Of a stretch of DNA of 64,000 nucleotides, positions 1 through 64,000 are shown piece after piece. Position 1 is the first letter of the stretch. Each line of letters starts with the position of its first letter. This stretch comes from Myxococcota bacterium (lineage in GTDB: Bacteria; Myxococcota_A; UBA796; CAJQPC01). The notes under the pieces are model-generated. The model did no database searches, had not been told where the DNA came from, and worked only from the letters and a program-made list of their open reading frames with translations. Location: positions 64,001-128,000 of the forward strand of contig DASCPX010000071.1 of the NCBI GenBank assembly GCA_036012755.1, read 5' to 3'. Made by a program: the position numbers and the translations under genes.

Positions 1-2
1 AA

Positions 3-215
3 GGCACGCTGGAGCGCGCCGATGGTGGGTGGGCCTACGTGACGGAGTCGTATACCCACCACCTGGTCTACGGCCCCGACGGTCACCTCCTGAAGTGGAC
101 GACCCGCTGGCTGGGCCAGGACGTGGAGCTCCGCCTGATCGGGGAGCCCCCGAAGCGAGACTGGGGCGGCGTGGAGCCGCTGGGCGGCGACGGGGTCCGC
201 GTCGAGGAGCTCTGA
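3..215 (+). CDS. 3' end of a hypothetical protein (runs off the left edge)
   Basis: Open frame from the window start with GC3-rich codons (GTLERADGGWAYVTESYTHHLVYGPDGHLLKWTTRWLGQDVEL...VEEL), TGA at 213-215. Not in the ORF track. Confidence 0.6.
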   Translation, partial: GTLERADGGWAYVTESYTHHLVYGPDGHLLKWTTRWLGQDVELRLIGEPPKRDWGGVEPLGGDGVRVEEL

Positions 216-219
216 GGAG

Positions 220-529
220 GAGCGGGAGCGGGAGCGCACGTGTCGATTCCACTCAGCACGGGCCCCGAGATCGGACCAGCAATGATGAAGGCCGCGCCGC
301 CATAGGCGGGATCCCCCACACCGCCGACGAGTAGATCGGTGACAGCGTCTCCCGTGACATCAGGAGTGACCGCAACCGACAGGCCCGCAAGAGCGCCCTC
401 CGCGTCCCCATCGATGTGCGTCTCGTAGTCCTCCAAGGCGACGTCGCCCCGCGGCGCCGGCGGACAGTCGTCATCGACGGACCCATCACAGTCGTTGTCG
501 AGGAGATCGCAGATGTCTTCGTCGAACGC
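220..529 (-). pseudogene. Remnant of a MopE-repeat/FG-GAP surface protein
   Basis: The frame after a TAG (530-532) reads AFDEDICDLLDNDCDGSVDDDC...PDVTGDAVTDLLVGG...GAAFII: one MopE-type Cys repeat plus one FG-GAP-like repeat, with no start codon ahead of the repeat. Confidence 0.55.
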
Positions 530-560
530 CTACGTCGAGGTTGCGATCGGGAACGACTCC

Positions 561-854
561 TCAGGTTCCCTTCCACGGTCCTCTGCGTTTGGCGCCTGGC
601 CGCGAGACGTGCGTTGATCTCCTTGTAGAACGTCCTGCCGATGACCCAGCCAAAGAGCGCTCCGAGTCCGGTTGTGGTGAGCTGCCAGGATCGATGAAGG
701 GGTCATCCCCCGTCTCCTCCGTTTTCTCTTCCTCCTCAGGGCATTGAACCTCCCCGAACGGGGCGGGTTCTATCGTGCCAGACCCTTCCATTGCGTCGGA
801 CGTCACGACCATCCATACGATGGCAATCCCACTGACGACAGCACCAATCAGCAC
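561..854 (-). CDS. Hypothetical membrane protein, possibly frameshifted or degraded
   Basis: N-terminal hydrophobic stretch (LIGAVVSGIAIVWMVV). A second frame gives another TM-like stretch (TGLGALFGWVIGRTFYKEI). Codon usage is atypical. Confidence 0.3.
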   Translation of the reverse strand: MLIGAVVSGIAIVWMVVTSDAMEGSGTIEPAPFGEVQCPEEEEKTEETGDDPFIDPGSSPQPDSERSLAGSSAGRSTRRSTHVSRPGAKRRGPWKGT

Positions 855-870
855 GCCCGCATGGACAGCG

Positions 871-2556
871 CTACTGAACCCAGAGCACCTGCCAGGTGTG
901 CACGTTCTGGCCTTCGTAGCCCTCGAGGTAGCCCGGGTAGCTCGACGAGCTCGAGTACTGCTGCAGCGGCACGATCTGCATCCACCAGCAGCCCGTGCTG
1001 TCCGTGCTGTCGACGTCCGAGCTCATGTAGTAGTTGCCCGAGCCGTGCTCGTGCAAGCCGTTGAAGCCGCTGCAAGTGGTGGACTCCGCGCCCGCGATCC
1101 AGGTGTAGTCCGTGCCGTCGGTCGTCTCCGACAGAGCGTCGTGTTCCTGGGTCCACACCGTGTAGTGGGCCCGCGTGGCCGTGTCCCAGGTGCCCGAGTT
1201 GCCGACCTCGAGCCGGAGGGTCCAGGCCCCCGAGCTGTCCTCGAAGTCCGCCAGATCGTCGAGGTACGAGAAGTCGTCGTCCTCTGGCGAGCCCACGTCA
1301 CCGTAGATCGAGGAGCTCCAGAAGGTCGGGTAGTGCGAGGAGAAGAGCTTGGTCCAGCCGCCCCCGTCGTTCGTCATGTCGCACCAGGCTTCCCAGGAGT
1401 CCGAGGTGTCGCCGTCGTCGTCCGGGTCGATCCAGTACAGACCGTCTCCAGTGGACGCCCCGCTGTCGTAGACGTCCTTGCAGGACACCGCCGAGCAGGT
1501 CACGTCGCTTCCGAGCGCGCCGGAGTCCACGTCGCCGTCGCAGTCGTTGTCGACGCCGTCACAGATCTCGCTCTCGCCCGGGTTCGCGCTGGCGTCGTCG
1601 TCGTCGCAGTCCGTGTCGTCGGTGACCGTGTCGCTCGGCTGGACGCAGGCCACGGTGGACACCGATGAGTCGCCGTAGCCGTCCCCGTCGCTGTCGTCGT
1701 ACCAGGTGGTCGCGCTCGAGGTGTCGAGGTCCGAGTCGTCGTCGTCGATGTCCCCGTCACAGTCGTCGTCGATGTCGTTGCAGACCTCTGTCGCCCCGGG
1801 GTTCACGTCCTCTTCGGTGTCGTCACAGTCCGTGTCATCGGCCACGAACTCATCCGGGCGGCTGCAGGCCTCGACAGAGATGGAGGCGTAGCCGTAGCCG
1901 TCCCCGTCGACGTCCACATACCAGGTGCTCGCGTCGGCCACAGAGGGGTCGTCGTCGTCGACCGCCTCGTCGCAGTCGTCGTCGTAGCCGTTGCAGAGCT
2001 CCTCTGCGTCGGGATGGATCACGTTGTCGCTGTCGTCGCAGTCCGTGTCGTCCTCGACGTAGCCAGACGGGGCCTCGCATTCCTCGATGAGGCTGGTCGA
2101 CCCGAAGCCGTCGCCGTCGCCGTCGAAGAACCAGGTCTCGCGATCGACCGCGTCGCTGTCGATGTCGCCGTCGCAGTCGTCGTCGTAGCCGTTGCAGATC
2201 TCGGTAGCGTTCGGGCTGACTGCGGCGTCGCCGTCATCACAGTCGCCCACCTGCCAGGTGGTCTCGCCCGAGCCATCGCAGGCCTCGACGGGGGCCTCCT
2301 CGTCCCCCCAGCCGTCACCGTCCGCGTCCGCGTAGAAGGTGCCCGTGACGTCCTCGTCCACGAGCTCGTCGCAGTCGTCGTCGTAGCCGTTGCAGAGCTC
2401 CTCGGCCTCTGGGTGGACCAGGGCGTCCCCGTCGTCACAGTCGACGTCCTCGGCGTAGCCGTCGGCGTCAGCATCGACAGGTGCGGAGTCGAAGGTCGAG
2501 GACTCGACGGGGTCCTTGTTGCGGCAGGCGAACGACGCGAGGAGGAGCAAGGTCAT
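871..2556 (-). CDS. Lipoprotein with MopE-type (Cu-binding_MopE-like) repeats and a C-terminal fibrinogen-C-like domain
   Basis: MTLLLLASFAC lipobox; repeated DCDDxDxxxxPxAxExCNGYDDDCDG units; C-terminal SCKDV...DGLYWIDP...WCDMTNDGGGWT. Confidence 0.85.
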   Translation of the reverse strand: MTLLLLASFACRNKDPVESSTFDSAPVDADADGYAEDVDCDDGDALVHPEAEELCNGYDDDCDELVDEDVTGTFYADADGDGWGDEEAPVEACDGSGETTWQVGDCDDGDAAVSPNATEICNGYDDDCDGDIDSDAVDRETWFFDGDGDGFGSTSLIEECEAPSGYVEDDTDCDDSDNVIHPDAEELCNGYDDDCDEAVDDDDPSVADASTWYVDVDGDGYGYASISVEACSRPDEFVADDTDCDDTEEDVNPGATEVCNDIDDDCDGDIDDDDSDLDTSSATTWYDDSDGDGYGDSSVSTVACVQPSDTVTDDTDCDDDDASANPGESEICDGVDNDCDGDVDSGALGSDVTCSAVSCKDVYDSGASTGDGLYWIDPDDDGDTSDSWEAWCDMTNDGGGWTKLFSSHYPTFWSSSIYGDVGSPEDDDFSYLDDLADFEDSSGAWTLRLEVGNSGTWDTATRAHYTVWTQEHDALSETTDGTDYTWIAGAESTTCSGFNGLHEHGSGNYYMSSDVDSTDSTGCWWMQIVPLQQYSSSSSYPGYLEGYEGQNVHTWQVLWVQ

Positions 2557-2594
2557 CCGGCGAGTCTACCCGGAACCTCGTCGCCCAGGCACGC

Positions 2595-3851
2595 TCAGGA
2601 GCTGTAGCGCAGCCTCCCCCGCAGGAAGGTGTGCTTCACGCGGCCGGTGAAGGTCCGGCCCAGGAAAGCCGAGTTCTTCGAGCGACCCCGCAGGTGCTCG
2701 AGCACGACCGTCCAGGTCTCATGAGGATCGACCAGGCACAGGTCAGCCGAGCCAGCGGTGACCGTGCCGAGCTCCGGCATGCAAAGGACCCGAGCGGGTC
2801 CGGCTGTCATGAGCCGCACGGCGTGCTCCGCCGTCATCCGCCCCGAGTGGACGAAGCTCAACAGCGCCGCAAAGGCCGTCTCGAGGCCGATGACCCCGAA
2901 GGGCGCGCCGGCGAATCCGCGAGCCTTCTCCTCGGCCGAGTGGGGCGCGTGGTCGGTGGCGACCGCGTCGATGGTCCCGTCCAGGAGCGCCTCCACGAGG
3001 GCCAGGCGGTCATCCTCGCAGCGCAGCGGCGGGTTCATCTTGAAGTTCGGGTCGCCGCCGGCGCAGGCCTCGTCCGTGAGCAGCAGGTGGTGCGGGCTGG
3101 CCTCGCAGGAGACCCGAGCCCCCGCCGAGCGAGCCCCCCGTATCGCCTCGAGGCTGCGGCGCGTCGAGGTGTGGAGGACGTGGTACCGAGCGCCGGTCCG
3201 CAGAGCCATCTCCACGTCGCGCTCGACCATGAGGCCCTCTGCGTCGGCCGGCTGTCCGCGCAAGCCCAGCGCCTCGGAGGTCGGGCCCAGGGTCATAGGC
3301 GCCTGCCTCGAGACACGGAGGTCCTCTGCGTGCTGCATGAAGAGCAGGTCGTGCTCCGCGCAGAGGGCGAGCGAGCCCTCCATGAGGGCGTCGTCCATGA
3401 CGGGGAGGCCGTCGTCCGTGATCGCGACCGCGCCTGCACCGGCCAGCGCAGGGTGGTCCGTGAGCCGCTCCCCGGCGAGGTCGACCGTCGCGGCAGCGGC
3501 CACCAGGATGCGGATGCCGTCGACACGCTCGGACTCCTTGGCCTCGAAGCGCACCCGCTCCGGGGTGTCGAGTCGCGGCTGGGTGTTGGGCATCACGACG
3601 ACCGTGGTGATGCCTCCAGCCAGAGCCGCAGCGGAGCCGGTTTCGATGGTCTCCTTGTACTCGAAGCCGGGCTGGCGAAAGTGGACCTGCAGGTCGACGA
3701 GGCCTGCCATCGCCCAGAGTCCGCGACCATCCAGGACCTCGTCGTCGACAGGCCCCGGGTCCAGGGTGATGCCCTCTGGCCGGACCAGCAGATCGCAGAC
3801 GCGGTCGATGCCAGCCGCGGGATCGATGAGCCGAGCGCCTCTCACGAGCAT
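2595..3851 (-). CDS. pyrC: Dihydroorotase (long, multifunctional-complex type)
   Basis: DLQVHFRQPG, GGITTVVVMPNT, TDDG, HAED, KMNPPLR, ATDHAPH, SKNSAF. Start set at MLVRGARLIDP. Confidence 0.92.
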   Translation of the reverse strand: MLVRGARLIDPAAGIDRVCDLLVRPEGITLDPGPVDDEVLDGRGLWAMAGLVDLQVHFRQPGFEYKETIETGSAAALAGGITTVVVMPNTQPRLDTPERVRFEAKESERVDGIRILVAAAATVDLAGERLTDHPALAGAGAVAITDDGLPVMDDALMEGSLALCAEHDLLFMQHAEDLRVSRQAPMTLGPTSEALGLRGQPADAEGLMVERDVEMALRTGARYHVLHTSTRRSLEAIRGARSAGARVSCEASPHHLLLTDEACAGGDPNFKMNPPLRCEDDRLALVEALLDGTIDAVATDHAPHSAEEKARGFAGAPFGVIGLETAFAALLSFVHSGRMTAEHAVRLMTAGPARVLCMPELGTVTAGSADLCLVDPHETWTVVLEHLRGRSKNSAFLGRTFTGRVKHTFLRGRLRYSS

Positions 3852-3883
3852 GCCCGCCAGATAGCACATGATACCCGCCCCGG

Positions 3884-4447
3884 GTGTCTTGGAAGAACTG
3901 GATCCGGGTAGCCCTGCTGCTGGTGGTGGTGAGCGCCTTCGCAGCCGGTTGGTACTTCGACCTCGAGGACAAGATCGAGGTCGAGGTCGTCCGCGACACC
4001 CTCCAGGGCTTCGGCCACTTCGGCGGCCTCGTCTTCATCGCCGTCGTCAGCTTCGTGCAGCCGCTGCACATCAGCATCTATGTCTTCCTGGTGGCAGCCT
4101 CCCTTGTCTGGCCGCCGGTGGAGGCCATCATCTATGGCTGGCTGGCGACGATCGGCTGTGCCCTGACGAGCTTCGCCTTTGGCCGCTTCATGGCCCGGGA
4201 GTGGGTCGAGGCCCACGTCCCGAAGAAGTTCAAGAAGTACCAGGACCGGCTGGAGCGTCACACCTTCAAGACCGTGCTCATCCTGCGGCTGGTGTTCTTC
4301 ACCACGCCGATGCTGCAGTTCATGTACGGCGCCGTGCGGCTGCGGTTCTGGCCCTGGTTCGCCGCGACCTGCATCGGCAACCTCCCCACCGTCGTCGTAG
4401 TCGTCTTGCTGGGTTGGAAGATCACCGCCTGGTTCGAGACCCTCTGA
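3884..4447 (+). CDS. DedA/TVP38-TMEM64 (VTT-domain) membrane protein
   Basis: Multiple TM segments; FAFGRFMAREWV and VLILRLVF...YGAVRLRFWPWFAATCIGNLP pattern. Confidence 0.8.
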   Translation: MSWKNWIRVALLLVVVSAFAAGWYFDLEDKIEVEVVRDTLQGFGHFGGLVFIAVVSFVQPLHISIYVFLVAASLVWPPVEAIIYGWLATIGCALTSFAFGRFMAREWVEAHVPKKFKKYQDRLERHTFKTVLILRLVFFTTPMLQFMYGAVRLRFWPWFAATCIGNLPTVVVVVLLGWKITAWFETL

Positions 4448-4539
4448 GCCCCGTCCCGCTCCTGGCATGGACGTGACGAAACGTTGCCCGAGACCAGGAG
4501 TTCCACGTGGTACGACTCCTCTCTTTCGAGAGAGGGATC

Positions 4540-6075
4540 ATGCTGACGAGACGTCGCCTGCTGGGCAGCGCCGCCATGGGCCTCGGCGTGCTGACGATGC
4601 CGAGCTTCCTCGCGGGCTGTAGGAAGAGCCCCGAAGCGCTCGCCACCGCTCCGATCCCGGAGGATCCCTTTCTGTCCTGGTTCGGCATCGACGAGGGCCT
4701 CGTTCGCCGGGTGATGAGCCAGCTGACAGCTCGAGGCGCGGACCTCGCGGATCTCTACTTCCAGCACAGCCGGACCTCGTCCATCTCGCTGGAGGACGGC
4801 ATCGTCGCAAAGGCCACGACCTCCATCGACCAGGGGGTCGGCCTGCGCGTCGTGGTCGGCGACCAGACCGGGTACGCCTTCACAGAAGACCTCTCGGAGG
4901 AGGCCATCCTGGCAGCGGCTCGCACCGCGGCAGCCATCGCAAAGGGCGCTGCTGTCGAGGTCCCCGAACGCTTCGCGATCAACACCAACGGCGCCCTCTA
5001 CACCCTCGCGGTGCCCTGGAGCGAGATCGGAGCCGACGACAAGCTCCCCAGGATCCGCAAGCTCGAGGAGATCGTGCGGGCGAAGGACCCCCGGATCGAC
5101 AAGGTCAGCATCAGCTGGTGGGACCAGGACGACCGGGTCCTCGTCGCCACCCTCGACGGCAAGATGTGGACCGACCGCCGCCCGATGACCCGCCTGTGGT
5201 GCAGCCTCACCGCCACCGACGGCGACCAGCACGTCAGCAACGGCGCCAACCTCGCGGGCCGCAAGGGCCTGGAGTTCTATGACGACGCGGCCCTGGAGAT
5301 GCTGGCCCAGCAAGCCATCGACCGCACCATGGTGCTCTTCGACGCCATCCGCCCCCCCGCCGGGGAGCTGCCGGTGGTGCTGGCCGCAGGAGCCAGCGGG
5401 ATCCTGCTCCACGAGGCCATCGGGCATGGCCTGGAGGCCGACTTCAACCGCAAGGGCGTCTCGATCTACGCCGATCTGATGGGGCAGCGTGTCGCGCCGG
5501 ACTTCGTCACCATCGTCGACTCCGGCGTCGAGCCCGGCGAGCGGGGCGCCATCGCCTTCGACGACGAGGGCAACGCCACCGAGAACACGGTCCTGGTCGA
5601 AGACGGCGTCCTCGCTTCGTACATGCACGACGAGATCAGCGCCCGGCACTATGGCGTCGAGCCCACCGGCTCCGGGCGCCGCCAGTCCTTCCGCCACGCG
5701 CCGATGCCGCGGATGCGGTGCACCTTCATGGAAGACGGCCCGCACGAGGCCGAGGAGATCATCTCGAGCGTGGAGCTGGGCATCGTCGCCGAGACCTTCA
5801 CCAACGGGCAGGTCCAGATCGGCGCCGGCGACTTCACCTTCTACATCAAGAACGGCTGGCTCATCGAAGACGGCAAGACCACCGCGCCCATCAAGGACGT
5901 GAACATCATCGGCAACGGCCCCGAGTGCCTCCGAAAGGTCACGATGGCCGCCGGAGACGGTGCCCTCGACACGGGGGGCTGGACCTGCGGCAAGAACCGC
6001 CAGAGCGTGCCGGTCAGCCAGGGGCTGCCTACGGTGCTGGTGTCCTCTATGACGGTCGGAGGCGTCGATGCCTGA
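4540..6075 (+). CDS. tldD: TldD metalloprotease subunit with a Tat-lipoprotein-like signal peptide
   Basis: HEAIGHGLEAD zinc motif, TGSGRRQS...PMPRM, CGKNRQSVPVSQG. N-terminus MLTRRRLL...LAGC; AGAGGG SD before the ATG at 4540. Confidence 0.93.
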   Translation: MLTRRRLLGSAAMGLGVLTMPSFLAGCRKSPEALATAPIPEDPFLSWFGIDEGLVRRVMSQLTARGADLADLYFQHSRTSSISLEDGIVAKATTSIDQGVGLRVVVGDQTGYAFTEDLSEEAILAAARTAAAIAKGAAVEVPERFAINTNGALYTLAVPWSEIGADDKLPRIRKLEEIVRAKDPRIDKVSISWWDQDDRVLVATLDGKMWTDRRPMTRLWCSLTATDGDQHVSNGANLAGRKGLEFYDDAALEMLAQQAIDRTMVLFDAIRPPAGELPVVLAAGASGILLHEAIGHGLEADFNRKGVSIYADLMGQRVAPDFVTIVDSGVEPGERGAIAFDDEGNATENTVLVEDGVLASYMHDEISARHYGVEPTGSGRRQSFRHAPMPRMRCTFMEDGPHEAEEIISSVELGIVAETFTNGQVQIGAGDFTFYIKNGWLIEDGKTTAPIKDVNIIGNGPECLRKVTMAAGDGALDTGGWTCGKNRQSVPVSQGLPTVLVSSMTVGGVDA

Positions 6076-7384
6076 GGAGCTCGTCGGACGCTGCACCGAC
6101 GCCGTCGCCCTGGCCCAGGCCGCCGGCGCACAAGAGGTCTTCGCGACCGCCAGCGACAGGCGCGAGATCGACTTCCAGTATCGGGACGGAGCCCTGGAGA
6201 AGGTCCAGGAGTCGACCTCGAGGAGCCTCTCGCTTCAACTCTACGTCGACGGCCGATACAGCTCCCACAGCACGACCGACCTGCGAGCGGATCGGCTCCA
6301 GAGCTTCGTCGATGAGGCCATCGCCCTGACCCGCATGCTCGAGGAGGACCCCCATCGGCGCCTCCCGGATCCGGAGCTCTTCAGCGACCGACCGGACATC
6401 GACCTCGACCTGGTGGACCCATCGCTCGAGACGATCACAGAAGACGACCGCATCGCCTGGTGCCAGGTCATGGACGAGCAGCTGCGCGAGGACAAGCGCA
6501 CCATTTCGACCACATCTGGGGTGAACCAGAGCGACGGGACCTCGGCGAAGGTCAGCAGCAACGGCTTCACGGGCACGCAGACGACGACCTCGATCTGGAT
6601 GGGCACGGAGGTGACGCTCGAGGACCCGACCGGCGGACGTCCCGAGTCCTGGTGCTGGGTCGGCGGACGTCATCGCGACCAGCTGTGGGACCCGGACAGG
6701 ATCGCGGACGACGCCATGCGGCGAGGTGCCGCGCGCCTGGGCTCGACGAAGGGTCCGACGAAGACGGCCACCATGGTCGTGGACCCCCGCAGCGGTCGCC
6801 GCCTGATCGGGGCCCTCCTTCGCAGCGCGAACGCCCGCAGCATCCAGCAGGGTCGCAGCTTCTGGGCGGACAAACAGGGACAGAAGCTGTTCTCGGAGGC
6901 GCTGTCGATCACCGACGACCCGCTCATCGTGCGCGGGCTCGCGTCCCGGCTCTACGACGGCGAGGGCATCTCCGCGCGCGCTGTGCCCATCATCCACGAG
7001 GGCGTCGTGCAAGACGTCTACGTCGACACCTACTACGGCAGGAAGGCCGAGCTGGCGCCCACCACCGGATCGTCCAGCAACCGGGTGGTCCACCCTGGCG
7101 AGGGCGACCTCGCCGAGATCCTCGCCGATGTCGGCGACGCCATCTACGTCAGCTCCTGGCTCGGAGGCAACTCCGACGGCACGACCGGAGACTTCAGCTT
7201 CGGACTTCGCGGTCACCTCGTGGCCGGCGGAGTCGTAGGAGCACCTATCGGGGAGATGAACATCACCGGAAACCTCCTGGATCTGTTCGCATCGCTCGTC
7301 CGCGTTGGAGCGGACCCCTGGCCCTACAGCACGACGCTCTGCCCGACTCTCGTCTTCGAGGGAGTCCAGTTCTCGGGAGCCTGA
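6068..7384 (+). CDS. tldE: TldE/PmbA non-catalytic partner
   Basis: ITDDP...YDGEG, TTGDFSFG, EMNITGNL; no HExxxH; overlaps the tldD stop. Confidence 0.9.
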   Translation: MPEELVGRCTDAVALAQAAGAQEVFATASDRREIDFQYRDGALEKVQESTSRSLSLQLYVDGRYSSHSTTDLRADRLQSFVDEAIALTRMLEEDPHRRLPDPELFSDRPDIDLDLVDPSLETITEDDRIAWCQVMDEQLREDKRTISTTSGVNQSDGTSAKVSSNGFTGTQTTTSIWMGTEVTLEDPTGGRPESWCWVGGRHRDQLWDPDRIADDAMRRGAARLGSTKGPTKTATMVVDPRSGRRLIGALLRSANARSIQQGRSFWADKQGQKLFSEALSITDDPLIVRGLASRLYDGEGISARAVPIIHEGVVQDVYVDTYYGRKAELAPTTGSSSNRVVHPGEGDLAEILADVGDAIYVSSWLGGNSDGTTGDFSFGLRGHLVAGGVVGAPIGEMNITGNLLDLFASLVRVGADPWPYSTTLCPTLVFEGVQFSGA

Positions 7385-8385
7385 TGGACCGCAACGAGAT
7401 CGTTCGCGCGCTGGAGACAGGCACGGAGCTCCGTGCGGCCCTGGACGCCGCGCGCCAGCTGGAGGGAGACGGTGAGCTCTTGGAGCTGTCCTTCCGCGTC
7501 GCCACGCGCCACGCGCCGCCCTGGGTGGACTCGGCCCTGACCCGCTACTGGGCGGACACGATCCGCAAGCGCGGCATGGCGCCGGCCTTCGCCGCGCGGG
7601 TCGTGAACGTGCTGGAGGAGGACCCGGTCGGGCGCGCGCCGGAGCTGCTCGCGGCGACCGCGGTGGAGGCCCGCCGCTTCCATCACCCTACCCCCGTGCG
7701 TCGGGTCATGGGCGCCAAGTGGCCGCGCGTCCTCGTCGTCCTCGGACGCCTCGTCGGCGAGGTCGAAGAGCGCGGCTGGAGCCGTCGCATCGAGGACGCA
7801 TTCCGCAACTGCCTCGCCTGGCAGCGCAGCTGGCCGCTCCGCGACGAGCTCGCGAGCACCCTACGCGGAGTGTTGATCCGGGCCATGCGCTCCGGGATCT
7901 GCCCCAGCCCCCTGGTCCCGACGCCGCTGGACCGCGATCCGGTCGGCACGGTCAAGCTCCTCGGCGAGGCCCTGCGTGCCTGCGTGCGACGACCCGACCG
8001 CCGGTGGCAGCCCTTCATCCGGGTCGCGGCCTCGCTCGTGATGACGGCCCCCGCCACGCCTGGCGATGAGGTCGCCGTCGCGCTGGCCGACGAGGAGCTC
8101 AGGGACGAAGAGACCTTCCTCCTCGTCGAGGCGCTGTTGTCGGTCGAGTCCTGGAGCGAGGACCCCTCGCTGTTGTGGTCACCCAGCGCAGAGCTCGCCC
8201 TGGTCACGCTCTACGTCGAGGGCAGAGACGCGCCGGGGCAGGTCCGCTTGCGGGACTTCCTGGCCCGCATGTGCCCGCCCTCAGACCCCCTCCTCCGTGC
8301 CGCGGAGCAGTCGAACGATGTTGGCCCGGTGGCAGACGAGGAGTACGAGCGCCAGTGGTACGGACAGGTTGAGCAGCTCGGGTGA
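7384..8385 (+). CDS. Hypothetical protein
   Basis: ATG overlaps the tldE stop (TGATG); begins MDRNEIVRALETG; GC3-rich codons; no recognisable motif. Confidence 0.65.
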   Translation: MDRNEIVRALETGTELRAALDAARQLEGDGELLELSFRVATRHAPPWVDSALTRYWADTIRKRGMAPAFAARVVNVLEEDPVGRAPELLAATAVEARRFHHPTPVRRVMGAKWPRVLVVLGRLVGEVEERGWSRRIEDAFRNCLAWQRSWPLRDELASTLRGVLIRAMRSGICPSPLVPTPLDRDPVGTVKLLGEALRACVRRPDRRWQPFIRVAASLVMTAPATPGDEVAVALADEELRDEETFLLVEALLSVESWSEDPSLLWSPSAELALVTLYVEGRDAPGQVRLRDFLARMCPPSDPLLRAAEQSNDVGPVADEEYERQWYGQVEQLG

Positions 8386-8871
8386 GCTCCACCAGAGGCC
8401 GACCTGGATCGCGACCAGCGCGACGAGCGAGGCCAGCGAGCTCTTCTTGAAGACAGCGAAGACCAGGATCCACACGCCGGCGGTGACCAGCGCCGGCAAG
8501 GGGGCCAGGACCAGCAGCACCCCCGCCGAGGTCGCCACGCCCTTTCCGCCGTCGAAGCGCAGCCACACGGGCCAGCAGTGGCCGATGACCGCGGCGAAGC
8601 CGACCGCCAGCGCCATCCAGGGCTCCGGGAGCAGCAGGACCGCGCCGAGGGTCGGCAGCAGCCCCTTGCCCAGATCCAGCGCCAGTGTCGCTGCTCCAAG
8701 GCCCCTGCCGGCTGACCGAGCCACGTTGGTGGCGCCGATGTTCCCCGAGCCCTCGAGGCGCACATCGACGCCGGCGAAGCGACGCGCCAGGATCAGGCCG
8801 AAGGGCGCGGCCCCGAGCAAGTACGTCAACAGCGCGTAGAACGCAAAGAGAGCGACGGCGACAGGCGTCAC
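8281..8871 (-). CDS. plsY: Glycerol-3-phosphate acyltransferase PlsY
   Basis: GSGNIGATNVAR, DLGKG, GHCWPVWLRFDGGKGVAT, HRANIVRL. Confidence 0.95.
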   Translation of the reverse strand: MTPVAVALFAFYALLTYLLGAAPFGLILARRFAGVDVRLEGSGNIGATNVARSAGRGLGAATLALDLGKGLLPTLGAVLLLPEPWMALAVGFAAVIGHCWPVWLRFDGGKGVATSAGVLLVLAPLPALVTAGVWILVFAVFKKSSLASLVALVAIQVGLWWSSPELLNLSVPLALVLLVCHRANIVRLLRGTEEGV

Positions 8872-8910
8872 GATGGGGCATGCTTAACCGCCCCCTTCCC
8901 CGAGGCACCG

Positions 8911-10938
8911 ATGTGGCTCCTGGCCCTGGCCTGCACCAAGCCTGACGACTCGAATACCGAGACCGGAACCACGGACTCCGCATGGGTGTGTGACACCAGC
9001 GCGGACCGCGACTGCGACGGTTGGCCCAACGACGGTGACTGCGAACCCGACGACCCCTACAGCTACCCCGGAGCGGACGAAGTCCCCTACGACGGCATCG
9101 ACAACGACTGCGCCGGCGACGGCGACCTCGTGGACTTCGACGGCGACGGCTACGACTCCGACAAGGTCGGCGGCGACGACTGCAACGACGGCAACCCGGA
9201 CATCTACCCCGGAGCCCCAGAGGTCTGCTACGACGACATCGACCAGGACTGCGCCGGCGACGAGGACACCAACGACTGCGACGAGGACGGCTACGACGGC
9301 AGGGGCGACGACGCCACCGACTGCGCCGACGAGGACCCCGACACCAACCCCGGCGCGGAGGAGATCTGGTACGATGGCTGGGATCAGGACTGCTCCGGCT
9401 ACAACGACAGCGACTACGACGCCGACGGCGACGGCGACGACAGCGCGGACCACCCCCAGGACGACGGCACGGTCGGCACCGACTGCGACGATGAAGACGT
9501 GCTCACCGCCGGGGGCAACCCCGAGCTCTGGGACGGCGCCGATCGGGACTGCGACGGGAACTTCGACAACCTCTCCTGGGCCGACAGCTTCTCTGCGTGG
9601 TCACCCAAGAGCGGCAACAACGACGGCTTCATCGGCATGGGCGGAGCGCTGCTGGACGACTACGACGGCGACGGCTTCAGCGAGATCGCGATGGCCGGAT
9701 TCGGAGCCACGGACGACTACACCGGCCGCGTCTACATCATCTCCGCCGACGAGACCGGCACCCCCGGCGAGATGTACCACGCCCGCATCGACGGCGTGGT
9801 CACCTTCGAGTACTTCGGCTTCGACGCGGAGAACGCCGGGGATCTCAACGGAGACGGCAAGGACGAGCTACTCGTCGGCGCGGTGCTGGGTGGCTCGGGT
9901 GACGGCGCCGGCGTCGTCTTCGACGGCGCCGACCTGGAGGCTGGAGGAGACCTCACCTCCAGCGACAGCCTGGCCCAGTTCACAGGCAACACCTACCTGG
10001 GCTTCGAGGTCGCCTCCCTCTCCGACATGGACGGAGACGGCATCAACGAGCTCGCCGCGGGCACCGCCTGGTACCTCACGACCCACGTGATGGTCTACTC
10101 GGGAGCCGACGCCGCCGCGGGGGGCAGCCTCAAGCCCATCGACGCCATCGCGCAGATCGATGGTCCCTCCGGGGCCGACGTGGGCGGCCACAGCGTGGGC
10201 CGCATGGACTTCGACGGCGACGGCCTCGGCGATCTGCTCATGGGCGCCTATACGAGCGGAGCGGGCGTCCAGGTCCTGGGGCGGGGATCGGACCTGGATG
10301 TGGGCGGCTCCATCTCGACCACCGACCTTCCATGGATCATCGGCGACAGCGGCGACCAGGTCGGGCTGATCAGCGGCTGGATGAACGACCTCGACGACGA
10401 CGGCTACGACGAACTCCTCATCCACGCCTACAGCCACCAGGGCGCCGCGCCGACGACCGCCGGCGGGCGCATCTACGTCGTCGATGGTGACGACGCGCCC
10501 TCCGGGACCGACAACGCGTCGGTGGCGGACCTGGCGGACACCTGGATCGACGGCACCATCGACTTCGGCCACGTCCACTCCTCCGAGTCGACGATCGATA
10601 TCGACGGCGACGGTACGCTGGACCTCATCGTCATCGAGTCCGGCGACCGCAACTACGCGAACATCCTCCTGCTCGAGGGCAACGGCCCGGTGAAGGCCCA
10701 GGGCAGCATCCTCTATGGCGACGACCTCCTCGCGGGCGGCTCGTTGGACGCGGACCTCCACACCGACGAGGTCGTGATGACGGGCAGAGAGGACAACGAT
10801 CTCACCGGCTACACCACGCTGGTGGGCGACATCGACGACGACGGGCTCGGCGACGTGGTCTTCGGCGCCCCGGCGGCCTCCGCCTGGGCGGGGCAGGTCT
10901 ACACCGTGCTCAACCAGACCGACGGCGTCTACGAGTAG
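8911..10938 (+). CDS. Lipoprotein with MopE-type repeats and an FG-GAP (integrin-like) propeller
   Basis: MWLLALAC; PGAxExxYDGIDNDC repeats; DLNGDGKDELLVGA, DMDGDGINELAAG, DIDDDGLGDVVFGAP. Confidence 0.88.
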   Translation: MWLLALACTKPDDSNTETGTTDSAWVCDTSADRDCDGWPNDGDCEPDDPYSYPGADEVPYDGIDNDCAGDGDLVDFDGDGYDSDKVGGDDCNDGNPDIYPGAPEVCYDDIDQDCAGDEDTNDCDEDGYDGRGDDATDCADEDPDTNPGAEEIWYDGWDQDCSGYNDSDYDADGDGDDSADHPQDDGTVGTDCDDEDVLTAGGNPELWDGADRDCDGNFDNLSWADSFSAWSPKSGNNDGFIGMGGALLDDYDGDGFSEIAMAGFGATDDYTGRVYIISADETGTPGEMYHARIDGVVTFEYFGFDAENAGDLNGDGKDELLVGAVLGGSGDGAGVVFDGADLEAGGDLTSSDSLAQFTGNTYLGFEVASLSDMDGDGINELAAGTAWYLTTHVMVYSGADAAAGGSLKPIDAIAQIDGPSGADVGGHSVGRMDFDGDGLGDLLMGAYTSGAGVQVLGRGSDLDVGGSISTTDLPWIIGDSGDQVGLISGWMNDLDDDGYDELLIHAYSHQGAAPTTAGGRIYVVDGDDAPSGTDNASVADLADTWIDGTIDFGHVHSSESTIDIDGDGTLDLIVIESGDRNYANILLLEGNGPVKAQGSILYGDDLLAGGSLDADLHTDEVVMTGREDNDLTGYTTLVGDIDDDGLGDVVFGAPAASAWAGQVYTVLNQTDGVYE

Positions 10939-10944
10939 GGCCCG

Positions 10945-11742
10945 GTGGCCAGGCGTTTCGTCACGGACCAGGGAGCTTCGCCGAAGAAGATGTCGGCGGA
11001 GCTGGACGGCTCGGCGCTGAAGGCGATGCGGGGGGAGCAGGGGGAGCAGGTCGACGGCGTCAAGCGCTGGGTGCTCGGTGACGAGCTCGCGGAGAACCCG
11101 GTGTGGCGGGTGCACGAGGCCCGCGAGGTCGGACCGAACTCAGAGGTCCTGGCCACCGGCCGCGCGGTCGTGGTGCACGGGCAGAAGGTGCAGGAGGCCT
11201 GCCGCGTCCGCCTGGAACGACTGCGCGCCTGTCGCCACCCGGCGGTCGTGCATCCCGTCCTGGAGTCCCGGCTCGACGGCTGGCCGGTGGTCGTCATGCA
11301 GCGCCCGACGCAAGAGTCCGTGGCCCAGCAGGTGCGACGCGAGGGCCCCTGGCCGGAGCTCCGGGTCCTGCGGCTCGGCGTCGCGATCTGCGAGGTGCTC
11401 GCTGGCTTGCACGGCCTTGGGCTCGTCCACGGCGCGCTCACCTGGGGCTGCGTCCATCCAGAAGGTCGGACCGTGCGCATCAGCGGCTGGCGGCCGGTCC
11501 TGCCAGGTTCGTGGTCCGACCGCGTGGCGCCAGAGGTCAGCTGGGGGAAGAGGGCCGACGCGCGCTCGGATCTCTGGGGGGTCGGCCGGATCCTCGCCAA
11601 CGCGCTGTCGGGGAAGCCGACCGGGCTCTGGCAGGGGGAGGGTGTGCTCGCCCGCCTCGTGATGCGTCTGTTGCGTGCCGATCCTGCAGAGCGACCGCGG
11701 GACGCCACCGACGTGCTGTCGATCCTGGCGCGCCTCCGTTGA
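10945..11742 (+). CDS. Degenerate Ser/Thr protein-kinase-like protein (probable pseudokinase)
   Basis: HPAVV, LHGLGLVHG, APE, DARSDLWGVG, DPAERP kinase landmarks. HRD reads HGA and DFG reads SGW. Confidence 0.7.
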   Translation: MARRFVTDQGASPKKMSAELDGSALKAMRGEQGEQVDGVKRWVLGDELAENPVWRVHEAREVGPNSEVLATGRAVVVHGQKVQEACRVRLERLRACRHPAVVHPVLESRLDGWPVVVMQRPTQESVAQQVRREGPWPELRVLRLGVAICEVLAGLHGLGLVHGALTWGCVHPEGRTVRISGWRPVLPGSWSDRVAPEVSWGKRADARSDLWGVGRILANALSGKPTGLWQGEGVLARLVMRLLRADPAERPRDATDVLSILARLR

Positions 11743-12419
11743 AGCTGCCACCGCTCACCCGCGGCACGCTCATCCGCCGGTACAAGCGCTTCCTGGCCGA
11801 TGTGCGCCTCGACGACGGTCGCGAGGTCACGGCCCACTGCGCCAACCCCGGCCGCATGACCTCCTGTCTCGGCGAGGGCTGGCCCGTGTGGCTGTCCTGG
11901 CACGGCCACACCAAGCGCAAGCTGAAGTGGAGCTGGGAGCTCACGAGGAACCCCGAGCAGGCCTGGATCCTCATCAACACCGCCCGCCCGAACCACGTGG
12001 TCCGCGAGGGCATCGCCGCGGGCCGCGTCGAGGGGCTCTCCGGGGAGATCCAGCGGGAGGTGAAGACTGGCGACAGCCGCATCGACCTGGTGGTCGGGGA
12101 GGCGCTGGTCGAGGTCAAGAGCGTCACCCTGATGCACGCCCCAGGCCAGGCGAGCTTCCCGGACGCCCCCACCGAGCGAGGGCGCAAGCACCTCGCCGAG
12201 CTGGCCAAGGCAGCCCGATCCGGACGTCGGGCCGTGCTCTTCTGGATGCTGTCGAGGGACGACTGCCGCTCGGTGCGGCCCGCCGGGTGGGTCGATCCGG
12301 CGTACGAGCGCCTCCTGCGCTCGGCGGTCGGTGACGGCGTCGAGGTCCTCGCCTACCGCATGGTGCTGTCCGAGGAGGAGTTGACGCTCGGACAGCAGGT
12401 CCCGGCGATCCTCGACTGA
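11739..12419 (+). CDS. sfsA: DNA/RNA nuclease SfsA
   Basis: TTG start overlaps the upstream stop; RRYKRFLADV, AHCANPGRM, SRID, VEVKSVT, FPDAPTERGRKHL. Confidence 0.95.
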   Translation: MKLPPLTRGTLIRRYKRFLADVRLDDGREVTAHCANPGRMTSCLGEGWPVWLSWHGHTKRKLKWSWELTRNPEQAWILINTARPNHVVREGIAAGRVEGLSGEIQREVKTGDSRIDLVVGEALVEVKSVTLMHAPGQASFPDAPTERGRKHLAELAKAARSGRRAVLFWMLSRDDCRSVRPAGWVDPAYERLLRSAVGDGVEVLAYRMVLSEEELTLGQQVPAILD

Positions 12420-12484
12420 CCATCGTTCTGTGGGAGCGGGACCCCGACAATGAAGCCCTCCGGATCACCGGCTACTCTCCGCCC

Positions 12485-13390
12485 ATGCGCTTGAGATTGC
12501 CGCTGGCCTTCTGTGGACTCTTCACCCTCGCCTGCGTCTGCGGCGGCCCCGTCGCGGAGACGGAGCCCGTCGCCGTGCCTCCGAGGCCCGACACCGGCCC
12601 AACCGAGGACACCAGCGACACCAGCGACACCAGCGACACCAGCGACACCAACGACCCCTCGGGCCTCGTCGTGGACGTGGTGCCAGCCGGGGATCTCGGC
12701 TGCTTCACGGGAGCGCTGGAGACCCCGACCGTGGGGGAGCCCTCTGTGGACACGACGGTCGATGTCCGCGTCGAGGACTGGGAGACCGGCGACGGCGTCG
12801 ACACCCCGGAGCTGACCTTCTGGGAGGGCGGCACCGAGATCGGCACCGCCACGGGGGACGCGGACGGCGAGGTCGGCAAGCTGGGGCTGCCCACATGCAC
12901 CCCGCTGTTGGTGGAGGCCTCCACCGATCCGGCCTTGGACGAGACGAAGCCGACCTTCTCGGCGCGCATGCTCTCCCCAGACGACGACGAGTGGGTCGTG
13001 TCATCCCTCGCCAGCGTCACCTACACCATCATCCCCTCGCTGCTCGGCGTCAGCCTCGACCCGGACAAGGGGATCATCTTCGGACGGGTCCACGACTGCG
13101 CTGGCGCGCCCCTCGACCACATCGAGGTGCGCTTCAGTGAAGGCGGAGAGACCTTCTACTTCGGCTCGTCCTGGCCCAACCGCGACCAGCAGTGGACCAG
13201 CGAGGACGGCTGGTTCGTCGTCCTCAACGCCCCGCCCGCGGAGGGGACCCTGAGGGCCTGGGCCTGGGACGGGAGCACCCACGTCGAGGTCGCGGAGGCC
13301 GACGTCACATCGGTGGCGGACGGGGTCCGTGTCGCGAATCTACTCGCCGGTGTCTCGGGAGAGCTCCTGCCCCCAGAGGCCTGCCAATAG
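12485..13390 (+). CDS. Hypothetical lipoprotein with a DTS-repeat linker and a carboxypeptidase-regulatory-like beta domain
   Basis: FTLAC lipobox; DPDKGIIFGRVHDCAGAPL...TSEDGWFVVLNAPP. Confidence 0.7.
   Translation: MRLRLPLAFCGLFTLACVCGGPVAETEPVAVPPRPDTGPTEDTSDTSDTSDTSDTNDPSGLVVDVVPAGDLGCFTGALETPTVGEPSVDTTVDVRVEDWETGDGVDTPELTFWEGGTEIGTATGDADGEVGKLGLPTCTPLLVEASTDPALDETKPTFSARMLSPDDDEWVVSSLASVTYTIIPSLLGVSLDPDKGIIFGRVHDCAGAPLDHIEVRFSEGGETFYFGSSWPNRDQQWTSEDGWFVVLNAPPAEGTLRAWAWDGSTHVEVAEADVTSVADGVRVANLLAGVSGELLPPEACQ
12608..12652 (+). repeat. In-frame 9-bp tandem repeat (GACACCAGC x4 + GACACCAAC)
   Basis: Read directly; encodes DTSDTSDTSDTSDTN. Confidence 0.9.
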
Positions 13391-13392
13391 CC

Positions 13393-16158
13393 TCAGGGCG
13401 CCACGCGCTCCCAGCCGGACTCGTCCCGCGCGAACTGCATCGTGGGCCAGTAGACCTCGTCGAGCACGATCGTGACGACCCGCTCACGCTGGTCGAGGTC
13501 GACGACCGTGAGGCGGACCGACTCGCCGTCGGAGCGACCCTCGATCGCCTCGATGAGAGCAGGGAGATCCGGGGTGTCGATGTCGTCGACGCGGGTGATC
13601 CGCCAGGTGGCCCGCATGCCGTAGCGCTGGGCGGGTGTGCCGTACCAGAAGAAGGCGACGTAGACCCCCTCGCGAGGGATGCCGCGCTGGGCGGCGACCT
13701 CGTGGTGCGGCTCGTGGAGCAACATGCCGCCCCAGATGAGCAGCTCGTCAAGGCCGACGTGCCGGAGGGGAACGCTGGGGACCTCTACCGAGACCTCCTG
13801 TCCGTCTCGAAGCACCAGGAGCGTGGCGCCACCCTCGCGCGCGGCGACCTCGACCTCGCGGAAGCGGCTCGCGGGCTCGCCGTCGACCTCGAGCAACAGG
13901 TCCCCGCCTTGGAGCAGGTCCTCTGCGGGGACATCGGCCCACACGCGGACCACCTCGAGGACCTGGCGCCGCTCGGGATCGTGCTCGGCCAGCACCTCGG
14001 CCCGGTCGTTCGAGAGCCCCCGGTCCCTGGCGTCGGCGATGGCCCGCGGACCCCACTCGACCCCCAGGCTCGAGAGCTCGCCGTCGAGGGCGTCGAGGGC
14101 GTCGACCACGTGCTCGATGGGCAGGCCGCGGAAGGCGCTCTGGCGCCCCTCTGAAGGCGAGTGCCACGCGAAGCTCGCCCACAGGGCGTGCACCCTCCCC
14201 TTCTTGTCGGTGAGCACCCCGCCGATCGACGTCATGGAGTCGCTGGTCTCGATGCTGTCGAGGTTCGTCTCGCGGAACTGTGGAGGCGAGGGCAGGGGCA
14301 GGCGCACCGGGTCGATGCGCGCGACGGAGGTGCTCTTCGACCGCACCCGCCCGTCTCGAGTGATGCCGACGAGCACCAGCGGGTCGCCATCGTCCAACTC
14401 CTTCGGAGAGAGCTCCGCGCTCTGAACCGGTGTGTCGCCCAGCAGCGCGGGGTCGTATGACAACAGCGCGATGCCGTGCTCGGGGTGGACGAGCTCGACC
14501 TGAGCAGGGACCCTCAGCGAGCCGCCGAAGACCAGGGTGATCTCGCCGAGGCCCACCGGGACGGTGTCACGGTCCGCCACGACGAGCCCCCGTGAAGCGT
14601 TGACGACCAGCCCGCTGCCGGCGAAGTAGTTGGCGCTGACGCCCTCTGATCGGTAGGGCAGGTCGCACTCGACCACGACCAGGCTCCTGGCGAGCCGCGC
14701 CGCCGCCTTGGAGCCGTTGCCCTCCAGCGCCGCGGTCCCAGGCACGGGGTCGACGAACTCCGGCGGATCCGCGGAGTCGGTGCAGGGCCACAGGCCGGTG
14801 TCGTCATCCCGCACACAGCGCCGCATCGGGTACCAGAGCCGATCGACCTGGATGATGGAGATACGCTCCCGCCGCGGGTTGTCGATGGCGACATAGCGGA
14901 CAGGGACGCGAGCCCGATGCGAGTAGCTGGCGAGGAGCTCCTCCAGGTGCTCCAGGCTCTCGATCGGCTCGCCGTCGAGCGCGACCAGCACCGCGCCGTC
15001 GGGCACCCCCGCCTCCCGCAGCAGGTAGCCCGGAGCCGCGACGTAGACCCCCGAGTCCGTGGGCAGCAGGTGGTTTCGCGCCTGCTGGTAGGACAGGGGG
15101 TGCAGGATGGCCCCGCCGACCTCGAGGTAGCTGCTCGGCGTGATCGCGTGGAGGTCGCCTACTTCCAGCTCCACGTCCACCGCCACGCCAGCACGCTCTA
15201 CCCCGAAGACCACGCCGTCGCCGACGTGCTCGTCCAGGACCGCCTCCAAGGGCACGAAGCCGTCGAGGGGCTCGCCGTCGACCGACAAGAGGATGTCTCC
15301 GATGGCCAGGCGACCGTCCGCCGGACCCTCGGGCACGATCCCACGCACGACCAGCAGGCCGTGCCCATCCGGGAAGCTCTCGCGCGTCTCCGCCTCTCGA
15401 CCGTCAGGAAGCCCGAGGCGACGCAGCTCGTCGAAGGAGGCGTGCTCGAAGGTCGCCTGGACCGTGCCCCGCTCCACCGGCTCCCCCGATTGGATCAGCT
15501 CGAGCGCCCGCACGACCCTGTCCAGAGGCAGGTAGTAGCTGGAGGCCGCGCTGCGATGTCCGCCGGCGTTGAGCGCGACCACCTTGCCGTCGACATCGAC
15601 GACCGGCGAGCCCGAAGAGCCCCCGGAGGTCCCAGAGCCGGCCTGCATGTAGAAGGTGTTGAAGTCGTTGTAGGTGTTCCCGCCATAGACGGGCGCCCTG
15701 CGGTCGACCCGCGCGATGGTCCCGTCGAGGATGACGATCTTCTCGCCGGCGTCGTTGCCGACGACCCGGATCTCCATGCCGACCTCGGCGCGCTCCGGCG
15801 CCAGCTCCAGCTCTGTGAGCTCCATGTAGCGAAGGTCGTCCGGATCGAAGCGATACACACCGAAGTCGTGGACCGGGTCCCGGTAGATGGCCTGGAGATC
15901 GACCTCCTCGTGGTCGACGAAGACCGCCTGAGCGCGGACGGGGCCTGCGTGGACCATGTGCCGGTTGGTGAGGATCAGGCCCTCCTCGGCGTCGACGACG
16001 AAGCCCGTGCCCACGGAGCTCGAGTTGCTCTCCGTGTCGAAGCTGCGGGTCCCCGAGACCTTCAGCGACACGACCCCAGGCACCACGGCCTCGAGCGTCT
16101 GCCGCCACGTGGCCTCCTCTACGTCCTGGGCCAGCGCGGCGCCGATGAGCAAGAGCAT
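13393..16158 (-). CDS. Nma111/DEG7-type HtrA serine protease (protease-PDZ-PDZ duplicated)
   Basis: LTNRH, DPVHDFG, YNDFNTFYMQA, GGSSGSPV in the first protease domain. The second domain has VADRDT and SIGGVL at the His/Ser positions. PDZ-like domains follow each. Signal peptide MLLLIGAALA. Confidence 0.88.
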   Translation of the reverse strand: MLLLIGAALAQDVEEATWRQTLEAVVPGVVSLKVSGTRSFDTESNSSSVGTGFVVDAEEGLILTNRHMVHAGPVRAQAVFVDHEEVDLQAIYRDPVHDFGVYRFDPDDLRYMELTELELAPERAEVGMEIRVVGNDAGEKIVILDGTIARVDRRAPVYGGNTYNDFNTFYMQAGSGTSGGSSGSPVVDVDGKVVALNAGGHRSAASSYYLPLDRVVRALELIQSGEPVERGTVQATFEHASFDELRRLGLPDGREAETRESFPDGHGLLVVRGIVPEGPADGRLAIGDILLSVDGEPLDGFVPLEAVLDEHVGDGVVFGVERAGVAVDVELEVGDLHAITPSSYLEVGGAILHPLSYQQARNHLLPTDSGVYVAAPGYLLREAGVPDGAVLVALDGEPIESLEHLEELLASYSHRARVPVRYVAIDNPRRERISIIQVDRLWYPMRRCVRDDDTGLWPCTDSADPPEFVDPVPGTAALEGNGSKAAARLARSLVVVECDLPYRSEGVSANYFAGSGLVVNASRGLVVADRDTVPVGLGEITLVFGGSLRVPAQVELVHPEHGIALLSYDPALLGDTPVQSAELSPKELDDGDPLVLVGITRDGRVRSKSTSVARIDPVRLPLPSPPQFRETNLDSIETSDSMTSIGGVLTDKKGRVHALWASFAWHSPSEGRQSAFRGLPIEHVVDALDALDGELSSLGVEWGPRAIADARDRGLSNDRAEVLAEHDPERRQVLEVVRVWADVPAEDLLQGGDLLLEVDGEPASRFREVEVAAREGGATLLVLRDGQEVSVEVPSVPLRHVGLDELLIWGGMLLHEPHHEVAAQRGIPREGVYVAFFWYGTPAQRYGMRATWRITRVDDIDTPDLPALIEAIEGRSDGESVRLTVVDLDQRERVVTIVLDEVYWPTMQFARDESGWERVAP

Positions 16159-16216
16159 GGGGGACGATAGCCCGGCGAAGGTGACGGCCCGGCCGCCGGC
16201 ATGCCAGCATGCGCAC

Positions 16217-20110
<3,894 letters not shown>

Positions 20111-20140
20111 AAACCACAGCTTAGCGTGACCCGGCAGGAC

Positions 20141-21031
20141 TCACTCGGAGCGCTGGAGCAACTCCGGCAGCTGGTCGATGAGCGCCAGGATGCGCAGGGT
20201 CCGCCTTATGGGCCGGGCCGGGGCGCCCAGCACCGTCTGGCCCGCGGGCACGTCGCGGATGGCCTTCGTCCCGGCCCCGAGTCGCGCCCCGTCGCCGACC
20301 TCGACGTGGTCCGAGAGCCCAACCTGGCCGCCCATCTGGACCCCGTCGCCGACGGTGCAAGAGCCCGACAGCCCGGTCTGGGCGGCGATGACCGTGCCTC
20401 GCCCGATGACGCCGTTGTGCCCGATCTGGACGAGGTTGTCGATCTTCGCGCCGGCCCTGATGCGGGTCTGGCCCAGCATGCCGCGATCGATCGTCGTGTT
20501 GGCGCCGATCTCGACGTCGTCCTCGATCACGAGCGTGCCGACGTGCGGCACCTTTCGGGGGCCCTGCTCAGAGGGGAGGTAGCCGAAGCCGTCACCCCCG
20601 AGCACCGCCCCGGCGTGGACGCGGCAGCGGGCTCCGATGCGCACCCGCGGGTAGACCACGACGTTGGGGAAGAGCACCGTGCCCGCGCCGAGTCGGGCCC
20701 CAGCCATCACCACCACCCCGGGGAACAGGGTCGCGCTCGGGTGCACCTCGGCGCTCGGGTGCACGTGGGCTCCGGGCCAGCTCTCGAGCAGCTCGGGGTA
20801 GAGGTGCTCGAGGACATCGCAGAGCGCGAGCTTGGGGTCCTCGACGACGATGGTCGTGCGCCCCTCCACAGGGGCCTTGCAGAGCACGGCGCCGGCGTCG
20901 CCCGAGACCTTCTTCACCGAGAACGACAGGTCGGTGCTCGAGGCCGCCTCCAGCGAGGCGACGCCTGTGAGATCGACGACCGGGCCGTGGTGGGCACCAC
21001 CGACGAGCTGGGCGATCTCCAGAGAGGTCAC
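20141..21031 (-). CDS. lpxD: UDP-3-O-(3-hydroxyacyl)glucosamine N-acyltransferase
   Basis: [34 protein letters not shown] and hexapeptide repeats; GTG overlaps the asnS stop. Confidence 0.93.
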
Positions 21032-22314
21032 GGCGTGAGCCGGTCGATCATGCGCGGGAAGGGGATCGTCTCGCGGATGTGGCGGATGCCGCAGACCCAG
21101 CACACGAGCCGCTCCAGGCCCAGGCCGAAGCCGCCGTGGGGCACGCTGCCGTAGCGCCTCAGGTCCAGGTACCAGCCAAAGGCCTCCTCGGGCAGCCCGT
21201 GCTCGTGGATCTTGGCCAGGAGCACATCGCCGTCGTCCTCGCGGGCGCCGCCGCCGATGATCTCGCCGTAGCCCTCTGGCGCGAGCACGTCTACGCCCAG
21301 CGCTCGCAGGGGGTTGTCCGGGTCGCCCTTCATGTAGAAGGCCTTCACCGCCGCCGGGTAGCGGTGGACCATGATGGGGCGATCGAACTGCTCGGTGAGC
21401 TTCGTCTCGTGGGGGGAGCCGAAGTCGTCCTCGGCGTCGACGGGCTCGCCGAGCTCATCCAGCATCGCGCAGGCCTCGTCGTAGGACAGGCGCGGGAAGG
21501 GCTTCTGCACGTTCTCGAGGGCCGAGATGTCCCGCTCGAGGATCTCGAGGTACTCGCGGCCGGACTCGACGACGAAGCCGACGACCTCGACGAGGAAGTC
21601 CTCTGCCATCTCCATCACGTCCTCGAGGTCGGCAAAGGCCACCTCCGGCTCGACCATCCAGAACTCGGTCAGGTGTCGGCGGGTAGAGGACTTCTCGGCT
21701 CGAAAGGTGGGGCCGAAGCAGTAGGTGCTGCCGAAGGCCAGGGCTCCGGCCTCCTGGTAGAGCTGACCGGACTGCGTGAGGTAGGCCGTCTCGCCGAAGT
21801 ACTCGGTGGAGAACAGCGTGCTGGTGCCCTCGCAGGCGTTCGGCGTGAAGATCGGCGAGTCCATCAGCGTGAAGTCGCGTGAGTCGAAGTAGTCGCGGAT
21901 GGCCTTCACGCAGAGGTGGCGGATCTTCATGATCGCGAACTGCCGCTGGCTGCGGAACCACAGGTGGCGGTTGTCGTGGAGGAAGCTCGGGCCGTGCTCC
22001 TTCGGCGTGATCGGGTAGCCCTCCGAGCCACCGAGCACGCGCCCGTCGGAGACCTGCAGCTCGAAGCCGAGCTTGGAGCGGGTGTCGGCCTTGATCTCGC
22101 CGACGAGCTCCACAGAGGACTCCTGACCGGCGCGCTTGAGGGCCTCGAAGAGCTCCTCTGCGACGTTCTGCTTGCGCACCACCGCCTGGATGATGCCGCT
22201 GCCGTCGCGAAGCTGGATGAAGAGCAGCTTGCCGCGCCGGGTGCTGTTGTAGATCCATCCCCGCAGGGAGACGGTCTGACCTTCGTGGGAGCCGATCTCG
22301 GCGATCCGGGGCAT
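21028..22314 (-). CDS. asnS: Asparagine--tRNA ligase
   Basis: LRDGSG OB-fold, [59 protein letters not shown]. Confidence 0.96.
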
Positions 22315-22396
22315 GGATTCCTCCGGGGCCCGGTCTAACCACCGTGCCCAACTGCGGCTCCCTCGGGTAGAGTGAGCCTGCACCGAGGGAGCCGGC

Positions 22397-22573
22397 ATGC
22401 GCCGCGGCCAGGCCACCGTCGAGACCCTTCTACTCATCAGCGTCCTCTGCATCGCCGTGGGCGCGGTGCTGATCGTCTTCTCCGACACGGTGCAGATCAA
22501 CACGCGCTCGCTGTCGTCGTTCCTCGCCGAGGAGCTCACGGGCAACGGCGTCGGGGGCGACGAGGTCAACTAG
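22397..22573 (+). CDS. 58-aa Flp/Tad-like pilin with a class III signal peptide (absent from the ORF track)
   Basis: [28 protein letters not shown]...EVN*: basic leader, Gly at -1, Glu at +5, hydrophobic helix; GAGGGGAG SD. Confidence 0.75.
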
Positions 22574-22655
22574 TGCCTGACGAGCTCATGAGCCCTCTCG
22601 GGCTGATCTGCTTCGGTCTTCGAGCCAGGGAATCGGATCACGCGCGAGAGGTGGA

Positions 22656-24032
22656 TTAGTCGAGGCCCTTCGTGATGTGGAACTCGACGCGGCGGTTGTT
22701 CGCCTTGCCAGCGGCGGTGCGATTCGTGTCGATCGGGCGGGTCTCCCCGTAGCCGACGGTCTCCAGGCGCGGGGCCTCGACGCCATTGGCGATGAGGTAC
22801 TCGAAGACCGAGTCCGCGCGCTCCTTGCTGAGGCTCAGGTTGCTGGCGTCGGAGCCGTCGCTGTCGGTGTGCCCCTCGATGCGCACGGCGAGCTGTGGGT
22901 AGTCGGTCATCACCTGGATCACCGAGTCGAGGATCTTGTAGCTCTCCGGCTTGATGACCGCCCTGCCCGTCTCGAACTGGATCTTCTCCTCGATGACGAT
23001 CTGGCGGTTGGCGATCTTGACGAGCTGGGGTTTGGTGTCCGGGCAGCCGTCCTGGTCCATGTACTCGTTGAAGGTCTCGGCCTGGGTCGGGCAGCGATCC
23101 GCCGGATCGGCGACGCCGTCACCGTCGCTGTCGGGGCAACCGGTGGGCGGCGGGCCCTTGATCTGCGGACACTGGTCCTGCATGTCGAAGACGTTGTCGC
23201 CGTCCGCGTCCGGGCAGCCGCTGGGAGCCGGCCCCGCCATGCCCGGACACTGGTCCGACTCGTCGGGGATGCTGTCCTTGTCGAAGTCCATCAGCGGGCA
23301 TCCGTCCGGCGGCACTCCAGCCTGACCCGGGCAGGCGTCCATGTCGTCCGGGAAGCCATCCCCGTCCGCGTCCCCCGGAGGGCAGCCGTCCAGCTTGCCA
23401 GGCGTGTCGGGACAGTCGTCCATCACGTCGGTGTAGCCATCGCCGTCGTTGTCGGTGTCGGGGCAGCCGTCGCCATCCTCGAAGCCATCCCGGTCCTCGG
23501 CCTGCATCGGACAGCCATCGAGGGTGTCGGCCACACCGTCGCGGTCGTTGTCCAGGTCCGGACAGCCGTCGCCGTCCTTGAAGCCGTCGAGGTCCTCTGG
23601 CTGGTTCACGCACTCGTCGCGGTCGTCGAAGACCCCGTCACCGTCGGTGTCGTAGACGATGTCGGGGCAACCGTCCTCGTCCTTGTCGCCGTCGAAGTCC
23701 TCTGGCTCGTCCGGGCAGAGATCGAGCTCATCGACGATGCCGTCCTCATCCCGATCCTGCGGGATGCAGCTCGGCGCGGTCTCCAGCGCCACGCGGCCGT
23801 GCTCCATCGCCAGATCGAGGTGCTCGCGCGCGCGGCGGGGATCGCCCTGCTCGAACTCGAGGCGCGTGAACTCGAGGTTGGCCTCGAACATCGCGAAGTC
23901 CTCTGGGGTGCACTCGCGGGCGTTGAGGTTGTTCGCGGCCGAGTACACGCGCTCGGCCTCTGCGAAGTCTCGCTGGAGCGTGTCGACGTTGACACACGCG
24001 AGCTGGCTCACCAGCGTCAGGACGAGGATCAC
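22656..24032 (-). CDS. OmpA-family lipoprotein with a DUF4398-like N-terminus and TSP type-3 repeats
   Basis: DxDxDGxxDxxDxCP repeats; IEGHTDSDG, LSKERA, NRRVEF. Confidence 0.93.
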   Translation of the reverse strand: MILVLTLVSQLACVNVDTLQRDFAEAERVYSAANNLNARECTPEDFAMFEANLEFTRLEFEQGDPRRAREHLDLAMEHGRVALETAPSCIPQDRDEDGIVDELDLCPDEPEDFDGDKDEDGCPDIVYDTDGDGVFDDRDECVNQPEDLDGFKDGDGCPDLDNDRDGVADTLDGCPMQAEDRDGFEDGDGCPDTDNDGDGYTDVMDDCPDTPGKLDGCPPGDADGDGFPDDMDACPGQAGVPPDGCPLMDFDKDSIPDESDQCPGMAGPAPSGCPDADGDNVFDMQDQCPQIKGPPPTGCPDSDGDGVADPADRCPTQAETFNEYMDQDGCPDTKPQLVKIANRQIVIEEKIQFETGRAVIKPESYKILDSVIQVMTDYPQLAVRIEGHTDSDGSDASNLSLSKERADSVFEYLIANGVEAPRLETVGYGETRPIDTNRTAAGKANNRRVEFHITKGLD

Positions 24033-24033
24033 G

Positions 24034-24426
24034 TCAGAGCTCGTCCAAGTCGATGTCGTCGAGCTCGATCCACTCTTCCTCTTCCTCCTCGAGGTACATC
24101 TCGGGGATCACGTCGACGTCCTCGTCGAGGTTCTCCAGCACCTCGTGGCGTTGCTCCGCGTCCTCGTCGTGGGAGCCGTAGAGCGCCATCTCCTCGGCTT
24201 GCTGCGCGTAGAGTCGCGCCTGGAGCGCCAGGTCCTGGGCAGCGCCGTAGTCGGACCCACCCCATTCCTCGTGCGCCTTGAGGCGGTACTGCTGGGCGAT
24301 GGTGTACTCGTAGGGAGCGCGTGCCTCTGCGCTGGCGGCCTCCGCATCGACCCAGGACTCCTCGAGCTGGGCGAGGTGGACGGTCGCCTTGATGGCGGCA
24401 CAACCGAGACAGAGCAGCAGGATCAT
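24034..24426 (-). CDS. DUF4398-like lipoprotein with an acidic tail
   Basis: MILLLCLGC; AEARAPYEYTIAQQYRLKAHEEWGGSDY; lies directly upstream of the OmpA gene. Confidence 0.75.
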   Translation of the reverse strand: MILLLCLGCAAIKATVHLAQLEESWVDAEAASAEARAPYEYTIAQQYRLKAHEEWGGSDYGAAQDLALQARLYAQQAEEMALYGSHDEDAEQRHEVLENLDEDVDVIPEMYLEEEEEEWIELDDIDLDEL

Positions 24427-24451
24427 CAGCCGGCCGAGCCTAACACCCCCG

Positions 24452-26704
24452 TCACTCGGCCCCCGGGTGTGAGGCCCCGCCAGGCATCTCCTTGTGTTCG
24501 TGCTGGCCGTGTTGGGGCTGGTCGTGTTGCTCCTGGTCGTGCTGCTGCTCGCGGTGTTCGTACTCGACGTGCTCGCCGCCCTCACCCAAGCCGGTCCGTT
24601 CACTCGGGAGCATCTCTTCCGCGGTGGGGCCGTCCCACGCCTCGTGGATGAACTCCAGGTCGAAGACCGCCATGAAGAAGCGGTCCGGCATCTGCCGGTC
24701 GGGCATCTCCACCTCGTAGCTCGACCACGGCACGCGCACTGGCCGCCCTCCCCCGGCCTTGTCGTAGGGGTTGCCGGGGTAGTCGAGGAACTGCAGCTCG
24801 ATGACCTCCACAGGAAGGACCCCCAGGGCGAGAGACATCCGTCGCAGCGCGTCGTTGTAGAGCAGAGCTCCCCGCTGGGCGTTCACCAGGTAGAAGCCGC
24901 GCTCGTGGAGCACGAGGTGGCGGTAGTTGCCGGCGACGACCAGGCGGCCGAAGTCCCCGAGATCGATGGCCTCGATCGGAGCCTCCTCGGGGTCACGGGA
25001 CAGCTCCATCAGCAGCTGCTCGGTGCTCTCCGTCTCGACGTCGCGGCGCGCGAGGTAGCGGAGCTGTCGTCCGGGGGCCCCACCGCCCTCGTCGCGCATG
25101 ACCGGCGGAACGGCGGGACGAGACGCCCAGGACCGGAAGACCTTGCGTCCGTGGATCAGCTGGTAGTAGTTCAGTAGATCCTGTTGTTGCTCCAGCGGGA
25201 GCTCGATGATGCCCGCCAGCTCCCCGGAGGGCAGCTCCCGGTAGAAGTCCGGGACCTGGATCGCCGACACCGGGATGGCAGGGAGGAAGCGGGTCGGCGC
25301 CATGTCGGTCTCTGCGATCTCGGCGACGTGCCAGCGGAAGTTGGCTTGGAAGAGGGTCGCCGCGATCGCGAAGACCGCGATGAACCCCCGAACTCTCGGG
25401 TTCGAGATGCGCGAGAGCCCCATGGCTACCAGCGCCACAGAGGCGACGACCACCATCGAGCCCATCCGGTAGGGCGCGAACATGCGGCTCATGCCGGGCA
25501 CCCACTTGAACATGAGCGTGTACGGCATGCGCATCACGTAGAAGCCCTCCCCGAGGGAGATCAGGGAGACCTCGCCCCAGCCCTCGCCCCAGCCCGCCCA
25601 CTTCATGAATGGGCCCAGGGTGCCGAGCCAGAAGACCGTGAAGACCAGGAGCCAGAAACGGCTCCGCGGGAAGATGCCCGGCTTGAGCAACAGCGCCGGG
25701 ATCACGCCCCCCAGGAACACGACCATTGGCAGCCCGCGCTTGTGGCCGGGGTTGAAGAGGTAGTCCACCGACCACGACGACGACAGCGTGCGGTTGAGCG
25801 AGGCGAGGACGTTGTCCTCGTAGGTGTCCGGTCGCAGCGGCACATCGCGGATGACGTCGTACTCGGGGAAGGTCAGGAAGAAGGACAGCTCTGGCAGGCG
25901 CTGCTGTCCGCCGGCGCTGCCCCCCGAGGGCTCACCGATGACGTAGGGGGCTACGAAGAAGCCCCCGACGATGACCACGGCGATGAGCATCGGCCCGGCC
26001 CAGCGCAGCAGGCGCCGCAGGTTCAAGCGACGGCGCTCTCGCCAGAGCATGTCGAGGCTCCAGAGGACGAGGAACATGCCCGCGAAGAGCCCATAGAACC
26101 AGTAGAACGCACCGACCAAACCCAAGAGGACGCCCGCGGCGAGTCCGGCCAGGGGCCGCTCGCGGCGCTCGGCCCGCTGCAGGAGCAGAGGGAACAACAG
26201 GAGGAACCAGAGGATGACCTGGCGAAGACCGGAGCCGTAGAGATCGTGCAGGTTCAGCGGGTTCACGACCGCCACGAGCCCCGCCGCCAGGGCGACCAGC
26301 CGGTAGCGGGTGAAGCTCCGGGCGAAGAGGTACCCGAAGACGCCGTCACCGACGAGGATGATGAAGACCTTGATGTTGTAGTGGGCGGGGATCGGGAAGA
26401 GCTTGGACAGGGGCCAGCTGATCCACAGGACGTCCAGGATGTTCCCCGTCTCGGGGTGCCGGCCGAGGGAGAGGTAGGTGTAGACCGTGTCCCGAAGCCC
26501 GAAGTCACCCTCGACGAGGGCGTCGACCTCTGTGAAGTGCCACCAGTAGCGCCAGAGCCAGCCGCCGAGCTCGCCGCCGCCGATGATGATCTCGTCTGGA
26601 TGGAAGATCGCCGGCCACGTCATCATGCCAGCGGCGGCCAGGTACACCAGCGCCACGAGCGCGAGCTCGCCCGCGGTGAGCGCTACCTTCTTGGGATCGA
26701 TCAC
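24452..26704 (-). CDS. Large polytopic membrane protein, GT-C glycosyltransferase-like, with a His/Gln-rich tail
   Basis: About 12 TM segments; LGP...MP...F...P...R motif; periplasmic IIELP...Q..HG; GTG overlaps the upstream stop. Confidence 0.65.
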   Translation of the reverse strand: MIDPKKVALTAGELALVALVYLAAAGMMTWPAIFHPDEIIIGGGELGGWLWRYWWHFTEVDALVEGDFGLRDTVYTYLSLGRHPETGNILDVLWISWPLSKLFPIPAHYNIKVFIILVGDGVFGYLFARSFTRYRLVALAAGLVAVVNPLNLHDLYGSGLRQVILWFLLLFPLLLQRAERRERPLAGLAAGVLLGLVGAFYWFYGLFAGMFLVLWSLDMLWRERRRLNLRRLLRWAGPMLIAVVIVGGFFVAPYVIGEPSGGSAGGQQRLPELSFFLTFPEYDVIRDVPLRPDTYEDNVLASLNRTLSSSWSVDYLFNPGHKRGLPMVVFLGGVIPALLLKPGIFPRSRFWLLVFTVFWLGTLGPFMKWAGWGEGWGEVSLISLGEGFYVMRMPYTLMFKWVPGMSRMFAPYRMGSMVVVASVALVAMGLSRISNPRVRGFIAVFAIAATLFQANFRWHVAEIAETDMAPTRFLPAIPVSAIQVPDFYRELPSGELAGIIELPLEQQQDLLNYYQLIHGRKVFRSWASRPAVPPVMRDEGGGAPGRQLRYLARRDVETESTEQLLMELSRDPEEAPIEAIDLGDFGRLVVAGNYRHLVLHERGFYLVNAQRGALLYNDALRRMSLALGVLPVEVIELQFLDYPGNPYDKAGGGRPVRVPWSSYEVEMPDRQMPDRFFMAVFDLEFIHEAWDGPTAEEMLPSERTGLGEGGEHVEYEHREQQHDQEQHDQPQHGQHEHKEMPGGASHPGAE

Positions 26705-28419
26705 AGGCGGTACACCGCGACGTCCTCTTGCCGGCTCGGAGCACCGAAGAGGCCATCGAGGATGGCGCGAACGTGCCGGCGCTTGTGCTTGGGGTAGAGG
26801 CGCTCGTGGACGACGATGTAGCGGTAGCCCTGGGCCTCCAGCATGTGGGCCCCGGCGACCATCTCGAGCTCCGGCAGGAGCCTCGGCAGCGAGCCCGCGC
26901 GCGAGGCCTCGACCTGCACGAGGATCTGGGTGAGCGGGTTCTCGTCGATGGCCTGCGGGATGGGGTCGTTCAGCCCATAGGGCGAGGGCAGGCCGTGGGC
27001 GGTCTGGTACCAGGTGTAGACCGCGCGCTCGAGGTTCGGCACCGTGATCGGGAGGTCGAGCACGGCGCCATCGCGGAGCTCGGCGTAGACGTCGGGGATC
27101 TGGGCGTCGCAGCGGGGTAGCGGCCACGGGGCGGGGCTCGCCAGCAGGATCTCACCGAGGACCAGCGCACCGGCCAGGCCAGCGGTGGCGGGCCGCGCCA
27201 CGGGCAGCCGGCGCATCAAGGCGCGGGTCCCGTAGCCTGCGAGCATCGCGAGCCCGATGGTCGCCGGCACGACGAAGCGGAAGGGGTGGGAGATGCGCTC
27301 GAACAGCGGGAAGGCCCGGAAGAAGATCAGGAAGGGCAGCGGGATGCGCTCGCCCCGCCAGACCACGTATTCCCCTCCGACGTTGAGGTAGGGCCCCAGC
27401 GCGAAGACAGCGAAGAGGACCGTGAACGCCACCCACAGGGACAGGTCCCGCCGCGGTCGGTGGCGCCAGAGGGCGTAGGCCGCGAGCGCAATCGCCACCC
27501 AGCCCAGGTAGATCACGATGAGGAGGTCCTCGCCGTAGAGGGCCTTGAGGTCGGGGGAATAGTGCTGCCCGGGACGGAAGAAGCTGACGAAGTCCGAGAT
27601 GTTGTGGTTGATCAGCGACTCCCACACGAAGGTGGGGTCGCGACTGACCATGGCGTCCTCTGCGTCGATCGAGCTCTGCAGGGTCTGCAGCACCGGGAGC
27701 ACGAGCACGGAGTAGAGGATCGCACCGGCCACCGTGAAGGCCACGAAGCGCCACCAGATCACACGCTTGGGCTCGGAGATCGCGCGGTGCAGCACGACGA
27801 CGACCATGCAGAGCAGCGCGAAGAGCCCGTAGTAGAAGTTCGAGATCGAGCAGACGGCGAGACAGACCCCGAGCAGGGCACCGCGCTTCCACCCGGGACG
27901 GTCCATCAGGCGCAACAGGGCGTAGATGGCCAGCGGGATCCAGCCCGCGTTCACCGTCTCGGTGATGCCGTTGTAGGTCTGGCCGAGGAGGTGGGCGGAG
28001 GACGCGAAGACGACCGCCGGGACCCAGGCCGCCCAGCGATCACGCAGGAGATACCTGGCCAGTATCCAGGTGCCGAAGGCGTTCCAGAAGAAGCCGAACA
28101 ACACGACCAGGTTGTAGGCGAGCGGCACGCCTCCGAGCAGCGCAAAGGGCAGGGACCACAGGGCGTTGAAGGTGTCGATGAAGAAGAGACTGCCCCCGTC
28201 GGGGTAGTTCAGGAGCCTCGTGTGGACCGGGAGGCTCCCCTCCTGCACGATGCTGTCGAGGATCCACCAGTAGCCCCAGGCGTGGTTCCAGGTGTCGTTC
28301 CCCGGGTGGCCGACCATCGAACCCCCGAGGTCGAGCACCACGGGCCATGTCAGGAGCACCGCGAGGCCGAAGGCGACGCCCAGTGCGATCAAGATCTCGC
28401 GGCGTTGTCCGGCGGTCAT
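26701..28419 (-). CDS. Polytopic membrane protein, GT-C glycosyltransferase-like
   Basis: DTWNHAWGYWW, LNYPDG, AYN, YYG, YLGW, FALGP, HPFRF, AVLDLP...QTAHG. Confidence 0.68.
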   Translation of the reverse strand: MTAGQRREILIALGVAFGLAVLLTWPVVLDLGGSMVGHPGNDTWNHAWGYWWILDSIVQEGSLPVHTRLLNYPDGGSLFFIDTFNALWSLPFALLGGVPLAYNLVVLFGFFWNAFGTWILARYLLRDRWAAWVPAVVFASSAHLLGQTYNGITETVNAGWIPLAIYALLRLMDRPGWKRGALLGVCLAVCSISNFYYGLFALLCMVVVVLHRAISEPKRVIWWRFVAFTVAGAILYSVLVLPVLQTLQSSIDAEDAMVSRDPTFVWESLINHNISDFVSFFRPGQHYSPDLKALYGEDLLIVIYLGWVAIALAAYALWRHRPRRDLSLWVAFTVLFAVFALGPYLNVGGEYVVWRGERIPLPFLIFFRAFPLFERISHPFRFVVPATIGLAMLAGYGTRALMRRLPVARPATAGLAGALVLGEILLASPAPWPLPRCDAQIPDVYAELRDGAVLDLPITVPNLERAVYTWYQTAHGLPSPYGLNDPIPQAIDENPLTQILVQVEASRAGSLPRLLPELEMVAGAHMLEAQGYRYIVVHERLYPKHKRRHVRAILDGLFGAPSRQEDVAVYRL

Positions 28420-28479
28420 CGAAGCGGGAGTCTACTCCGAGACGCCGCGTGGACCGACCGTGGCGCGGTATGAGGACCC

Positions 28480-29372
28480 ATGGGTGCCTCGGTCACCGGC
28501 CTCGTCTTCGACGTCCAGCGCTTCAGCGTGCACGACGGACCAGGGATTCGAACCACCGTGTTCTTCAAGGGCTGCCCTCTGCGCTGCGCGTGGTGCCAGA
28601 ACCCCGAGTCACTGCGCCCGAGGCCGGAGATCGCTGTCGACGAGCGGCTCTGTCGAGGGGCTGTGGAGTGCGCCTCGAGCTGTCCCTCGCAGGCACTCGA
28701 AGGGGGAGGACGCGACCTCGACCGCTCCCGCTGCGACGGCTGCGGGGACTGCGTGAGGGCATGCCCCCACGGCGCCCTCCGCCTCATGGGCAGAGTTGTC
28801 ACTGTCGCAGAGCTGCTCGAGGAGGTCGCGCGGGACCGACCCTTCTACGAGAGCTCCGGCGGCGGGATCACCCTCTCCGGGGGGGAACCCACGGCGCAAC
28901 CGGAGTTCGTCTCGGCCTTCGTCGAGGCCTGCCACGGCTCGGGGCTCGAGGTCGGGCTGCAGACCTGCGGCGCCTTCAGCTGGGATGCCTTGGCCCCCAC
29001 CCTGGACCGCTTCGCCTTCATCCACTTCGACCTGAAGGTGATCGACGACGGGGCGCACCGGCGCCTGACCAGCGCCAGCAACCGCGTGATCCTGGACAAC
29101 GCCAGGCGACTGGCCGCGGCGGAGGTGTCCCTGCACTTCCGCAGCCCGATGGTCCCCGGGCTCACCGACACCCCCGAGAACCTGGACGCGCTGGCGGGCT
29201 TCCTCGCCGAGGTCGGCGCGAGGCACATCCACCTCCTCGCTTACCATGACATGGGCGAAACTAAGCTCCCCCGCCTGGCTTTCCCGATCCCCCCCTGTCC
29301 CCTCGTCCCCCGGCGAACCTCCAGCAGGCGGCGGCTCGGCTGCGCGGGCGGGGAATCGAGGTGAGCACATGA
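28480..29372 (+). CDS. Glycyl-radical enzyme activating enzyme (radical SAM with ferredoxin insert), apparent frameshift near the 3' end
   Basis: [49 protein letters not shown]. The frame as read ends at 29364. One more C in the run at 29289-29295 would give ...[19 protein letters not shown] ending 29372, overlapping the next ATG. Confidence 0.88.
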
Positions 29373-29716
29373 GGGCAGAGGACCTGTCTCCCACCGAGCG
29401 CGTCCTCGCTCTGCACCGGCAGGTCCTGGAGACCTCCCACGCCCTCTGCGCCGAGCGGGCACTGCTGGTCACGCGCTACCACCGCCAGCGAGACAACCGA
29501 CGCCAGCCGGCCGTGCTCCGGAGCGCAGGCGCGCTGGCCTATGTGCTGCGGGGAAAGGCAGTCCGCATCTACCCGCAGGAGCTCCTGGTCGGCAACTTCA
29601 CCTCCCACCGGGTCGGCGGAGGCCTCTTCTCCGAGCTGCACGGGGTCGCGGTGCTCGAGGACCGACAGCGGCGCTGCTGTCGGCGGCGAGCCCTGAGACG
29701 ATGTCCGTCTTCCTGA
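29369..29716 (+). pseudogene. Truncated glycyl-radical enzyme (PFL2/diol-dehydratase-like), N-terminal ~100 aa only
   Basis: [10 protein letters not shown]...[11 protein letters not shown]...[11 protein letters not shown] typical of a GRE N-terminus. Similarity stops near 29665; the catalytic Cys loop and RVxGY glycyl motif are absent. Confidence 0.8.
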
Positions 29717-30819
29717 CCGGCGCCACCGGCTACCTCGGCTCCTACCTGGCCACCGGACTGCTCCGGCGGCATCCAGAGCTCCGCCTGGAGCTGCTCGTCC
29801 GCGCGCAGGACCAGGGCGCCGGGAGGCAGCGCCTCTGGAAGGCCTGGCAGCTGCACATGCCCTTCGAGGAGTTCCGCGACGGCCTCGACAGGGTGAGCAT
29901 CCGCCTCGGTGATCTGACGAAGAGCGGGTTCGGGCTGGAGCCCGCCGGGCTGGAGTCCCTCGTCCACTCGATGGACTCGGTCATCCACTGCGCGGCCTCC
30001 CTCAATCGCAAGTCTGCGAAGGCCTGCTTCAACGTGAACCTGCGGGGCACGCTGGAGGTGATCAAGGCGGCGCGGGCCGCCCACGACCACCACGGATTGA
30101 GGCGTTTCAGCGATGTCTCGACGGTCGCGGTGGCCGGCAAGCGCAAGAGCGAGGGCGTCACGGAAGCCGACACCATCCAGTGGGACAGGAGCGACTACGA
30201 CCCCTACGCGCGCACCAAGAAGTTCTGCGAGCACATGCTGCACGAGCTCCTGCCCGACGTGAGCTCCACCGTCTTTCGGCCGGCGACGGTGCTGGGAGAC
30301 AGTCGCTTTCCGGAGACCACCCAGTTCGACATGGTGAAGGCCTTCGTGTGGCTCGCCCGCTCGCCGGTGCTCCCCTTCGATCCGAGCTGGCGCATGGACA
30401 TCGTCCCGGCGGACTACGTCGCCAAGGCGATCACGACGATCCACATGATGGAGCGCCCAGGCCACGACGCCTACAACCTCTCTTCGGGGACGTCGTCCCC
30501 GACCTTCCAGCAGATCACCGACGCCTTGAAGGCCGCCGGCATGGGCCGCGGGCCCCGCTTCGCGCGAGGGCTCGAAGGTCCGGCGTCGCTGGCCATCCGT
30601 GGGGTGTCCCACACACCGCGCCACTGGGGGGCTGCGCGGGCGGCCTCTCTGCTGAAGGTGTTCCTGCCCTACCTGACCTTCGACACGGTGTTCGACAACC
30701 AGCGCATCGTGACAGAGCTGGGCGAGGCCCCGGCGCGCTTCGAGAGCTACGCTCACGGGCTGATGCGCTTCGCCATGGACACCGACTTCACCTACCCCTA
30801 CCGGCCATGGCCAGCGTGA
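29701..30819 (+). CDS. Extended SDR, thioester-reductase/male-sterility-like
   Basis: [12 protein letters not shown]...[31 protein letters not shown]. Confidence 0.88.
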
Positions 30820-32150
30820 TGCTCCTCGCGCAGCTGCTGGGCTGTCCTGCTCCGGAGTTCGTCGAGCCCGACCCCTGCACCTTCGACGAGCCGGCGGGCA
30901 CCGGCATCTTCCGCGTCGAGGAGCTCTGCGAGCGCTGGTGGTTCGTGCCCCCGCAGGGCGGCCGCTTCTGGTCTGCTGGGGTCAACGCGGCCACCCCCAC
31001 CGGCTCCTGGAACCAGGAGACCGGAGAGTACGCCTACGCCGAGACCGTCGCCCGGGACTACGGCAGCGACGAGGCCTGGGGAGAGGCCACCGAGCCTCGG
31101 CTCGAGGGCTGGGGCTTCAACACCGCTGGCTCCTGGAGCCGGTCGGACCTGCTGGAGATGCCGGCGACCATCAACCTGGGCCTCAGCGGCGGCGACTGGG
31201 AGACCGGCGATGTGGCTGACTGGTTCTCACCGGAGTGGGAGGCCAGCGTCCAGGCCAAGGTCGACGCCCAGGTGGCGCCTCGGGTCGGCGACGAGATGGT
31301 CGTGGGGTGGTTCCTCGACAACGAGATCCGATGGGGGACGGACTGGCGCGGGACAGCGACGCTGCTGCAGGAGTACCTGGGCCTGGAGGCCGGGGCGCCT
31401 GGAAAGTCTGTCGCCGTCGAGTTGCTCCTGGACGAACTCGGCTCCGTCGAGGCCTGCAACACGGCCCTGGGCACCGACTTCGGCGACCGCGACGCCATGC
31501 TCGCCGAGACGACCTGGGATGCCCTGGACGGAGGGAGCTCGGATGCGGAGGCGGAGCTGACGACAGCCTTCCTCGAGCTCGCGGCGGAGCGCTACTTCTC
31601 CTTCACGACCGAGACCATCCGCCAGGCCGACCCCGACCACCTCGTGCTGGGAAACCGGGAGGTCTCGGTGATGGTTCGAGCCGAGGTCTGGGAGGCCGCG
31701 GCGCGCCACGTCGACGTGCTCTCCTCGAACAACTACGTCTTCGTCGACGGCATCGCAGAGGCCGCCCTGAACATCAGCGGCGGCCTGGACCCCGCGGGCT
31801 TCCTGGAGGCCCAGCACGAGCTCACCGGCAAGCCGATCCTCATCACCGAGTTCGGCTTCCGCGCAGCCGACGCCGGACTGCCCAACAGCTGGCCGCCGAT
31901 CTACCCGACCCTGGAGAGCCAGGCCGACCGCGCTGATGCCTTCGAGGACTACGTGCAAGAGGCCCAGGCCACCCCCTGGATCGTCGGAGCCCACTGGTTC
32001 GCCTGGGTCGACCAGCCCCCAGAGGGACGCTTCGATGGCGAAGACAACAACTGGGGCCTCGTGAGCGAGCAGGACCAGCCCTACGAGCTCCTGACCCAGC
32101 GCACCGCCCAGGTCCTTCCACAGGTGATGGAGCTGTGGCCACCCTGGTGA
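30819..32150 (+). CDS. Glycoside hydrolase lipoprotein, GH50/beta-agarase-like
   Basis: [70 protein letters not shown]. Confidence 0.75.
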   Translation: MLLAQLLGCPAPEFVEPDPCTFDEPAGTGIFRVEELCERWWFVPPQGGRFWSAGVNAATPTGSWNQETGEYAYAETVARDYGSDEAWGEATEPRLEGWGFNTAGSWSRSDLLEMPATINLGLSGGDWETGDVADWFSPEWEASVQAKVDAQVAPRVGDEMVVGWFLDNEIRWGTDWRGTATLLQEYLGLEAGAPGKSVAVELLLDELGSVEACNTALGTDFGDRDAMLAETTWDALDGGSSDAEAELTTAFLELAAERYFSFTTETIRQADPDHLVLGNREVSVMVRAEVWEAAARHVDVLSSNNYVFVDGIAEAALNISGGLDPAGFLEAQHELTGKPILITEFGFRAADAGLPNSWPPIYPTLESQADRADAFEDYVQEAQATPWIVGAHWFAWVDQPPEGRFDGEDNNWGLVSEQDQPYELLTQRTAQVLPQVMELWPPW

Positions 32151-32996
32151 TCAGGCGCGCTGAGCTCGCCCCAGCTCGACCACCCGCGCAACCACCTCGT
32201 CCAGGCTCCTGACGGAGGTGTCGACGCTGGCGTGGGCCTGGGCATAGAGCGCCCCGCGAGCCTCCAACAGCGCGCGCAGCTCCGCCATCGCGTCGCCCCG
32301 TCCGGCACTCGGCCGGCGGTCGCCCTGGGCCAGCACCCGAGCCATGTGGTCCTCTGCCGTGGCCTGGAGCCACACGCAGAAGCAGCCGGCGCGGGCAAGT
32401 CCCCAGGCCTCCTCGTCGGTGACGATGCCCCCCGGCAGCGCGATCACGCAGTCCGGACCTGAGAGCACCTCTCTCAGGCAGCGGGCCTCCAGCCGGCGGT
32501 AGTAGGGCTCGCCATGGAGGGCGAAGATCTCGCCGATGCCGAGTCCGGCCTCGCCCTCGATCAGCTCGTCGAGCTCGGCGAAGTCCATTCCGAGCGCCTT
32601 GGCGACAGGGGGACCCACGCTGCTCTTTCCAGCGCCGCGGACACCCAGGATGGCGATGCTGCGGGGAGCCTGGAGCCCCAGCACCGAGCGCAGCAGGCCC
32701 AGCGCCAGCTTGAGCTCGCCGTCGTCGAGCCCATCGAGCAGCCGCTCGAGCTGCCGGCGCGGACCAGGCGGATGGGGGGACTCCAAGAGGGTGGCCAGCG
32801 GCACCTCCAAGGCCCGCGCGACCTTCTCCAGGCGCCCGATCGCGATGTTGCCCTGGCCTGCCTCCACCTGCGCGATGAAGCGTGGGCTGAGCCCGGCCCG
32901 CTCGGCGAGGGCCCGCGCGCTCAGATCGAGCTCGGTCCGGCGCCGACGGATCCTGGCTCCGACTCCACTCAGGAACTGCCCCTGCGAAGGATCCAT
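32151..32996 (-). CDS. bzdR: BzdR/BoxR-type regulator (XRE HTH plus shikimate-kinase-like effector domain)
   Basis: LAERAGLSPRFIAQVEAGQGN HTH; GVRGAGKSSVG; EIFALHGEPYYRRLE; HMARVLAQGDRRP; divergent from the bcr genes. Confidence 0.9.
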   Translation of the reverse strand: MDPSQGQFLSGVGARIRRRRTELDLSARALAERAGLSPRFIAQVEAGQGNIAIGRLEKVARALEVPLATLLESPHPPGPRRQLERLLDGLDDGELKLALGLLRSVLGLQAPRSIAILGVRGAGKSSVGPPVAKALGMDFAELDELIEGEAGLGIGEIFALHGEPYYRRLEARCLREVLSGPDCVIALPGGIVTDEEAWGLARAGCFCVWLQATAEDHMARVLAQGDRRPSAGRGDAMAELRALLEARGALYAQAHASVDTSVRSLDEVVARVVELGRAQRA

Positions 32997-33014
32997 GTCT
33001 CGTCTTCCTCGGTG

Positions 33015-33060
33015 GGCATTATAATGCATATATGCCAGAGGGGCATTGCATTATGTTGCG
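33015..33060. promoter_or_regulatory. Divergent promoter with two TGCA-N6-TGCA-like operator boxes
   Basis: GGCA-TTATAA-TGCA (33015-33028, perfect palindrome GCATTATAATGC containing TATAAT) and TGCA-TTATGT-TGCG (33047-33060), in an AT-rich patch. Confidence 0.7.
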
Positions 33061-33102
33061 CTGTCGGTAATCCTCGGCAGGTCAGCCAAGCCAGGAGCAC
33101 CT

Positions 33103-34275
33103 GTGAGCTACGAGCGCACCTTTATCGAGTGGCACGACCAGCCGCTGGGCGACATCCTGGGCCTCTGCCGGGACGTGGTGGAGGAGGTCGACTACAGCGC
33201 CGTCCAGCGCTGGCGGGCGCGCGGAGGCAAGACCGTCGGGCACTTCCAGGTCTACTTCCCGCAGGAGATCGTGCACGCCGCGGGCCTGCTCCCCGTGCAC
33301 ATTCGCGGCGCCCAGCTGGACCCCACGAACTCCGACTCCCACTTCGGCTCCTACCTCTGCTCCATCCTCAAGACCTCTCTGGAGCTGGCCCTGAGCGGGC
33401 GGGTCGTGCTGGACGCCTTCGTCACCCACCCCATCTGCGATGCGGCCCGCAACCTCGCGGCCATCTGGGGCCGGAACTACGACTACCCCTGCCAGATCCT
33501 CTACCTCCCCCAGAACGCCAACTCCTCCGCCACCGTCCAGTACCTGCGCGACGAGTACGACCGGCTGCTCGAGGTCGTCGAGGGCGTCGCCGGGCGCAAG
33601 GTCAGCGCGGACGACCTCCGTCACTCCATCGGCCTCTACAACCGGGCCCGGGCCCTGATGCGGGAGCTCTACACCCTCAAGCGAGAGACCCCCTGGAAGG
33701 TGGCGGCAGAGGACGCCTACGCCCTGGTCTCGGTGGGCGGCATGATCCCCGTCGAGGACCACGTCGAGCTGCTCGAGCACGTGCTTCCGCAGCTTCGGGA
33801 GCGCGACGCCAAGGTCGAGGACCGCATCCGCGTGGTCTTCGAGGGCGGCTTCTGCGAGCAGCCGCCGATGGACCTCATCCGCATGGTGGGGCGCACTTGC
33901 TACATCGTCGACGACGACTTCCACATCGGCCTGCGCTGGGTGCTCGAGGACATCCCCACAGAGGGCGACGACCCGCTCTGGGCGCTGGCTCACGCCTACA
34001 TCGAGAGCAGCAGCTACAGCCCCGTGCAGCACGACGAGCGCAAGCACAAGGAAGACATGCTGGTCCAGCGGATGGAGGGCTGCAGCGCTGGGGCGGTCGT
34101 GCTCGCCGCCGCGAAGATGTGCGAGCCGGGGCTCGAGGAGCAGGTCGCCTACATCCAGAGGTTGGACGAGCTCGGCACGCCGCACTTCGTCAACGAGTTC
34201 GAAGAGAACATGAGCAGCTTCAGCGCGCTGGAGATGCAGGTCGAGACCTTCGTCGAGAACCTCCTGTTCGACTGA
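33103..34275 (+). CDS. bcrC: Class I benzoyl-CoA reductase subunit C
   Basis: AGGAG SD plus GTG; VYFPQEIVHAAG, SYLCS, HPICDAARNL, GGFCEQPP, CYIVDDD, KMCEPGL. Confidence 0.85.
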   Translation: MSYERTFIEWHDQPLGDILGLCRDVVEEVDYSAVQRWRARGGKTVGHFQVYFPQEIVHAAGLLPVHIRGAQLDPTNSDSHFGSYLCSILKTSLELALSGRVVLDAFVTHPICDAARNLAAIWGRNYDYPCQILYLPQNANSSATVQYLRDEYDRLLEVVEGVAGRKVSADDLRHSIGLYNRARALMRELYTLKRETPWKVAAEDAYALVSVGGMIPVEDHVELLEHVLPQLRERDAKVEDRIRVVFEGGFCEQPPMDLIRMVGRTCYIVDDDFHIGLRWVLEDIPTEGDDPLWALAHAYIESSSYSPVQHDERKHKEDMLVQRMEGCSAGAVVLAAAKMCEPGLEEQVAYIQRLDELGTPHFVNEFEENMSSFSALEMQVETFVENLLFD

Positions 34276-34300
34276 GCAGCCCACCAGCGCGGAGAGAGCC

Positions 34301-35602
34301 ATGATCGAAAAAGAGATCGAGCCCGAGAACGAGAACACCCTAGTCGGCAGGGGAAACAAGGACGGCGCGGCCCTCTTCCGGAGCTGGTTCAATGACCTGG
34401 ACCAGGTCGCCCAGAGAGAGGAAGGCGGCGCCTACGTCTTCGTGATGGGCAGCCTGAACGAGGTGCTCAAGTCCTTCGACATGCCCGTGATCTTCCCGGA
34501 GATCAACTCCCTGCAGACCGCCGTGCGGCGGGTGGCCCACGAGTACCTCGACGAGGCAGAGGACGTCGGGTACTCGCCCGACATCTGCGGCTACGTCAAG
34601 GCGGACGTGGCCCTGCAGCTGCGCAAGGGCGAGCACCCGATGGGCCGCATCCCCAAGCCGAGCATCGCGGTCTACACCAACGCCTGCAACACCTACATCA
34701 AGTGGGCGGAGATCTGGCAGCGCATGCACGGCGTGCCCCTGGTCACCCTGGACATCCCAGGGACGCGCCAGTGCGGAGTGGTCACGAGCCCGGGCCAGCG
34801 GCGCTTCGAGAACGACCGCCGCTACGTCGAGGCACAGATCCGGGAGCTGATCACCACCTGCGAGCAGGTCACGAACAAGCCCTTCGACATCGACAAGCTG
34901 CGCGACTGCATGCGCCACGCGAACCGCCTGAGCGCGGCCTGGGCCCGCATCCTCGAGCTGAACCGGAGCAAGCCCTCGCTCTTCAACGCCCTGACCGACG
35001 GCACGATCTACCTGGGGGTCGCAAACGGCTTCCGCGGCACCGAGACCGGCAGCGTCTACTTCGAGCAGCTCGTCGAGGAGATGGAGTACAAGGCCCAAAA
35101 CGGCATCGGCACCATGACCGACGAGCAGTACCGCCTCATCTTCGTCGGCGTGCCCTGCTACCCGATCTTCCGGCGCTTCAACGAGCTCTTCACCGAGTGG
35201 GGCGGGACCTTCGTCAACTCGACCTACCTCTGGTTCGCCTCCGGAGGCACGAACAAGGGCTTCCAATACGATCTCGAGAAGCCCATCGAGAGCCTCTCAG
35301 AGGGGCTGTTGCTGAGCGTGCGTGACGCCATGGACAGCATGTTCCACCAGACGATGATGGTGGAGGACATGATCGAGGACTACGGCGTCGACGGGGTCAT
35401 CTACCACCCCATCAAGAGCTGCCGGACCGTTTCCACCGGCCTCGCCGACAGCCGCCGGGCGCTGTTGAAGGGAAGCGGCACGCCGAGCCTCTTCATCGAG
35501 TCCGACATGATGGACCGCCGAGTCGTCTCGGAGGCCCAGCTCAAGAACCGCATCGACGCCTTCTTCGAGGGGCTAGCCTCGAAGAGGCTTCTGGAGAACT
35601 GA
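34301..35602 (+). CDS. bcrB: Class I benzoyl-CoA reductase subunit B
   Basis: [65 protein letters not shown]. Confidence 0.87.
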
Positions 35603-36411
35603 TGGCCTACGCAGCCGGAGTGGACGTCGGGTCCACACAGACCAAGGCCGTGATCATCGACGAGGACGGCGAGATCGTCGCCTGGGCCCTGGAAATGACC
35701 GGAGCCAACGTCGTGCAAGCCGCCCAGAAGGTCTTCCTCTCCGCCTTGAAGGAGGCGGGCCTGCAGGAGGAGGAGGTCGAGTACGTCATCGGCACTGGCT
35801 ACGGCCGCTACCGCGTGACCTTCGGAAACGCCCAGGTGACCGAGATCTCCTGTCACGGCCGCGGAGCCGTCCACCTCTTCCCGAACACCCGCACGGTCGT
35901 CGACATGGGCGGACAGGACACAAAGGCCATCCGCGTGAGCGCGGCGGGCGACATCGTCGACTTCTGCATGAACGACAAGTGCGCGGCGGGCACCGGGCGC
36001 TTCCTCGGGGCCGCCTCCAGCGCCCTGGACATCCCCCTGGACGAGCTCGGCGACGTGGCGCTGCGGTCTACACGACCGGTGAAGATCAGCACGACCTGCA
36101 CGGTCTTCGCCGAGTCAGAGGTCCTCGCCTGGTTGGGCAAGGGCAAGAAGGTCGAGGACATCCTCTGGGGCGTCCACACCTCCATCGCCGTGCGCTCGGG
36201 CGCCCTGATGAGGCGCGTCGGCACCGAGTCCGAGATCACCTTCACCGGCGGCGTCTCGCGCAACCCGGCGATGGTCGAGGCCCTCGAGCAGCGCCTCGGC
36301 CAGAAGGTGAACATCAGCGAGGAGTCCCACTACATGGGCGCCCTCGGCGCCGCGCTCTTCGCCCTGGACCACATCCAATCCCACCGCAGCCCCACCCAGG
36401 AGACCGCATGA
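35602..36411 (+). CDS. bcrA: Benzoyl-CoA reductase ATPase (activator) subunit, short A/BzdQ-like
   Basis: [47 protein letters not shown]; 269 aa. Confidence 0.8.
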
Positions 36412-37223
36412 TCACCGCAGGCATCGACGTCGGCTCCACCTACACCAAGGCGGCCATCTTCGACGGAGAGCAGATCCTGGCGACGGCGCTGGCCCCGACC
36501 GGCTTCCGCCTGAGTTGGGTGGCGCGGAAGGTCTTCGACGAGGCCCTCGCGGACGCAGGGCTCGATGAGACACAGATCGAGTACGTCATCTCCAGCGGCA
36601 TCGGCCGCCATCAGGTGGGCTTCAAGGACCTCGCCGTCACCGACCTCACCGCCAGCGCGCGGGGGGCGAACTACTTCTTCCCCGGAACCAGGACCGTACT
36701 GGATGTCGGCGGGCAGACCATGAAGGCATCACGGATAGCCGGCAGCGCCAAGGTCGAGGCCTTCCGTCTCAACGACAAGTGCGCGGCCGGCACCGGCGCC
36801 TTCCTGGAGAAGACGGCGCGCTACATGGGCTACAGCACAGAGGAGATCGGTCCGCTGATGGCGACGGCCAGGGAGACCGTGCCCATCTCCGGAGTCTGTG
36901 CCGTGTTCGCCGAGTCAGAGGTGATCAACCACCTCTCGCTGGGCACCCCACCCTGCGACATCATGCAGGGCGCCATCGAGTCCCTCACGGGCCGCTCGGT
37001 GCAGCTCATGAAGCGCGTCAAGGCCCAGCCGGAGTACACGCTGGTGGGCGGGATCCTGCGCTTCCACACGATGGCCGACGCCGTGCGCGAGCGCCTCGGC
37101 GCAGACGTGAACGTGCCCCCAGGAGAGCTCTGCCAGTTCGCGGTCGCCGTGGGCTGCGCCATCCTGGCCCAGATCCGCCTCCGCAAGGTCCGCTCCGAGC
37201 AGGCCGCCTCGCCGGCAGCATGA
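36408..37223 (+). CDS. bcrD: Benzoyl-CoA reductase ATPase subunit, D/BzdP-like
   Basis: [44 protein letters not shown] overlap. Confidence 0.8.
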
Positions 37224-37465
37224 TCGCAGTGGACGACAAGGGCATCCGGAGCAACGTGGCGCTGCTGGCGGAGGGCTGGGAGCGCCGCCACCTGGCCGAG
37301 CCCGCGCGGGTGGAGGAGGCCATGGACGTCTACGCCGAGGCGGGCTTCGAAGTCCGCGCAGAGGACCTGGGCCCCGCGGACTTCGGCACCGGATGCTCGG
37401 CCTGCAGCGCGTCGATCTGCAGCAGCTTCAAGCTGATCTACACGCGCAAGAGGAGCTCCGAGTAG
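37220..37465 (+). CDS. 81-aa Cys-containing protein, last gene of the bcr operon
   Basis: ATGA overlap with bcrD; EGWERRHLAEPARVEEAMDVYAEAGFEV...CSACSASIC..FKLIYTRK. Confidence 0.75.
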   Translation: MIAVDDKGIRSNVALLAEGWERRHLAEPARVEEAMDVYAEAGFEVRAEDLGPADFGTGCSACSASICSSFKLIYTRKRSSE

Positions 37466-37496
37466 CTCTTCTGCCCGGCGTCGCTATCATCGGCAG

Positions 37497-38691
37497 ATGC
37501 TGACGAACGCTTGGATTGCATCGATGACGAGCGTGGCCTCCGCCGCCGAGCTGCCGCTGACTCCGGTGGACCTGCCCTTCAACACCCAGGGCGCGCCCAG
37601 CATGCAGCAGTCCCTGGAGCTCTCCTACTACCTCTACCGCCTTGGAGAGCTGGGCAACCAGGCGCTCATGGCCCGCCTCTTTCCAGAGAAGGAGGGGCTC
37701 CAACTGGGGGTGGGGATCGCGATCTCCTGGACCCTGCCGATGTTGCCGGTGAACGGCTGGATGCACGAGGAGTGGCACCGCGCGGTCATGACCCGCCAGG
37801 GCATCTCCTCCCGCAACACGATCTACGACCCCCGGACCTGGGACCCAGGGCTACGTCGCGGTCGACCACGTCAGCGACGAGGACCTGTCGCGCTTGCGCA
37901 GCGAGTCGCCAGCCGACCACGTCCGCCTGTCGATGGTGGGGACCCTTGTCTTTCAGGAGATCAACAGCCTGGCCTGCCTCGAGGGCAGCGACGAGATCGT
38001 GGCCCAGGCGAACGCCGCGGAGCCCACCATCGCGGTGCGGGACTTCACTGGCCTGGACTGCACCTCCTGGGCCTACGACCTGAGCAACCCGGACGACCCC
38101 TACGAGGCGCGCGGAGAACACCCCAGCGGGGTCGGCGTGGACCGCTACGGCAGCTGGTCCGACCTGACCCCAGAGGCTCGAGAGCTGCTCACCCGCCTCC
38201 GGGCGATGTGCCTGCTGAACGCGCTGAACCCCAACCTCTACGGCGTCAACGGCATCCAGATGGGCGAGGGCGTCGGCATGCTCTCGCTGTCATCGATGCT
38301 CACCCCCTACGGCCACGCCCTGGAGCTCCACGCCCTCTACCGGAACACCCGCCGCTGGTCGCTGGATCTGGGGCTGGGCTTCAACCGGGACCAGCTCCAG
38401 CCCTGGCTTGCCCTGGGCCTGCGCCAGCCGGTGGGGACACGCTGGACCCTCGGCGGCCAGCTGCGAGGCTGGGTCCAGCCCACGGACCTTCGCTGGGACG
38501 CGACGACACGACAACCCGGAGGCGGAGCTACGTTGGAGGCCCGCTGGAAGGCGGCGGAGCGCGTCGACCTCCGCGTCGCCGCAGAGGCCAAGACCGCCGG
38601 CTGGATCATGGGCGAGGAGGCCCTCGACCCGCAGGTCGGTATGAACGCGGGTGCGGTGTTCAGGGTGGGCTCTGGGAGCTTCCAGCGCTAG
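37497..38691 (+). pseudogene. Frameshifted exported protein with an HExxH motif and a beta-strand-rich C-terminus
   Basis: Frame 1 (WMHEEWHRAVM...RTWD) continues in another frame near 37845-37850 (GYVAVDHVSDEDLSRLRSESPADHVRL...) to TAG 38691. Confidence 0.65.
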
Positions 38692-38743
38692 CGGACCGGA
38701 AGCGCTCTCACACCTCCGAGCGGCTGCCGCGATACCAGGGGAC

Positions 38744-38983
38744 ATGCCCAACGACGATGGAATGACCTGCCGCCACCAGCTCCGCCTGGGTGCAGACGGT
38801 GCCGTGAGCGCCGGCGGCACGGCCGAGGGGTGTCTGATCATCTTCGTCGCTTCAGAGGCGACGACCAAGATCCGAGAGGCTGCGACCGCGCTGGGGTGCG
38901 AGACCGAGGCCGACAACGCCTGCCCCTTCGCGGAGCAGGACCTCTGGCGCCACTGCCCCAGCTACCAGCGCCGCCGAACCTGA
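38744..38983 (+). CDS. 79-aa Cys-containing hypothetical protein
   Basis: AGGGG SD; MPNDDGMTCRHQ...GC...GC...ACPF...WRHCPSY; GC3-rich codons. Confidence 0.5.
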   Translation: MPNDDGMTCRHQLRLGADGAVSAGGTAEGCLIIFVASEATTKIREAATALGCETEADNACPFAEQDLWRHCPSYQRRRT

Positions 38984-38990
38984 GACCCCC

Positions 38991-39110
38991 TCAGGGTTCT
39001 CGGCAGTCGCTCTCGCAGCCCCCGCAGCCGGCGCAGCGCTTGTCTCGGAAGAGCAGCCCGAAGCCGACACAGCCAAGGACGAGGGCGACGATGGCGACGA
39101 CGTGGGTCAT
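38991..39110 (-). CDS. 39-aa TM plus CxxCxxCxxxC microprotein ending the rnf operon (absent from the ORF track)
   Basis: MTHVVAIVALVLGCVGFGLLFRDKRCAGCGGCESDCREP*; ATG overlaps the rnfA stop (ATGA). Confidence 0.75.
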   Translation of the reverse strand: MTHVVAIVALVLGCVGFGLLFRDKRCAGCGGCESDCREP

Positions 39111-39685
39111 GTCGAGAACAGCCCCGCGAAGCCCATGAAGGCCAGGGACAAGAGCCCGGCGATGATGAGGCTGAGCGCCGTCCCCTTGACCACCGACGGA
39201 ACCGAAGACAGGCGTGCTTCGACCCGCAGACCGGCCATCAGCGCCAAGGCGAGGGTGAAGCCGCCGCCTGCGCCGAGGGCATAGACGATGCCCTCGACGA
39301 AGCCGTACTCCTTGTTCGTCTGGAACAGGGCCAGCCCAAGGATCGCGCAGTTGGTCGTGATGAGCGGCAGGAAGATGCCCAGGGCCTCGAAGAGCGGGGG
39401 GGCGATGCGCTTGATGAACATCTCGACGAACTGAACCGTGCTGGCGACGACCACGATGAAGCTGATGAGCTTCAGATACGGCGCGTGGGGCAGCACGAAG
39501 GCGTTGAGCACGCTGGCGCAGATCGAGGTGACCAACATGACGAAGGTGGTCGCCGCGCCCAGGCGCAGGGCCGTGTCCACGCGGTTCGAGACGCCGAAGA
39601 AGGGACAGAGGCCCAAGAAGTAGGCGAGCACGAAGTTGTTCACCAACAAGGCGCTCACGAAGATCCAGAGGAGCTGGCCGGTCAC
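39107..39685 (-). CDS. rnfA: Rnf complex subunit A
   Basis: LVNNFVLAYFLGLCPF, LGIFLPLITTNCAILG, LSLAFMGF. Confidence 0.95.
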   Translation of the reverse strand: MTGQLLWIFVSALLVNNFVLAYFLGLCPFFGVSNRVDTALRLGAATTFVMLVTSICASVLNAFVLPHAPYLKLISFIVVVASTVQFVEMFIKRIAPPLFEALGIFLPLITTNCAILGLALFQTNKEYGFVEGIVYALGAGGGFTLALALMAGLRVEARLSSVPSVVKGTALSLIIAGLLSLAFMGFAGLFST

Positions 39686-40272
39686 GCTGCCCTCCTCTGT
39701 TCGGCGACGTTGAAGACGAGCAGGATCAGCCCGAGCATGATGAAGCCGCCCGGGGGCAGGATCATCACGATCCAGGGCTCGAAGTTGTCGCCGAAGAGCG
39801 ACAGCCCAAACAGCGAGCCGTTGCCCAGGATCTCTCGCACGGCGCCGAGGCAGAACAGCGCCAGGGTGAAGCCGAGCCCCATGCCCACGGCGTCGAACAG
39901 GGCGAGCTTCACCGTGTTCTTGCTGGCGAAGGCCTCTTGCCGGCCGAGGATGAGGCAGTTCACGACGATCAGCGCGATGAAGGCCCCGAGCTCCTTGTGG
40001 ACCTCTGGCAACAGCGCCATGAGCGTGTAGTCGGCCACGGTCACGAAGGTGGCGATGATGATGATGTAGGTCGTGATCCGGACCGGCTTCGGGATCCACT
40101 TCCGCAGGGCGGACACCAGCACGCTCGAGCCGGTCAGCACGAAGAAGGTGGCCCCACCCATCGCCAGCGCGTTCACCGCCGAGTTCGTCACCGCCAGCAT
40201 CGGGCACATGCCCAGGACCTGCACGAAGACAGGGTTGTCCCTCCAGATGCCCTTGACCAGCTCGGCGTTCAC
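39682..40272 (-). CDS. rnfE: Rnf complex subunit E
   Basis: NPVFVQVLGMCPMLAVT, LIVVNCLILGRQE, ILPPGGF. Confidence 0.95.
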   Translation of the reverse strand: MNAELVKGIWRDNPVFVQVLGMCPMLAVTNSAVNALAMGGATFFVLTGSSVLVSALRKWIPKPVRITTYIIIIATFVTVADYTLMALLPEVHKELGAFIALIVVNCLILGRQEAFASKNTVKLALFDAVGMGLGFTLALFCLGAVREILGNGSLFGLSLFGDNFEPWIVMILPPGGFIMLGLILLVFNVAEQRRAA

Positions 40273-40829
40273 TGCAACCGCTCCAGCCAGGTGTCGTTCG
40301 ACGCGTTGATGATCTCGACCACCGCCTTGGAGGAGATGGTGGCGCCGGTGATGGCGTCGATCTCGTTCGGCGTGGTGGCCTTGCCCTTCTTCACGGCGAG
40401 GATGTCCGGCTCCACGACGAGGTCCTCGAACTGCGCCACGAAGACCTCGTCCTTGATGATCTTGTCCCCTAGCCCCGGGGTCTCCCGGCTCTCGAGGACA
40501 CGCATCCCGATCACGCGGTCCCGCGCCGGGTCGTAGCCATAGAGCAGGCTGATCGTGTCCTGGAAGCCCGGTCCCTTGGCCGGGATGGCGTAGCCGAGCA
40601 GCTCCCCCGCGGCGTTGTGGGCCGCGTAGACGGCCCCATCGTCGAAGTCCACGCGCTCCATCGTGGTGGCGTGCGGGACGACCTCGAAGACCGCCCGCTG
40701 CAGGGCCTCGGCCCGGTTCCGCTCGATGCGCGGCAGCGTGATCTCGTAGACCCCGACGATGGCCAGGCCCGAGACGAGCCCGGCGACGCCGAGGGTCAGG
40801 ATCATGCTGAAGCTGCTGTCGCTGCTCAT
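40269..40829 (-). CDS. rnfG: Rnf complex subunit G
   Basis: N-terminal TM, ETPGLG, DAITGATISS flavinylation motif. Confidence 0.93.
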   Translation of the reverse strand: MSSDSSFSMILTLGVAGLVSGLAIVGVYEITLPRIERNRAEALQRAVFEVVPHATTMERVDFDDGAVYAAHNAAGELLGYAIPAKGPGFQDTISLLYGYDPARDRVIGMRVLESRETPGLGDKIIKDEVFVAQFEDLVVEPDILAVKKGKATTPNEIDAITGATISSKAVVEIINASNDTWLERLQ

Positions 40830-41812
40830 CTCGGAGCCTTCTCGTGACCGAAGGGCCGGGGCTGGGTGTACTGCTCGATGAGCGGTGAGGCCGCGTTCAT
40901 CAGCAGGATGGCGTACATGACCCCCTCTGGGAGCCCACCGAAGCGACGGATGAGGACGACCAGGGCGCCGATCCCGATGCCGAAGACCCAGGCGCCGCGT
41001 GGCGTGGTGGGCGAGGTCACCGGGTCGGTGGCCATGAACACGGCGCCGAAGAGCAGGCCGCCGGACAGAAGCATGAAGTCCACCGGCGGGTGGGTCTCGC
41101 CGACCAGGGCGAGCAGGGCGGACAGTCCTGCCACGGAGCCCAGGATCGCGACCGGGATGCGCCACTGAAAGGCGCGCTTCCAGAAGAGGTAGAGCCCGGC
41201 GACGAGGATCAACGCGGCGCTGGTCTCGCCCAGGGACCCGGCAGTCCCGCCCAGGTAGAGCTCGGTCAGCCCGGTGAGCTCTCCGTCGAACTTCTGGAGA
41301 CCCAAGGGCGTCGCCGAGGACACCACGTCGACGTGCATGAAGGGGATGGCGAAGGTCGCCTCACCGAAGCGCATCCACGCCCCTTCCGTCGGAGGGGCCC
41401 AGGTCGTGAGGGTGATCGGGAAGGCGGCCTGCAAGAAGGCGCGGCCTACCAGCGCGGGGTTGAAGAGGTTCTGCCCCAGCCCGCCGAAGACGAGCTTGCC
41501 GAGCCCCATGCCTGCGGCACCGCCCAGGGCGGCCATCCACAGCGGCACACCGGGCGGCAGCGTGAGGCCGAGCAAGAGCCCCGTGAGCACCCCGCTCCAG
41601 TCGCGCACGGCCCCGCGTCCCGAGATCGCCCACTCGGTGCCGACGGCCCCCGCGATGGCCGCCAGGATGACCAGCGGCGCGGAGGGACCGAAGAACCACG
41701 TCGCCGCCACCACCAGCGGCAGCGCCGCATAGAAGACGTGGCGCATGATGCCGGGGGTCGTGGCGTCGGCCCGGACGAAGGGCGCCGGACGCAGCGTGAG
41801 GCGGCGACTCAC
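40826..41812 (-). CDS. rnfD: Rnf complex subunit D
   Basis: FGGLGQNLFNPALVGRAF, SSATPL flavinylation site, GSLGETS, FMATDPVTSP. Confidence 0.95.
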   Translation of the reverse strand: MSRRLTLRPAPFVRADATTPGIMRHVFYAALPLVVAATWFFGPSAPLVILAAIAGAVGTEWAISGRGAVRDWSGVLTGLLLGLTLPPGVPLWMAALGGAAGMGLGKLVFGGLGQNLFNPALVGRAFLQAAFPITLTTWAPPTEGAWMRFGEATFAIPFMHVDVVSSATPLGLQKFDGELTGLTELYLGGTAGSLGETSAALILVAGLYLFWKRAFQWRIPVAILGSVAGLSALLALVGETHPPVDFMLLSGGLLFGAVFMATDPVTSPTTPRGAWVFGIGIGALVVLIRRFGGLPEGVMYAILLMNAASPLIEQYTQPRPFGHEKAPR

Positions 41813-43098
41813 TTTCGGGACCGGAGCGTCCGCTTCGCCGAACGGATGAGCTGGACGAGCGGGATCTCGGAGGGGCATGCCCAGGTGCAGGCGCCGCACT
41901 CCATGCAGTCCAGGACGTTCCAGTTCTCCATCTCGTCGACGAACCCGGCCCGGGCGAGGCGGCCGAAGAGCGAGGGGTTCAGCTTGTAGCCGCAGGCCTC
42001 GAGGCAGCGGCCACAGCGAATGCAGGGCCCGGCCTCGGCGAGGTCGAGGTCACCCTCTCGGAACACCAGCAGACCGCTGGTTCCCTTGAGGACCGGGGCG
42101 TCCAGCGCCGTGACGGGCATGCCCATCATCGGTCCGCCCATCACGATCTGGACTCCCTCCTCTGGGGCGCCGCAGTGGGCGAGCACGTCCCGGATGGGCG
42201 TGCCGATGGGGACCCGCAGGTTGGCAGGTCGGGCCACCGCGGGTCCGGACACCGTCACCGTCCGGTCGATCAGCGGGATTCCCAGCTCGATCCAGTCGGC
42301 GATCGCCGCCATCGTGCTGACGTTGTTGACCACCATCTCCAGATCCAGCGGGAGCTTGCCAGCTGGCACCTCCACGCCGAAGAGGGCGTGGATGAGCATC
42401 TTCTCGGCGCCCTGGGGGTACTTCACCTGGACCGGCTGCACCTTGATGCTTCGCTGTCCCATCGCTCCCAGCAAGGCCGCTACCGCGTCCGGCTTGTTCT
42501 CCTCGACCCCGATGACAGCGCGCTCCGCGCCAAGGGCCTCGACCACCAACTCGACGCCACGCAGCACGCGGTCGGGCTGCTCGACCATGGTGCGGTGATC
42601 GCTGGTCAACAGCGGCTCGCACTCGCAGCCGTTGAGCACGAGATCCTTGCAGCGACGACCCTCTGAGAGGGAGTACTTCACGTGAGAGGGAAAGGCCGCG
42701 CCGCCGAGGCCGACGATGCCACCCGCCTGCACCAACTCGACGAAGTCCTCGCCCTCGGGCGCCTCCGTCACCAGCTCCTGGCTGTCCCAGGGGTCGGCCT
42801 CGATCTCGATGGCGGGCAAGAGCGAGCCCGTGGGGTGGCGGTGGCGCTGGACGCTGCGGACCCGCCCGGTGACGGGGCTGTGGAGCGAGGTGGACACGAA
42901 GCCACCCGGAGAGGCGATGAGCTGCCCCCGGCGGACCTCGTCCCCGACATCGACGAGCGGCTTGCTCGGAGCGCCGATGTGTTGGCCGAGCAGCATCACG
43001 AAGCGCTGGCCGAAGGGCATGCGCCGGACCGCAAGGTGCGCCGTCCTCCCCTTGTCGTCGTGCGGGTGGACGCCGTGCTCGAAGGTCGGGGAGCTCAC
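41809..43098 (-). CDS. rnfC: Rnf complex subunit C
   Basis: QHIGAP, AGGIVGLGGAAFPSHVK, NGCECEP, KYPQGAEK, GGPMMG, CIRCGRC and CMECGAC. Confidence 0.95.
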   Translation of the reverse strand: MSSPTFEHGVHPHDDKGRTAHLAVRRMPFGQRFVMLLGQHIGAPSKPLVDVGDEVRRGQLIASPGGFVSTSLHSPVTGRVRSVQRHRHPTGSLLPAIEIEADPWDSQELVTEAPEGEDFVELVQAGGIVGLGGAAFPSHVKYSLSEGRRCKDLVLNGCECEPLLTSDHRTMVEQPDRVLRGVELVVEALGAERAVIGVEENKPDAVAALLGAMGQRSIKVQPVQVKYPQGAEKMLIHALFGVEVPAGKLPLDLEMVVNNVSTMAAIADWIELGIPLIDRTVTVSGPAVARPANLRVPIGTPIRDVLAHCGAPEEGVQIVMGGPMMGMPVTALDAPVLKGTSGLLVFREGDLDLAEAGPCIRCGRCLEACGYKLNPSLFGRLARAGFVDEMENWNVLDCMECGACTWACPSEIPLVQLIRSAKRTLRSRK

Positions 43099-46000
43099 TG
43101 CTCGACTCCTTCCAGGATCCCCGCGAGCGACATCAGCCGCCCCTCCAGCCGGTCGGCGAAGCGCTGGTCCTCGTCGGCCTTCAGCTCCGCGCGATCTTCC
43201 TCCAGCTCGGACCGCAGCTCGGCCTCGCGGGCTGCGTACTGAGCCTCCAGCTCCTGGCGGAGGCCAGGCAGGGCCCGGAGCTCGCTCAGCACGCCGTCGG
43301 TCTCGCTCTCCAGGCGCAGCTCGGCCAGGGGCGCTCCGGGGGCGAGGCGCCACAGCGGCCAGCGGCCCATGGCCACCACCTCGGCGGAGGTGGGTATGGC
43401 CGAGGAGCTGTCCGCAGGGGTCGGTGCATGGATCCGGACCACCGCAGGACCATCGTGGGCCAGGGCCTCGAGGAGGACCTCCGCGAGGTGGTCGGGGTGG
43501 CCGACCGCGGTCTGCGCGACCAAGGCCCCCCGGCGCCACAGGGCCAGCAGCTCCAGCTCGGCGGGATCCTGGTGATCGCAGAGGATCAGGACCTTCAGCG
43601 GCAGCTCCCCGAGGTTCGCGCGAAGCAGCTCGTCACCGCCCACGACGACCACCGGCGGCGGGTGGCACGCCGGTGGCTCCTGCTTCAGCTCCCTGCACGC
43701 GGCGCGGAGGTGCTCATCGCCCTCATCGACCTGTGCGAGCTGCCCCTTCGCCAGCCCCTCGGCGAGCTCCATCGCGCGGCCGGCGCCAGCGACGACGACG
43801 GGCACCTGGAAGGGGTTGTAGGGAAACTCGATGCCCCAGTCGGCCGCCAGCTCAGGTGCCAGGACCAGCCCGAACCGAGCCCGCCCCAAGCCACGGGATC
43901 CCTTCTCGAGGCGCTGGCGCAGCCGATCCAGATCTTCGCAGAGGGCCGCCCGGACGCGCAGTCGCGCACGGTCCTTCGGGGTCAGGGCGCCGTCGGTGCT
44001 GACGTCGCCCTCTGCCAGCGCCTGCTCGAGCGTCGCTCCGCTGGGGAGCGCGCGGGCGAGCTCGTCGCGGACCGCAGCGCCGAGCTCCGCCCTGACGGCC
44101 CGCAAGCGGCGCACATGGTCGACGAGGCGAGGCTGCAGCGCCGCCTCCGCCATCGCCAGGGCAGCCCGGAGGGCCAGCTTGGCTCCAGAGCCGGGAGCCC
44201 GGCCGTTTCCGCCGGCGAGAGCGAAGGCGCAGTGGCGTGTCAGCAGGCGGGCGGCCAGCGGTCCGAGACGAGGCTCCAAGGTCTCCATCGTCGGGCCGGC
44301 GGTGTCCGGCAGACCCTCCCAGACGCTCCAGGCCCGGCGAGCGGCCACCACCCGCTCGGTCGTCTGCGGCTGCATCGTCAGCGCCACGGGCTCACAGGCC
44401 GCGGCGCAGGCCCCGCAGGCGGTGCAGGTGGCCGGATCGACGACCAGCGACAGGAGGATGTCCTCTGACCAGGGGGCGGACAGCGGCAGGCCATCCAGGG
44501 CAGCAGCTCCAGCTTCTATGGCCTCTTCGGGGGCGGCCACGCCAGCCTCGCGCAGGGTGGTCCCCGCGTCAGGCCTGACCTGCTTCCGCACGGCCTTCGC
44601 GAGCTTCTTCGCCAGGGGCTTCAGCGGCGAACCACCAGCCTTGACCGCGACATCGACCAGCGCCCGGCTGTCGATGGCCACGACCCCGATGGCCGCCTCC
44701 GGACACGCGACCCAGCAGTCACCGCAGCCCGTGCACGCATCAGGTGCGAAGGCAGGCAGCGACTCGCGGGTGGCAGAGAGATCGTGGAAGGTCGAGGTCA
44801 GCGGCGGGATGGCGCCGAGCGCCAGCGCCGGATCGGGGGTGAGCGGGGCACCCTCGACGAAGGGCTTGCCCACGCTGCCCCAGAAGCGGCGCACGCCGTC
44901 GGGGGCGGCGTCATCTCCCAGCTCGCGAACGACCAGCGGGGGAAGGCGACCTGGAAGCTCGGGGCGCTGGGTTCGGGCAGGCGGTCCGCCGTCCCAGGCG
45001 CTCTCGAAGTCCTCTAGCCCGTCGTCACCGTAGAGCTCTCTCCAGACGGTCCTGGCGTCGCGCTCCTTCCACTCCAGGCCCTGGGTCCGGAGCCACCCGG
45101 CGAGACCGCCGAGGACCGCGGCAGGAGACCCGTCGAGGTCCAGCTCGGCCCTGACCTTGTCGCCGGGGTCACCGTTGGGCGCGGGGGCCCAGTAGAGCCA
45201 GCGCCGGCGGCTGCGGACGTGACCTCCGACGAGGCGCTGCATGAGCTGGGCCGCTGGCCCGACGAGCTCTTCGGGCAGCGCCACGACGAGACCCTGGGGG
45301 GTGAGGGAGGTCTGCGAGCGCAGCCCCAGTCCAGCTGCCTTCGGGAAGCGCTGCCGCAGCTCCTCGAAGTGCGCCTGCTGGCGGGGATAGGCGCTGTCAG
45401 CGGGCGCGAAGTCGAGACCGAGGTAGACACGCGAAGAGAGCGGCGGAGAGAGGCAGGCCCCAAGCACGTCAGCCGCCGACAGGGGGAACCCGCCGGCTCC
45501 ACCCACCAGGGAGACCACCCGTCCCCTGGCGTGGGGGGCGACCTCGCGCAACAGCGGCGGCTCACTCGCGAGATCGCCGGCCACGCGCTCCATGACGAGC
45601 ACCGTGCGACCGCCGAGCCGTGTGTGCAGCTCCGTCGCCGGGAAGGGTCGAAGGCAGCGCACACCGATGACGCCGAGCTTGCGGCCACCGAGGACACCTT
45701 CGGCGACCTCGACGGCGGAGCCCTGGCTCACGATGACCGTCTCGGCGTTGTCGTCTCCAGCCCAGGACAGGGCGCCGAGGTGGCGTCCGGTGCGCTCACC
45801 GAGCCCCGCGAAGGCCCGGGCGACGAGACCCGGGACCGGCCAGTGGAGGTAGGGCTGGCGCGCAGCCGCGCCAAGGGCCCAGCTCTTGCGGCCCTGGGCG
45901 GCCCCGTGGAGCGCTGGGCGCTCGAGGTCGTGCCACAGCGGAACGCGACGACGGTCATCGCCGAAGAGCACGGACTGGGCGCGGGTCGGGCACTCGATCC

Positions 46001-46535
46001 GCGTGTCGGGCGAGCCGGAGAAGCCCGCTAGCAAGGCCTGATCCGGGAGGCGCAGGGTCTGGGGCGCCGCGGCGGTCTGATCGGCGTCCATTCCCACGAG
46101 CACCGGCAGAAGCGAGGTCTCGGCGATCTCCCGCGCGGCGATGCTCAGGTCGGCCACGTCCTGGACGTTGTGGGCCATGAGCTGCACGCAGCCGGCATCG
46201 GCCACGGCATGCCAGGCGTCATGCCCGGTGCCGCAGGCCACTGCGTGACCGGGGCCTCCTCGGCACACGACGTGCACGACCAGCGGCAAGGAGCGACCTG
46301 CCGCCCAGGCGAGCAGCTCGTGGGCTCCAGCCAGCTCGGGTCCGTCCAGCCAGGCGGTCGCTCGCAGCCCGGCCATGGCCGCCCCCACCGCCTCGGGCAG
46401 CGCGAAGCGCTCGGAGCCGAGCAGCTCCTCCGCCAGGGCCGCCGCCTCGTACCCCGTGAGGACACCGATCTCGCCCCGTTCCTCTGGAGCCTTCGTCCGA
46501 AGACCCTCGACCCACCGCATGATCCGCTCACGCAT
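43095..46535 (-). CDS. Degenerate homodimeric-PFOR-like protein (1146 aa) with two ferredoxin motifs and a C-terminal coiled coil
   Basis: PFOR domain-I/II similarity (HDAWHA, NVQDVAD, CLRPFP, VMER); CTGCGDCWVACP and CTACGACAAAC; PYNPF. No YPITP; the CxGC position reads APGS; the ThDP motif is reduced to GGDE. Confidence 0.8.
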   Translation of the reverse strand: MRERIMRWVEGLRTKAPEERGEIGVLTGYEAAALAEELLGSERFALPEAVGAAMAGLRATAWLDGPELAGAHELLAWAAGRSLPLVVHVVCRGGPGHAVACGTGHDAWHAVADAGCVQLMAHNVQDVADLSIAAREIAETSLLPVLVGMDADQTAAAPQTLRLPDQALLAGFSGSPDTRIECPTRAQSVLFGDDRRRVPLWHDLERPALHGAAQGRKSWALGAAARQPYLHWPVPGLVARAFAGLGERTGRHLGALSWAGDDNAETVIVSQGSAVEVAEGVLGGRKLGVIGVRCLRPFPATELHTRLGGRTVLVMERVAGDLASEPPLLREVAPHARGRVVSLVGGAGGFPLSAADVLGACLSPPLSSRVYLGLDFAPADSAYPRQQAHFEELRQRFPKAAGLGLRSQTSLTPQGLVVALPEELVGPAAQLMQRLVGGHVRSRRRWLYWAPAPNGDPGDKVRAELDLDGSPAAVLGGLAGWLRTQGLEWKERDARTVWRELYGDDGLEDFESAWDGGPPARTQRPELPGRLPPLVVRELGDDAAPDGVRRFWGSVGKPFVEGAPLTPDPALALGAIPPLTSTFHDLSATRESLPAFAPDACTGCGDCWVACPEAAIGVVAIDSRALVDVAVKAGGSPLKPLAKKLAKAVRKQVRPDAGTTLREAGVAAPEEAIEAGAAALDGLPLSAPWSEDILLSLVVDPATCTACGACAAACEPVALTMQPQTTERVVAARRAWSVWEGLPDTAGPTMETLEPRLGPLAARLLTRHCAFALAGGNGRAPGSGAKLALRAALAMAEAALQPRLVDHVRRLRAVRAELGAAVRDELARALPSGATLEQALAEGDVSTDGALTPKDRARLRVRAALCEDLDRLRQRLEKGSRGLGRARFGLVLAPELAADWGIEFPYNPFQVPVVVAGAGRAMELAEGLAKGQLAQVDEGDEHLRAACRELKQEPPACHPPPVVVVGGDELLRANLGELPLKVLILCDHQDPAELELLALWRRGALVAQTAVGHPDHLAEVLLEALAHDGPAVVRIHAPTPADSSSAIPTSAEVVAMGRWPLWRLAPGAPLAELRLESETDGVLSELRALPGLRQELEAQYAAREAELRSELEEDRAELKADEDQRFADRLEGRLMSLAGILEGVEQ

Positions 46536-47361
46536 AGACTCGCTCCAAGACCGGGAACTGCTGGCCGGGGGCCCAGACGATGGCGCCGGTCGGGCAGCGG
46601 GCAGTGATCGCCGGGGTAGCGGGTCCACCACCGGCGTAGTCGACGACCGGCAGTCCATCGACCATGCGGATCAGCTCCTGTGGAGCGTCCTGGGCGCAGC
46701 GACCGCAAGCGTCGCAGGCGACTGCGCAGAGCGCCATGGCGGCCTCGCCAGCCAGCGGCGCGCTGCACTGGACCAGCAGCGCGTGCTCCAGCGGAGTCAC
46801 GTGGAAGAGGTCCCGCGGGCAGGCCTCGACGCAGTCTCCACAGGCAGTGCACTCGAGCACGTCGACCACCGGCAAGCCGTTTCGGTTCATCGAGATGGCG
46901 TCGAAGCCGCAGGCGACCTCGCAGTCGGCGAGGCCGAGGCAACCCCAGGGGCAGGACTTGCCGCCGCCGGAGAGCACCGCCGCCCCCGAGCAGCTGTCGA
47001 AGCCGCGGTACTCGGCGAGCCTTCGGGCCTGGCCGTAGCCCCCCGCGCAGGCCAGGCGGGCGACGCGCTTCGTGGCCTCTCCCGCGTCGACGCCGAGGAG
47101 TTCGGCGACCGCCTCGATGCCCTCTGGGCTGTTGACCGTGCAGTCGGAGGGTGTGTGGGCGCCGGCCAGGAGCTTCACCGCGAAGGCCTTGCAACCCGGC
47201 TCCCCGCAGGCACCGCAGTTCGAGCCCGGCAGGGCCTCGTCGAGGGCCTCCAGCCGAGGGTCCTCGGCCACCCGCAGGAAGCGCCACGCCACCGTGAGCA
47301 CGACCGCGAAGAACAGCGCGATCCCGGTCATGATGCCGATCGCCAGCAGGACGTTCGTCAC
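46528..47361 (-). CDS. rnfB: Rnf complex subunit B (polyferredoxin type)
   Basis: N-terminal TM, LPGSNCGACGEPGC, CLGLADCEVAC, CTACGDCVEACP, CDACGRC, CPTGAI. Confidence 0.92.
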   Translation of the reverse strand: MTNVLLAIGIMTGIALFFAVVLTVAWRFLRVAEDPRLEALDEALPGSNCGACGEPGCKAFAVKLLAGAHTPSDCTVNSPEGIEAVAELLGVDAGEATKRVARLACAGGYGQARRLAEYRGFDSCSGAAVLSGGGKSCPWGCLGLADCEVACGFDAISMNRNGLPVVDVLECTACGDCVEACPRDLFHVTPLEHALLVQCSAPLAGEAAMALCAVACDACGRCAQDAPQELIRMVDGLPVVDYAGGGPATPAITARCPTGAIVWAPGQQFPVLERVYA

Positions 47362-49322
47362 TTCGGAGGCGGCCCGGGGTAGATGCATTTCGCGGGGCAC
47401 TTCTCCGCGGCGGCGACGAGCTCGGCGTGGGTGCCGGCGGCGAGGTCACCGATGGTGGCCTGCTTGTTCTCGTCGTAGATGAACAACAGCGGGTTGATCT
47501 CGAGGCAGTCGTTGCAGCTCGTGCAGAGAGCGCTGTCGATCCAGGCCTCTTCATCGTCATCGTCGTCCTCGACGACGGGCTCGGGCTCGGAGGCCGCAGG
47601 TTCGGGCTCGTCCTCCACCACCGGCGCTGTCACGGCGCGCGGTGGCGGACGCACCGCCGGGGCGGCTTCGCCGTCGATCAACACCGAGGCGAGGCGCTGT
47701 ATTGCCTCTCGGGCAGCCTCGACGCGGAGTCGGGCGAGCTCCTCGCCGTGGACCTCTGCGAGGGCAGCCTGCTCCGACTCGCCCTGTCGCCGGGCCTCTT
47801 CGCGAGCCTGCGCCGCCGCCTGGCGGGCGTGCTCGTTGGCGACGCCCCCCAGCTCCCGGAGGTGCCGCCAGGTGCGCCGCCGGTCGGCGATCGCCAGCCG
47901 CAGCGCGTCCGAACAGCTCTGGGGGCCGTCGTTGGTCGCGACCTCGCCCTCCGGATCGGGCTGGAAGTGGTGCGCAAGCGCCGGGTCGAGCAAGGCGTAG
48001 TCGGCGAAGGTGAAGCCCGTCGACCAGTCCTCCTCTGGCTCGGGGTTTCCAGAGACGTCCATGGCGGCGGCCCAGCTCTCACCCGCCGAGGGGTCGTAGC
48101 GGAACAGGGGCAGGGCCCGGGCGTCGACCGCTGCGCTGGCGGTGAGCCAGGCGCCGATGGGCAGTGTCTCCCCATCCAACAGCCCGCTGGCCACAAGGTG
48201 AAGCGCCGGCCGCAGCCCGCCCAGCGCTGCCCGGAAGCCCTCCCACAGGTGCTCGTGACGAGCAGGGGTGGACTGCTGGACGAAGGCCTGTCGCATGCTG
48301 ACGGCGAGCAGGCCCAGCTCGACCCGGTGCCCGGCCAGCGGATCCTCTCCCGGCGCGAGGCCGGGGTTGCGGGAAGGCTGGACCTCCGCGAGGATCTGCA
48401 GGGGGCGACCGGAGGCGAGGAGGCGGATCAGCGCGCCGAGCTCGCCAGATGCGAGGGTGTCCGCGTCGGTGACCACGATGATGGTGGGCAACAGCGCGGC
48501 CTCCGCCTCGCCGAAACAGCGCCAGTCGAAGGCGTGGAGCAGCGGCTCGTGCCGCTCGGGATCCCAGGCATCGGCGAGCTCCAGCCTGGCGGCCCGCAGG
48601 CCTCCCAGGGCCAGGGCGAGCTCCTGCGCCGCCACGTCGAAGCGGGCAGCAGCCGTCGCGCAGGCCTCGTCTCCGCCAGGCACGACGATGACCGCCGGAC
48701 CGCAGAGGTGGAGCTGCTCGATCAGTGACCGGATGCGCGCCCGGCGCTCTGGCGGCATCGCGAGAGTGCCCCGTCGACCCACCATCGTGGCGAGCGCGCC
48801 AGCGTCCAGGCGCTCTCCGGTAGTCCCACCGAGTTCGCCGCTGCGGTCCTCGTAGGCTCGCTCGACCGCCAGCAGGCTGCGGAGGGCCTGCTGGGTGCTC
48901 TGGAGCTCGGCGACCAGGGCCCGCCGAACGGGCAGCGCGTGTTGGCGCGCGGCCTCCTCGAGCAGAGCCAGCGCCGCCCCGGAGTCGTAGGACAGCAGCC
49001 TGCCTTCGGCTGGCAGCCCCTCGATGAGGTGCTCCAGCAGGGCCGCGAGCTGCTGATCGGGGCCTTCCCCCAGGCCCAGCTGTGCCCGCATCCGTTCGCC
49101 GGCGGCCCGGACGCAGTCACGAGGCGTTGTGCCCTCGCCCTCTCTCAGCGCGGCCTCCAGTCGGCCGAGGTTGTCGCTCAGCAAGGTGGAGCCGAGAGAC
49201 TCGGCGATGCCGCGGATGTGCTCGGAGAGAGGCTCTGGAGCTCCACCGTCCAGCAACAAGGGCCACGGCAGGCGCAGGCGCCCCGGGTCGGCGTAGGGTT
49301 CGAATGCGACGGGCAGGGTCAT
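47358..49322 (-). CDS. PFOR beta-domain-derived protein with a coiled coil and a C-terminal ferredoxin domain
   Basis: LGLLAV...AFVQQST, AVDARALPLFRYDP...GNPEPEEDW; C-terminal CTSCNDC...AAEKCPAKCIYPG; no GDG ThDP motif; GAGG SD before ATG 49322. Confidence 0.78.
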   Translation of the reverse strand: MTLPVAFEPYADPGRLRLPWPLLLDGGAPEPLSEHIRGIAESLGSTLLSDNLGRLEAALREGEGTTPRDCVRAAGERMRAQLGLGEGPDQQLAALLEHLIEGLPAEGRLLSYDSGAALALLEEAARQHALPVRRALVAELQSTQQALRSLLAVERAYEDRSGELGGTTGERLDAGALATMVGRRGTLAMPPERRARIRSLIEQLHLCGPAVIVVPGGDEACATAAARFDVAAQELALALGGLRAARLELADAWDPERHEPLLHAFDWRCFGEAEAALLPTIIVVTDADTLASGELGALIRLLASGRPLQILAEVQPSRNPGLAPGEDPLAGHRVELGLLAVSMRQAFVQQSTPARHEHLWEGFRAALGGLRPALHLVASGLLDGETLPIGAWLTASAAVDARALPLFRYDPSAGESWAAAMDVSGNPEPEEDWSTGFTFADYALLDPALAHHFQPDPEGEVATNDGPQSCSDALRLAIADRRRTWRHLRELGGVANEHARQAAAQAREEARRQGESEQAALAEVHGEELARLRVEAAREAIQRLASVLIDGEAAPAVRPPPRAVTAPVVEDEPEPAASEPEPVVEDDDDDEEAWIDSALCTSCNDCLEINPLLFIYDENKQATIGDLAAGTHAELVAAAEKCPAKCIYPGPPPK

Positions 49323-49329
49323 GTCCACC

Positions 49330-50283
49330 TCAGATGGCGAAGCGGTCGAGCTGGGTCTCCAGGGCGCTCAGCTTCTGTTCGGCGCTGGCTTCGATGCCGA
49401 TAGCGCTGTAGTCGTCGTAGACCGGCCGCGTGGCGTCCTTGAAGAGCAGCCCGATGGGCACGCAGTCCCTGCGATCGGCCAGCGCACGGGCGCCGGCGAG
49501 GTCGGACGGTGCGTGCGCCAGCTCGTTCTCGAAGCTGCGCTTCACAGCGTCGGGATTCGGGATGCCGTCTGCGTCCGAGAGCACGAGGATCCTCTCCGGC
49601 TCCTTCTGCAGCTGGGCGAAGACGTGATCGGTGTAGGTGGGGCAGCGCTGGAGGATGCGGACGAAGGACAGCCCGCGGTGGTCGTGGGCCGCCTTGAGGG
49701 TCTCGTAGAGATGGGGCGGGTTCCAGTCGACGGTCTGGGCCACGAAGGAGGCGTTGGTCATGCCGAGCGTGGTCGCCAGGGGGTCCATGGCGGGCAACCA
49801 GGCACCCCGAGGATGGGTGTTGGTCTTCTCGCCTGGCTCCGTGGTGGGCGAGGTCTGCTTCTTGGTGAGGCCGTAGATGTTGTTGTCGAACAACAGCACG
49901 ACCATGTTCATGTTGTAGCGGATGGCGTGCAGCCAGTGGCCGGCGCCGATGGAGCAGCAGTCGCCGTCACCTGTCGCGACCCAGACGTCCAGGTCGGGGC
50001 GGCGGCACTTGATTCCCTCCGCGACGGGCAGGGCGCGACCGTGCAGACCGTGGAACCCGTAGGTGCCCATGTAGTGGGGGAAGCGGCCGGCGCAGCCAAT
50101 CCCCGACACGCACACGACCTTCTCCGGGCGCAGCTGCTTCTCGCGAAGGAGCCGCTGCACTGCGCTCAGCACGGCGAAGTCGCCGCAGCCCGGGCACCAG
50201 CGCCCTGTTCCGCCCTCGTAGTCCTCGAGGGTGAAGTAGCGAGGCGGGACCTCCATGGACCAGTCGTCCTTGAGACCGAACAT
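49330..50283 (-). CDS. korB: 2-oxoacid:ferredoxin oxidoreductase beta subunit
   Basis: WCPGCGD, SGIGC, HGR, GDGD...DNNIYGLTKKQTSPT, QRCPT. Confidence 0.92.
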   Translation of the reverse strand: MFGLKDDWSMEVPPRYFTLEDYEGGTGRWCPGCGDFAVLSAVQRLLREKQLRPEKVVCVSGIGCAGRFPHYMGTYGFHGLHGRALPVAEGIKCRRPDLDVWVATGDGDCCSIGAGHWLHAIRYNMNMVVLLFDNNIYGLTKKQTSPTTEPGEKTNTHPRGAWLPAMDPLATTLGMTNASFVAQTVDWNPPHLYETLKAAHDHRGLSFVRILQRCPTYTDHVFAQLQKEPERILVLSDADGIPNPDAVKRSFENELAHAPSDLAGARALADRRDCVPIGLLFKDATRPVYDDYSAIGIEASAEQKLSALETQLDRFAI

Positions 50284-52142
50284 CAGACCTCCAAGCGGGC
50301 GAGGATGGCTTTGTGGACCTGGTCGGGGGACAGGGGCTGGCCGGGAACGGTGCCCCAGCAGTCGATGTCCAACAGGGTGCTGGCGCGCAGCATCCAGGCC
50401 AGCTGTGCGTAGCGGCGGTTGTTCTCGTCCACGTACCCGCCGACGGTGTCCGCGAAGTTGATCTCGACGGTCATCACGCGACCGAAGCGGCCGAAGATCT
50501 CGTCGAGCCCGGGCTCCAGCGGAGAGAGGAAGCGCAGGTGGACCGCGGAGACGGCGTGTCCCTGTGCCCGAGCGCGGTCGACCGCCTCGTGGATGGCGCC
50601 CATCGTCGAGCCCCAGCCGACGACGAGGAGGTCACCCTCGTCGGCGCCGTAGACCTCTGGCGGCTTCAGCTTGCTCTGGAGCGCGGCCAGCTTGCGGCTG
50701 CGAAGCTCGCAGGAGACCTGGTTCGTGTCCGCGTCGTAGGCGACCTTGCTGTTGCGGGTGTGGGCGAGCCCGGTCAGCACGTACTCGCCACCGACCTGTC
50801 CCGGGATCGGGCGGGGAGAGACGCCGCTGTCGGCGTCCCAGGCGTAGGGCTCGAGCTCCGGGTCCCAGGCGGACTGGTCGATCGGAGCCGCGAGCCACTC
50901 CTCCTGGGGCTTCGGGCGATCGAAGGCGCTGACACCCGTGGCGAGGTTGGCGTCGGTGAGCAGGATGACGAGGGCCCGGAAGTCCTCGGCCAGCTGGCGG
51001 GCGAGCACGGTGAGGTGGAAGCAGTCCTCGATGGTGGCGGCTGCCAGGACGATCTTGGGTGCGTCTCCGGGGGCTCCGAAGACCGAGGCCAGCAGGTCAC
51101 CCTGCTCGACCTTGGTGGGCAGACCCGTCGAGGGACCACCGCGCTGGACCAGCACGAGGACGAGGGGGATCTCGGCCATGACGGCGAGACCGACGAACTC
51201 GGTCTTGAGCGCGAGGCCGGGGCCGGAGGTGATGGTGCAGGCGGTCTTGCCGGCGTAGGAGGCGCCGATCGCGAAGCCGATGGCGGCGATCTCGTCCTCT
51301 GCCTGGTGGAGGAAGCCACCAGCTTGGTCGAAGGTCCCGGCGAGGAAGTGCGAGGCGCTCGTGGCCGGCGTGATCGGGTACATGCTGACCAGGTCCATCC
51401 CGGCGGCCATGACCCCGAGGCCGATGGCCTGGTTGCCGTTCATGACGACCTGCGGCTCCGTCTGCTCGTGGCAAGGCACGATGAAGCGGTAGGGCACGTG
51501 CTCCAAGGCGAAGTCCCAGCCAGCGCGGACCAGGCGCTGGTTCGACTGGACGACCTGGGGCCCCTTTCGACCGAAGAGCATCGCCACCTCTCGGGTCGCG
51601 ACGTCCAGATCGCGGCCGTAGATGTGGCAGAGCATGCCGAGCACGAACATGTTCTTGCCGACCCGTGCGCCCCCGGTCAGCTCCAAACAGGCTGCGTCGA
51701 TGGACAGCTCGAGGACATCCAGGCCCATGCCCTTGAAGCGCTCGAGGGACTCCGCGTACTGCTCGCGGATGCTCTCGACGCGGTCGGTGGCCCACTTGTC
51801 CTCGAGCAGCAGGATCGTGCCCTCGCGGTAGGCCCGCTGGTCGATCCGGCTGAAGAGCACCTGCTCGTTGAAAGCGACGACGAGGTCCGCCTTGTCGCCC
51901 ATGTTCGTCATCGGGCGGTCGCCGATCCGAATGCGGATGCCACTGGCTCCGGCGGGGGAGCGGGCGGGCGGCTTGATCTCCGCAGGGATGATCTCCACCG
52001 TCCAGACGCCGTTTCGCATCTTGGCGCTGATGGCTCCAAAGGCCTGGCCGGCCTTCTGGGCGCCCTCACCGGAGTCGCTGACGATCTCGATGATGTGTTG
52101 GTCGACGGTCTGAGCCACCGCCTGTTCGCGCACTGCTTCCAT
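50283..52142 (-). CDS. korA: 2-oxoacid:ferredoxin oxidoreductase alpha(-gamma) subunit
   Basis: DSGEGAQ, YPITPAT, QAEDEIAA, TSGPGLALK, QRGGPSTGLPTKVEQGD, WGST; GGAGG SD. Confidence 0.93.
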   Translation of the reverse strand: MEAVREQAVAQTVDQHIIEIVSDSGEGAQKAGQAFGAISAKMRNGVWTVEIIPAEIKPPARSPAGASGIRIRIGDRPMTNMGDKADLVVAFNEQVLFSRIDQRAYREGTILLLEDKWATDRVESIREQYAESLERFKGMGLDVLELSIDAACLELTGGARVGKNMFVLGMLCHIYGRDLDVATREVAMLFGRKGPQVVQSNQRLVRAGWDFALEHVPYRFIVPCHEQTEPQVVMNGNQAIGLGVMAAGMDLVSMYPITPATSASHFLAGTFDQAGGFLHQAEDEIAAIGFAIGASYAGKTACTITSGPGLALKTEFVGLAVMAEIPLVLVLVQRGGPSTGLPTKVEQGDLLASVFGAPGDAPKIVLAAATIEDCFHLTVLARQLAEDFRALVILLTDANLATGVSAFDRPKPQEEWLAAPIDQSAWDPELEPYAWDADSGVSPRPIPGQVGGEYVLTGLAHTRNSKVAYDADTNQVSCELRSRKLAALQSKLKPPEVYGADEGDLLVVGWGSTMGAIHEAVDRARAQGHAVSAVHLRFLSPLEPGLDEIFGRFGRVMTVEINFADTVGGYVDENNRRYAQLAWMLRASTLLDIDCWGTVPGQPLSPDQVHKAILARLEV

Positions 52143-52145
52143 GAC

Positions 52146-52250
52146 CTACCTCCGCGGCTGGACGCCGCTTCCTTGGTCGGTGTTGCCGAGACTGCCGACC
52201 TTGGTCAGCGTGGTCTCAAAGGCGGCGATCCCGGTCTCGTGGCCGCTCAA
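52146..52250 (-). other. 34-codon ORF, possibly a gene remnant or leader upstream of korA
   Basis: GAGGT SD plus TTG: MSGHETGIAAFETTLTKVGSLG...RR*. The N-terminus loosely recalls DUF2267 proteins (inference). Confidence 0.25.
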
Positions 52251-52345
52251 CCGATACCTCTTTTTCGGCGCGCACGGTAACACGCTCAGGGCCGCCGAGC
52301 CGCCTCCGTGCTCAGTTCACCCCGCCAGGACCAAGGAGCCCTCGA

Positions 52346-52740
52346 TCAGCAGCGTCCCAGATGGCGATGAAGCCTCAGCCCGAAGCCGTCCAACCGGCGG
52401 GTGTCCAGGGGCGATCCGTCCCCGTAGAGGAACAACAGGGGGATCTCCACTTCGTGCCGAAGCATGCTCTCGGCGACCAGGGCGGGCCCGCAGCCCCAGG
52501 GGCTGATGACCACGACGCCGTTGTGGACGCGGCCAACGGGCAGGCCCAGCAAGCCGGGGAGCCGCTCCTCTGCGAGGTACTCCGACAGGAGCCCCAGGGG
52601 CTCCACCAACACCCTCAGGCCGCGATCGTTGAGTCTCCGGACCAGCGAGTCGCTGGCGAAGTCGTCGACCCGCAAGTAGACGTCGCCCGACAGCAGCACG
52701 ACCCGCAGATCGGACCGGGGCGCCTCCGCAGCCAGCTCGG
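52346..52740 (-). pseudogene. C-terminal remnant of a CoA-substrate activase / 2-hydroxyacyl-CoA dehydratase-like protein
   Basis: VLLSGDVYLRVDDFAS...GLRVLVEP...GVVVISPWGCGP...PLLFLYGDG...RRLDGF; no own start; internally shortened. Confidence 0.6.
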
Positions 52741-52819
52741 CCACCTCGAAGGGACCGCCCGTCGAGGTCTCGGGCTCGATCTCATCCGCTTCGCTGAGGG
52801 CTGGGGCGCTGTCGTCGTC

Positions 52820-53471
52820 CCAGCTCACGTCCAGCTTGCGTCGCAGCAGGTGGTCGTCATCTTCCCGAGGCCAGAGCTCACGACCCAGGACCTGCCAGGG
52901 AACCGGCCCGTCAAAGGCCACGACCTCGCTGACGATGCGAGCGGACAGACCGTTGAGGGCCAGCGCAGTGCCTCCCTCCTGGTGGATGTGCGCCGTGTCG
53001 AAGTGGGCCACCACCCGGAGGGGCCGCTGCACAGCGCCGTCGAGTCGGGTGGCGGTGCGTCCCGCAGTGTCCAGCGGCACGGCCACGAGGTTCGCGAGCG
53101 GGGCGGCGAGGGCGGGTCAGGAGACTGCAGACACCTCCGAGCACCTGCCGTGGCAAGCCGTCCCCCTCGATTCCGAGCACGGCCTGAGGCAGCTGCGCCT
53201 CCTCCACCACCAGCTCCAGGCCCTCCGCCAGGGCGATGACCTGGCCGGGCTCGAGCACCACCGAGCTCTTGGCTCTTCCTTGCAGCGCGAATCGCCCCCG
53301 GAGGGCGAGCAGCTTCAGCTCTTGTCCGCGCAGGCTGACCATGGCGTGGGCCTCGGAGATCCGACCATCCAGCAGGGACAAGGCTGCTGACCACAGACGA
53401 CCGATCAGGTCACCGTGTCCCAGCTCGACCGTTCGGCCGTCGGCCAGTGAGAATCTGGCAAAGGCACGCAT
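52820..53471 (-). pseudogene. FHA-domain / winged-helix regulator, frameshifted and 3'-truncated
   Basis: IGRLWSAAL..DGRISEAHA FHA motif; frame change near 53100; second frame ...VPWQVLGRELWP...LRRKLDVS stops mid-wHTH. Confidence 0.6.
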
Positions 53472-53582
53472 GAACCGCACCTAGCACGACAGGCTAGCCG
53501 ACCCCTTCCTAGCCGTGACCCTTCAGCCGTCTCACCGAGGCTGCCACTCGACGTAGCCAAGAGCGTGACATGATCCCCCGGC

Positions 53583-54419
53583 ATGTGGCTCTTGCTGGCG
53601 CTGTCCTGTGACCTCGAACCGGACCCCCTCCCGACCGAGGAGGCGGCCCGCGACGCGGACGCCGGCATGGAGGAGGCCGCGACACCACCGATGGTGCAGC
53701 TGCTCTACGACTACGCGTTCCTGCCAGATGTCCAGTACCGCCAGCAGCGCGTGCGCATGTTGCTGTGGCTCGTCCACATGGAGCTCTCCGAATACCAGCT
53801 GCGCGTGCTCGCAGAGGCCTGGACCACCGCCGAGACCGAGCGGGGGCGCATCGACGAGGCACAGCGCGAGATCGTCGCCCAGTACGAGCCGGAGCTGGGG
53901 GCGGTCTACGACCAGGTCTGGGAGAGGCTGCGCTCGGGGGCTTCGATCGACGACCCGGAGCTCCTGGCCCTGGCCGAGCCGCTCACAGAGGCCCGAATCC
54001 ACAAGGAGCAGGAGCGGGAGCTCCTGGCCCTGCGCTTCCAGGGCGTCGAGGCCGTCAACGCCGCCCAGAAGGACTTCCTGCGCTCGCTCTCGCCCCAGCA
54101 GGAGGCCAAGGTCGCGGACGCCAGCTTCTTCCTGCGCCACAAGCTGGATCCCTACGCGAACCCCGGGGACTTCAACGCGCTGATCGGGACCGTCTTCACC
54201 CCCGGCGACTACGCGACGCTGAAGCGCGGCTCCTTCGACCCCGAGACCGACCACCTCGACCTCGCAGGCCTGTGGTCCGATCCCGGCGACCCGGATCGCG
54301 AAAAAGGTGTCTTCCCCGACGTGCAGCGCGAGCTCGTGGTCTTCATGATCCTCCAGGAGCCGGCCCTGCCAGAGGCCATCGAGGCAGCGCTCAGCCGCTC
54401 GAGCCCGCCGGCTCCCTGA
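53583..54419 (+). CDS. Hypothetical lipoprotein, mostly helical
   Basis: MWLLLALSC; strong GC3 bias; no recognised domain. Confidence 0.7.
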   Translation: MWLLLALSCDLEPDPLPTEEAARDADAGMEEAATPPMVQLLYDYAFLPDVQYRQQRVRMLLWLVHMELSEYQLRVLAEAWTTAETERGRIDEAQREIVAQYEPELGAVYDQVWERLRSGASIDDPELLALAEPLTEARIHKEQERELLALRFQGVEAVNAAQKDFLRSLSPQQEAKVADASFFLRHKLDPYANPGDFNALIGTVFTPGDYATLKRGSFDPETDHLDLAGLWSDPGDPDREKGVFPDVQRELVVFMILQEPALPEAIEAALSRSSPPAP

Positions 54420-56253
54420 GCCCCGAAGCGAGGATCTCCCGCTGGGCCTGGAGACCGTGGCGGAGTCGCCACAGGTCCTGGAGCCGGGCCTTCTGGACCG
54501 CGACCGCCGCCGAGTGATCGCGCACCCCGGCGTCGATGACCTCGTGGAAGCGGGTGAGCTCCTCGACCAGCTGGCGGCGCAGACGCAGGCGCAGCATCGA
54601 CTCGAGCTGAGGGCGCGCCGCGCGCAGCTGGGCCAGGCCCTCGTCCCGGGCCTCGACCACCGAGTCCTTCAGGCGCACGGCCGCCTTCTTTCGCAAGCTG
54701 TCCAAGGGCGTGATGAGCCGATCCACCGCGAGGAAGGCCCCAGATGCAAGGACCAGGGGCACGACCACAGGCGCGCCGATCAGCAGGCCCAGCCCCAAGG
54801 CGCCAAGGCCCGCGCCGACGCTGAAGGCCGTGCGGGGACCGCGGTCTTCGCCGACGAGCCCCTCGATGCCGACCCGGACCTCGGCCTGGTGCAGGCCCTC
54901 GACGTCCACCATGCCCAGGTCCCCAGCCCGAGCAGCTTCGACAAGCCGATAGCGCTCGACGAGCTCCCCGAGCGCCGCCGTCGCGAGGGTCGACCAGGCC
55001 TCCTCCAGCACCGCCTGGCCTGCGTTCAAGGCCCGCCCGGCGTGGATCTCCAGCGCCGTGGGCATGCTCTGTTCGAGGTCCTCGCCCAGGGCCGTCAGCG
55101 CACGCCTGGAGCCCACCTCTGCGATGCGGTCGTCCCAGCGCCCGTGCCAGCCGCCCAGCTCCCGGAGCCACACGGACTCCATCGCCTCCACAGCCCGGTC
55201 CACCGCCTCGTCAACGTCCACCTCGGCGAGGGTCTCCTCCAGGAAGGCGTCCGGATCCGGGATGCGCTGGGACTCGAGCTGTTCGGCCCGCAGGGAGTAG
55301 CGCGCCTCTGCCTGGTCGCAGGCGGCGTCGACCAGCTCGATGGCCTGCTCGGCAGCCCGCGCCGCCCGCCGCACCAGGATCAGGTCGCGGTCCCTCGCCA
55401 GCCGATCGACCAGCTCTCCCAGGTCCTCCGCGAAGCGACGCGCGAAGTAGGGCCGCGTGCCGTCGAGCACCGACTGGGCGGCCACGGCCCAGGCCACGAC
55501 CTCGTCGGTCCCGAGCCCGACCTGCTCGGCGAAGCGCCGGACCCCCACCCGTCGGGCCTCCTCGACCTCTTCAGCGGGGTCGCCCCCCACATCCTCTGCG
55601 TTGTCCCAGGCGCGATCGACCTTCGTGAGCATCAGGTAGACCTCGGGCACCTGCTGTCGGACCCGCTCCAGGAAGTCCAGGGTGCTGCGGGGCAGCGCCT
55701 GCTGGAGATCCGACAACAGGATGCAGCCGTCCGCCTCCTTCTCGATCGCCGCCCAGGCCCGGGCCTGGTTCTCCTCGTGGTCCGTGTTCACGCCGGGGGT
55801 GTCCAGCAGCACCAGGTCCGCTGGGAGCACCTCGCTCGGCACCCACAGCTCCAGCTCGAGCACGCCGGCGGTCTTCAGATCCGTGAGCGCCGCGACCTCT
55901 TCGAGGCACGCGCCCTCCTCGACGCCTCCTTCTCGAATCGCGCGATAGCGCCTGGGTCCTCGACGGATCCGCGTGACCGTCCCGGTGCACTCCCGGATCG
56001 CCACCCCCAAGATGGCCTCTCCCATCACCGCGTTGAGGAAGGTGCTCTTGCCTGCCTTCTTCTCCCCTACCACCGCGACGACGAGCTCCTCTCGACGGAG
56101 CCGATCCCGCAGCTCCGAGACGAGGTCCTCGATCTCGTCTCCAGCCTCGCCGAAGCTCTCCCGGTGGCGCAACAGCGCCTGCAGCTGCAGGGCAGCAGAG
56201 CCGACTGCGTCGATGAGCTCGATCCGGGTTGCCACGAGACGAAATAAAAGCAC
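54391..56253 (-). CDS. Bacterial dynamin-like GTPase
   Basis: G1 GEKKAGKST, G2 CTG, G3 DTPG, G4 TKVD; helical stalk; hydrophobic paddle GAGLGALGLGLLIGAPVVVPLVLA. The start may be 56235. Confidence 0.88.
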   Translation of the reverse strand: MLLFRLVATRIELIDAVGSAALQLQALLRHRESFGEAGDEIEDLVSELRDRLRREELVVAVVGEKKAGKSTFLNAVMGEAILGVAIRECTGTVTRIRRGPRRYRAIREGGVEEGACLEEVAALTDLKTAGVLELELWVPSEVLPADLVLLDTPGVNTDHEENQARAWAAIEKEADGCILLSDLQQALPRSTLDFLERVRQQVPEVYLMLTKVDRAWDNAEDVGGDPAEEVEEARRVGVRRFAEQVGLGTDEVVAWAVAAQSVLDGTRPYFARRFAEDLGELVDRLARDRDLILVRRAARAAEQAIELVDAACDQAEARYSLRAEQLESQRIPDPDAFLEETLAEVDVDEAVDRAVEAMESVWLRELGGWHGRWDDRIAEVGSRRALTALGEDLEQSMPTALEIHAGRALNAGQAVLEEAWSTLATAALGELVERYRLVEAARAGDLGMVDVEGLHQAEVRVGIEGLVGEDRGPRTAFSVGAGLGALGLGLLIGAPVVVPLVLASGAFLAVDRLITPLDSLRKKAAVRLKDSVVEARDEGLAQLRAARPQLESMLRLRLRRQLVEELTRFHEVIDAGVRDHSAAVAVQKARLQDLWRLRHGLQAQREILASGLREPAGSSG

Positions 56254-56288
56254 GGCCCGCGCGGTATGTTCCGTCTTCGGGAGGTTCT

Positions 56289-57275
56289 GTGGATCCGCTC
56301 ACTGGAAAGGTGGTCAAGGAAGTCGCCGCGAAGGTGGTCAAGGAAGTCGCCGCGAAGGAGCTCGTGGGCGAAGGCTTGAAGACCGCGACCCTGGCCGAAG
56401 CCGCCGAGCTTCCGGCGCTCGCCGAGGTCAGCGAGGCCGCCGGCTGGCCGATGGAAGGCCTGCGCAAGGCCGCCGACGCCACCGCCGCCGCCTTCGACGG
56501 CCTCGACGCGGTGCTGGGCATCCCGGAGATCGCCGAGGAGCACCTCGAGGAGCGCGAGCTCATGTCCACCGTCGGGGCCCCGCTGCGGGTCGGGCGGGTC
56601 GGCGAGCGGCTGGCAGCCAAGGCAACCGTCGAGCAGCTCGGCGGCTTCTGGGACGACATCTTCGGCCCGGACCTGTCGACCTGCGAGGTCTACGTCCACG
56701 ACTGGGGCCCCGAGCAGTTCAACGGGATCGGCGACCCCCTCGACGCCGGCGAATGCTGGCGGAAGCAGAACGGGCCAGCCTCCTGCGCGGTGGTGAGCCA
56801 GGTCGGCATCATCGAGTACATGACCGGCGAGTGCCTCAGCGAGGACGCAGCCTGCCGCATCGCAGAGGACATGGGCTGGTTCGATCCCCACGGCGGCACG
56901 ATGCCCGAGCACTGCGACAAGCTGCTCGAGTACCACGGCATCGACACCGACAAGCACTACAACAGCGACATCATGGAGATCGTCGAGGCGCTCGAAAACG
57001 GCGACCAGGTCCTCGTCGGGCTCAACGCCAACTACCTCTGGTACCCCATGCGCGACCCGGTCACCGGAGGGGTCGCGGTGCAGCCCGGAGGCGCAGGCCA
57101 CGCGGTCTGGATCACCGGTGTCGACATGGACCCCCACGGCAACGTCACGGTGCTCATGAACGACAGCGGGCACGGCGCTGGTCGCTGCCAGGCGGTCTCC
57201 CTCGCCGACTTCGAGGCCGGCTGGGAGGAGTTCTCCAACTTCGTCGTGATCGCCAAGAACCCACAGGTGGCCTGA
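56289..57275 (+). CDS. Peptidase C39-like (papain-fold) protein with an Ala/Glu-rich N-terminus
   Basis: GGAGG SD plus GTG; QNGPASC (Gln/Cys), GHAVWITG (His), MNDSG (Asp). Confidence 0.75.
   Translation: MDPLTGKVVKEVAAKVVKEVAAKELVGEGLKTATLAEAAELPALAEVSEAAGWPMEGLRKAADATAAAFDGLDAVLGIPEIAEEHLEERELMSTVGAPLRVGRVGERLAAKATVEQLGGFWDDIFGPDLSTCEVYVHDWGPEQFNGIGDPLDAGECWRKQNGPASCAVVSQVGIIEYMTGECLSEDAACRIAEDMGWFDPHGGTMPEHCDKLLEYHGIDTDKHYNSDIMEIVEALENGDQVLVGLNANYLWYPMRDPVTGGVAVQPGGAGHAVWITGVDMDPHGNVTVLMNDSGHGAGRCQAVSLADFEAGWEEFSNFVVIAKNPQVA
56307..56358 (+). repeat. Perfect 24-bp in-frame tandem duplication
   Basis: AAGGTGGTCAAGGAAGTCGCCGCG x2 plus AAGG, encoding KVVKEVAA twice. Confidence 0.92.
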
Positions 57276-57730
57276 TGGACATGCGTCGACTTCGTGAAGC
57301 CTCCGAGCGAGCCCGTGCCGGGCGACCCACCGCCGGCCCCCTGGCCACCTTCCTGGCCGGACTGCGCGCCCGCCCAGAGCTGGCCGGTGTCATCGGCGTC
57401 GAGTCCGCCGTGATGCTCCCGGTCCCCTCGGCAGATGACGGCTGGAGCCTCGTGAGCGTGGTCGGCCTGCGGCACGGCAAGGATGGCCCCTGGTCGCCCC
57501 CGCGCTTCCGCCTGCGCTGGTCCTGGCCGAATCCGGCCGAGGTCGCCATCGAGCGCCTCGATGCCAGCGGGCCCGTCGATCCACCGACCGGCTCGCCCAG
57601 TGAGCGCGTCCAGCTCCTTTCAGCGCTGGAACGACTGGTCACCACCGACCCGGCATCCGCTCCCGATCTCGGCCCCTTGCTCGAGCGGCTCGAGGCGACC
57701 TGGCCCGCCCAGTGGTGGGAGGCGCGCTAA
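57275..57730 (+). CDS. Hypothetical protein (151 aa)
   Basis: TGATG coupling to the peptidase gene; MDMRRLREASE...LPVP...PPRFRLRWSWP. Confidence 0.65.
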   Translation: MDMRRLREASERARAGRPTAGPLATFLAGLRARPELAGVIGVESAVMLPVPSADDGWSLVSVVGLRHGKDGPWSPPRFRLRWSWPNPAEVAIERLDASGPVDPPTGSPSERVQLLSALERLVTTDPASAPDLGPLLERLEATWPAQWWEAR

Positions 57731-57754
57731 GCTCGCCGACCCACGGAGGGTCCC

Positions 57755-59692
57755 ATGAGCTTCGAGGACTACCTGGCCCTGCGGGCTCGGCTCCTGCACG
57801 CCCTCGACCAGCTGGCGGTCGCCTACACCAAGGCGGGCATCGAGGCCCGCTCGGCGAGCCTGCGCGAGATCCGGACCAGGCTCGAGGACGACACCTTCCG
57901 CCTGATGGTCGTCGGCGAGTTCAAGCGCGGCAAGTCGACCCTGGTCAACGCTCTGCTCGGAGACGCGATCCTGCCCGCCAAGGTCGCCCCCTGCACGGCG
58001 GTGATCACGGAGGTGCGCTTCGGCGAGGAGCCAGAGGCCGTGCTCTTCGGCACCGACGGCTCCAAGCGCGAGGTGCCCTTCGACCGCATCCGCGAGTTCG
58101 TCTGCATCGACGAAGACGACGAGGGGCCCTCCCCCTGGGCGAAGCTGGAGCTCTACTACCCCCTCGAGATCTGCCGTAACAACGTCGAGATCATCGACAG
58201 CCCCGGGCTCAACGAGCACCACACGCGGACCGAGGTGGCCCTGGACTACCTGCCCCGAGCCGACGCGCTGGTGATGGTGTTGTCCTGCGAGATGGCGCTG
58301 TCACAGTCGGAGCTCGGCTTCATCGATGACACGCTGGGAGGCCGAGACCTCTCCAACGTCTTCTTCCTGTGGAACCGCTACGACGCCGTGGCCGACTCGC
58401 CGGACGACCTCGACGACATCAAGCGGCGCTCCCGCCGCATGCTGGAACCCAAGCTCACGGCCAAGAACCGGATCTTCTTCGTCTCGGCCAAGGACGCCCT
58501 CGTCGGTCGACGCCGGGGCTCGCCGGAGCTCGTGGAGCGCTCGCTGATGCCGGTCTTCGAGGAGGTGCTCGAGCAGTTCCTCGCCGGGGAGCGAGGGCGG
58601 GTGAAGGTGCTTGGCCCGCTGCGCTCGGCGGAGAAGGCCGCTCGGGACTGCGCGCTCCAGATCCCGCGCATGGAGGCCCACCTCGCCGCGCCGCTGGAGG
58701 AGCTGGAGAAGAAGCAGGCGGCCCTGTCTCCTCGCATCTCCGAGCTGGAGAAGAAGCGCCTGCGGGTCGGACGCATGCTGGACCGGCGCGAGGCCGAGCT
58801 GGGAGACCTCGTAGACGGGCGGCTGCGGGGCTACATCAACGGGCTGGAGTCCAGGCTGCGCCAGTGCGTCCAGGACGCGCCCTCGTCCTGGTGGGAAGGC
58901 CTCGTCAACAAGAAGAAGGTCCACAAGAAGCACATCGAGGGGCTCTGCGAGTTCCTCGGCAAGGACTTCCGCGCCTGGCAGGACGACGAGCTCACGCCGC
59001 TGATCACGCGCCACGTCGAGGGGACCTACGAGGCCCTCGACGACGAGCTGCGCTTCTTCCTGAAGGACGTCGACGCCATCCGCGCGGATCTCCTGCCCGA
59101 GCTCGAGTTCGACGAAGACGTCGACGAGGCCTCACCGGTGGACCGGGTCCTGTCCACAGCTGGCGTCGCCATCCTCTACGGCATCGCCCCGGGGCTGATG
59201 ATCGAGGGAGCCAGCGGCGGCATCAAGCAGGTCATGGAGGGCCTGGGCTACCAGGTCGCGTCCTTCGTCGGGGTCGTCATCATCGGCACCCTGCTGGGAG
59301 TCACCGCGCCTGTCCTGGCCCCCATCGTGCTCGTGGCCTCGGTCGGCATGGCGGTCCTGCGCGCGCTCTTCAAGACCCGCTCGGCGATGGAGAAGCTCCA
59401 GGACAAGGCCGTCGCCGATGTCATGGTCGCCATCCGCGACTCCATGCCGGTGATCGAGTCAAAGGCCGCCGATCGCATCTCCCTTACCCTCGGCGAGCTG
59501 AGCTCGGCCATCGACAACGGCATGCAGACGATGATCGACGAGGTCCAGGCAGAGGTCGCCACGATCCTCACGGAGAAGCGATCCGGAGAGGCCGCCGTGA
59601 AGAGGGGCCGCCAGCGCCTGCTGGAGGCCCGAGGCATCCTCGGCGAGATCAGCGAGACCCTCGACAGCGTGCGCGCCGCCGTCGACCGCTGA
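57755..59692 (+). CDS. Bacterial dynamin-like GTPase (BDLP/LeoA-like)
   Basis: GEFKRGKSTLVNALLG, PCTAV, DSPG, NRYD; coiled-coil stalk; paddle FVGVVIIGTLLGVTAPVLAPIVLVASVG; GGAGG SD. Confidence 0.92.
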   Translation: MSFEDYLALRARLLHALDQLAVAYTKAGIEARSASLREIRTRLEDDTFRLMVVGEFKRGKSTLVNALLGDAILPAKVAPCTAVITEVRFGEEPEAVLFGTDGSKREVPFDRIREFVCIDEDDEGPSPWAKLELYYPLEICRNNVEIIDSPGLNEHHTRTEVALDYLPRADALVMVLSCEMALSQSELGFIDDTLGGRDLSNVFFLWNRYDAVADSPDDLDDIKRRSRRMLEPKLTAKNRIFFVSAKDALVGRRRGSPELVERSLMPVFEEVLEQFLAGERGRVKVLGPLRSAEKAARDCALQIPRMEAHLAAPLEELEKKQAALSPRISELEKKRLRVGRMLDRREAELGDLVDGRLRGYINGLESRLRQCVQDAPSSWWEGLVNKKKVHKKHIEGLCEFLGKDFRAWQDDELTPLITRHVEGTYEALDDELRFFLKDVDAIRADLLPELEFDEDVDEASPVDRVLSTAGVAILYGIAPGLMIEGASGGIKQVMEGLGYQVASFVGVVIIGTLLGVTAPVLAPIVLVASVGMAVLRALFKTRSAMEKLQDKAVADVMVAIRDSMPVIESKAADRISLTLGELSSAIDNGMQTMIDEVQAEVATILTEKRSGEAAVKRGRQRLLEARGILGEISETLDSVRAAVDR

Positions 59693-62600
59693 TCAGCTCG
59701 GGAGCGCGTCGAGGTAGCCGGAGATGTCGCGACCGGACGCGGCGAGCACGATGGCGCCTGCGCGGAGTGCCACCCACTCCCAGGTGGCGTCGTCTCCGTC
59801 GACGAGGCCCAGGGCCGCGGCCTGGAGCACGAGCGGAGGGCCCTCTGCCGCGACGAAGGGGTCCTGCTCCAGCCTCACCCGCGCGGCGACGACCCTGGCC
59901 GCGGGCTCCAGGGGGAGCTCGCCCGCGAAAGCCCGGAAGCGCGAGCAGGCCTGCTCCCAGCGGCCCGGGCCAGAGGCCGACAGCTCACCCAGCACATCCT
60001 CCCAGCCATCGCCCAGGACCTGCGCTGCGGCCGCAGCCGCTGGCCAGGCGAGGCCACCCTCGGGCCGCGGTGCCCCGGTGCCCGCCGCGACGAGCACCGG
60101 CTCGACCAGCCTCAACACCCGCCCTGCCCGCTGGCCGACGACGCGACCGTGTCGATCCCTGGCCCAGGCGAGGCGCTCCTCCCAGGACCCGAAGCGCTGG
60201 GGGGCTTCGTCCGGGATCAGGAGCTTGCCCAGGGCGAAGTCGACGAGCTCGCCCTCCTGCTCACGCAGCGAAGCCAGCCACGCCCCGTCAGGCGGCGGTC
60301 CTCGACCATCCAACACAAACTGCCAGGTGCGCTCGAGGTCTCCGTAGCGGGGGGCCTCTCGCTTCAGCGGCTCCAGGATCTTCTGCGTCGGGACCGACGC
60401 ATAGGCGCAGGAACGCACCGGACGGGTCATCGCCGGGGTCTTCACGATGGCCTCCCCGACCCCCAACAGGCCCAGGTCGTCCCAGCTGTCCTCGCTCAGG
60501 CCCAGGGTGCGGCCCATCTCGGCGATCTCCTCGCCGTCCTCGAGCCGCATCACTATCTTCGTGTTCGTGTTCTTGATGACCCCGCGAGCCAGCATCGCTG
60601 GACTCTGATCCACCACCATCACGCCGATCCCCAGGCTGCGGCCCTCCTGCAGCAGTCGCACACAGTTTCGCAAGAGTGTACGTCCACCCTGGGCTTCCGC
60701 CGCGGCCCCGCGGCCCTCGTTCTCGCGACCGAGCACGTTGTGGGCCTCTTCGATGACGATCAGCCAGCGGGGTCGAGAGCGGTCTCCCTGCCTGGCAGTC
60801 TGTGATGCACGAATGCGCTCGATCAACAACGACGTGATGAACGCAGGGAGGTTCAGCTCGCTCGCCGGGAGTTCCTCGAACTCGATGATCGTGTCACCAG
60901 GGAAGACCTCGTCGATCGACCGCTCCCCGCCGTGGCTGAAGAGGTCCTGGAAGGTGGCGTCGAGGAAGATCCGCGCCCGCCCTTCGAGGGCCCCGCGGTA
61001 GTTGGCACCTACCTCAGGTCCATAAGAGAGGTCGTCGGCGACCAGCTGCACTCCCCGAGCGAAGTCGAGCACTCCGGGCACCTGCGAGGCTCCCTCGCCG
61101 ATGAACGAGCCGGTCTCGATGTCCCACCCGAAGTCCTGGTAGCAGCGCTCCACGGCCTGACGCATGTAGGGACCGATGAGCGCCTCGGTCGGCAGCAGCT
61201 CGGCGAGACTGTCCGACAACACCGCGATGTGGCGCTTCAGCGAGGTCCCGGGCTCGAAGAAGAGGGGGTTGATCCTCAACGGATTCGTGGTGGCGTCACC
61301 GATGGTGTAGACCCTCGGCGGGCGACCTCGGATGCGGCTGAAGGCCCCGGCATAGGTGCGCTTGGCGGTCTCGAGCACGACCACCCGGAGCTCCGGCCCG
61401 AAGTCTCGGAGGCCCTCGAGGATCTTCAACACCCGGCTGGTCTTTCCGCAGCCCGTGGTGCCAGCGACGAGCACGTGGCGGAAGAGCTCACGCTCCGTGA
61501 TCTCCACGTCGCTGCGGGTGTCGTCCCAGCTGCCGAAGCCGAAGGGGCCGATGCGCACACGCCGCCCCTCCGAGGGTGGCGGCGACGGGTTGCGACCGAG
61601 GAAGACACCGCGCTTCATGCGCAGGCCCGGCAGCTCGGCCTCCGGCAGGAGCAGGAAGCGCGCCGCCCGCTCACAGCTCAGGACCGGGAGCGCCGGATCG
61701 AGCCGGCCCAGGATGGGGGTGTTGCTCCTCAACAGCTCCTCTGTCGCGCCCTCCAGCGGCACGGAGACCAGCGGCCGGTCCTTGGTCTGGGAGCCCGCCA
61801 GGACGCCCTTCACGATGTCGCCGATGAGCGCGGCGTCGGAGCCGTCGGCGAGCACCACCGCCCCGGCTCGGAAGGCCCCTGTTCCGCGGGCCTCGTAGAG
61901 GCTCTTGAGGCTGCGATCGAGGCTGGAGTCGATCAGACCGAGCAGGCTGTCGAGGCGCTCCACCGTGCGGGTCTCTCCGTCGGTGCGGCTCGAGCCCGCC
62001 GTCGAGCTGGAGCTCTGGGTCCTCGTCTCGCTGAGCTGGCCCGGGTTGTCCTCCCACTGTGCCTGGGTCAGGTCACGCCGCCGGTGGCCGCGCCCGAGGT
62101 GCTTCACGAAGCGCCACGCCGTGCGGAGCAGGGGATCCTTCTCCCGCTGGGACTGTGCTGCGGCGAGGGAGTCGCTGGACTGGCTGCTCTCGTTCTCGCC
62201 GGTGGTCACCGAGCGAGCCTCCTGCACAGAGGCCTCCGCGTGGACGGCGTCGCGCAGCGCGGCGAGCCGAGAGAGCTCCGCCGCGAAGTCGTCGTCCGTG
62301 ACCCGGCCCACCACGAACATCAGGCGCAAGCGACGCACGTGGAGGCAGCTCTCGACGACGTCGTTGAGGGACTGGAAGGCCCGGGCGTCCGGCGCGCGGT
62401 CCTTGCGGATGCGCTCGTCGTCGAGGTCCTTTGGGGTCGGCACGCCCGAGACGAAGGCGCCGCGGGTGCCCTCCGGGGACTGGAGCAGCGACCAGCACTC
62501 GGCGGGCCGCAGCAACTGCAGCTGCGAGGAGGGGAAGGCCTGGCGCTGGAGCTGGCCGACGATGCCTCGGAAGCGGGAGCGTCTCGTCTCGAGGGACTCG

Positions 62601-62914
62601 CGCTCGGGCAGCACGCTCTGGTTGAAGCGCAGCATGAGCGTGACCGCGACGCGCGGCGCGACGTGGAGCTCGGGCCGGTCGGTCTCGACGATCCAGACGA
62701 GCTCCTCGCCCGGGCGCAACATCGGCAGCACGTTCTCCCAGTCGTGCACGCGGGGGACGAGGTCATGGTGGCCGAGCAGCTGGACTCGGACGGCGCACGC
62801 GTCGAGCAGGCCGGGGTGGACATCCAGGGGCGCGTGCCCCGGATCGAGCCGCAGCCGCATCCCCGGGACCCCCAGACCGAGTTGGAGGCGGAGCTCGGCG
62901 AGCTCGGGATTCAA
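59693..62914 (-). CDS. Large HerA/FtsK/VirB4-like ATPase (DUF87-type)
   Basis: HVLVAGTTGCGKT, LRINPL, IVIEEAH, EGRSLG...VDQSP, NTNTKIVMRL, LGVGEA; Ser/Thr-rich tract in the N-terminal half. Confidence 0.88.
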   Translation of the reverse strand: MNPELAELRLQLGLGVPGMRLRLDPGHAPLDVHPGLLDACAVRVQLLGHHDLVPRVHDWENVLPMLRPGEELVWIVETDRPELHVAPRVAVTLMLRFNQSVLPERESLETRRSRFRGIVGQLQRQAFPSSQLQLLRPAECWSLLQSPEGTRGAFVSGVPTPKDLDDERIRKDRAPDARAFQSLNDVVESCLHVRRLRLMFVVGRVTDDDFAAELSRLAALRDAVHAEASVQEARSVTTGENESSQSSDSLAAAQSQREKDPLLRTAWRFVKHLGRGHRRRDLTQAQWEDNPGQLSETRTQSSSSTAGSSRTDGETRTVERLDSLLGLIDSSLDRSLKSLYEARGTGAFRAGAVVLADGSDAALIGDIVKGVLAGSQTKDRPLVSVPLEGATEELLRSNTPILGRLDPALPVLSCERAARFLLLPEAELPGLRMKRGVFLGRNPSPPPSEGRRVRIGPFGFGSWDDTRSDVEITERELFRHVLVAGTTGCGKTSRVLKILEGLRDFGPELRVVVLETAKRTYAGAFSRIRGRPPRVYTIGDATTNPLRINPLFFEPGTSLKRHIAVLSDSLAELLPTEALIGPYMRQAVERCYQDFGWDIETGSFIGEGASQVPGVLDFARGVQLVADDLSYGPEVGANYRGALEGRARIFLDATFQDLFSHGGERSIDEVFPGDTIIEFEELPASELNLPAFITSLLIERIRASQTARQGDRSRPRWLIVIEEAHNVLGRENEGRGAAAEAQGGRTLLRNCVRLLQEGRSLGIGVMVVDQSPAMLARGVIKNTNTKIVMRLEDGEEIAEMGRTLGLSEDSWDDLGLLGVGEAIVKTPAMTRPVRSCAYASVPTQKILEPLKREAPRYGDLERTWQFVLDGRGPPPDGAWLASLREQEGELVDFALGKLLIPDEAPQRFGSWEERLAWARDRHGRVVGQRAGRVLRLVEPVLVAAGTGAPRPEGGLAWPAAAAAAQVLGDGWEDVLGELSASGPGRWEQACSRFRAFAGELPLEPAARVVAARVRLEQDPFVAAEGPPLVLQAAALGLVDGDDATWEWVALRAGAIVLAASGRDISGYLDALPS

Positions 62915-63726
62915 GACAGCTCCTTCATCGAGATGCGGACCTCGAGATCAGCGCGAACATCTGCCGGAAGGGCGCTCCCGATGCGTTCCAGCGCGGCGAC
63001 CTCCAGGGCCTCGCGAGAGGGGGCGGAGAGATCGCACAGCACCGATCCGAGCCAGGGGAGGCGAGGACAGTGGACCCCCGCGATCCGCAGCCCGCGAACA
63101 TCCACGGCGACCTCCAGGGGCGGTGGCCCGTCTCGGTCGATGACGGCGAGACGGACCCGGCGCGCTCGCGTCGCAGGCACGACAGCGGCGACGGGCTGGT
63201 CCAGCGCGGCCCCGGCGCGTGTGCGCCAGCCCTCCTCCCAGTCCAGGTGCTCATCGAAGGCCAGGTCCGCCGGCTCCACGACCGTGGCCAGATCAGCGGC
63301 GAAGCGCCTCGCCCTGGCGAGGAGGTCCGCTCGTTCATCGAGTCCGTCCAGCTCCAGCACGACAAGGACTCCCCGCCCGGGGGCGCGCCGGAAGACAGCG
63401 CGGAGCATCTCCCGCTCGCGCCGAGACAGGAGCTGCCTCGCCGTGACGACGCCAACCACCCAGGTCGCCCGCACGAAGGCCCCGGCTCGTGCCTGGACCC
63501 AAGCGCCCGCGTCCCGACCGGGCGGGTCGGGCAGGAGGAGCTCCAGGTGCTCCGGCACGGCGGCGACGATCGAGGAGCGGTCGCGGTGTTCGTCGGCGAC
63601 CACCACGACCAGCGGTGCTGATCCGGGCTCCTCGGTCGCGAGCTGGGACAGCCCCACCGCCAGGGCTCCCTCCTGTGCGGCGGCGAGCGTCCGCAAGGAC
63701 TCCCGGACTTCGACGAGCTCCCTCAT
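62911..63726 (-). CDS. Degenerate dynamin-N-like protein (probable pseudo-GTPase)
   Basis: VVVVADEHRDRSSIVAAV at the G1 position, DPPG at G3, ATWVVGVVTARQLLSRREREML, LELD at G4; stop overlaps the ATPase start. Confidence 0.55.
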   Translation of the reverse strand: MRELVEVRESLRTLAAAQEGALAVGLSQLATEEPGSAPLVVVVADEHRDRSSIVAAVPEHLELLLPDPPGRDAGAWVQARAGAFVRATWVVGVVTARQLLSRREREMLRAVFRRAPGRGVLVVLELDGLDERADLLARARRFAADLATVVEPADLAFDEHLDWEEGWRTRAGAALDQPVAAVVPATRARRVRLAVIDRDGPPPLEVAVDVRGLRIAGVHCPRLPWLGSVLCDLSAPSREALEVAALERIGSALPADVRADLEVRISMKELS

Positions 63727-63735
63727 GCCCCCACC

Positions 63736-64000
63736 CTACGACACCGAGAGCGCCTCCCAGATCCCCACGAGGCGTTCGCGCCGGTTGCCCTCGCGTAGGA
63801 CCTGGGCCAGGGCGTACCCCACGACCAGGCTGCGGCGAACCGGCGAGCCACCGACCAGGCGGAGGTGGCCGACGAGCGCGTCCCGGGTGGCCCGCCTGGA
63901 CCGACGATCGACGCTGGCGCCGCCGAGGTGCCGGCAGATCGCGTCGGGCACGAGCACGACCCGACCGTCGACTCGCTGGGCGAGGTCCACGTCCTCCATG
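63736..64000 (-). CDS. 3' end of a hypothetical protein (runs off the right edge)
   Basis: Open frame to the window end; stop 9 bp before the next gene on the same strand. Confidence 0.55.
   Translation of the reverse strand, partial: MEDVDLAQRVDGRVVLVPDAICRHLGGASVDRRSRRATRDALVGHLRLVGGSPVRRSLVVGYALAQVLREGNRRERLVGIWEALSVS

Follow-up and report, generated by a model that had tools for sequence, protein, structure and literature searches.

An 11-gene operon within the 64,000-nucleotide window analysed here, from a Myxococcota bacterium, joins the genes of a two-subunit 2-oxoacid:ferredoxin oxidoreductase (KorAB), two PFOR-derived proteins (X and Y) lacking catalytic motifs, and the six genes of an Rnf complex. 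On balance, we think that the operon encodes one functional electron-transfer unit, in which protein-bound Fe-S modules of X and Y carry electrons from KorAB to Rnf. Electrons from KorAB would enter these modules instead of, or alongside, free ferredoxin. In X, a dead scaffold of the beta/domain-VI type, a tether of about 45 residues would let the C-terminal [4Fe-4S] ferredoxin domain swing; Y would contribute the two domain V [4Fe-4S] clusters, all that this dead PFOR has left. From the modules of X and Y the electrons would pass to RnfB, and Rnf would use them to reduce NAD+, translocating Na+ or H+ in the process. Overall, this would amount to 2-oxoacid + CoA + NAD+ <-> acyl-CoA + CO2 + NADH, a reversible reaction coupled to the ion gradient. 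This reading builds on the observed gene content and conserved gene order, on Kor and Rnf motifs that are intact, on X and Y proteins that have lost the catalytic motifs but retained their Fe-S cysteines, and on the tether. A functional path from Kor to Rnf is well supported by synteny, while the contacts among Kor, X, Y and Rnf, the order from the X ferredoxin through domain V of Y to RnfB, and the direction in vivo are what we infer.

The genes run on the minus strand from 52142 to 38991, in the order korA-korB-X-rnfB-Y-rnfC-D-G-E-A-microprotein. A coupled operon of this order had been predicted earlier, and it is borne out, coordinates included, by the ORFs and by Pfam and NCBIfam family matches. 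As also predicted, all junctions but one (9 of 10) overlap, by 1-8 nt, the remaining one being a 7-nt gap between korB and X; the sizes of X and Y are likewise as foreseen. The features are as follows.

korA: 50283..52142, minus strand, 619 aa; alpha subunit (domains III-I-II) of a two-subunit 2-oxoacid:ferredoxin oxidoreductase; Pfam POR, POR_N and PFOR_II; junction with korB TGATG (1 nt)
korB: 49330..50283, minus strand, 317 aa; beta subunit; Pfam TPP_enzyme_C; 7-nt gap to X (1 nt with a GTG start)
X: 47358..49322, minus strand, 654 aa; dead PFOR domain-VI/beta-like core (residues ~9-493), long helix 497-549, tether and ferredoxin domain; junction with rnfB GTGA
X tether (residues ~550-595): 47538..47675, minus strand; rich in Pro, Ala, Glu and Asp; pLDDT 43-52
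X C-terminal single-cluster ferredoxin domain (residues 596-650, Cys 600/603/606/642): 47373..47537, minus strand; Pfam Fer4_13
rnfB: 46528..47361, minus strand, 277 aa from GTG 47361, the most likely start, which gives the GTGA overlap with the X stop (longest ORF to 47400); Pfam FeS and Fer4; junction with Y 8 nt
Y: 43095..46535, minus strand, 1146 aa; dead full-length PFOR (domains I, II, III remnant, V and VI) with a C-terminal long helix 1090-1137; junction with rnfC GTGA
Y domain V: 44316..44756, minus strand; two CxxCxxCxxxC(P) motifs, Cys 601/604/607/611 and 704/707/710/714
rnfC: 41809..43098, minus strand, 429 aa from GTG 43098, the most likely start, with the GTGA overlap; TIGR01945, 482 bits; junction with rnfD GTGA, provided that rnfD starts at GTG 41812
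rnfD: 40826..41812, minus strand, start GTG 41812 (longest ORF to 41899); Pfam NQR2_RnfD_RnfE, 332 bits; junction with rnfG ATGA
rnfG: 40269..40829, minus strand, 186 aa; Pfam FMN_bind; ATGA overlap with rnfD; junction with rnfE GTGA
rnfE: 39682..40272, minus strand, 196 aa; Pfam Rnf-Nqr, 215 bits; junction with rnfA GTGA
rnfA: 39107..39685, minus strand, 192 aa; Pfam Rnf-Nqr, 184 bits; junction with the microprotein gene ATGA
microprotein: 38991..39110, minus strand, 39 aa; one transmembrane helix, then a Cys-rich tail CAGCGGCESDC; ATGA overlap with rnfA

The original prediction had described rnfB as displaced. This was rejected, since the order is rnfB-[Y]-rnfCDGEA, i.e., an rnfBCDGEA-type operon into which Y is inserted.

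KorA scored 501 bits against TIGR03710, above the cut-off, and its closest solved chain was 6n2n_A of the Magnetococcus OGOR (E 4e-80). KorB aligned at the residue level with 5b46_B (E 5.5e-55) and has retained both an intact TPP motif (GDGD...DNN) and the cluster cysteines (WCPGCGD, GIGC and CPTY). KorAB is predicted to be a competent two-subunit 2-oxoacid:ferredoxin oxidoreductase, nearest to the 2-oxoglutarate and broad-range enzymes, with TPP and one [4Fe-4S] cluster as cofactors; no ferredoxin domain was detected in it by Pfam scan. At the other end of the proposed path, RnfB (9eri_B, E 5.5e-49; 7zc6_B, E 7.6e-44) is by homology a membrane-anchored polyferredoxin and the entry subunit of Rnf. 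The Rnf of the operon is the sole one of the genome, the remaining Rnf/Nqr-type genes belonging to an Nqr. A small ORF similar in kind to the microprotein gene follows rnfA in 34 of the 40 loci with at least 200 nt downstream. No Pfam family reached the cut-off for the microprotein itself; its weak matches, all below cut-off, were to PF12669 (FeoB-associated Cys-rich membrane protein).

The PFOR ancestry of X and Y was supported by AF2 monomers (mean pLDDT 88.7 and 84.2, respectively). The X fold (VIA) matched PFOR domain VI (6ciq_C residues 743-1170, Z 22.1) and OOR beta (Z 18.7), and Foldseek placed Y with 6ciq_B (E 6e-36), in keeping with its Pfam domains POR_N, PFOR_II and Fer4. The anticipated loss of catalytic motifs extends through both families: in MAFFT alignments of these very divergent sequences, on which all motif counts for X and Y rest, the Asn of the TPP motif was found in 0 of 81 X and 0 of 57 Y, each cluster-A Cys in 0 of 81 X, and the four cluster-A positions of Y in 0, 0, 1 and 1 of 57. 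The ferredoxin cysteines are kept, again as predicted, all four in 81 of 81 X and each of those of Y domain V in 52-57 of 57 sequences. The ferredoxin domain of X scored 28.1 bits against Fer4_13, above the cut-off, and resembles D. africanus ferredoxin I (1dax, E 2e-4). The model indicates that its tether of about 45 residues is flexible; among the 81 X proteins the linker measures 33-68 aa (median 53) and consists to 75% of P/A/E/D/S/T/G/Q. As for the proposed C-terminal coiled coils, the long helices are present at the residues given above, but are seen in the AF2 monomers as single helices.

The korA-korB-X-rnfB-Y-rnfC order was observed in 18 of 20 same-phylum loci. In a wider set of the 80 best loci, on contigs from one genome per species, korAB immediately precedes X in 52 of the 60 loci that extend at least 3.5 kb upstream, and rnfB comes next after X in 54 of the 68 with at least 1.5 kb downstream; of the 49 loci in which 7.5 kb or more follow, at least 38 have rnfB, Y and rnfC. 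These best 80 loci derive from Gammaproteobacteria, Planctomycetota, Myxococcota and others, and most have the same order, so that the expected conservation of X and Y with kor and rnf holds across several phyla. Chance is excluded, because the order is kept in dozens of loci. Across 41 loci, KorA, KorB, X, RnfB, Y and RnfC have correlated distance matrices (r 0.72-0.91), which indicates that the cluster is inherited as a unit.

Sister operons of the type rnfB-PFOR-rnfCDGEA encode an active-type PFOR of 1675-1773 aa, with all motifs and its own tethered ferredoxin (6 of 6 examined). The nearest match of the X core is the C-terminal region of these giant PFORs: its HMM scored 270-308 bits on them, versus 20 bits on the canonical PFOR of the genome. 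Given such an active enzyme, complete with tethered ferredoxin, at the place between rnfB and rnfC in the sister operons, we regard X and Y as its likely degenerate paralogues. Some operons combine an active giant PFOR with Rnf but have neither korAB nor X, so KorAB is dispensable for Rnf of this type. Conversely, 2 of the 20 same-phylum loci, and several from Gammaproteobacteria, have X and korAB without rnf nearby, and X occurs alone in some Thiomargarita/Beggiatoa-type loci; X therefore does not strictly need an adjacent Rnf. Because korAB-X stands alone in some lineages and rnfB-giant PFOR-rnfCDGEA in others, the single indivisible complex first proposed gives way to an arrangement that suggests two modules, KorAB+X and RnfB+Y+RnfCDGEA.

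The separate occurrence of these modules also favours a reading that we regard as possible but unlikely, in which the genes are only co-regulated. Kor and Rnf would share a free ferredoxin pool, X would be a soluble ferredoxin-like carrier for KorAB, and Y a loose remnant, accessory at most, with neither wire nor complex. Elsewhere the genome contains genes for a canonical PFOR and a 2-oxoglutarate dehydrogenase E1, as well as further OFOR-like genes; a free ferredoxin pool probably exists, and this was counted against a dedicated unit. Moreover, X and Y evolve 2-2.8 times as fast as their neighbours, which fits scaffolds, but equally fits weakly constrained accessory proteins, and the published reading of related clusters, in the consulted parts of the sources, is ferredoxin recycling via a pool (PMC6315080 Text S1, PMC4287430). 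Co-regulation alone is difficult to reconcile with the state of Y, in which eight cluster cysteines are kept and every catalytic motif is lost, a pattern that points to selection for electron transfer rather than decay. Likewise, the position between rnfB and rnfC is always taken by Y or a giant PFOR, with overlapping stop and start codons, and no internal stop was found in the 81 X or 57 Y aligned, although one further Y (L021) has one.

In an improbable alternative to the proposed transfer of electrons from KorAB to Rnf, X and Y pair as a pseudo-PFOR heterodimer that descends from a homodimeric giant PFOR and whose role is mainly structural or regulatory (assembly, anchoring, or redox or metabolite gating of Rnf), outside the main electron flux. 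Their losses are complementary, X having the tethered ferredoxin without domain V, and Y domain V without a tethered ferredoxin. Both carry a conserved W..LQELAG motif followed by the long helix, which was not seen in the alignment for the canonical PFOR of the genome, and long-form X proteins (1210-1420 aa) retain a PFOR_II domain in 3 of 5 scanned. X is nevertheless found without detectable Y in some genomes (e.g., loci L032 and L039), and the retained clusters argue for electron transfer.

More doubtful still is a unit that mainly makes low-potential reduced ferredoxin (Kor running forward or Rnf in reverse) for the adjacent ATP-dependent benzoyl-CoA-reductase/2-hydroxyacyl-CoA-dehydratase-like enzyme of the host genome (33046-37223). 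Past the 3' end of the operon, at a distance of 1.8 kb and in convergent orientation, there are two HGD-D and two BcrAD-type ATPase genes, and in Thauera aromatica KorAB regenerates ferredoxin for benzoyl-CoA reductase. However, among 100 related loci an HGD-like gene was near the operon only in L035, from a same-family genome, and since the operon is kept in lineages without such neighbours, this supply cannot be its general role. Catalysis by Y or X with a non-TPP cofactor is scarcely credible: a few non-Cys residues are invariant in the X core (H258, Q350, R402, N426 and W433), but both families have lost the proximal cluster and, by deletion, the TPP diphosphate/Mg motif, and domain III, which binds CoA in PFOR, is a low-confidence remnant in the AF2 model of Y.

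Compared with PFOR (M. thermoacetica 6CIN and D. africanus 1B0P), X has domain VI, and Y the whole fold with the domain V clusters kept. In contrast to these enzymes, both lack the TPP-binding motif and the proximal cluster and bear an extra C-terminal long helix, and domain III of Y is degenerate. Full-length alignments of KorA and KorB with OGOR 6N2N (Magnetococcus) and OFOR 5B46 (Sulfolobus) show the TPP and cluster motifs intact, and KorAB likewise has no delta/ferredoxin subunit. The known two-subunit enzymes use free ferredoxin as partner, whereas in the present operon the dead beta-like X, encoded directly downstream, provides a dedicated ferredoxin domain in trans. Known Rnf complexes also take their electrons from free ferredoxin. 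The Rnf encoded here shares with clostridial and acetogen Rnf (A. woodii 9ERI and C. tetanomorphum 7ZC6) all six subunits of the expected families, a long polyferredoxin-type RnfB and the gene order rnfB...CDGEA. It differs from them in the 1146-aa dead PFOR inserted between rnfB and rnfC, in the korAB and X genes joined to the front of the operon, and in the conserved Cys-rich membrane microprotein after rnfA. The latter resembles NqrM, which the consulted part of PMC12174285 describes as a small membrane protein for Fe-S maturation whose gene follows the nqr genes. The likeness lies in position, directly after the last structural gene, and in build, one transmembrane helix combined with cysteines; hmmscan listed no NqrM family for the microprotein.

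The layout recurs across several bacterial phyla and is not known to have been studied biochemically. The original prediction knew of no biochemical description, and this stands in part: co-localisation and co-transcription of por/korAB with rnf are published, the former as passing remarks of 2014 and 2019. The 'rnf2' cluster of the Solemya velum symbiont has a PFOR-family gene between rnfB and rnfC, with co-localisation of por/korAB and rnf mentioned in passing (Dmytrenko 2014, PMC4287430), and in tubeworm symbionts rnf clusters are co-localised and co-transcribed with por genes (Rubin-Blum 2019, PMC6315080 Text S1). In the consulted parts of both accounts, the por genes are taken as active enzymes working on a free ferredoxin pool, and the dead-enzyme nature of the PFOR-like proteins is not noted. 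The present operon shares with these published rnfB-PFOR-rnfCDGEA operons the position of the PFOR-family gene and the same type of RnfB and RnfCDGEA. In contrast to the six sister loci examined, the embedded PFOR is here dead (Y), the tethered ferredoxin belongs to another dead protein, X, and KorAB would supply the catalysis.

Eleven ORFs follow one another in tandem on the window's minus strand, in a region of ~70% G+C, with the following coordinates and assignments.

50283-52142, minus strand: korA (Kor name confirmed by Pfam and NCBIfam)
49330-50283, minus strand: korB (Kor name confirmed by Pfam/NCBIfam)
47358-49322, minus strand: X, 654 aa (PFOR domain-VI/beta-like fold with a C-terminal Fer4_13)
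46528-47361, minus strand: rnfB (Rnf family match in Pfam/NCBIfam; likely start GTG 47361, 277 aa)
43095-46535, minus strand: Y, 1146 aa (POR_N, PFOR_II and two Fer4 motifs by Pfam)
41809-43098, minus strand: rnfC (Rnf family match in Pfam/NCBIfam; likely start GTG 43098)
40826-41812, minus strand: rnfD (Rnf family match in Pfam/NCBIfam; likely start GTG 41812)
40269-40829, minus strand: rnfG (Rnf family match in Pfam/NCBIfam)
39682-40272, minus strand: rnfE (Rnf family match in Pfam/NCBIfam)
39107-39685, minus strand: rnfA (Rnf family match in Pfam/NCBIfam)
38991-39110, minus strand: microprotein ORF, 39 aa

Overlaps occur at nine of the ten junctions (TGATG, GTGA, 8-nt, GTGA, GTGA, ATGA, GTGA, GTGA and ATGA), the sole exception being a 7-nt gap between korB and X, so that the ORF coordinates confirm the 11-gene operon with a single non-overlapping junction that had been claimed at the outset. 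The likely starts of rnfB, rnfC and rnfD are fixed by these stop/start overlaps, and they match the points at which the homologues begin to align.

According to matches in Pfam and NCBIfam, all six Rnf subunit families (B, C, D, G, E and A) are encoded together. This Rnf is complete and is the only one in the genome, a second Rnf/Nqr-type gene pair being part of Nqr. In many anaerobes and autotrophs, Rnf provides the principal connection of the ferredoxin pool with the NAD pool, and we know of no characterised Rnf complex that uses anything other than free ferredoxin. In this complex, of which structures are available (7ZC6 and 9ERI), RnfB is the acceptor of ferredoxin electrons, and NAD+ is reduced by RnfC in a reaction coupled to ion transfer. 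KorA is the alpha subunit, with domains III-I-II, of a two-subunit OFOR. KorB is the beta subunit and carries WCPGCGD, GIGC, GDGD...N..YG and CPTY (alignment to 5b46_B), with the TPP motif and the four cluster cysteines intact. Every catalytic motif is thus present in KorAB, which contains no ferredoxin domain. The closest structures were 6n2n_A (OGOR) for KorA and 5b46_B (a broad-range OFOR) for KorB, and equivalog models scored below their cut-offs. The potential difference between 2-oxoglutarate and NADH is ~200 mV. Since a 2-oxoglutarate dehydrogenase E1 is also encoded in the genome, the Kor-Rnf unit would represent an alternative route.

At the sequence level, Pfam recognized only the C-terminal Fer4_13 in X (PF13370, 28.1 bits versus a cut-off of 24.5). 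In the AF2 model (mean pLDDT 88.7), residues 9-493 align with residues 743-1170 of the PFOR chain 6ciq_C (Z 22.1, 301 aligned residues, rmsd 5.6), and alignments at Z 17.7-18.7 (5exd_F, Z 18.7) were obtained between the model and the beta subunits of oxidoreductases for oxalate and pyruvate. A PFOR origin is confirmed by long-form X proteins (1210-1420 aa) of other Myxococcota, in which PFOR_II was detected in three of the five scanned. One long-form X, of 1418 aa (L039, G191:C6), contains two tandem Fer4_13 domains and lies in a korAB-X locus without rnf genes.

The asparagine of the TPP motif and all four proximal-cluster cysteine positions are missing from each of 81 X proteins. This count, like that for Y below, depends on MAFFT alignments of divergent proteins, with which motif blocks picked by eye agree; the reference, for both X and Y, was the canonical PFOR of the genome (G000:C149, 1723 bits to TIGR02176). 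The ferredoxin domain, by comparison, carries a CxxCxxC...CP motif whose four cysteines are present in 81 of 81, and the last 57 residues of X match ferredoxin I of D. africanus (1dax, E 2e-4; Foldseek to 1fxr, TM 0.77). It is preceded by a tether, at residues ~550-595, that is disordered in the AF2 model; across the 81 proteins the equivalent linker measures 33-68 aa (median 53) and consists to 75% of P/A/E/D/S/T/G/Q. In both X and Y, the conserved motif W..LQELAG and a ~50-residue helix close the folded part. Direct BLASTP of X against Y was insignificant (E 0.03), their relation being visible only through profiles and folds.

The overall multi-domain PFOR fold is found in Y (AF2 model, mean pLDDT 84.2), which matched whole PFOR chains in Foldseek (6ciq_B, E 6e-36). 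The TPP/Mg motif of domain VI, GDG...NTGGQ, is absent; its asparagine occurs in none of 57 Y proteins, and the window Y reads GGDE at this site, followed by a deletion. The proximal [4Fe-4S] cysteine positions are kept in 0, 0, 1 and 1 of the 57. In contrast, the two ferredoxin-type clusters of domain V are maintained, each of their eight cysteines being present in 52-57 of 57. A C-terminal ferredoxin is absent from Y. The folds and the motif counts over both families thus bear out the proposal that X and Y are PFOR-derived proteins that lost the catalytic motifs and kept ferredoxin motifs. At the N-terminus of most Y proteins is a conserved peptide, basic and amphipathic (MPSF..A.RL.RRL.G type; residues 1-18 in the window Y, 46482-46535), followed by a variable linker and domain I; the peptide is a candidate docking or membrane-binding helix. 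A single in-frame stop was observed at residue 1128 of 1452 in the Y of L021 (G257:C443), and may reflect misassembly, gene splitting or pseudogenisation. Prediction of a complex between RnfB (30-277) and Y (410-1146), run with the Y N-terminal peptide omitted and with no controls, gave ipSAE values of 0.00 and 0.01, which argue neither for nor against binding.

Of 401 genomes sampled from the same phylum, 76 gave matches to the X profile, a count that includes weak matches to ferredoxins only and matches to giant PFORs, i.e., the catalytically intact PFORs that lie between rnfB and rnfC in sister operons. Twenty of the strongest loci were fetched for comparison of gene order. The order korA-korB-X-rnfB-Y-rnfC-D-G-E-A was observed in 18 of these (one breaks off at rnfD, where the contig ends), and korAB-X alone in the other two. 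A scan of one genome per species yielded at least 599 pattern matches, and 561 of the matches listed encode relatives of X or of the C-terminal part of the giant PFORs. The best 80 of these 599 or more include Gammaproteobacteria (Chromatiaceae, Thiohalomonadaceae, Thiodiazotropha, Sedimenticola-type and Thiomargarita/Beggiatoa-type), Planctomycetota (Phycisphaerae, Brocadiaceae and Isosphaeraceae), Myxococcota, SAR324, Kiritimatiellae and Opitutales. Among the same best 80, korAB was located directly upstream of X in 52 of the 60 loci with enough upstream DNA, rnfB came next after X in 54 of 68, and rnfB, Y and rnfC followed X in at least 38 of 49, the distance limits of the count missing a few complete loci (e.g., L045, L088 and L096). 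The korAB-X-rnfB-Y-rnfC synteny is therefore conserved both within the phylum and in other phyla.

An exhaustive X-profile search of 1.84 billion cluster representatives returned 3086 matches at E <= 0.001 and 1538 at E <= 1e-30, both counts including giant PFOR C-termini; the top 150 were all full-length X, of ~740-890 aa or ~1260-1370 aa. A word-indexed protein search, which badly underestimates the family, found only 17 relatives. Across 41 loci, the pairwise-distance matrices of KorA, KorB, X, RnfB, Y and RnfC correlate with r of 0.72-0.91, and the divergence of X and Y is 2-2.8 times that of the other four proteins. Partial mirror-tree correlations for the partner of X were weak (0.23-0.37) and not decisive.

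Counterparts of the microprotein were observed 3' of rnfA in 34 of the 40 loci having at least 200 nt downstream, and comprise a MTHLLAILGL-type helix followed by CxxC-rich tails. No NqrM match was obtained with the window microprotein at E <= 10 or with 15 homologues at E <= 1, such short peptides being hard to score, and no Pfam family was found for the microprotein. Convergent with the 3' end of the operon is a four-gene set (33046-37223, plus strand) resembling class-I benzoyl-CoA reductase and 2-hydroxyacyl-CoA dehydratase. Such a set would need low-potential ferredoxin; among 100 related loci, only L035 has an HGD-like neighbour near the operon. The genes of this set and other neighbours are as follows.

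33046-34275, plus strand: first of two HGD-D genes
34301-35602, plus strand: second HGD-D gene
35602-36411, plus strand: first of two BcrAD/BadFG-type ATPase genes
about 36417-37196, plus strand: second BcrAD/BadFG-type ATPase gene
28480-29364, plus strand: radical-SAM protein with extra Fer4 motifs (activase-like)
32151-33029, minus strand: HTH-shikimate kinase fusion
54391-56253, minus strand: dynamin-family GTPase gene, upstream of the operon
57755-59692, plus strand: second dynamin-family GTPase gene, upstream of the operon

In terms of function, the cluster of KorB would reduce the swinging ferredoxin domain of X, which may then hand electrons to the domain V clusters of Y and/or to RnfB, with Y presumably located close to RnfB; we infer this order of transfer, from Kor through the X ferredoxin to Y/RnfB. 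The strongest synteny pairs, korB-X and rnfB-Y (or rnfB-giant PFOR), lead us to prefer an arrangement of two modules, with the tethered ferredoxin as their point of contact. Of the wiring of KorAB to Rnf put forward in the original prediction, a dedicated electron path through two pseudo-PFORs stands as the best reading, towards which we lean slightly, whereas the stable supercomplex is unproven and, in our estimate, doubtful. Similarly tentative is the full proposal, in which KorAB, X, Y, RnfABCDGE and the microprotein would form one membrane-bound, ion-translocating 2-oxoacid:NAD+ oxidoreductase that dispenses with free ferredoxin, the pseudo-enzymes serving as the wire and the tethered ferredoxin as the moving contact. 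If this were so, the machine in reverse would carboxylate succinyl-CoA reductively at the expense of NADH and the ion gradient, which would give sulfur-oxidising autotrophs and relatives of the anammox bacteria a hard-wired step of CO2 fixation. The carboxylating direction is an attractive one for autotrophic sulfur oxidisers.

Were Rnf to have a 2-oxoacid oxidoreductase built in, together with protein-bound carriers, this would amount to a new module of respiration or carbon fixation, one that could store the ~200 mV between 2-oxoglutarate and NADH as an ion gradient. The same module could also allow oxic or micro-oxic cells to run the 2-oxoglutarate or pyruvate synthase reaction, which is thermodynamically difficult. 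X and Y would also be a clear case of pseudo-enzymes retained as electron wires. Among the carriers of the layout are groups of ecological importance, namely sulfur-oxidising symbionts, large sulfur bacteria, Brocadiaceae and Myxococcota. The operon layout is widespread, and biochemical bench work on it is worthwhile.

The original prediction knew of no biochemical description of such an assembly, and our literature search likewise yielded none, biochemical or structural, of a Kor/PFOR-Rnf assembly; the co-localisation of por or korAB with rnf, however, is already in print, as far as the available portions of the papers show. In the Solemya symbiont, PFOR genes lie between rnfB2 and rnfC2, and pyruvate was suggested as the electron donor (Dmytrenko et al. 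2014, PMC4287430). In tubeworm symbionts, korAB is co-localised with a PFOR gene, and por genes lie alongside two rnf clusters and are transcribed together with them, which was read as ferredoxin recycling (Rubin-Blum et al. 2019, PMC6315080). In Endoriftia, co-expression data show a joint decrease of korAB and a "PFOR-like" gene when sulfide is limiting (PMC11636981). Within the accessible text of these three papers, no mention was found of the loss of catalytic motifs, of a tethered ferredoxin or of a complex; nor was the Kor/PFOR-Rnf layout found in the accessible text of a Thiomargarita paper (PMC4914600) or of a 2025 Rnf/Nqr review (PMC12174285). The carbon-fixation models for tubeworm symbionts, in the part of Text S1 of PMC6315080 that was available, treat the embedded "por" genes as active PFORs, and would need revision if these genes are of the dead type.

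The X profile also matches the C-terminal third of ORFs of 1660-1770 aa. Six loci (L130-L135) have the arrangement rnfB-(1675-1773-aa PFOR)-rnfCDGEA, some with korAB upstream. All six giant PFORs retain CxGCxE, TGC, GGDG...DTQVYSNTGGQ and the fourth cysteine, and in most of them the X profile spans the C-terminus through the ferredoxin part. Scores to the X-core HMM were 299-606 bits for X, 270-308 for the giant PFORs, 15-159 for Y, 20 for canonical PFOR and about 0 for KorB. Two genomes, G277 (L023 and L134) and G234 (L026 and L135), carry both korAB-X-rnfB-Y-rnfCDGEA and rnfB-giant PFOR-rnfCDGEA, and thus two Rnf complexes with different built-in partners. In one genus the order is korAB-X'-rnfB-giant PFOR-rnfCDGEA, where X' is a short X-like protein (517 aa) that ends directly after the long helix, with no ferredoxin. 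Matches to X' containing 1-4 in-frame TGA codons were observed in six genomes of genus g69 (e.g., G260:C11:50252-51709, G130:C1:351861-353345 and G155:C22:304387-305943), and could reflect alignments that cross frames, disrupted genes or recoding.

We infer an origin in which a catalytically active PFOR that bore a tethered ferredoxin joined an rnfBCDGEA-type operon, and its duplicates degenerated in complementary ways: domain V would have been lost from X, which retained the tethered ferredoxin, and the ferredoxin from Y, which retained domain V, and catalysis would have passed to KorAB. With a PFOR entering an operon of this type, rnfB was not displaced, contrary to what had been supposed; Y is the insertion. 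The rnfB-PFOR-rnfCDGEA operons resemble that of the window in having a PFOR-family gene between rnfB and rnfC, but their embedded PFOR is intact and bears a tethered ferredoxin, whereas the window Y has neither the motifs nor the C-terminal ferredoxin.

What the first reader, a model, noticed from the sequence alone, without database searches (positions are those of the whole stretch)
54391..64000. Candidate conflict or membrane-remodelling system: dynamins, C39-like peptidase and HerA-like ATPase
Seen: dynamin A (-), then divergently peptidase-hypothetical-dynamin B (+), abutting with zero gap a convergent unit of unknown, degenerate dynamin-like protein and 1073-aa ATPase that continues past the edge. 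Known: bacterial dynamins often act as pairs and some limit phage (B. subtilis DynA, LeoABC/Eleos); HerA-family ATPases power several anti-phage systems. I know of no described system combining these with a papain-fold peptidase. Inference: a multi-component defence, membrane-repair or secretion system.
Basis: partly seen in the sequence, partly recalled or inferred. Interest (0 to 1): 0.8.

Follow-up and report, generated by a model that had tools for sequence, protein, structure and literature searches.

The report
Dynamin, latched peptidase and HerA cassette
These genes form a rare cassette, conserved across bacterial phyla, in which a cysteine protease and a small protein predicted to plug its active site are wired to membrane-shaping dynamin GTPases and here also to a HerA-type motor; it is probably an undescribed stress- or infection-triggered switch.

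Summary
The locus encodes DynA (-), then divergently a C39-like cysteine peptidase, a 151-aa protein and DynB (+). These abut, stop codon to stop codon (TGATCA), a convergent unit: a glycosyltransferase, a degenerate dynamin-type G-domain protein and a 1073-aa HerA-fold ATPase.

The genes co-occur elsewhere. Of 60 public loci holding relatives of the peptidase, 43 hold the small protein (family "c2", no Pfam, no name), 38 dynamins, 24 Hsp70-like genes and 10 the HerA-like ATPase. c2 is fused to a dynamin's N-terminus in 13 loci. In a same-order genome the pseudo-GTPase, HerA, peptidase, c2 and DynB are collinear on one strand.

A complex prediction places c2's most conserved segment in the peptidase's catalytic cleft (score 0.85; best control 0.25).

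I read this as an NTPase-driven proteolytic switch. A latent peptidase is latched by c2 to membrane dynamins, with HerA (or Hsp70 elsewhere) as a swappable second engine. A defence or membrane-stress role is inferred, not shown.

PADLOC models give only weak hits, none to a whole system, and I found no paper describing the cassette. Earlier reports of this scan noted the dynamin-Hsp70-peptidase cassette on other DNA. The c2 latch and the HerA/pseudo-GTPase variant are new here.

The parts
54391..56253 (-). DynA, a 620-aa bacterial dynamin-like GTPase of the 'upstream' paralogue clade
   Evidence: Dynamin_N E 1.8e-17, 64.3 bits. G1 GEKKAGKS, G3 DTPG, G4 TKVD, and a hydrophobic segment at 484-515 with Kyte-Doolittle score 2.37. 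Tree placement on a long branch, supports not shown.
56289..57275 (+). Cytoplasmic C39-like (papain-fold) cysteine peptidase, 328 aa. The catalytic domain is about residues 145-328; the N-terminal 145 residues are uncharacterised.
   Evidence: GTG start with a GGGAGG ribosome-binding site. Q160, C166, H271 and N291/D292 are invariant in 10 relatives. PF13529 scores 14.5 bits, below the cut-off of 24, for this protein; 8 of 10 family members match at E<=0.1. Atlas features 0.89 and structure TM 0.46-0.55 to C39-like clusters.
57275..57730 (+). c2-family protein (151 aa), the predicted latch or pseudo-substrate of the peptidase. It is homologous to the N-terminal domain of the 'middle' dynamin of related loci.
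   Evidence: TGATG overlap with the peptidase stop. hhalign of A3 against A2: 96.6% probability, E 5.5e-10. AF2 model pLDDT 86.4. No clear fold match. Predicted complex with the peptidase: ipSAE 0.85, best control 0.25, contacts to Q160, C166 and H271. 52 clusters, none with a Pfam family or a name.
57755..59692 (+). DynB, a 645-aa bacterial dynamin-like GTPase of the 'last' paralogue clade
   Evidence: Dynamin_N E 9e-26, 91.3 bits. G1 GEFKRGKS, G3 DSPG, G4 NRYD, hydrophobic segment about 507-527. tblastn E about 1e-90 to the last dynamin of cyanobacterial loci. Tree.
59693..62914 (-). HerA/FtsK-type P-loop ATPase, 1073 aa. Layout: N-terminal alpha/beta domain 1-233, disordered Ser/Thr/Gln-rich linker 234-317, domain 318-470, ATPase core 470-840, helical C-terminal domain 857-1073.
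   Evidence: Walker A GTTGCGKT at 485. E722/E723 invariant. AF2 pLDDT 81.3. Foldseek best match SIR2/HerA 8wld, E 3.7e-14, probability 1.0, then HerA-NurA, HerA-DUF4297 and VirB4/TrwK. Pfam and NCBIfam hits are all below their cut-offs.
62911..63726 (-). 271-aa protein, probably a degenerate, P-loop-less dynamin-type G domain. It is translationally coupled to the ATPase.
   Evidence: Its stop overlaps the TTG start of the ATPase. phmmer against 1.84 billion representatives finds only its own fragment. There is a homologue at the same position in L078 (BLASTP E 1e-9). hhalign to dynamins is in the G3-G4 register, but at 5.2% probability, E 0.0075. Atlas features 0.86-0.88 and structure TM 0.61 to dynamin-family proteins.
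63736..64000 (-). 3' part of a family-2 glycosyltransferase gene (250 aa, running to 64488 on the contig), 9 bp upstream of the 271-aa gene. Whether it belongs to the system is uncertain.
   Evidence: Glycos_transf_2 E 5e-07, 30.3 bits against a cut-off of 23.3. Not seen with the system in any other locus; the L078 contig ends before this position.

Best explanation
The locus is one conserved, horizontally scattered accessory system built as an NTPase-driven proteolytic switch.

Its most constant core is a cytoplasmic papain-fold (C39-like) cysteine peptidase and a small alpha/beta protein, c2. c2's most conserved segment is predicted to lie in the peptidase's catalytic cleft, as a latch, pseudo-substrate or cleavable link. 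c2 in turn belongs physically to a dynamin: in 13 related loci it is fused to a dynamin's N-terminus.

DynA and DynB are intact, membrane-inserting dynamin-like GTPases. I infer that their GTP-dependent assembly or rearrangement on a disturbed membrane (phage attack or envelope damage) moves c2 and frees or activates the peptidase, which then cuts its target or targets.

A second engine is swappable. Most relatives carry Hsp70-like ATPases with GrpE. This lineage, some Clostridia and a Streptomyces carry a HerA-fold ATPase instead; HerA ATPases are typically hexameric. Here that ATPase is coupled to a P-loop-less dynamin-type G domain, which could dock it onto the dynamins' G domains.

Shown: gene content, intact motifs, co-occurrence and fusion across phyla, collinearity in a relative, and a confident predicted complex. 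Inferred: binding in the cell, the trigger, the direction of control, the targets and the biological role (conflict or defence, or membrane-stress signalling).
For: - Co-occurrence in 60 public loci holding relatives of the peptidase: c2 in 43 (plus L061 by hhalign at 92%), dynamins in 38, Hsp70-like in 24, GrpE-like in 11, HerA-like in 10.
- c2 lies directly downstream of the peptidase, on the same strand, in 39 of those 43 loci, and is fused to a dynamin ORF in 13.
- The hosts span Cyanobacteria, Streptomyces, Clostridia, Desulfobacterota, Chloroflexota, Acidobacteria and gammaproteobacterial symbionts.
- The peptidase was not found in 40 of 40 related genomes searched, so it is an accessory gene.
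- The window's 151-aa protein is homologous to standalone c2 and to the dynamin N-domain: hhalign 96.6%, E 5.5e-10.
- Predicted complex: ipSAE 0.85, 0.86 and 0.85 against a best control of 0.25. In the tool's calibration this mark was reached by 116 of 157 solved complexes and 2 of 215 mismatched pairs. My own alignments were used, so these counts hold only roughly. Run agreement was at least 91% and partner pLDDT at least 77. The interface holds Q160, C166 and H271 of the peptidase and residues 41-47 of c2.
- Residues 42-49 are the most conserved 8-residue window of c2.
- L078, from a same-order genome, carries the pseudo-GTPase, HerA, peptidase, c2 (hhalign 80%) and DynB on one strand, followed by an Hsp70 fragment.
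- HerA-like genes are followed directly by dynamin genes in two further genomes of the phylum (L084, L085).
- The HerA fold and its motifs are intact.
- Transcription factors sit in some cassettes: LytTR in 8 loci and a sigma-70 region-4 protein in L034.
- Precedent for C39 peptidases as lethal effectors held by small alpha/beta partner proteins: the StbD-CT/StbI preprint (10.64898/2026.05.07.723447; passages read).
Against: - There is no experiment, no expression data and no known target.
- 14 of 60 loci hold the peptidase relative with none of the partners, so the peptidase family is wider than the cassette.
- Across all of c2, predicted interface residues are not more conserved than the rest (1.47 against 1.71 bits).
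- E43 of c2 is replaced in the Clostridial members.
- The HMMs used for the tallies were built from these same loci, and many loci are close kin, so the counts overstate the number of independent events.
- HerA orthologues in G370 and G316 sit with other partners (750-aa and 440-aa unknowns, an AHH nuclease, a Macro domain) and with no dynamin or peptidase nearby.
- The protein upstream of HerA in Streptomyces L061 is not detectably like the 271-aa protein.
- Flanks of 10 related loci are mixed: some hold restriction, integrase, PIN or Macro genes, others housekeeping genes.
- The link between the pseudo-GTPase and dynamins rests on weak scores (5.2% probability).
- The window lacks the Hsp70/GrpE genes and the transcription factor seen elsewhere.
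Confidence: 0.5

Rival explanations
1. The cassette is a housekeeping-type membrane maintenance or remodelling system, not an immune system. The dynamin pair repairs or reshapes the membrane, as described for B. subtilis DynA or mycobacterial IniA/IniC. The peptidase and c2 only process or regulate the dynamins. HerA or Hsp70 act as assembly or disassembly chaperones.
For: Both dynamins are intact and carry membrane paddles. A published survey noted cyanobacterial dynamin groups with DnaK-domain genes downstream and proposed a membrane-remodelling link (PMC5827413; passages read). Several related loci sit among housekeeping genes. c2 is fused to a dynamin, which fits a dynamin-directed protease.
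Against: The distribution is sporadic: the peptidase was not found in 40 of 40 related genomes searched, and HerA-like genes occur in 10 of 401 genomes of the phylum sample. The engines are swapped in a modular way, and some loci lie next to nucleases, Macro domains, McrBC or restriction genes. These are the habits of accessory conflict systems rather than of core membrane biology.
Confidence: 0.3
2. There are two unrelated units that merely abut. On this view the glycosyltransferase, pseudo-GTPase and HerA operon has nothing to do with the dynamin, peptidase and c2 genes, and the zero-gap convergence is an accident of genome packing.
For: The two units are convergent, so they cannot be co-transcribed. 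HerA orthologues in G370 and G316 have other neighbours. The glycosyltransferase has no conserved link to the system.
Against: In L078 the pseudo-GTPase, HerA, peptidase, c2 and DynB are collinear on one strand, so adjacency survived a rearrangement. HerA-like genes lie beside the peptidase in 10 of 60 public loci from at least two further lineages, Clostridia and Streptomyces. HerA-like genes are followed by dynamin genes in L084 and L085. HerA's partner protein itself looks like a dynamin G domain.
Confidence: 0.12
3. The locus is a peptide or bacteriocin maturation and export system. The C39-like peptidase would remove a double-glycine leader, and the HerA/VirB4-like ATPase and the dynamins would drive release, for example in vesicles.
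For: Canonical C39 domains process leader peptides. VirB4/TrwK secretion ATPases appear among the fold matches of the ATPase. LeoA was linked to toxin release through vesicles (PMC4159319; abstract seen in the listing).
Against: The locus has no ABC transporter and no precursor-peptide gene. The peptidase has no signal peptide or transmembrane segment. There is no PF03412 match. The segment of c2 predicted to lie in the cleft has no Gly-Gly site.
Confidence: 0.03

Closest known systems
Paired bacterial dynamin-like proteins: LeoA/LeoBC (the 'Eleos' anti-phage system), Streptomyces DynA/DynB, mycobacterial IniA/IniC, Nostoc BDLP (names partly recalled; LeoABC from PMC4159319, seen in the listing)
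   Same: Two paralogous, membrane-inserting dynamin-like GTPases are encoded together. The PADLOC LeoA and LeoBC models hit DynB (75.3 bits) and DynA (46.5 bits).
   Different: The hits are weak: the NCBIfam LeoA/HP0731 model scores 15.5 bits against a cut-off of 325. The two dynamins are divergent and separated by two genes. The cassette adds a cysteine peptidase, the c2 protein (fused to a third dynamin in relatives), and a HerA-type ATPase with a pseudo-GTPase. As far as I recall, none of these belongs to the named dynamin systems.
Dynamin-Hsp70-peptidase cassette noted earlier in this scan (e1-6829260, e1-3895769, e1-5263513, e1-2127008), and the cyanobacterial 'chaperone group' dynamins with DnaK genes downstream (PMC5827413)
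   Same: It is the same peptidase family next to dynamin-like GTPases. Among the 60 public peptidase loci, 24 carry Hsp70-like genes and 11 GrpE-like genes.
   Different: The window has no Hsp70 or GrpE. It carries a HerA-fold ATPase and a degenerate G-domain protein instead, and it has lost the middle dynamin while keeping that dynamin's c2 domain as a separate gene. The paper does not mention a peptidase (0 occurrences).
HerA-based anti-phage complexes (SIR2-HerA, HerA-DUF4297) and archaeal HerA-NurA
   Same: These are the best fold matches of the ATPase core: 8wld E 3.7e-14; also 9x1m, 4d2i and 8ziq. Walker motifs are intact, and HerA is paired with a partner protein encoded just upstream.
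   Different: There is no SIR2, DUF4297 or NurA partner. The protein has extra N-terminal (1-233) and C-terminal (857-1073) domains. Sequence models score far below their cut-offs: HerA_antiphage 40.7 bits against 800, DUF87 18.8 against 23.2. The partner here is a pseudo-GTPase.
C39 cysteine-peptidase toxins with small immunity proteins (StbD-CT/StbI, Cpe1; preprint 10.64898/2026.05.07.723447, passages read)
   Same: A C39-type peptidase is encoded with a small partner built of a five-stranded antiparallel sheet plus helices that binds it. This shows that such peptidases can be lethal effectors, there cutting GyrB and ParE.
   Different: Those are delivered inter-bacterial toxins, and StbI binds an exosite that leaves the active site open. 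Here the peptidase is cytoplasmic, stands alone, and its partner is predicted to occupy the cleft. No sequence or fold relation between c2 and StbI was tested.
GTPase-centric conflict systems with Hsp70/GrpE or tubulin (DO-GTPase/GAP1 systems; Kaur et al. 2020, PMC7159879; passages and section 29 read)
   Same: The logic is the same: paired GTPases plus Hsp70/GrpE or other NTPases, with variable effectors, in sporadically distributed operons.
   Different: Those systems use GTPases with N-terminal zinc ribbons, a GAP1 protein and FNIII-repeat proteins. The paper does not contain the word dynamin. No such domains were found here.

Membership tests
Peptidase_C39_2 (PF13529), papain-fold clan CA | Match to the family model above Pfam's gathering score | tested here: not met
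   P0001 scores 14.5 bits, E 0.055, against a cut-off of 24, although the match spans profile positions 7-142 of 143. 8 of 10 family members match at E<=0.1, best 1e-05.
Peptidase_C39_2 (PF13529), papain-fold clan CA | Catalytic Gln...Cys...His...Asn/Asp in this order, all conserved | tested here: met
   Q160, C166, H271, N291 and D292 are invariant in the 10-sequence alignment A1.
Peptidase_C39_2 (PF13529), papain-fold clan CA | Papain-like fold of the catalytic domain | tested here: inconclusive
   I made no model of my own. The Atlas's model (pLDDT 0.65) aligns to C39-like clusters with TM 0.46-0.55 by query. The chain folded with pLDDT 90-92 in the complex runs.
C39 leader-peptide peptidase of ABC exporters (PF03412, PCAT) | Fused or adjacent ABC transporter and a double-glycine substrate | tested here: not met
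   There is no ABC transporter or precursor gene in the locus and no PF03412 match.
Bacterial dynamin-like proteins | Dynamin_N G domain above the cut-off, with G1, G3 and G4 motifs | tested here: met
   DynA 64.3 bits and DynB 91.3 bits against a cut-off of 27. Motifs found in both.
Bacterial dynamin-like proteins | Helical stalk with a hydrophobic membrane paddle | tested here: inconclusive
   Hydrophobic 19-mers score 2.3-2.4 (Kyte-Doolittle) at DynA 484-515 and DynB about 507-527. PF21808 scores only 20.9 bits against 28.3 for DynB and gives no hit for DynA.
Eleos / LeoABC anti-phage dynamins | LeoA-family and LeoBC-family proteins as adjacent genes | tested here: not met
   NF041922 (LeoA/HP0731) scores 15.5 bits against a cut-off of 325. 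PADLOC LeoA scores 75.3 bits and LeoBC 46.5 bits, both weak. The genes are divergent and two genes apart.
HerA/FtsK-type hexameric ATPases | HerA-like fold with Walker A and B motifs | tested here: met
   Foldseek E 3.7e-14, probability 1.0, to HerA chains. Walker A GTTGCGKT. E722/E723 invariant.
HerA/FtsK-type hexameric ATPases | Sequence-model membership (DUF87, HerA_C, NCBIfam HerA equivalogs) | tested here: not met
   DUF87 18.8 bits against 23.2; HerA_C 17.1 against 22. HerA_antiphage 40.7 against 800; CedD 65.6 against 600.
Known HerA defence systems (SIR2-HerA, DUF4297-HerA, MADS mad8) | The cognate partner (SIR2, DUF4297 or the other mad genes) encoded beside HerA | tested here: not met
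   No such family was found in the neighbours by Pfam or PADLOC. The mad8 hit covers only the ATPase core.
Dynamin-Hsp70-peptidase cassette (this scan's earlier notes) | Peptidase plus two dynamins plus an Hsp70-like ATPase (with or without GrpE) | tested here: not met
   The peptidase and two dynamins are present. No Hsp70 or GrpE was found in the window or on the contig up to coordinate 80214. The relative L078 has an Hsp70 fragment after DynB.
c2 family (defined here) | Profile match to standalone c2 proteins and a position directly after the peptidase gene | tested here: met
   hhalign 96.6%, E 5.5e-10. The gene start overlaps the peptidase stop.
DO-GTPase/GAP1 conflict systems (PMC7159879) | GTPase with N-terminal zinc ribbons, a GAP1 protein and an FNIII-repeat protein | tested here: not met
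   Pfam finds none of these domains in the locus proteins. The definition is taken from section 29 of the paper.

The most novel reading that the evidence does not exclude
A new class of bacterial immune or stress switch, in which a dynamin acts as a mechanical sensor. c2, the N-terminal domain of a dynamin or its detached copy, plugs a lethal or signalling cysteine peptidase. Membrane-triggered, GTP-driven dynamin rearrangement pulls the plug. A HerA hexamer, recruited through a pseudo-dynamin G domain, or an Hsp70 with exchangeable binding domains, supplies a second, interchangeable sensing or executing engine. This would be the first protease controlled by a dynamin, and a prokaryotic parallel to dynamin-family immune GTPases such as Mx and GBP.
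Probability: 0.3. Interest if true: 0.85.

Novelty: new variant of a known kind. Interest (0 to 1): 0.72.

Why it matters
Bacterial dynamins are widespread but their jobs are mostly unknown. Only a few have been tied to membrane repair, cell division or phage resistance.

This cassette offers a concrete, testable wiring: a protease whose catalytic cleft is predicted to be occupied by a domain that evolution has repeatedly fused to a dynamin.

If confirmed, it would give dynamins a signalling output (regulated proteolysis). It would define a new protein family (c2) as a protease latch. It would also show that HerA and Hsp70 engines can be exchanged on one chassis, which bears on how defence systems are assembled from modules.

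Culturable hosts of close relatives (Oscillatoria, Anabaena, Streptomyces, Lachnoclostridium) make the experiments feasible.

Tried and rejected
- Expression: no RNA holder is listed for the stretch, so there is nothing to say about expression.
- Viral origin: a scan of viral contigs with the peptidase alignment gave one weak locus, 25% identity over 91 residues.
- Solved relatives of the peptidase by sequence: only chance-level rows.
- Fold of c2:
  - Foldseek against PDB: best E 0.049.
  - VIA-align wide: best Z 4.5; cystatin and stefin rows at Z 3.2-3.5 and NTF2-like rows do not stand above the noise.
  - Viral library: best is one uncharacterised phage protein, TM 0.53, E 0.028.
  - I therefore claim no fold family, and the idea that c2 is a cystatin-like inhibitor stays a lead only.
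- Pseudo-GTPase:
  - phmmer over 1.84 billion representatives found only its own fragment.
  - The profile comparison with dynamins reached only 5.2% probability.
  - The 430-aa protein upstream of HerA in L061 shows no similarity to it or to dynamins.
- My c2 HMM missed the L078 gene; hhalign found it at 80%.
- Defence-island test: Pfam on 72 flanking ORFs of 10 loci gave a mixed picture, which I count as inconclusive.
- DO-GTPase/GAP1 systems (Kaur 2020), Eleos, known HerA systems and PCAT-type C39 exporters were considered and rejected as memberships (see the membership test).
- Taxonomy of the host was not determined. It has high G+C, and the runs that hold its DNA are marine metagenomes.
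- Literature searches that found no description of the cassette. They cover open-access PMC and bioRxiv only. Supplements of Kaur 2020, which list its gene neighbourhoods, were not opened and could bear on this.

Full report
**Anatomy**

The window is high in G+C (about 0.70). I chose reading frames by the G+C of the three codon positions. The window lies on contig C71 of a 6.7-Mb draft genome, and the contig continues 16 kb to the right.

Genes, in window coordinates:
- DynA: 54391-56253 (-).
- Peptidase: 56289-57275 (+). GTG start seven bases behind GGGAGG.
- 151-aa gene: 57275-57730 (+). Its ATG overlaps the peptidase stop as TGATG.
- DynB: 57755-59692 (+).
- 1073-aa ATPase: 59693-62914 (-).
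- 271-aa gene: 62911-63726 (-). Its stop overlaps the ATPase's TTG start.
- Family-2 glycosyltransferase: 63736-64488 (-).

The DynB and ATPase stop codons abut as TGATCA. A 12.8-kb contig of one run spans the whole stretch without a difference, but it may be the source of this DNA. A 220-base contig from a run of another study bridges the junction. The junction is therefore not an assembly artefact.

To the right lie a PEMT-like methyltransferase, a B12/radical-SAM enzyme, a Ser/Thr kinase-AAA-TPR protein and a CotH kinase. To the left lies a 2-oxoacid:ferredoxin oxidoreductase.

**The proteins**

- *Dynamins.* DynA and DynB match Dynamin_N well above the cut-off. Both keep G1, G3 and G4 motifs and a strongly hydrophobic segment in the stalk. 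They are the only strong Dynamin_N matches in the genome.
- *Peptidase.* It has no Pfam hit at E 0.01 and reaches PF13529 only at 14.5 bits. Its ten-member family keeps Q160, C166, H271 and N291/D292 invariant. 8 of the 10 members touch PF13529. The Atlas's features and model point to C39-like clusters. It has no signal peptide or hydrophobic segment, so I take it to be cytoplasmic.
- *ATPase.* It has an intact Walker A and acidic Walker B. A confident model (pLDDT 81.3) has a core that matches HerA of the SIR2-HerA and DUF4297-HerA defence complexes, archaeal HerA, and more distantly VirB4/TrwK. Extra domains lie at 1-233 and 857-1073, and residues 234-317 form a disordered linker.
- *271-aa protein.* It has no relative in 1.84 billion representatives apart from its own fragment. 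A protein at the same place in a relative matches it (E 1e-9). A profile comparison aligns it to the G3-G4 stretch of dynamins in the right register, but at only 5.2% probability. The Atlas's features (0.86-0.88, a lead only) and its model (TM 0.61 by query) both point to dynamin-family G domains. The P-loop position reads VVVVADEHRDRSS. 'Degenerate dynamin-type G domain' is therefore likely but not proven.

**Do the genes belong together?**

The peptidase was not found in 40 of 40 related genomes searched. A scan of one genome for each prokaryote species returned 60 loci with relatives, from Cyanobacteria, Streptomyces, Clostridia, Desulfobacterota, Chloroflexota, Acidobacteria and gammaproteobacterial symbionts.

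I clustered all ORFs of these loci, identified the clusters with Pfam, and re-searched the loci with profiles. Of the 60 loci:

| Partner family | Loci |
|---|---|
| c2, a small protein with no Pfam family | 43 |
| Dynamins | 38 |
| Hsp70-like | 24 |
| GrpE-like | 11 |
| HerA-like ATPase | 10 |
| LytTR regulator | 8 |
| None of c2, dynamin, Hsp70, GrpE or HerA | 14 |

The profiles were built from these same loci and many loci are close kin, so these are descriptive counts, not independent events.

c2 directly follows the peptidase on the same strand in 39 of the 43 loci, and is part of a dynamin ORF in 13.

The window's 151-aa protein aligns with the N-terminal domain of those dynamins. Its profile matches standalone c2 at 96.6% probability.

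A tree of 87 dynamins (FastTree, midpoint root, supports not displayed) shows three paralogue clades in the closest loci. DynB falls in the 'last' clade and DynA, on a long branch, in the 'upstream' clade. The c2-fused 'middle' clade has no member in the window. The window thus looks like a three-dynamin system that kept only the c2 domain of its middle dynamin.

**The HerA unit**

HerA-like genes lie beside the peptidase in nine Clostridial loci and in one Streptomyces locus. That locus, L061, reads peptidase, c2 (hhalign 92%), a 520-aa unknown, two dynamins, a 430-aa unknown, then HerA.

Of 401 genomes sampled from the phylum, 10 (including this one) have a match at E<=1e-20.

In the same-order genome G380 (L078), the 271-aa homologue, HerA, peptidase, c2 (hhalign 80%) and DynB lie on one strand. 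An Hsp70 fragment follows them. Adjacency that survives a change of orientation is my main reason to count the convergent unit as part of the system.

Two further genomes (L084, L085) have a HerA-like gene followed directly by a dynamin gene, with no peptidase.

Against exclusivity, the orthologues in G370 and G316 sit behind two other unknown proteins (750 and 440 aa). Next to them lie an AHH nuclease in one case, and a Macro domain and an IS66 transposase in the other. The glycosyltransferase has no conserved link to the system.

**The latch**

c2 folds confidently (pLDDT 86.4) as two N-terminal helices, a five-stranded sheet and two C-terminal helices. It has no clear structural relative. 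52 clusters of the family were found in the large protein collection, and none carries a Pfam family or a name.

The complex prediction of the peptidase's catalytic domain with c2 scored 0.85, 0.86 and 0.85, against a best control of 0.25. In the tool's calibration this mark was reached by 116 of 157 solved complexes and by 2 of 215 mismatched pairs. My own alignments were used, so those counts hold only roughly. The runs agreed in at least 91% of contacts, and the partner's pLDDT was at least 77.

The interface includes Q160, C166-A167 and H271-A272 of the peptidase. The lowest-error contacts pair c2 residues 42-43 with peptidase residues 167, 204-206, 244 and 271-272. Residues 42-49 are the most conserved eight-residue window of c2. 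Over the whole interface, however, conservation is not higher than elsewhere: 1.47 against 1.71 bits.

I read this as c2 occupying the catalytic cleft. Whether it does so as an inhibitor, a pseudo-substrate or a true cleavage site cannot be told from these data.

**Mechanism proposed**

Shown: the parts, their intact motifs, the fusion of c2 to dynamins, the linkage across phyla, and a confident predicted complex.

Inferred:
1. The peptidase is kept latent on a dynamin through c2.
2. Dynamin assembly or GTP-driven rearrangement at a disturbed membrane shifts c2 and activates the peptidase.
3. The peptidase then cuts a target or targets. These could be cellular proteins, as with the C39 toxins that cut GyrB and ParE and are held by small sheet-plus-helix partners (preprint 10.64898/2026.05.07.723447; passages read). 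They could instead be a regulator, since some cassettes carry LytTR or sigma-factor genes.
4. HerA here, or Hsp70/GrpE elsewhere, is an exchangeable second engine, and the pseudo-G-domain protein may dock HerA onto the dynamins.

I put 0.8 on the claim that the genes form one system, 0.6 on c2 binding the cleft, and about 0.4 on a defence or conflict role.

**Comparison with what is known**

PADLOC's models hit only the dynamins (LeoA 75.3 bits, LeoBC 46.5 bits) and the ATPase core (mad8, HerA). They give nothing for the peptidase, c2, the 271-aa protein or the glycosyltransferase. NCBIfam's LeoA and HerA equivalogs are missed by wide margins.

A survey of cyanobacterial dynamins noted a group with DnaK-domain genes downstream, but no peptidase (PMC5827413). 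The GTPase-centric systems with Hsp70/GrpE of Kaur et al. use other GTPases and partners (PMC7159879).

Six literature searches found no description of a dynamin-peptidase, dynamin-HerA or c2 system. These cover open-access and preprint texts only.

This scan had already reported the dynamin-Hsp70-peptidase cassette on other DNA. I saw those notes after finding the cassette myself, and they agree with it. New here are c2 as the peptidase's most constant partner and predicted latch, its identity with the dynamin N-domain, and the HerA/pseudo-GTPase variant.

**Verdict**

The locus is a real, conserved and undescribed variant of the paired-dynamin systems, with a specific and testable mechanism. 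Its function remains inferred.

Noticed in passing
window 56307-56358: A perfect 24-bp tandem duplication (2.2 copies) in the 5' part of the peptidase gene repeats KVVKEVAA. The 64%-identical homologue P0006 has a single copy.
   Followed up: partly
L001 4500-15792 (window coordinates 64500-75792, beyond the window): Right of the system lie a PEMT-like methyltransferase, two B12-binding radical-SAM enzymes, a Ser/Thr kinase-AAA_16-TPR protein, a MORN-repeat protein and a CotH kinase. This may be a lipid- or peptide-modifying cluster. A similar kinase-AAA-TPR protein lies near the HerA orthologue in L080.
   Followed up: no
L079 385-8525 and L081 6598-16022: Orthologues of the HerA-like ATPase in two other genomes sit in a different conserved set. 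Two unknown proteins of about 750 and 440 aa lie upstream. An AHH nuclease plus DUF7281, or a Macro domain plus an IS66 transposase, lie downstream. This looks like a second, separate system built on the same ATPase.
   Followed up: partly
L083 14-13133: A more distant HerA-like ATPase lies between a zinc-ribbon protein and a vWA protein, an 811-aa unknown and a Tubulin_2 protein. This recalls the tubulin-vWA conflict systems of PMC7159879.
   Followed up: no
L084 612-12191: A HerA-like gene is followed directly by a 930-aa dynamin-family gene, then by an AAA_5 (McrB-like) gene and a McrC gene. This is a HerA-dynamin pair inside a restriction context.
   Followed up: partly
L045 2154-6352: Upstream of the Clostridial HerA-peptidase-c2-LytTR-Hsp70 cassette lie five to six tandem paralogous double-zinc-ribbon proteins. 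Downstream lie vWA and Macro-domain genes.
   Followed up: no
L040 5365-8571 and L050 6333-9653: The Hsp70-like proteins of the cassette carry long right-handed beta-helix (NosD-like) C-terminal regions in a gammaproteobacterial symbiont and in a Desulfobacteraceae genome. This fits the 'swappable binding domain' of earlier notes.
   Followed up: no
model m9b7d74022898 against the viral library: The best viral structural match of c2 is one uncharacterised 158-aa siphovirus protein: A0A8S5LSF7, TM 0.53/0.51, probability 0.99, E 0.028. It could be a phage copy or mimic of the latch.
   Followed up: no
window 52346-53086(-) and 53583-54419(+): Two ORFs with good coding signal left of DynA have no Pfam, NCBIfam or PADLOC match. 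The second overlaps the DynA 3' end by 29 bp.
   Followed up: no
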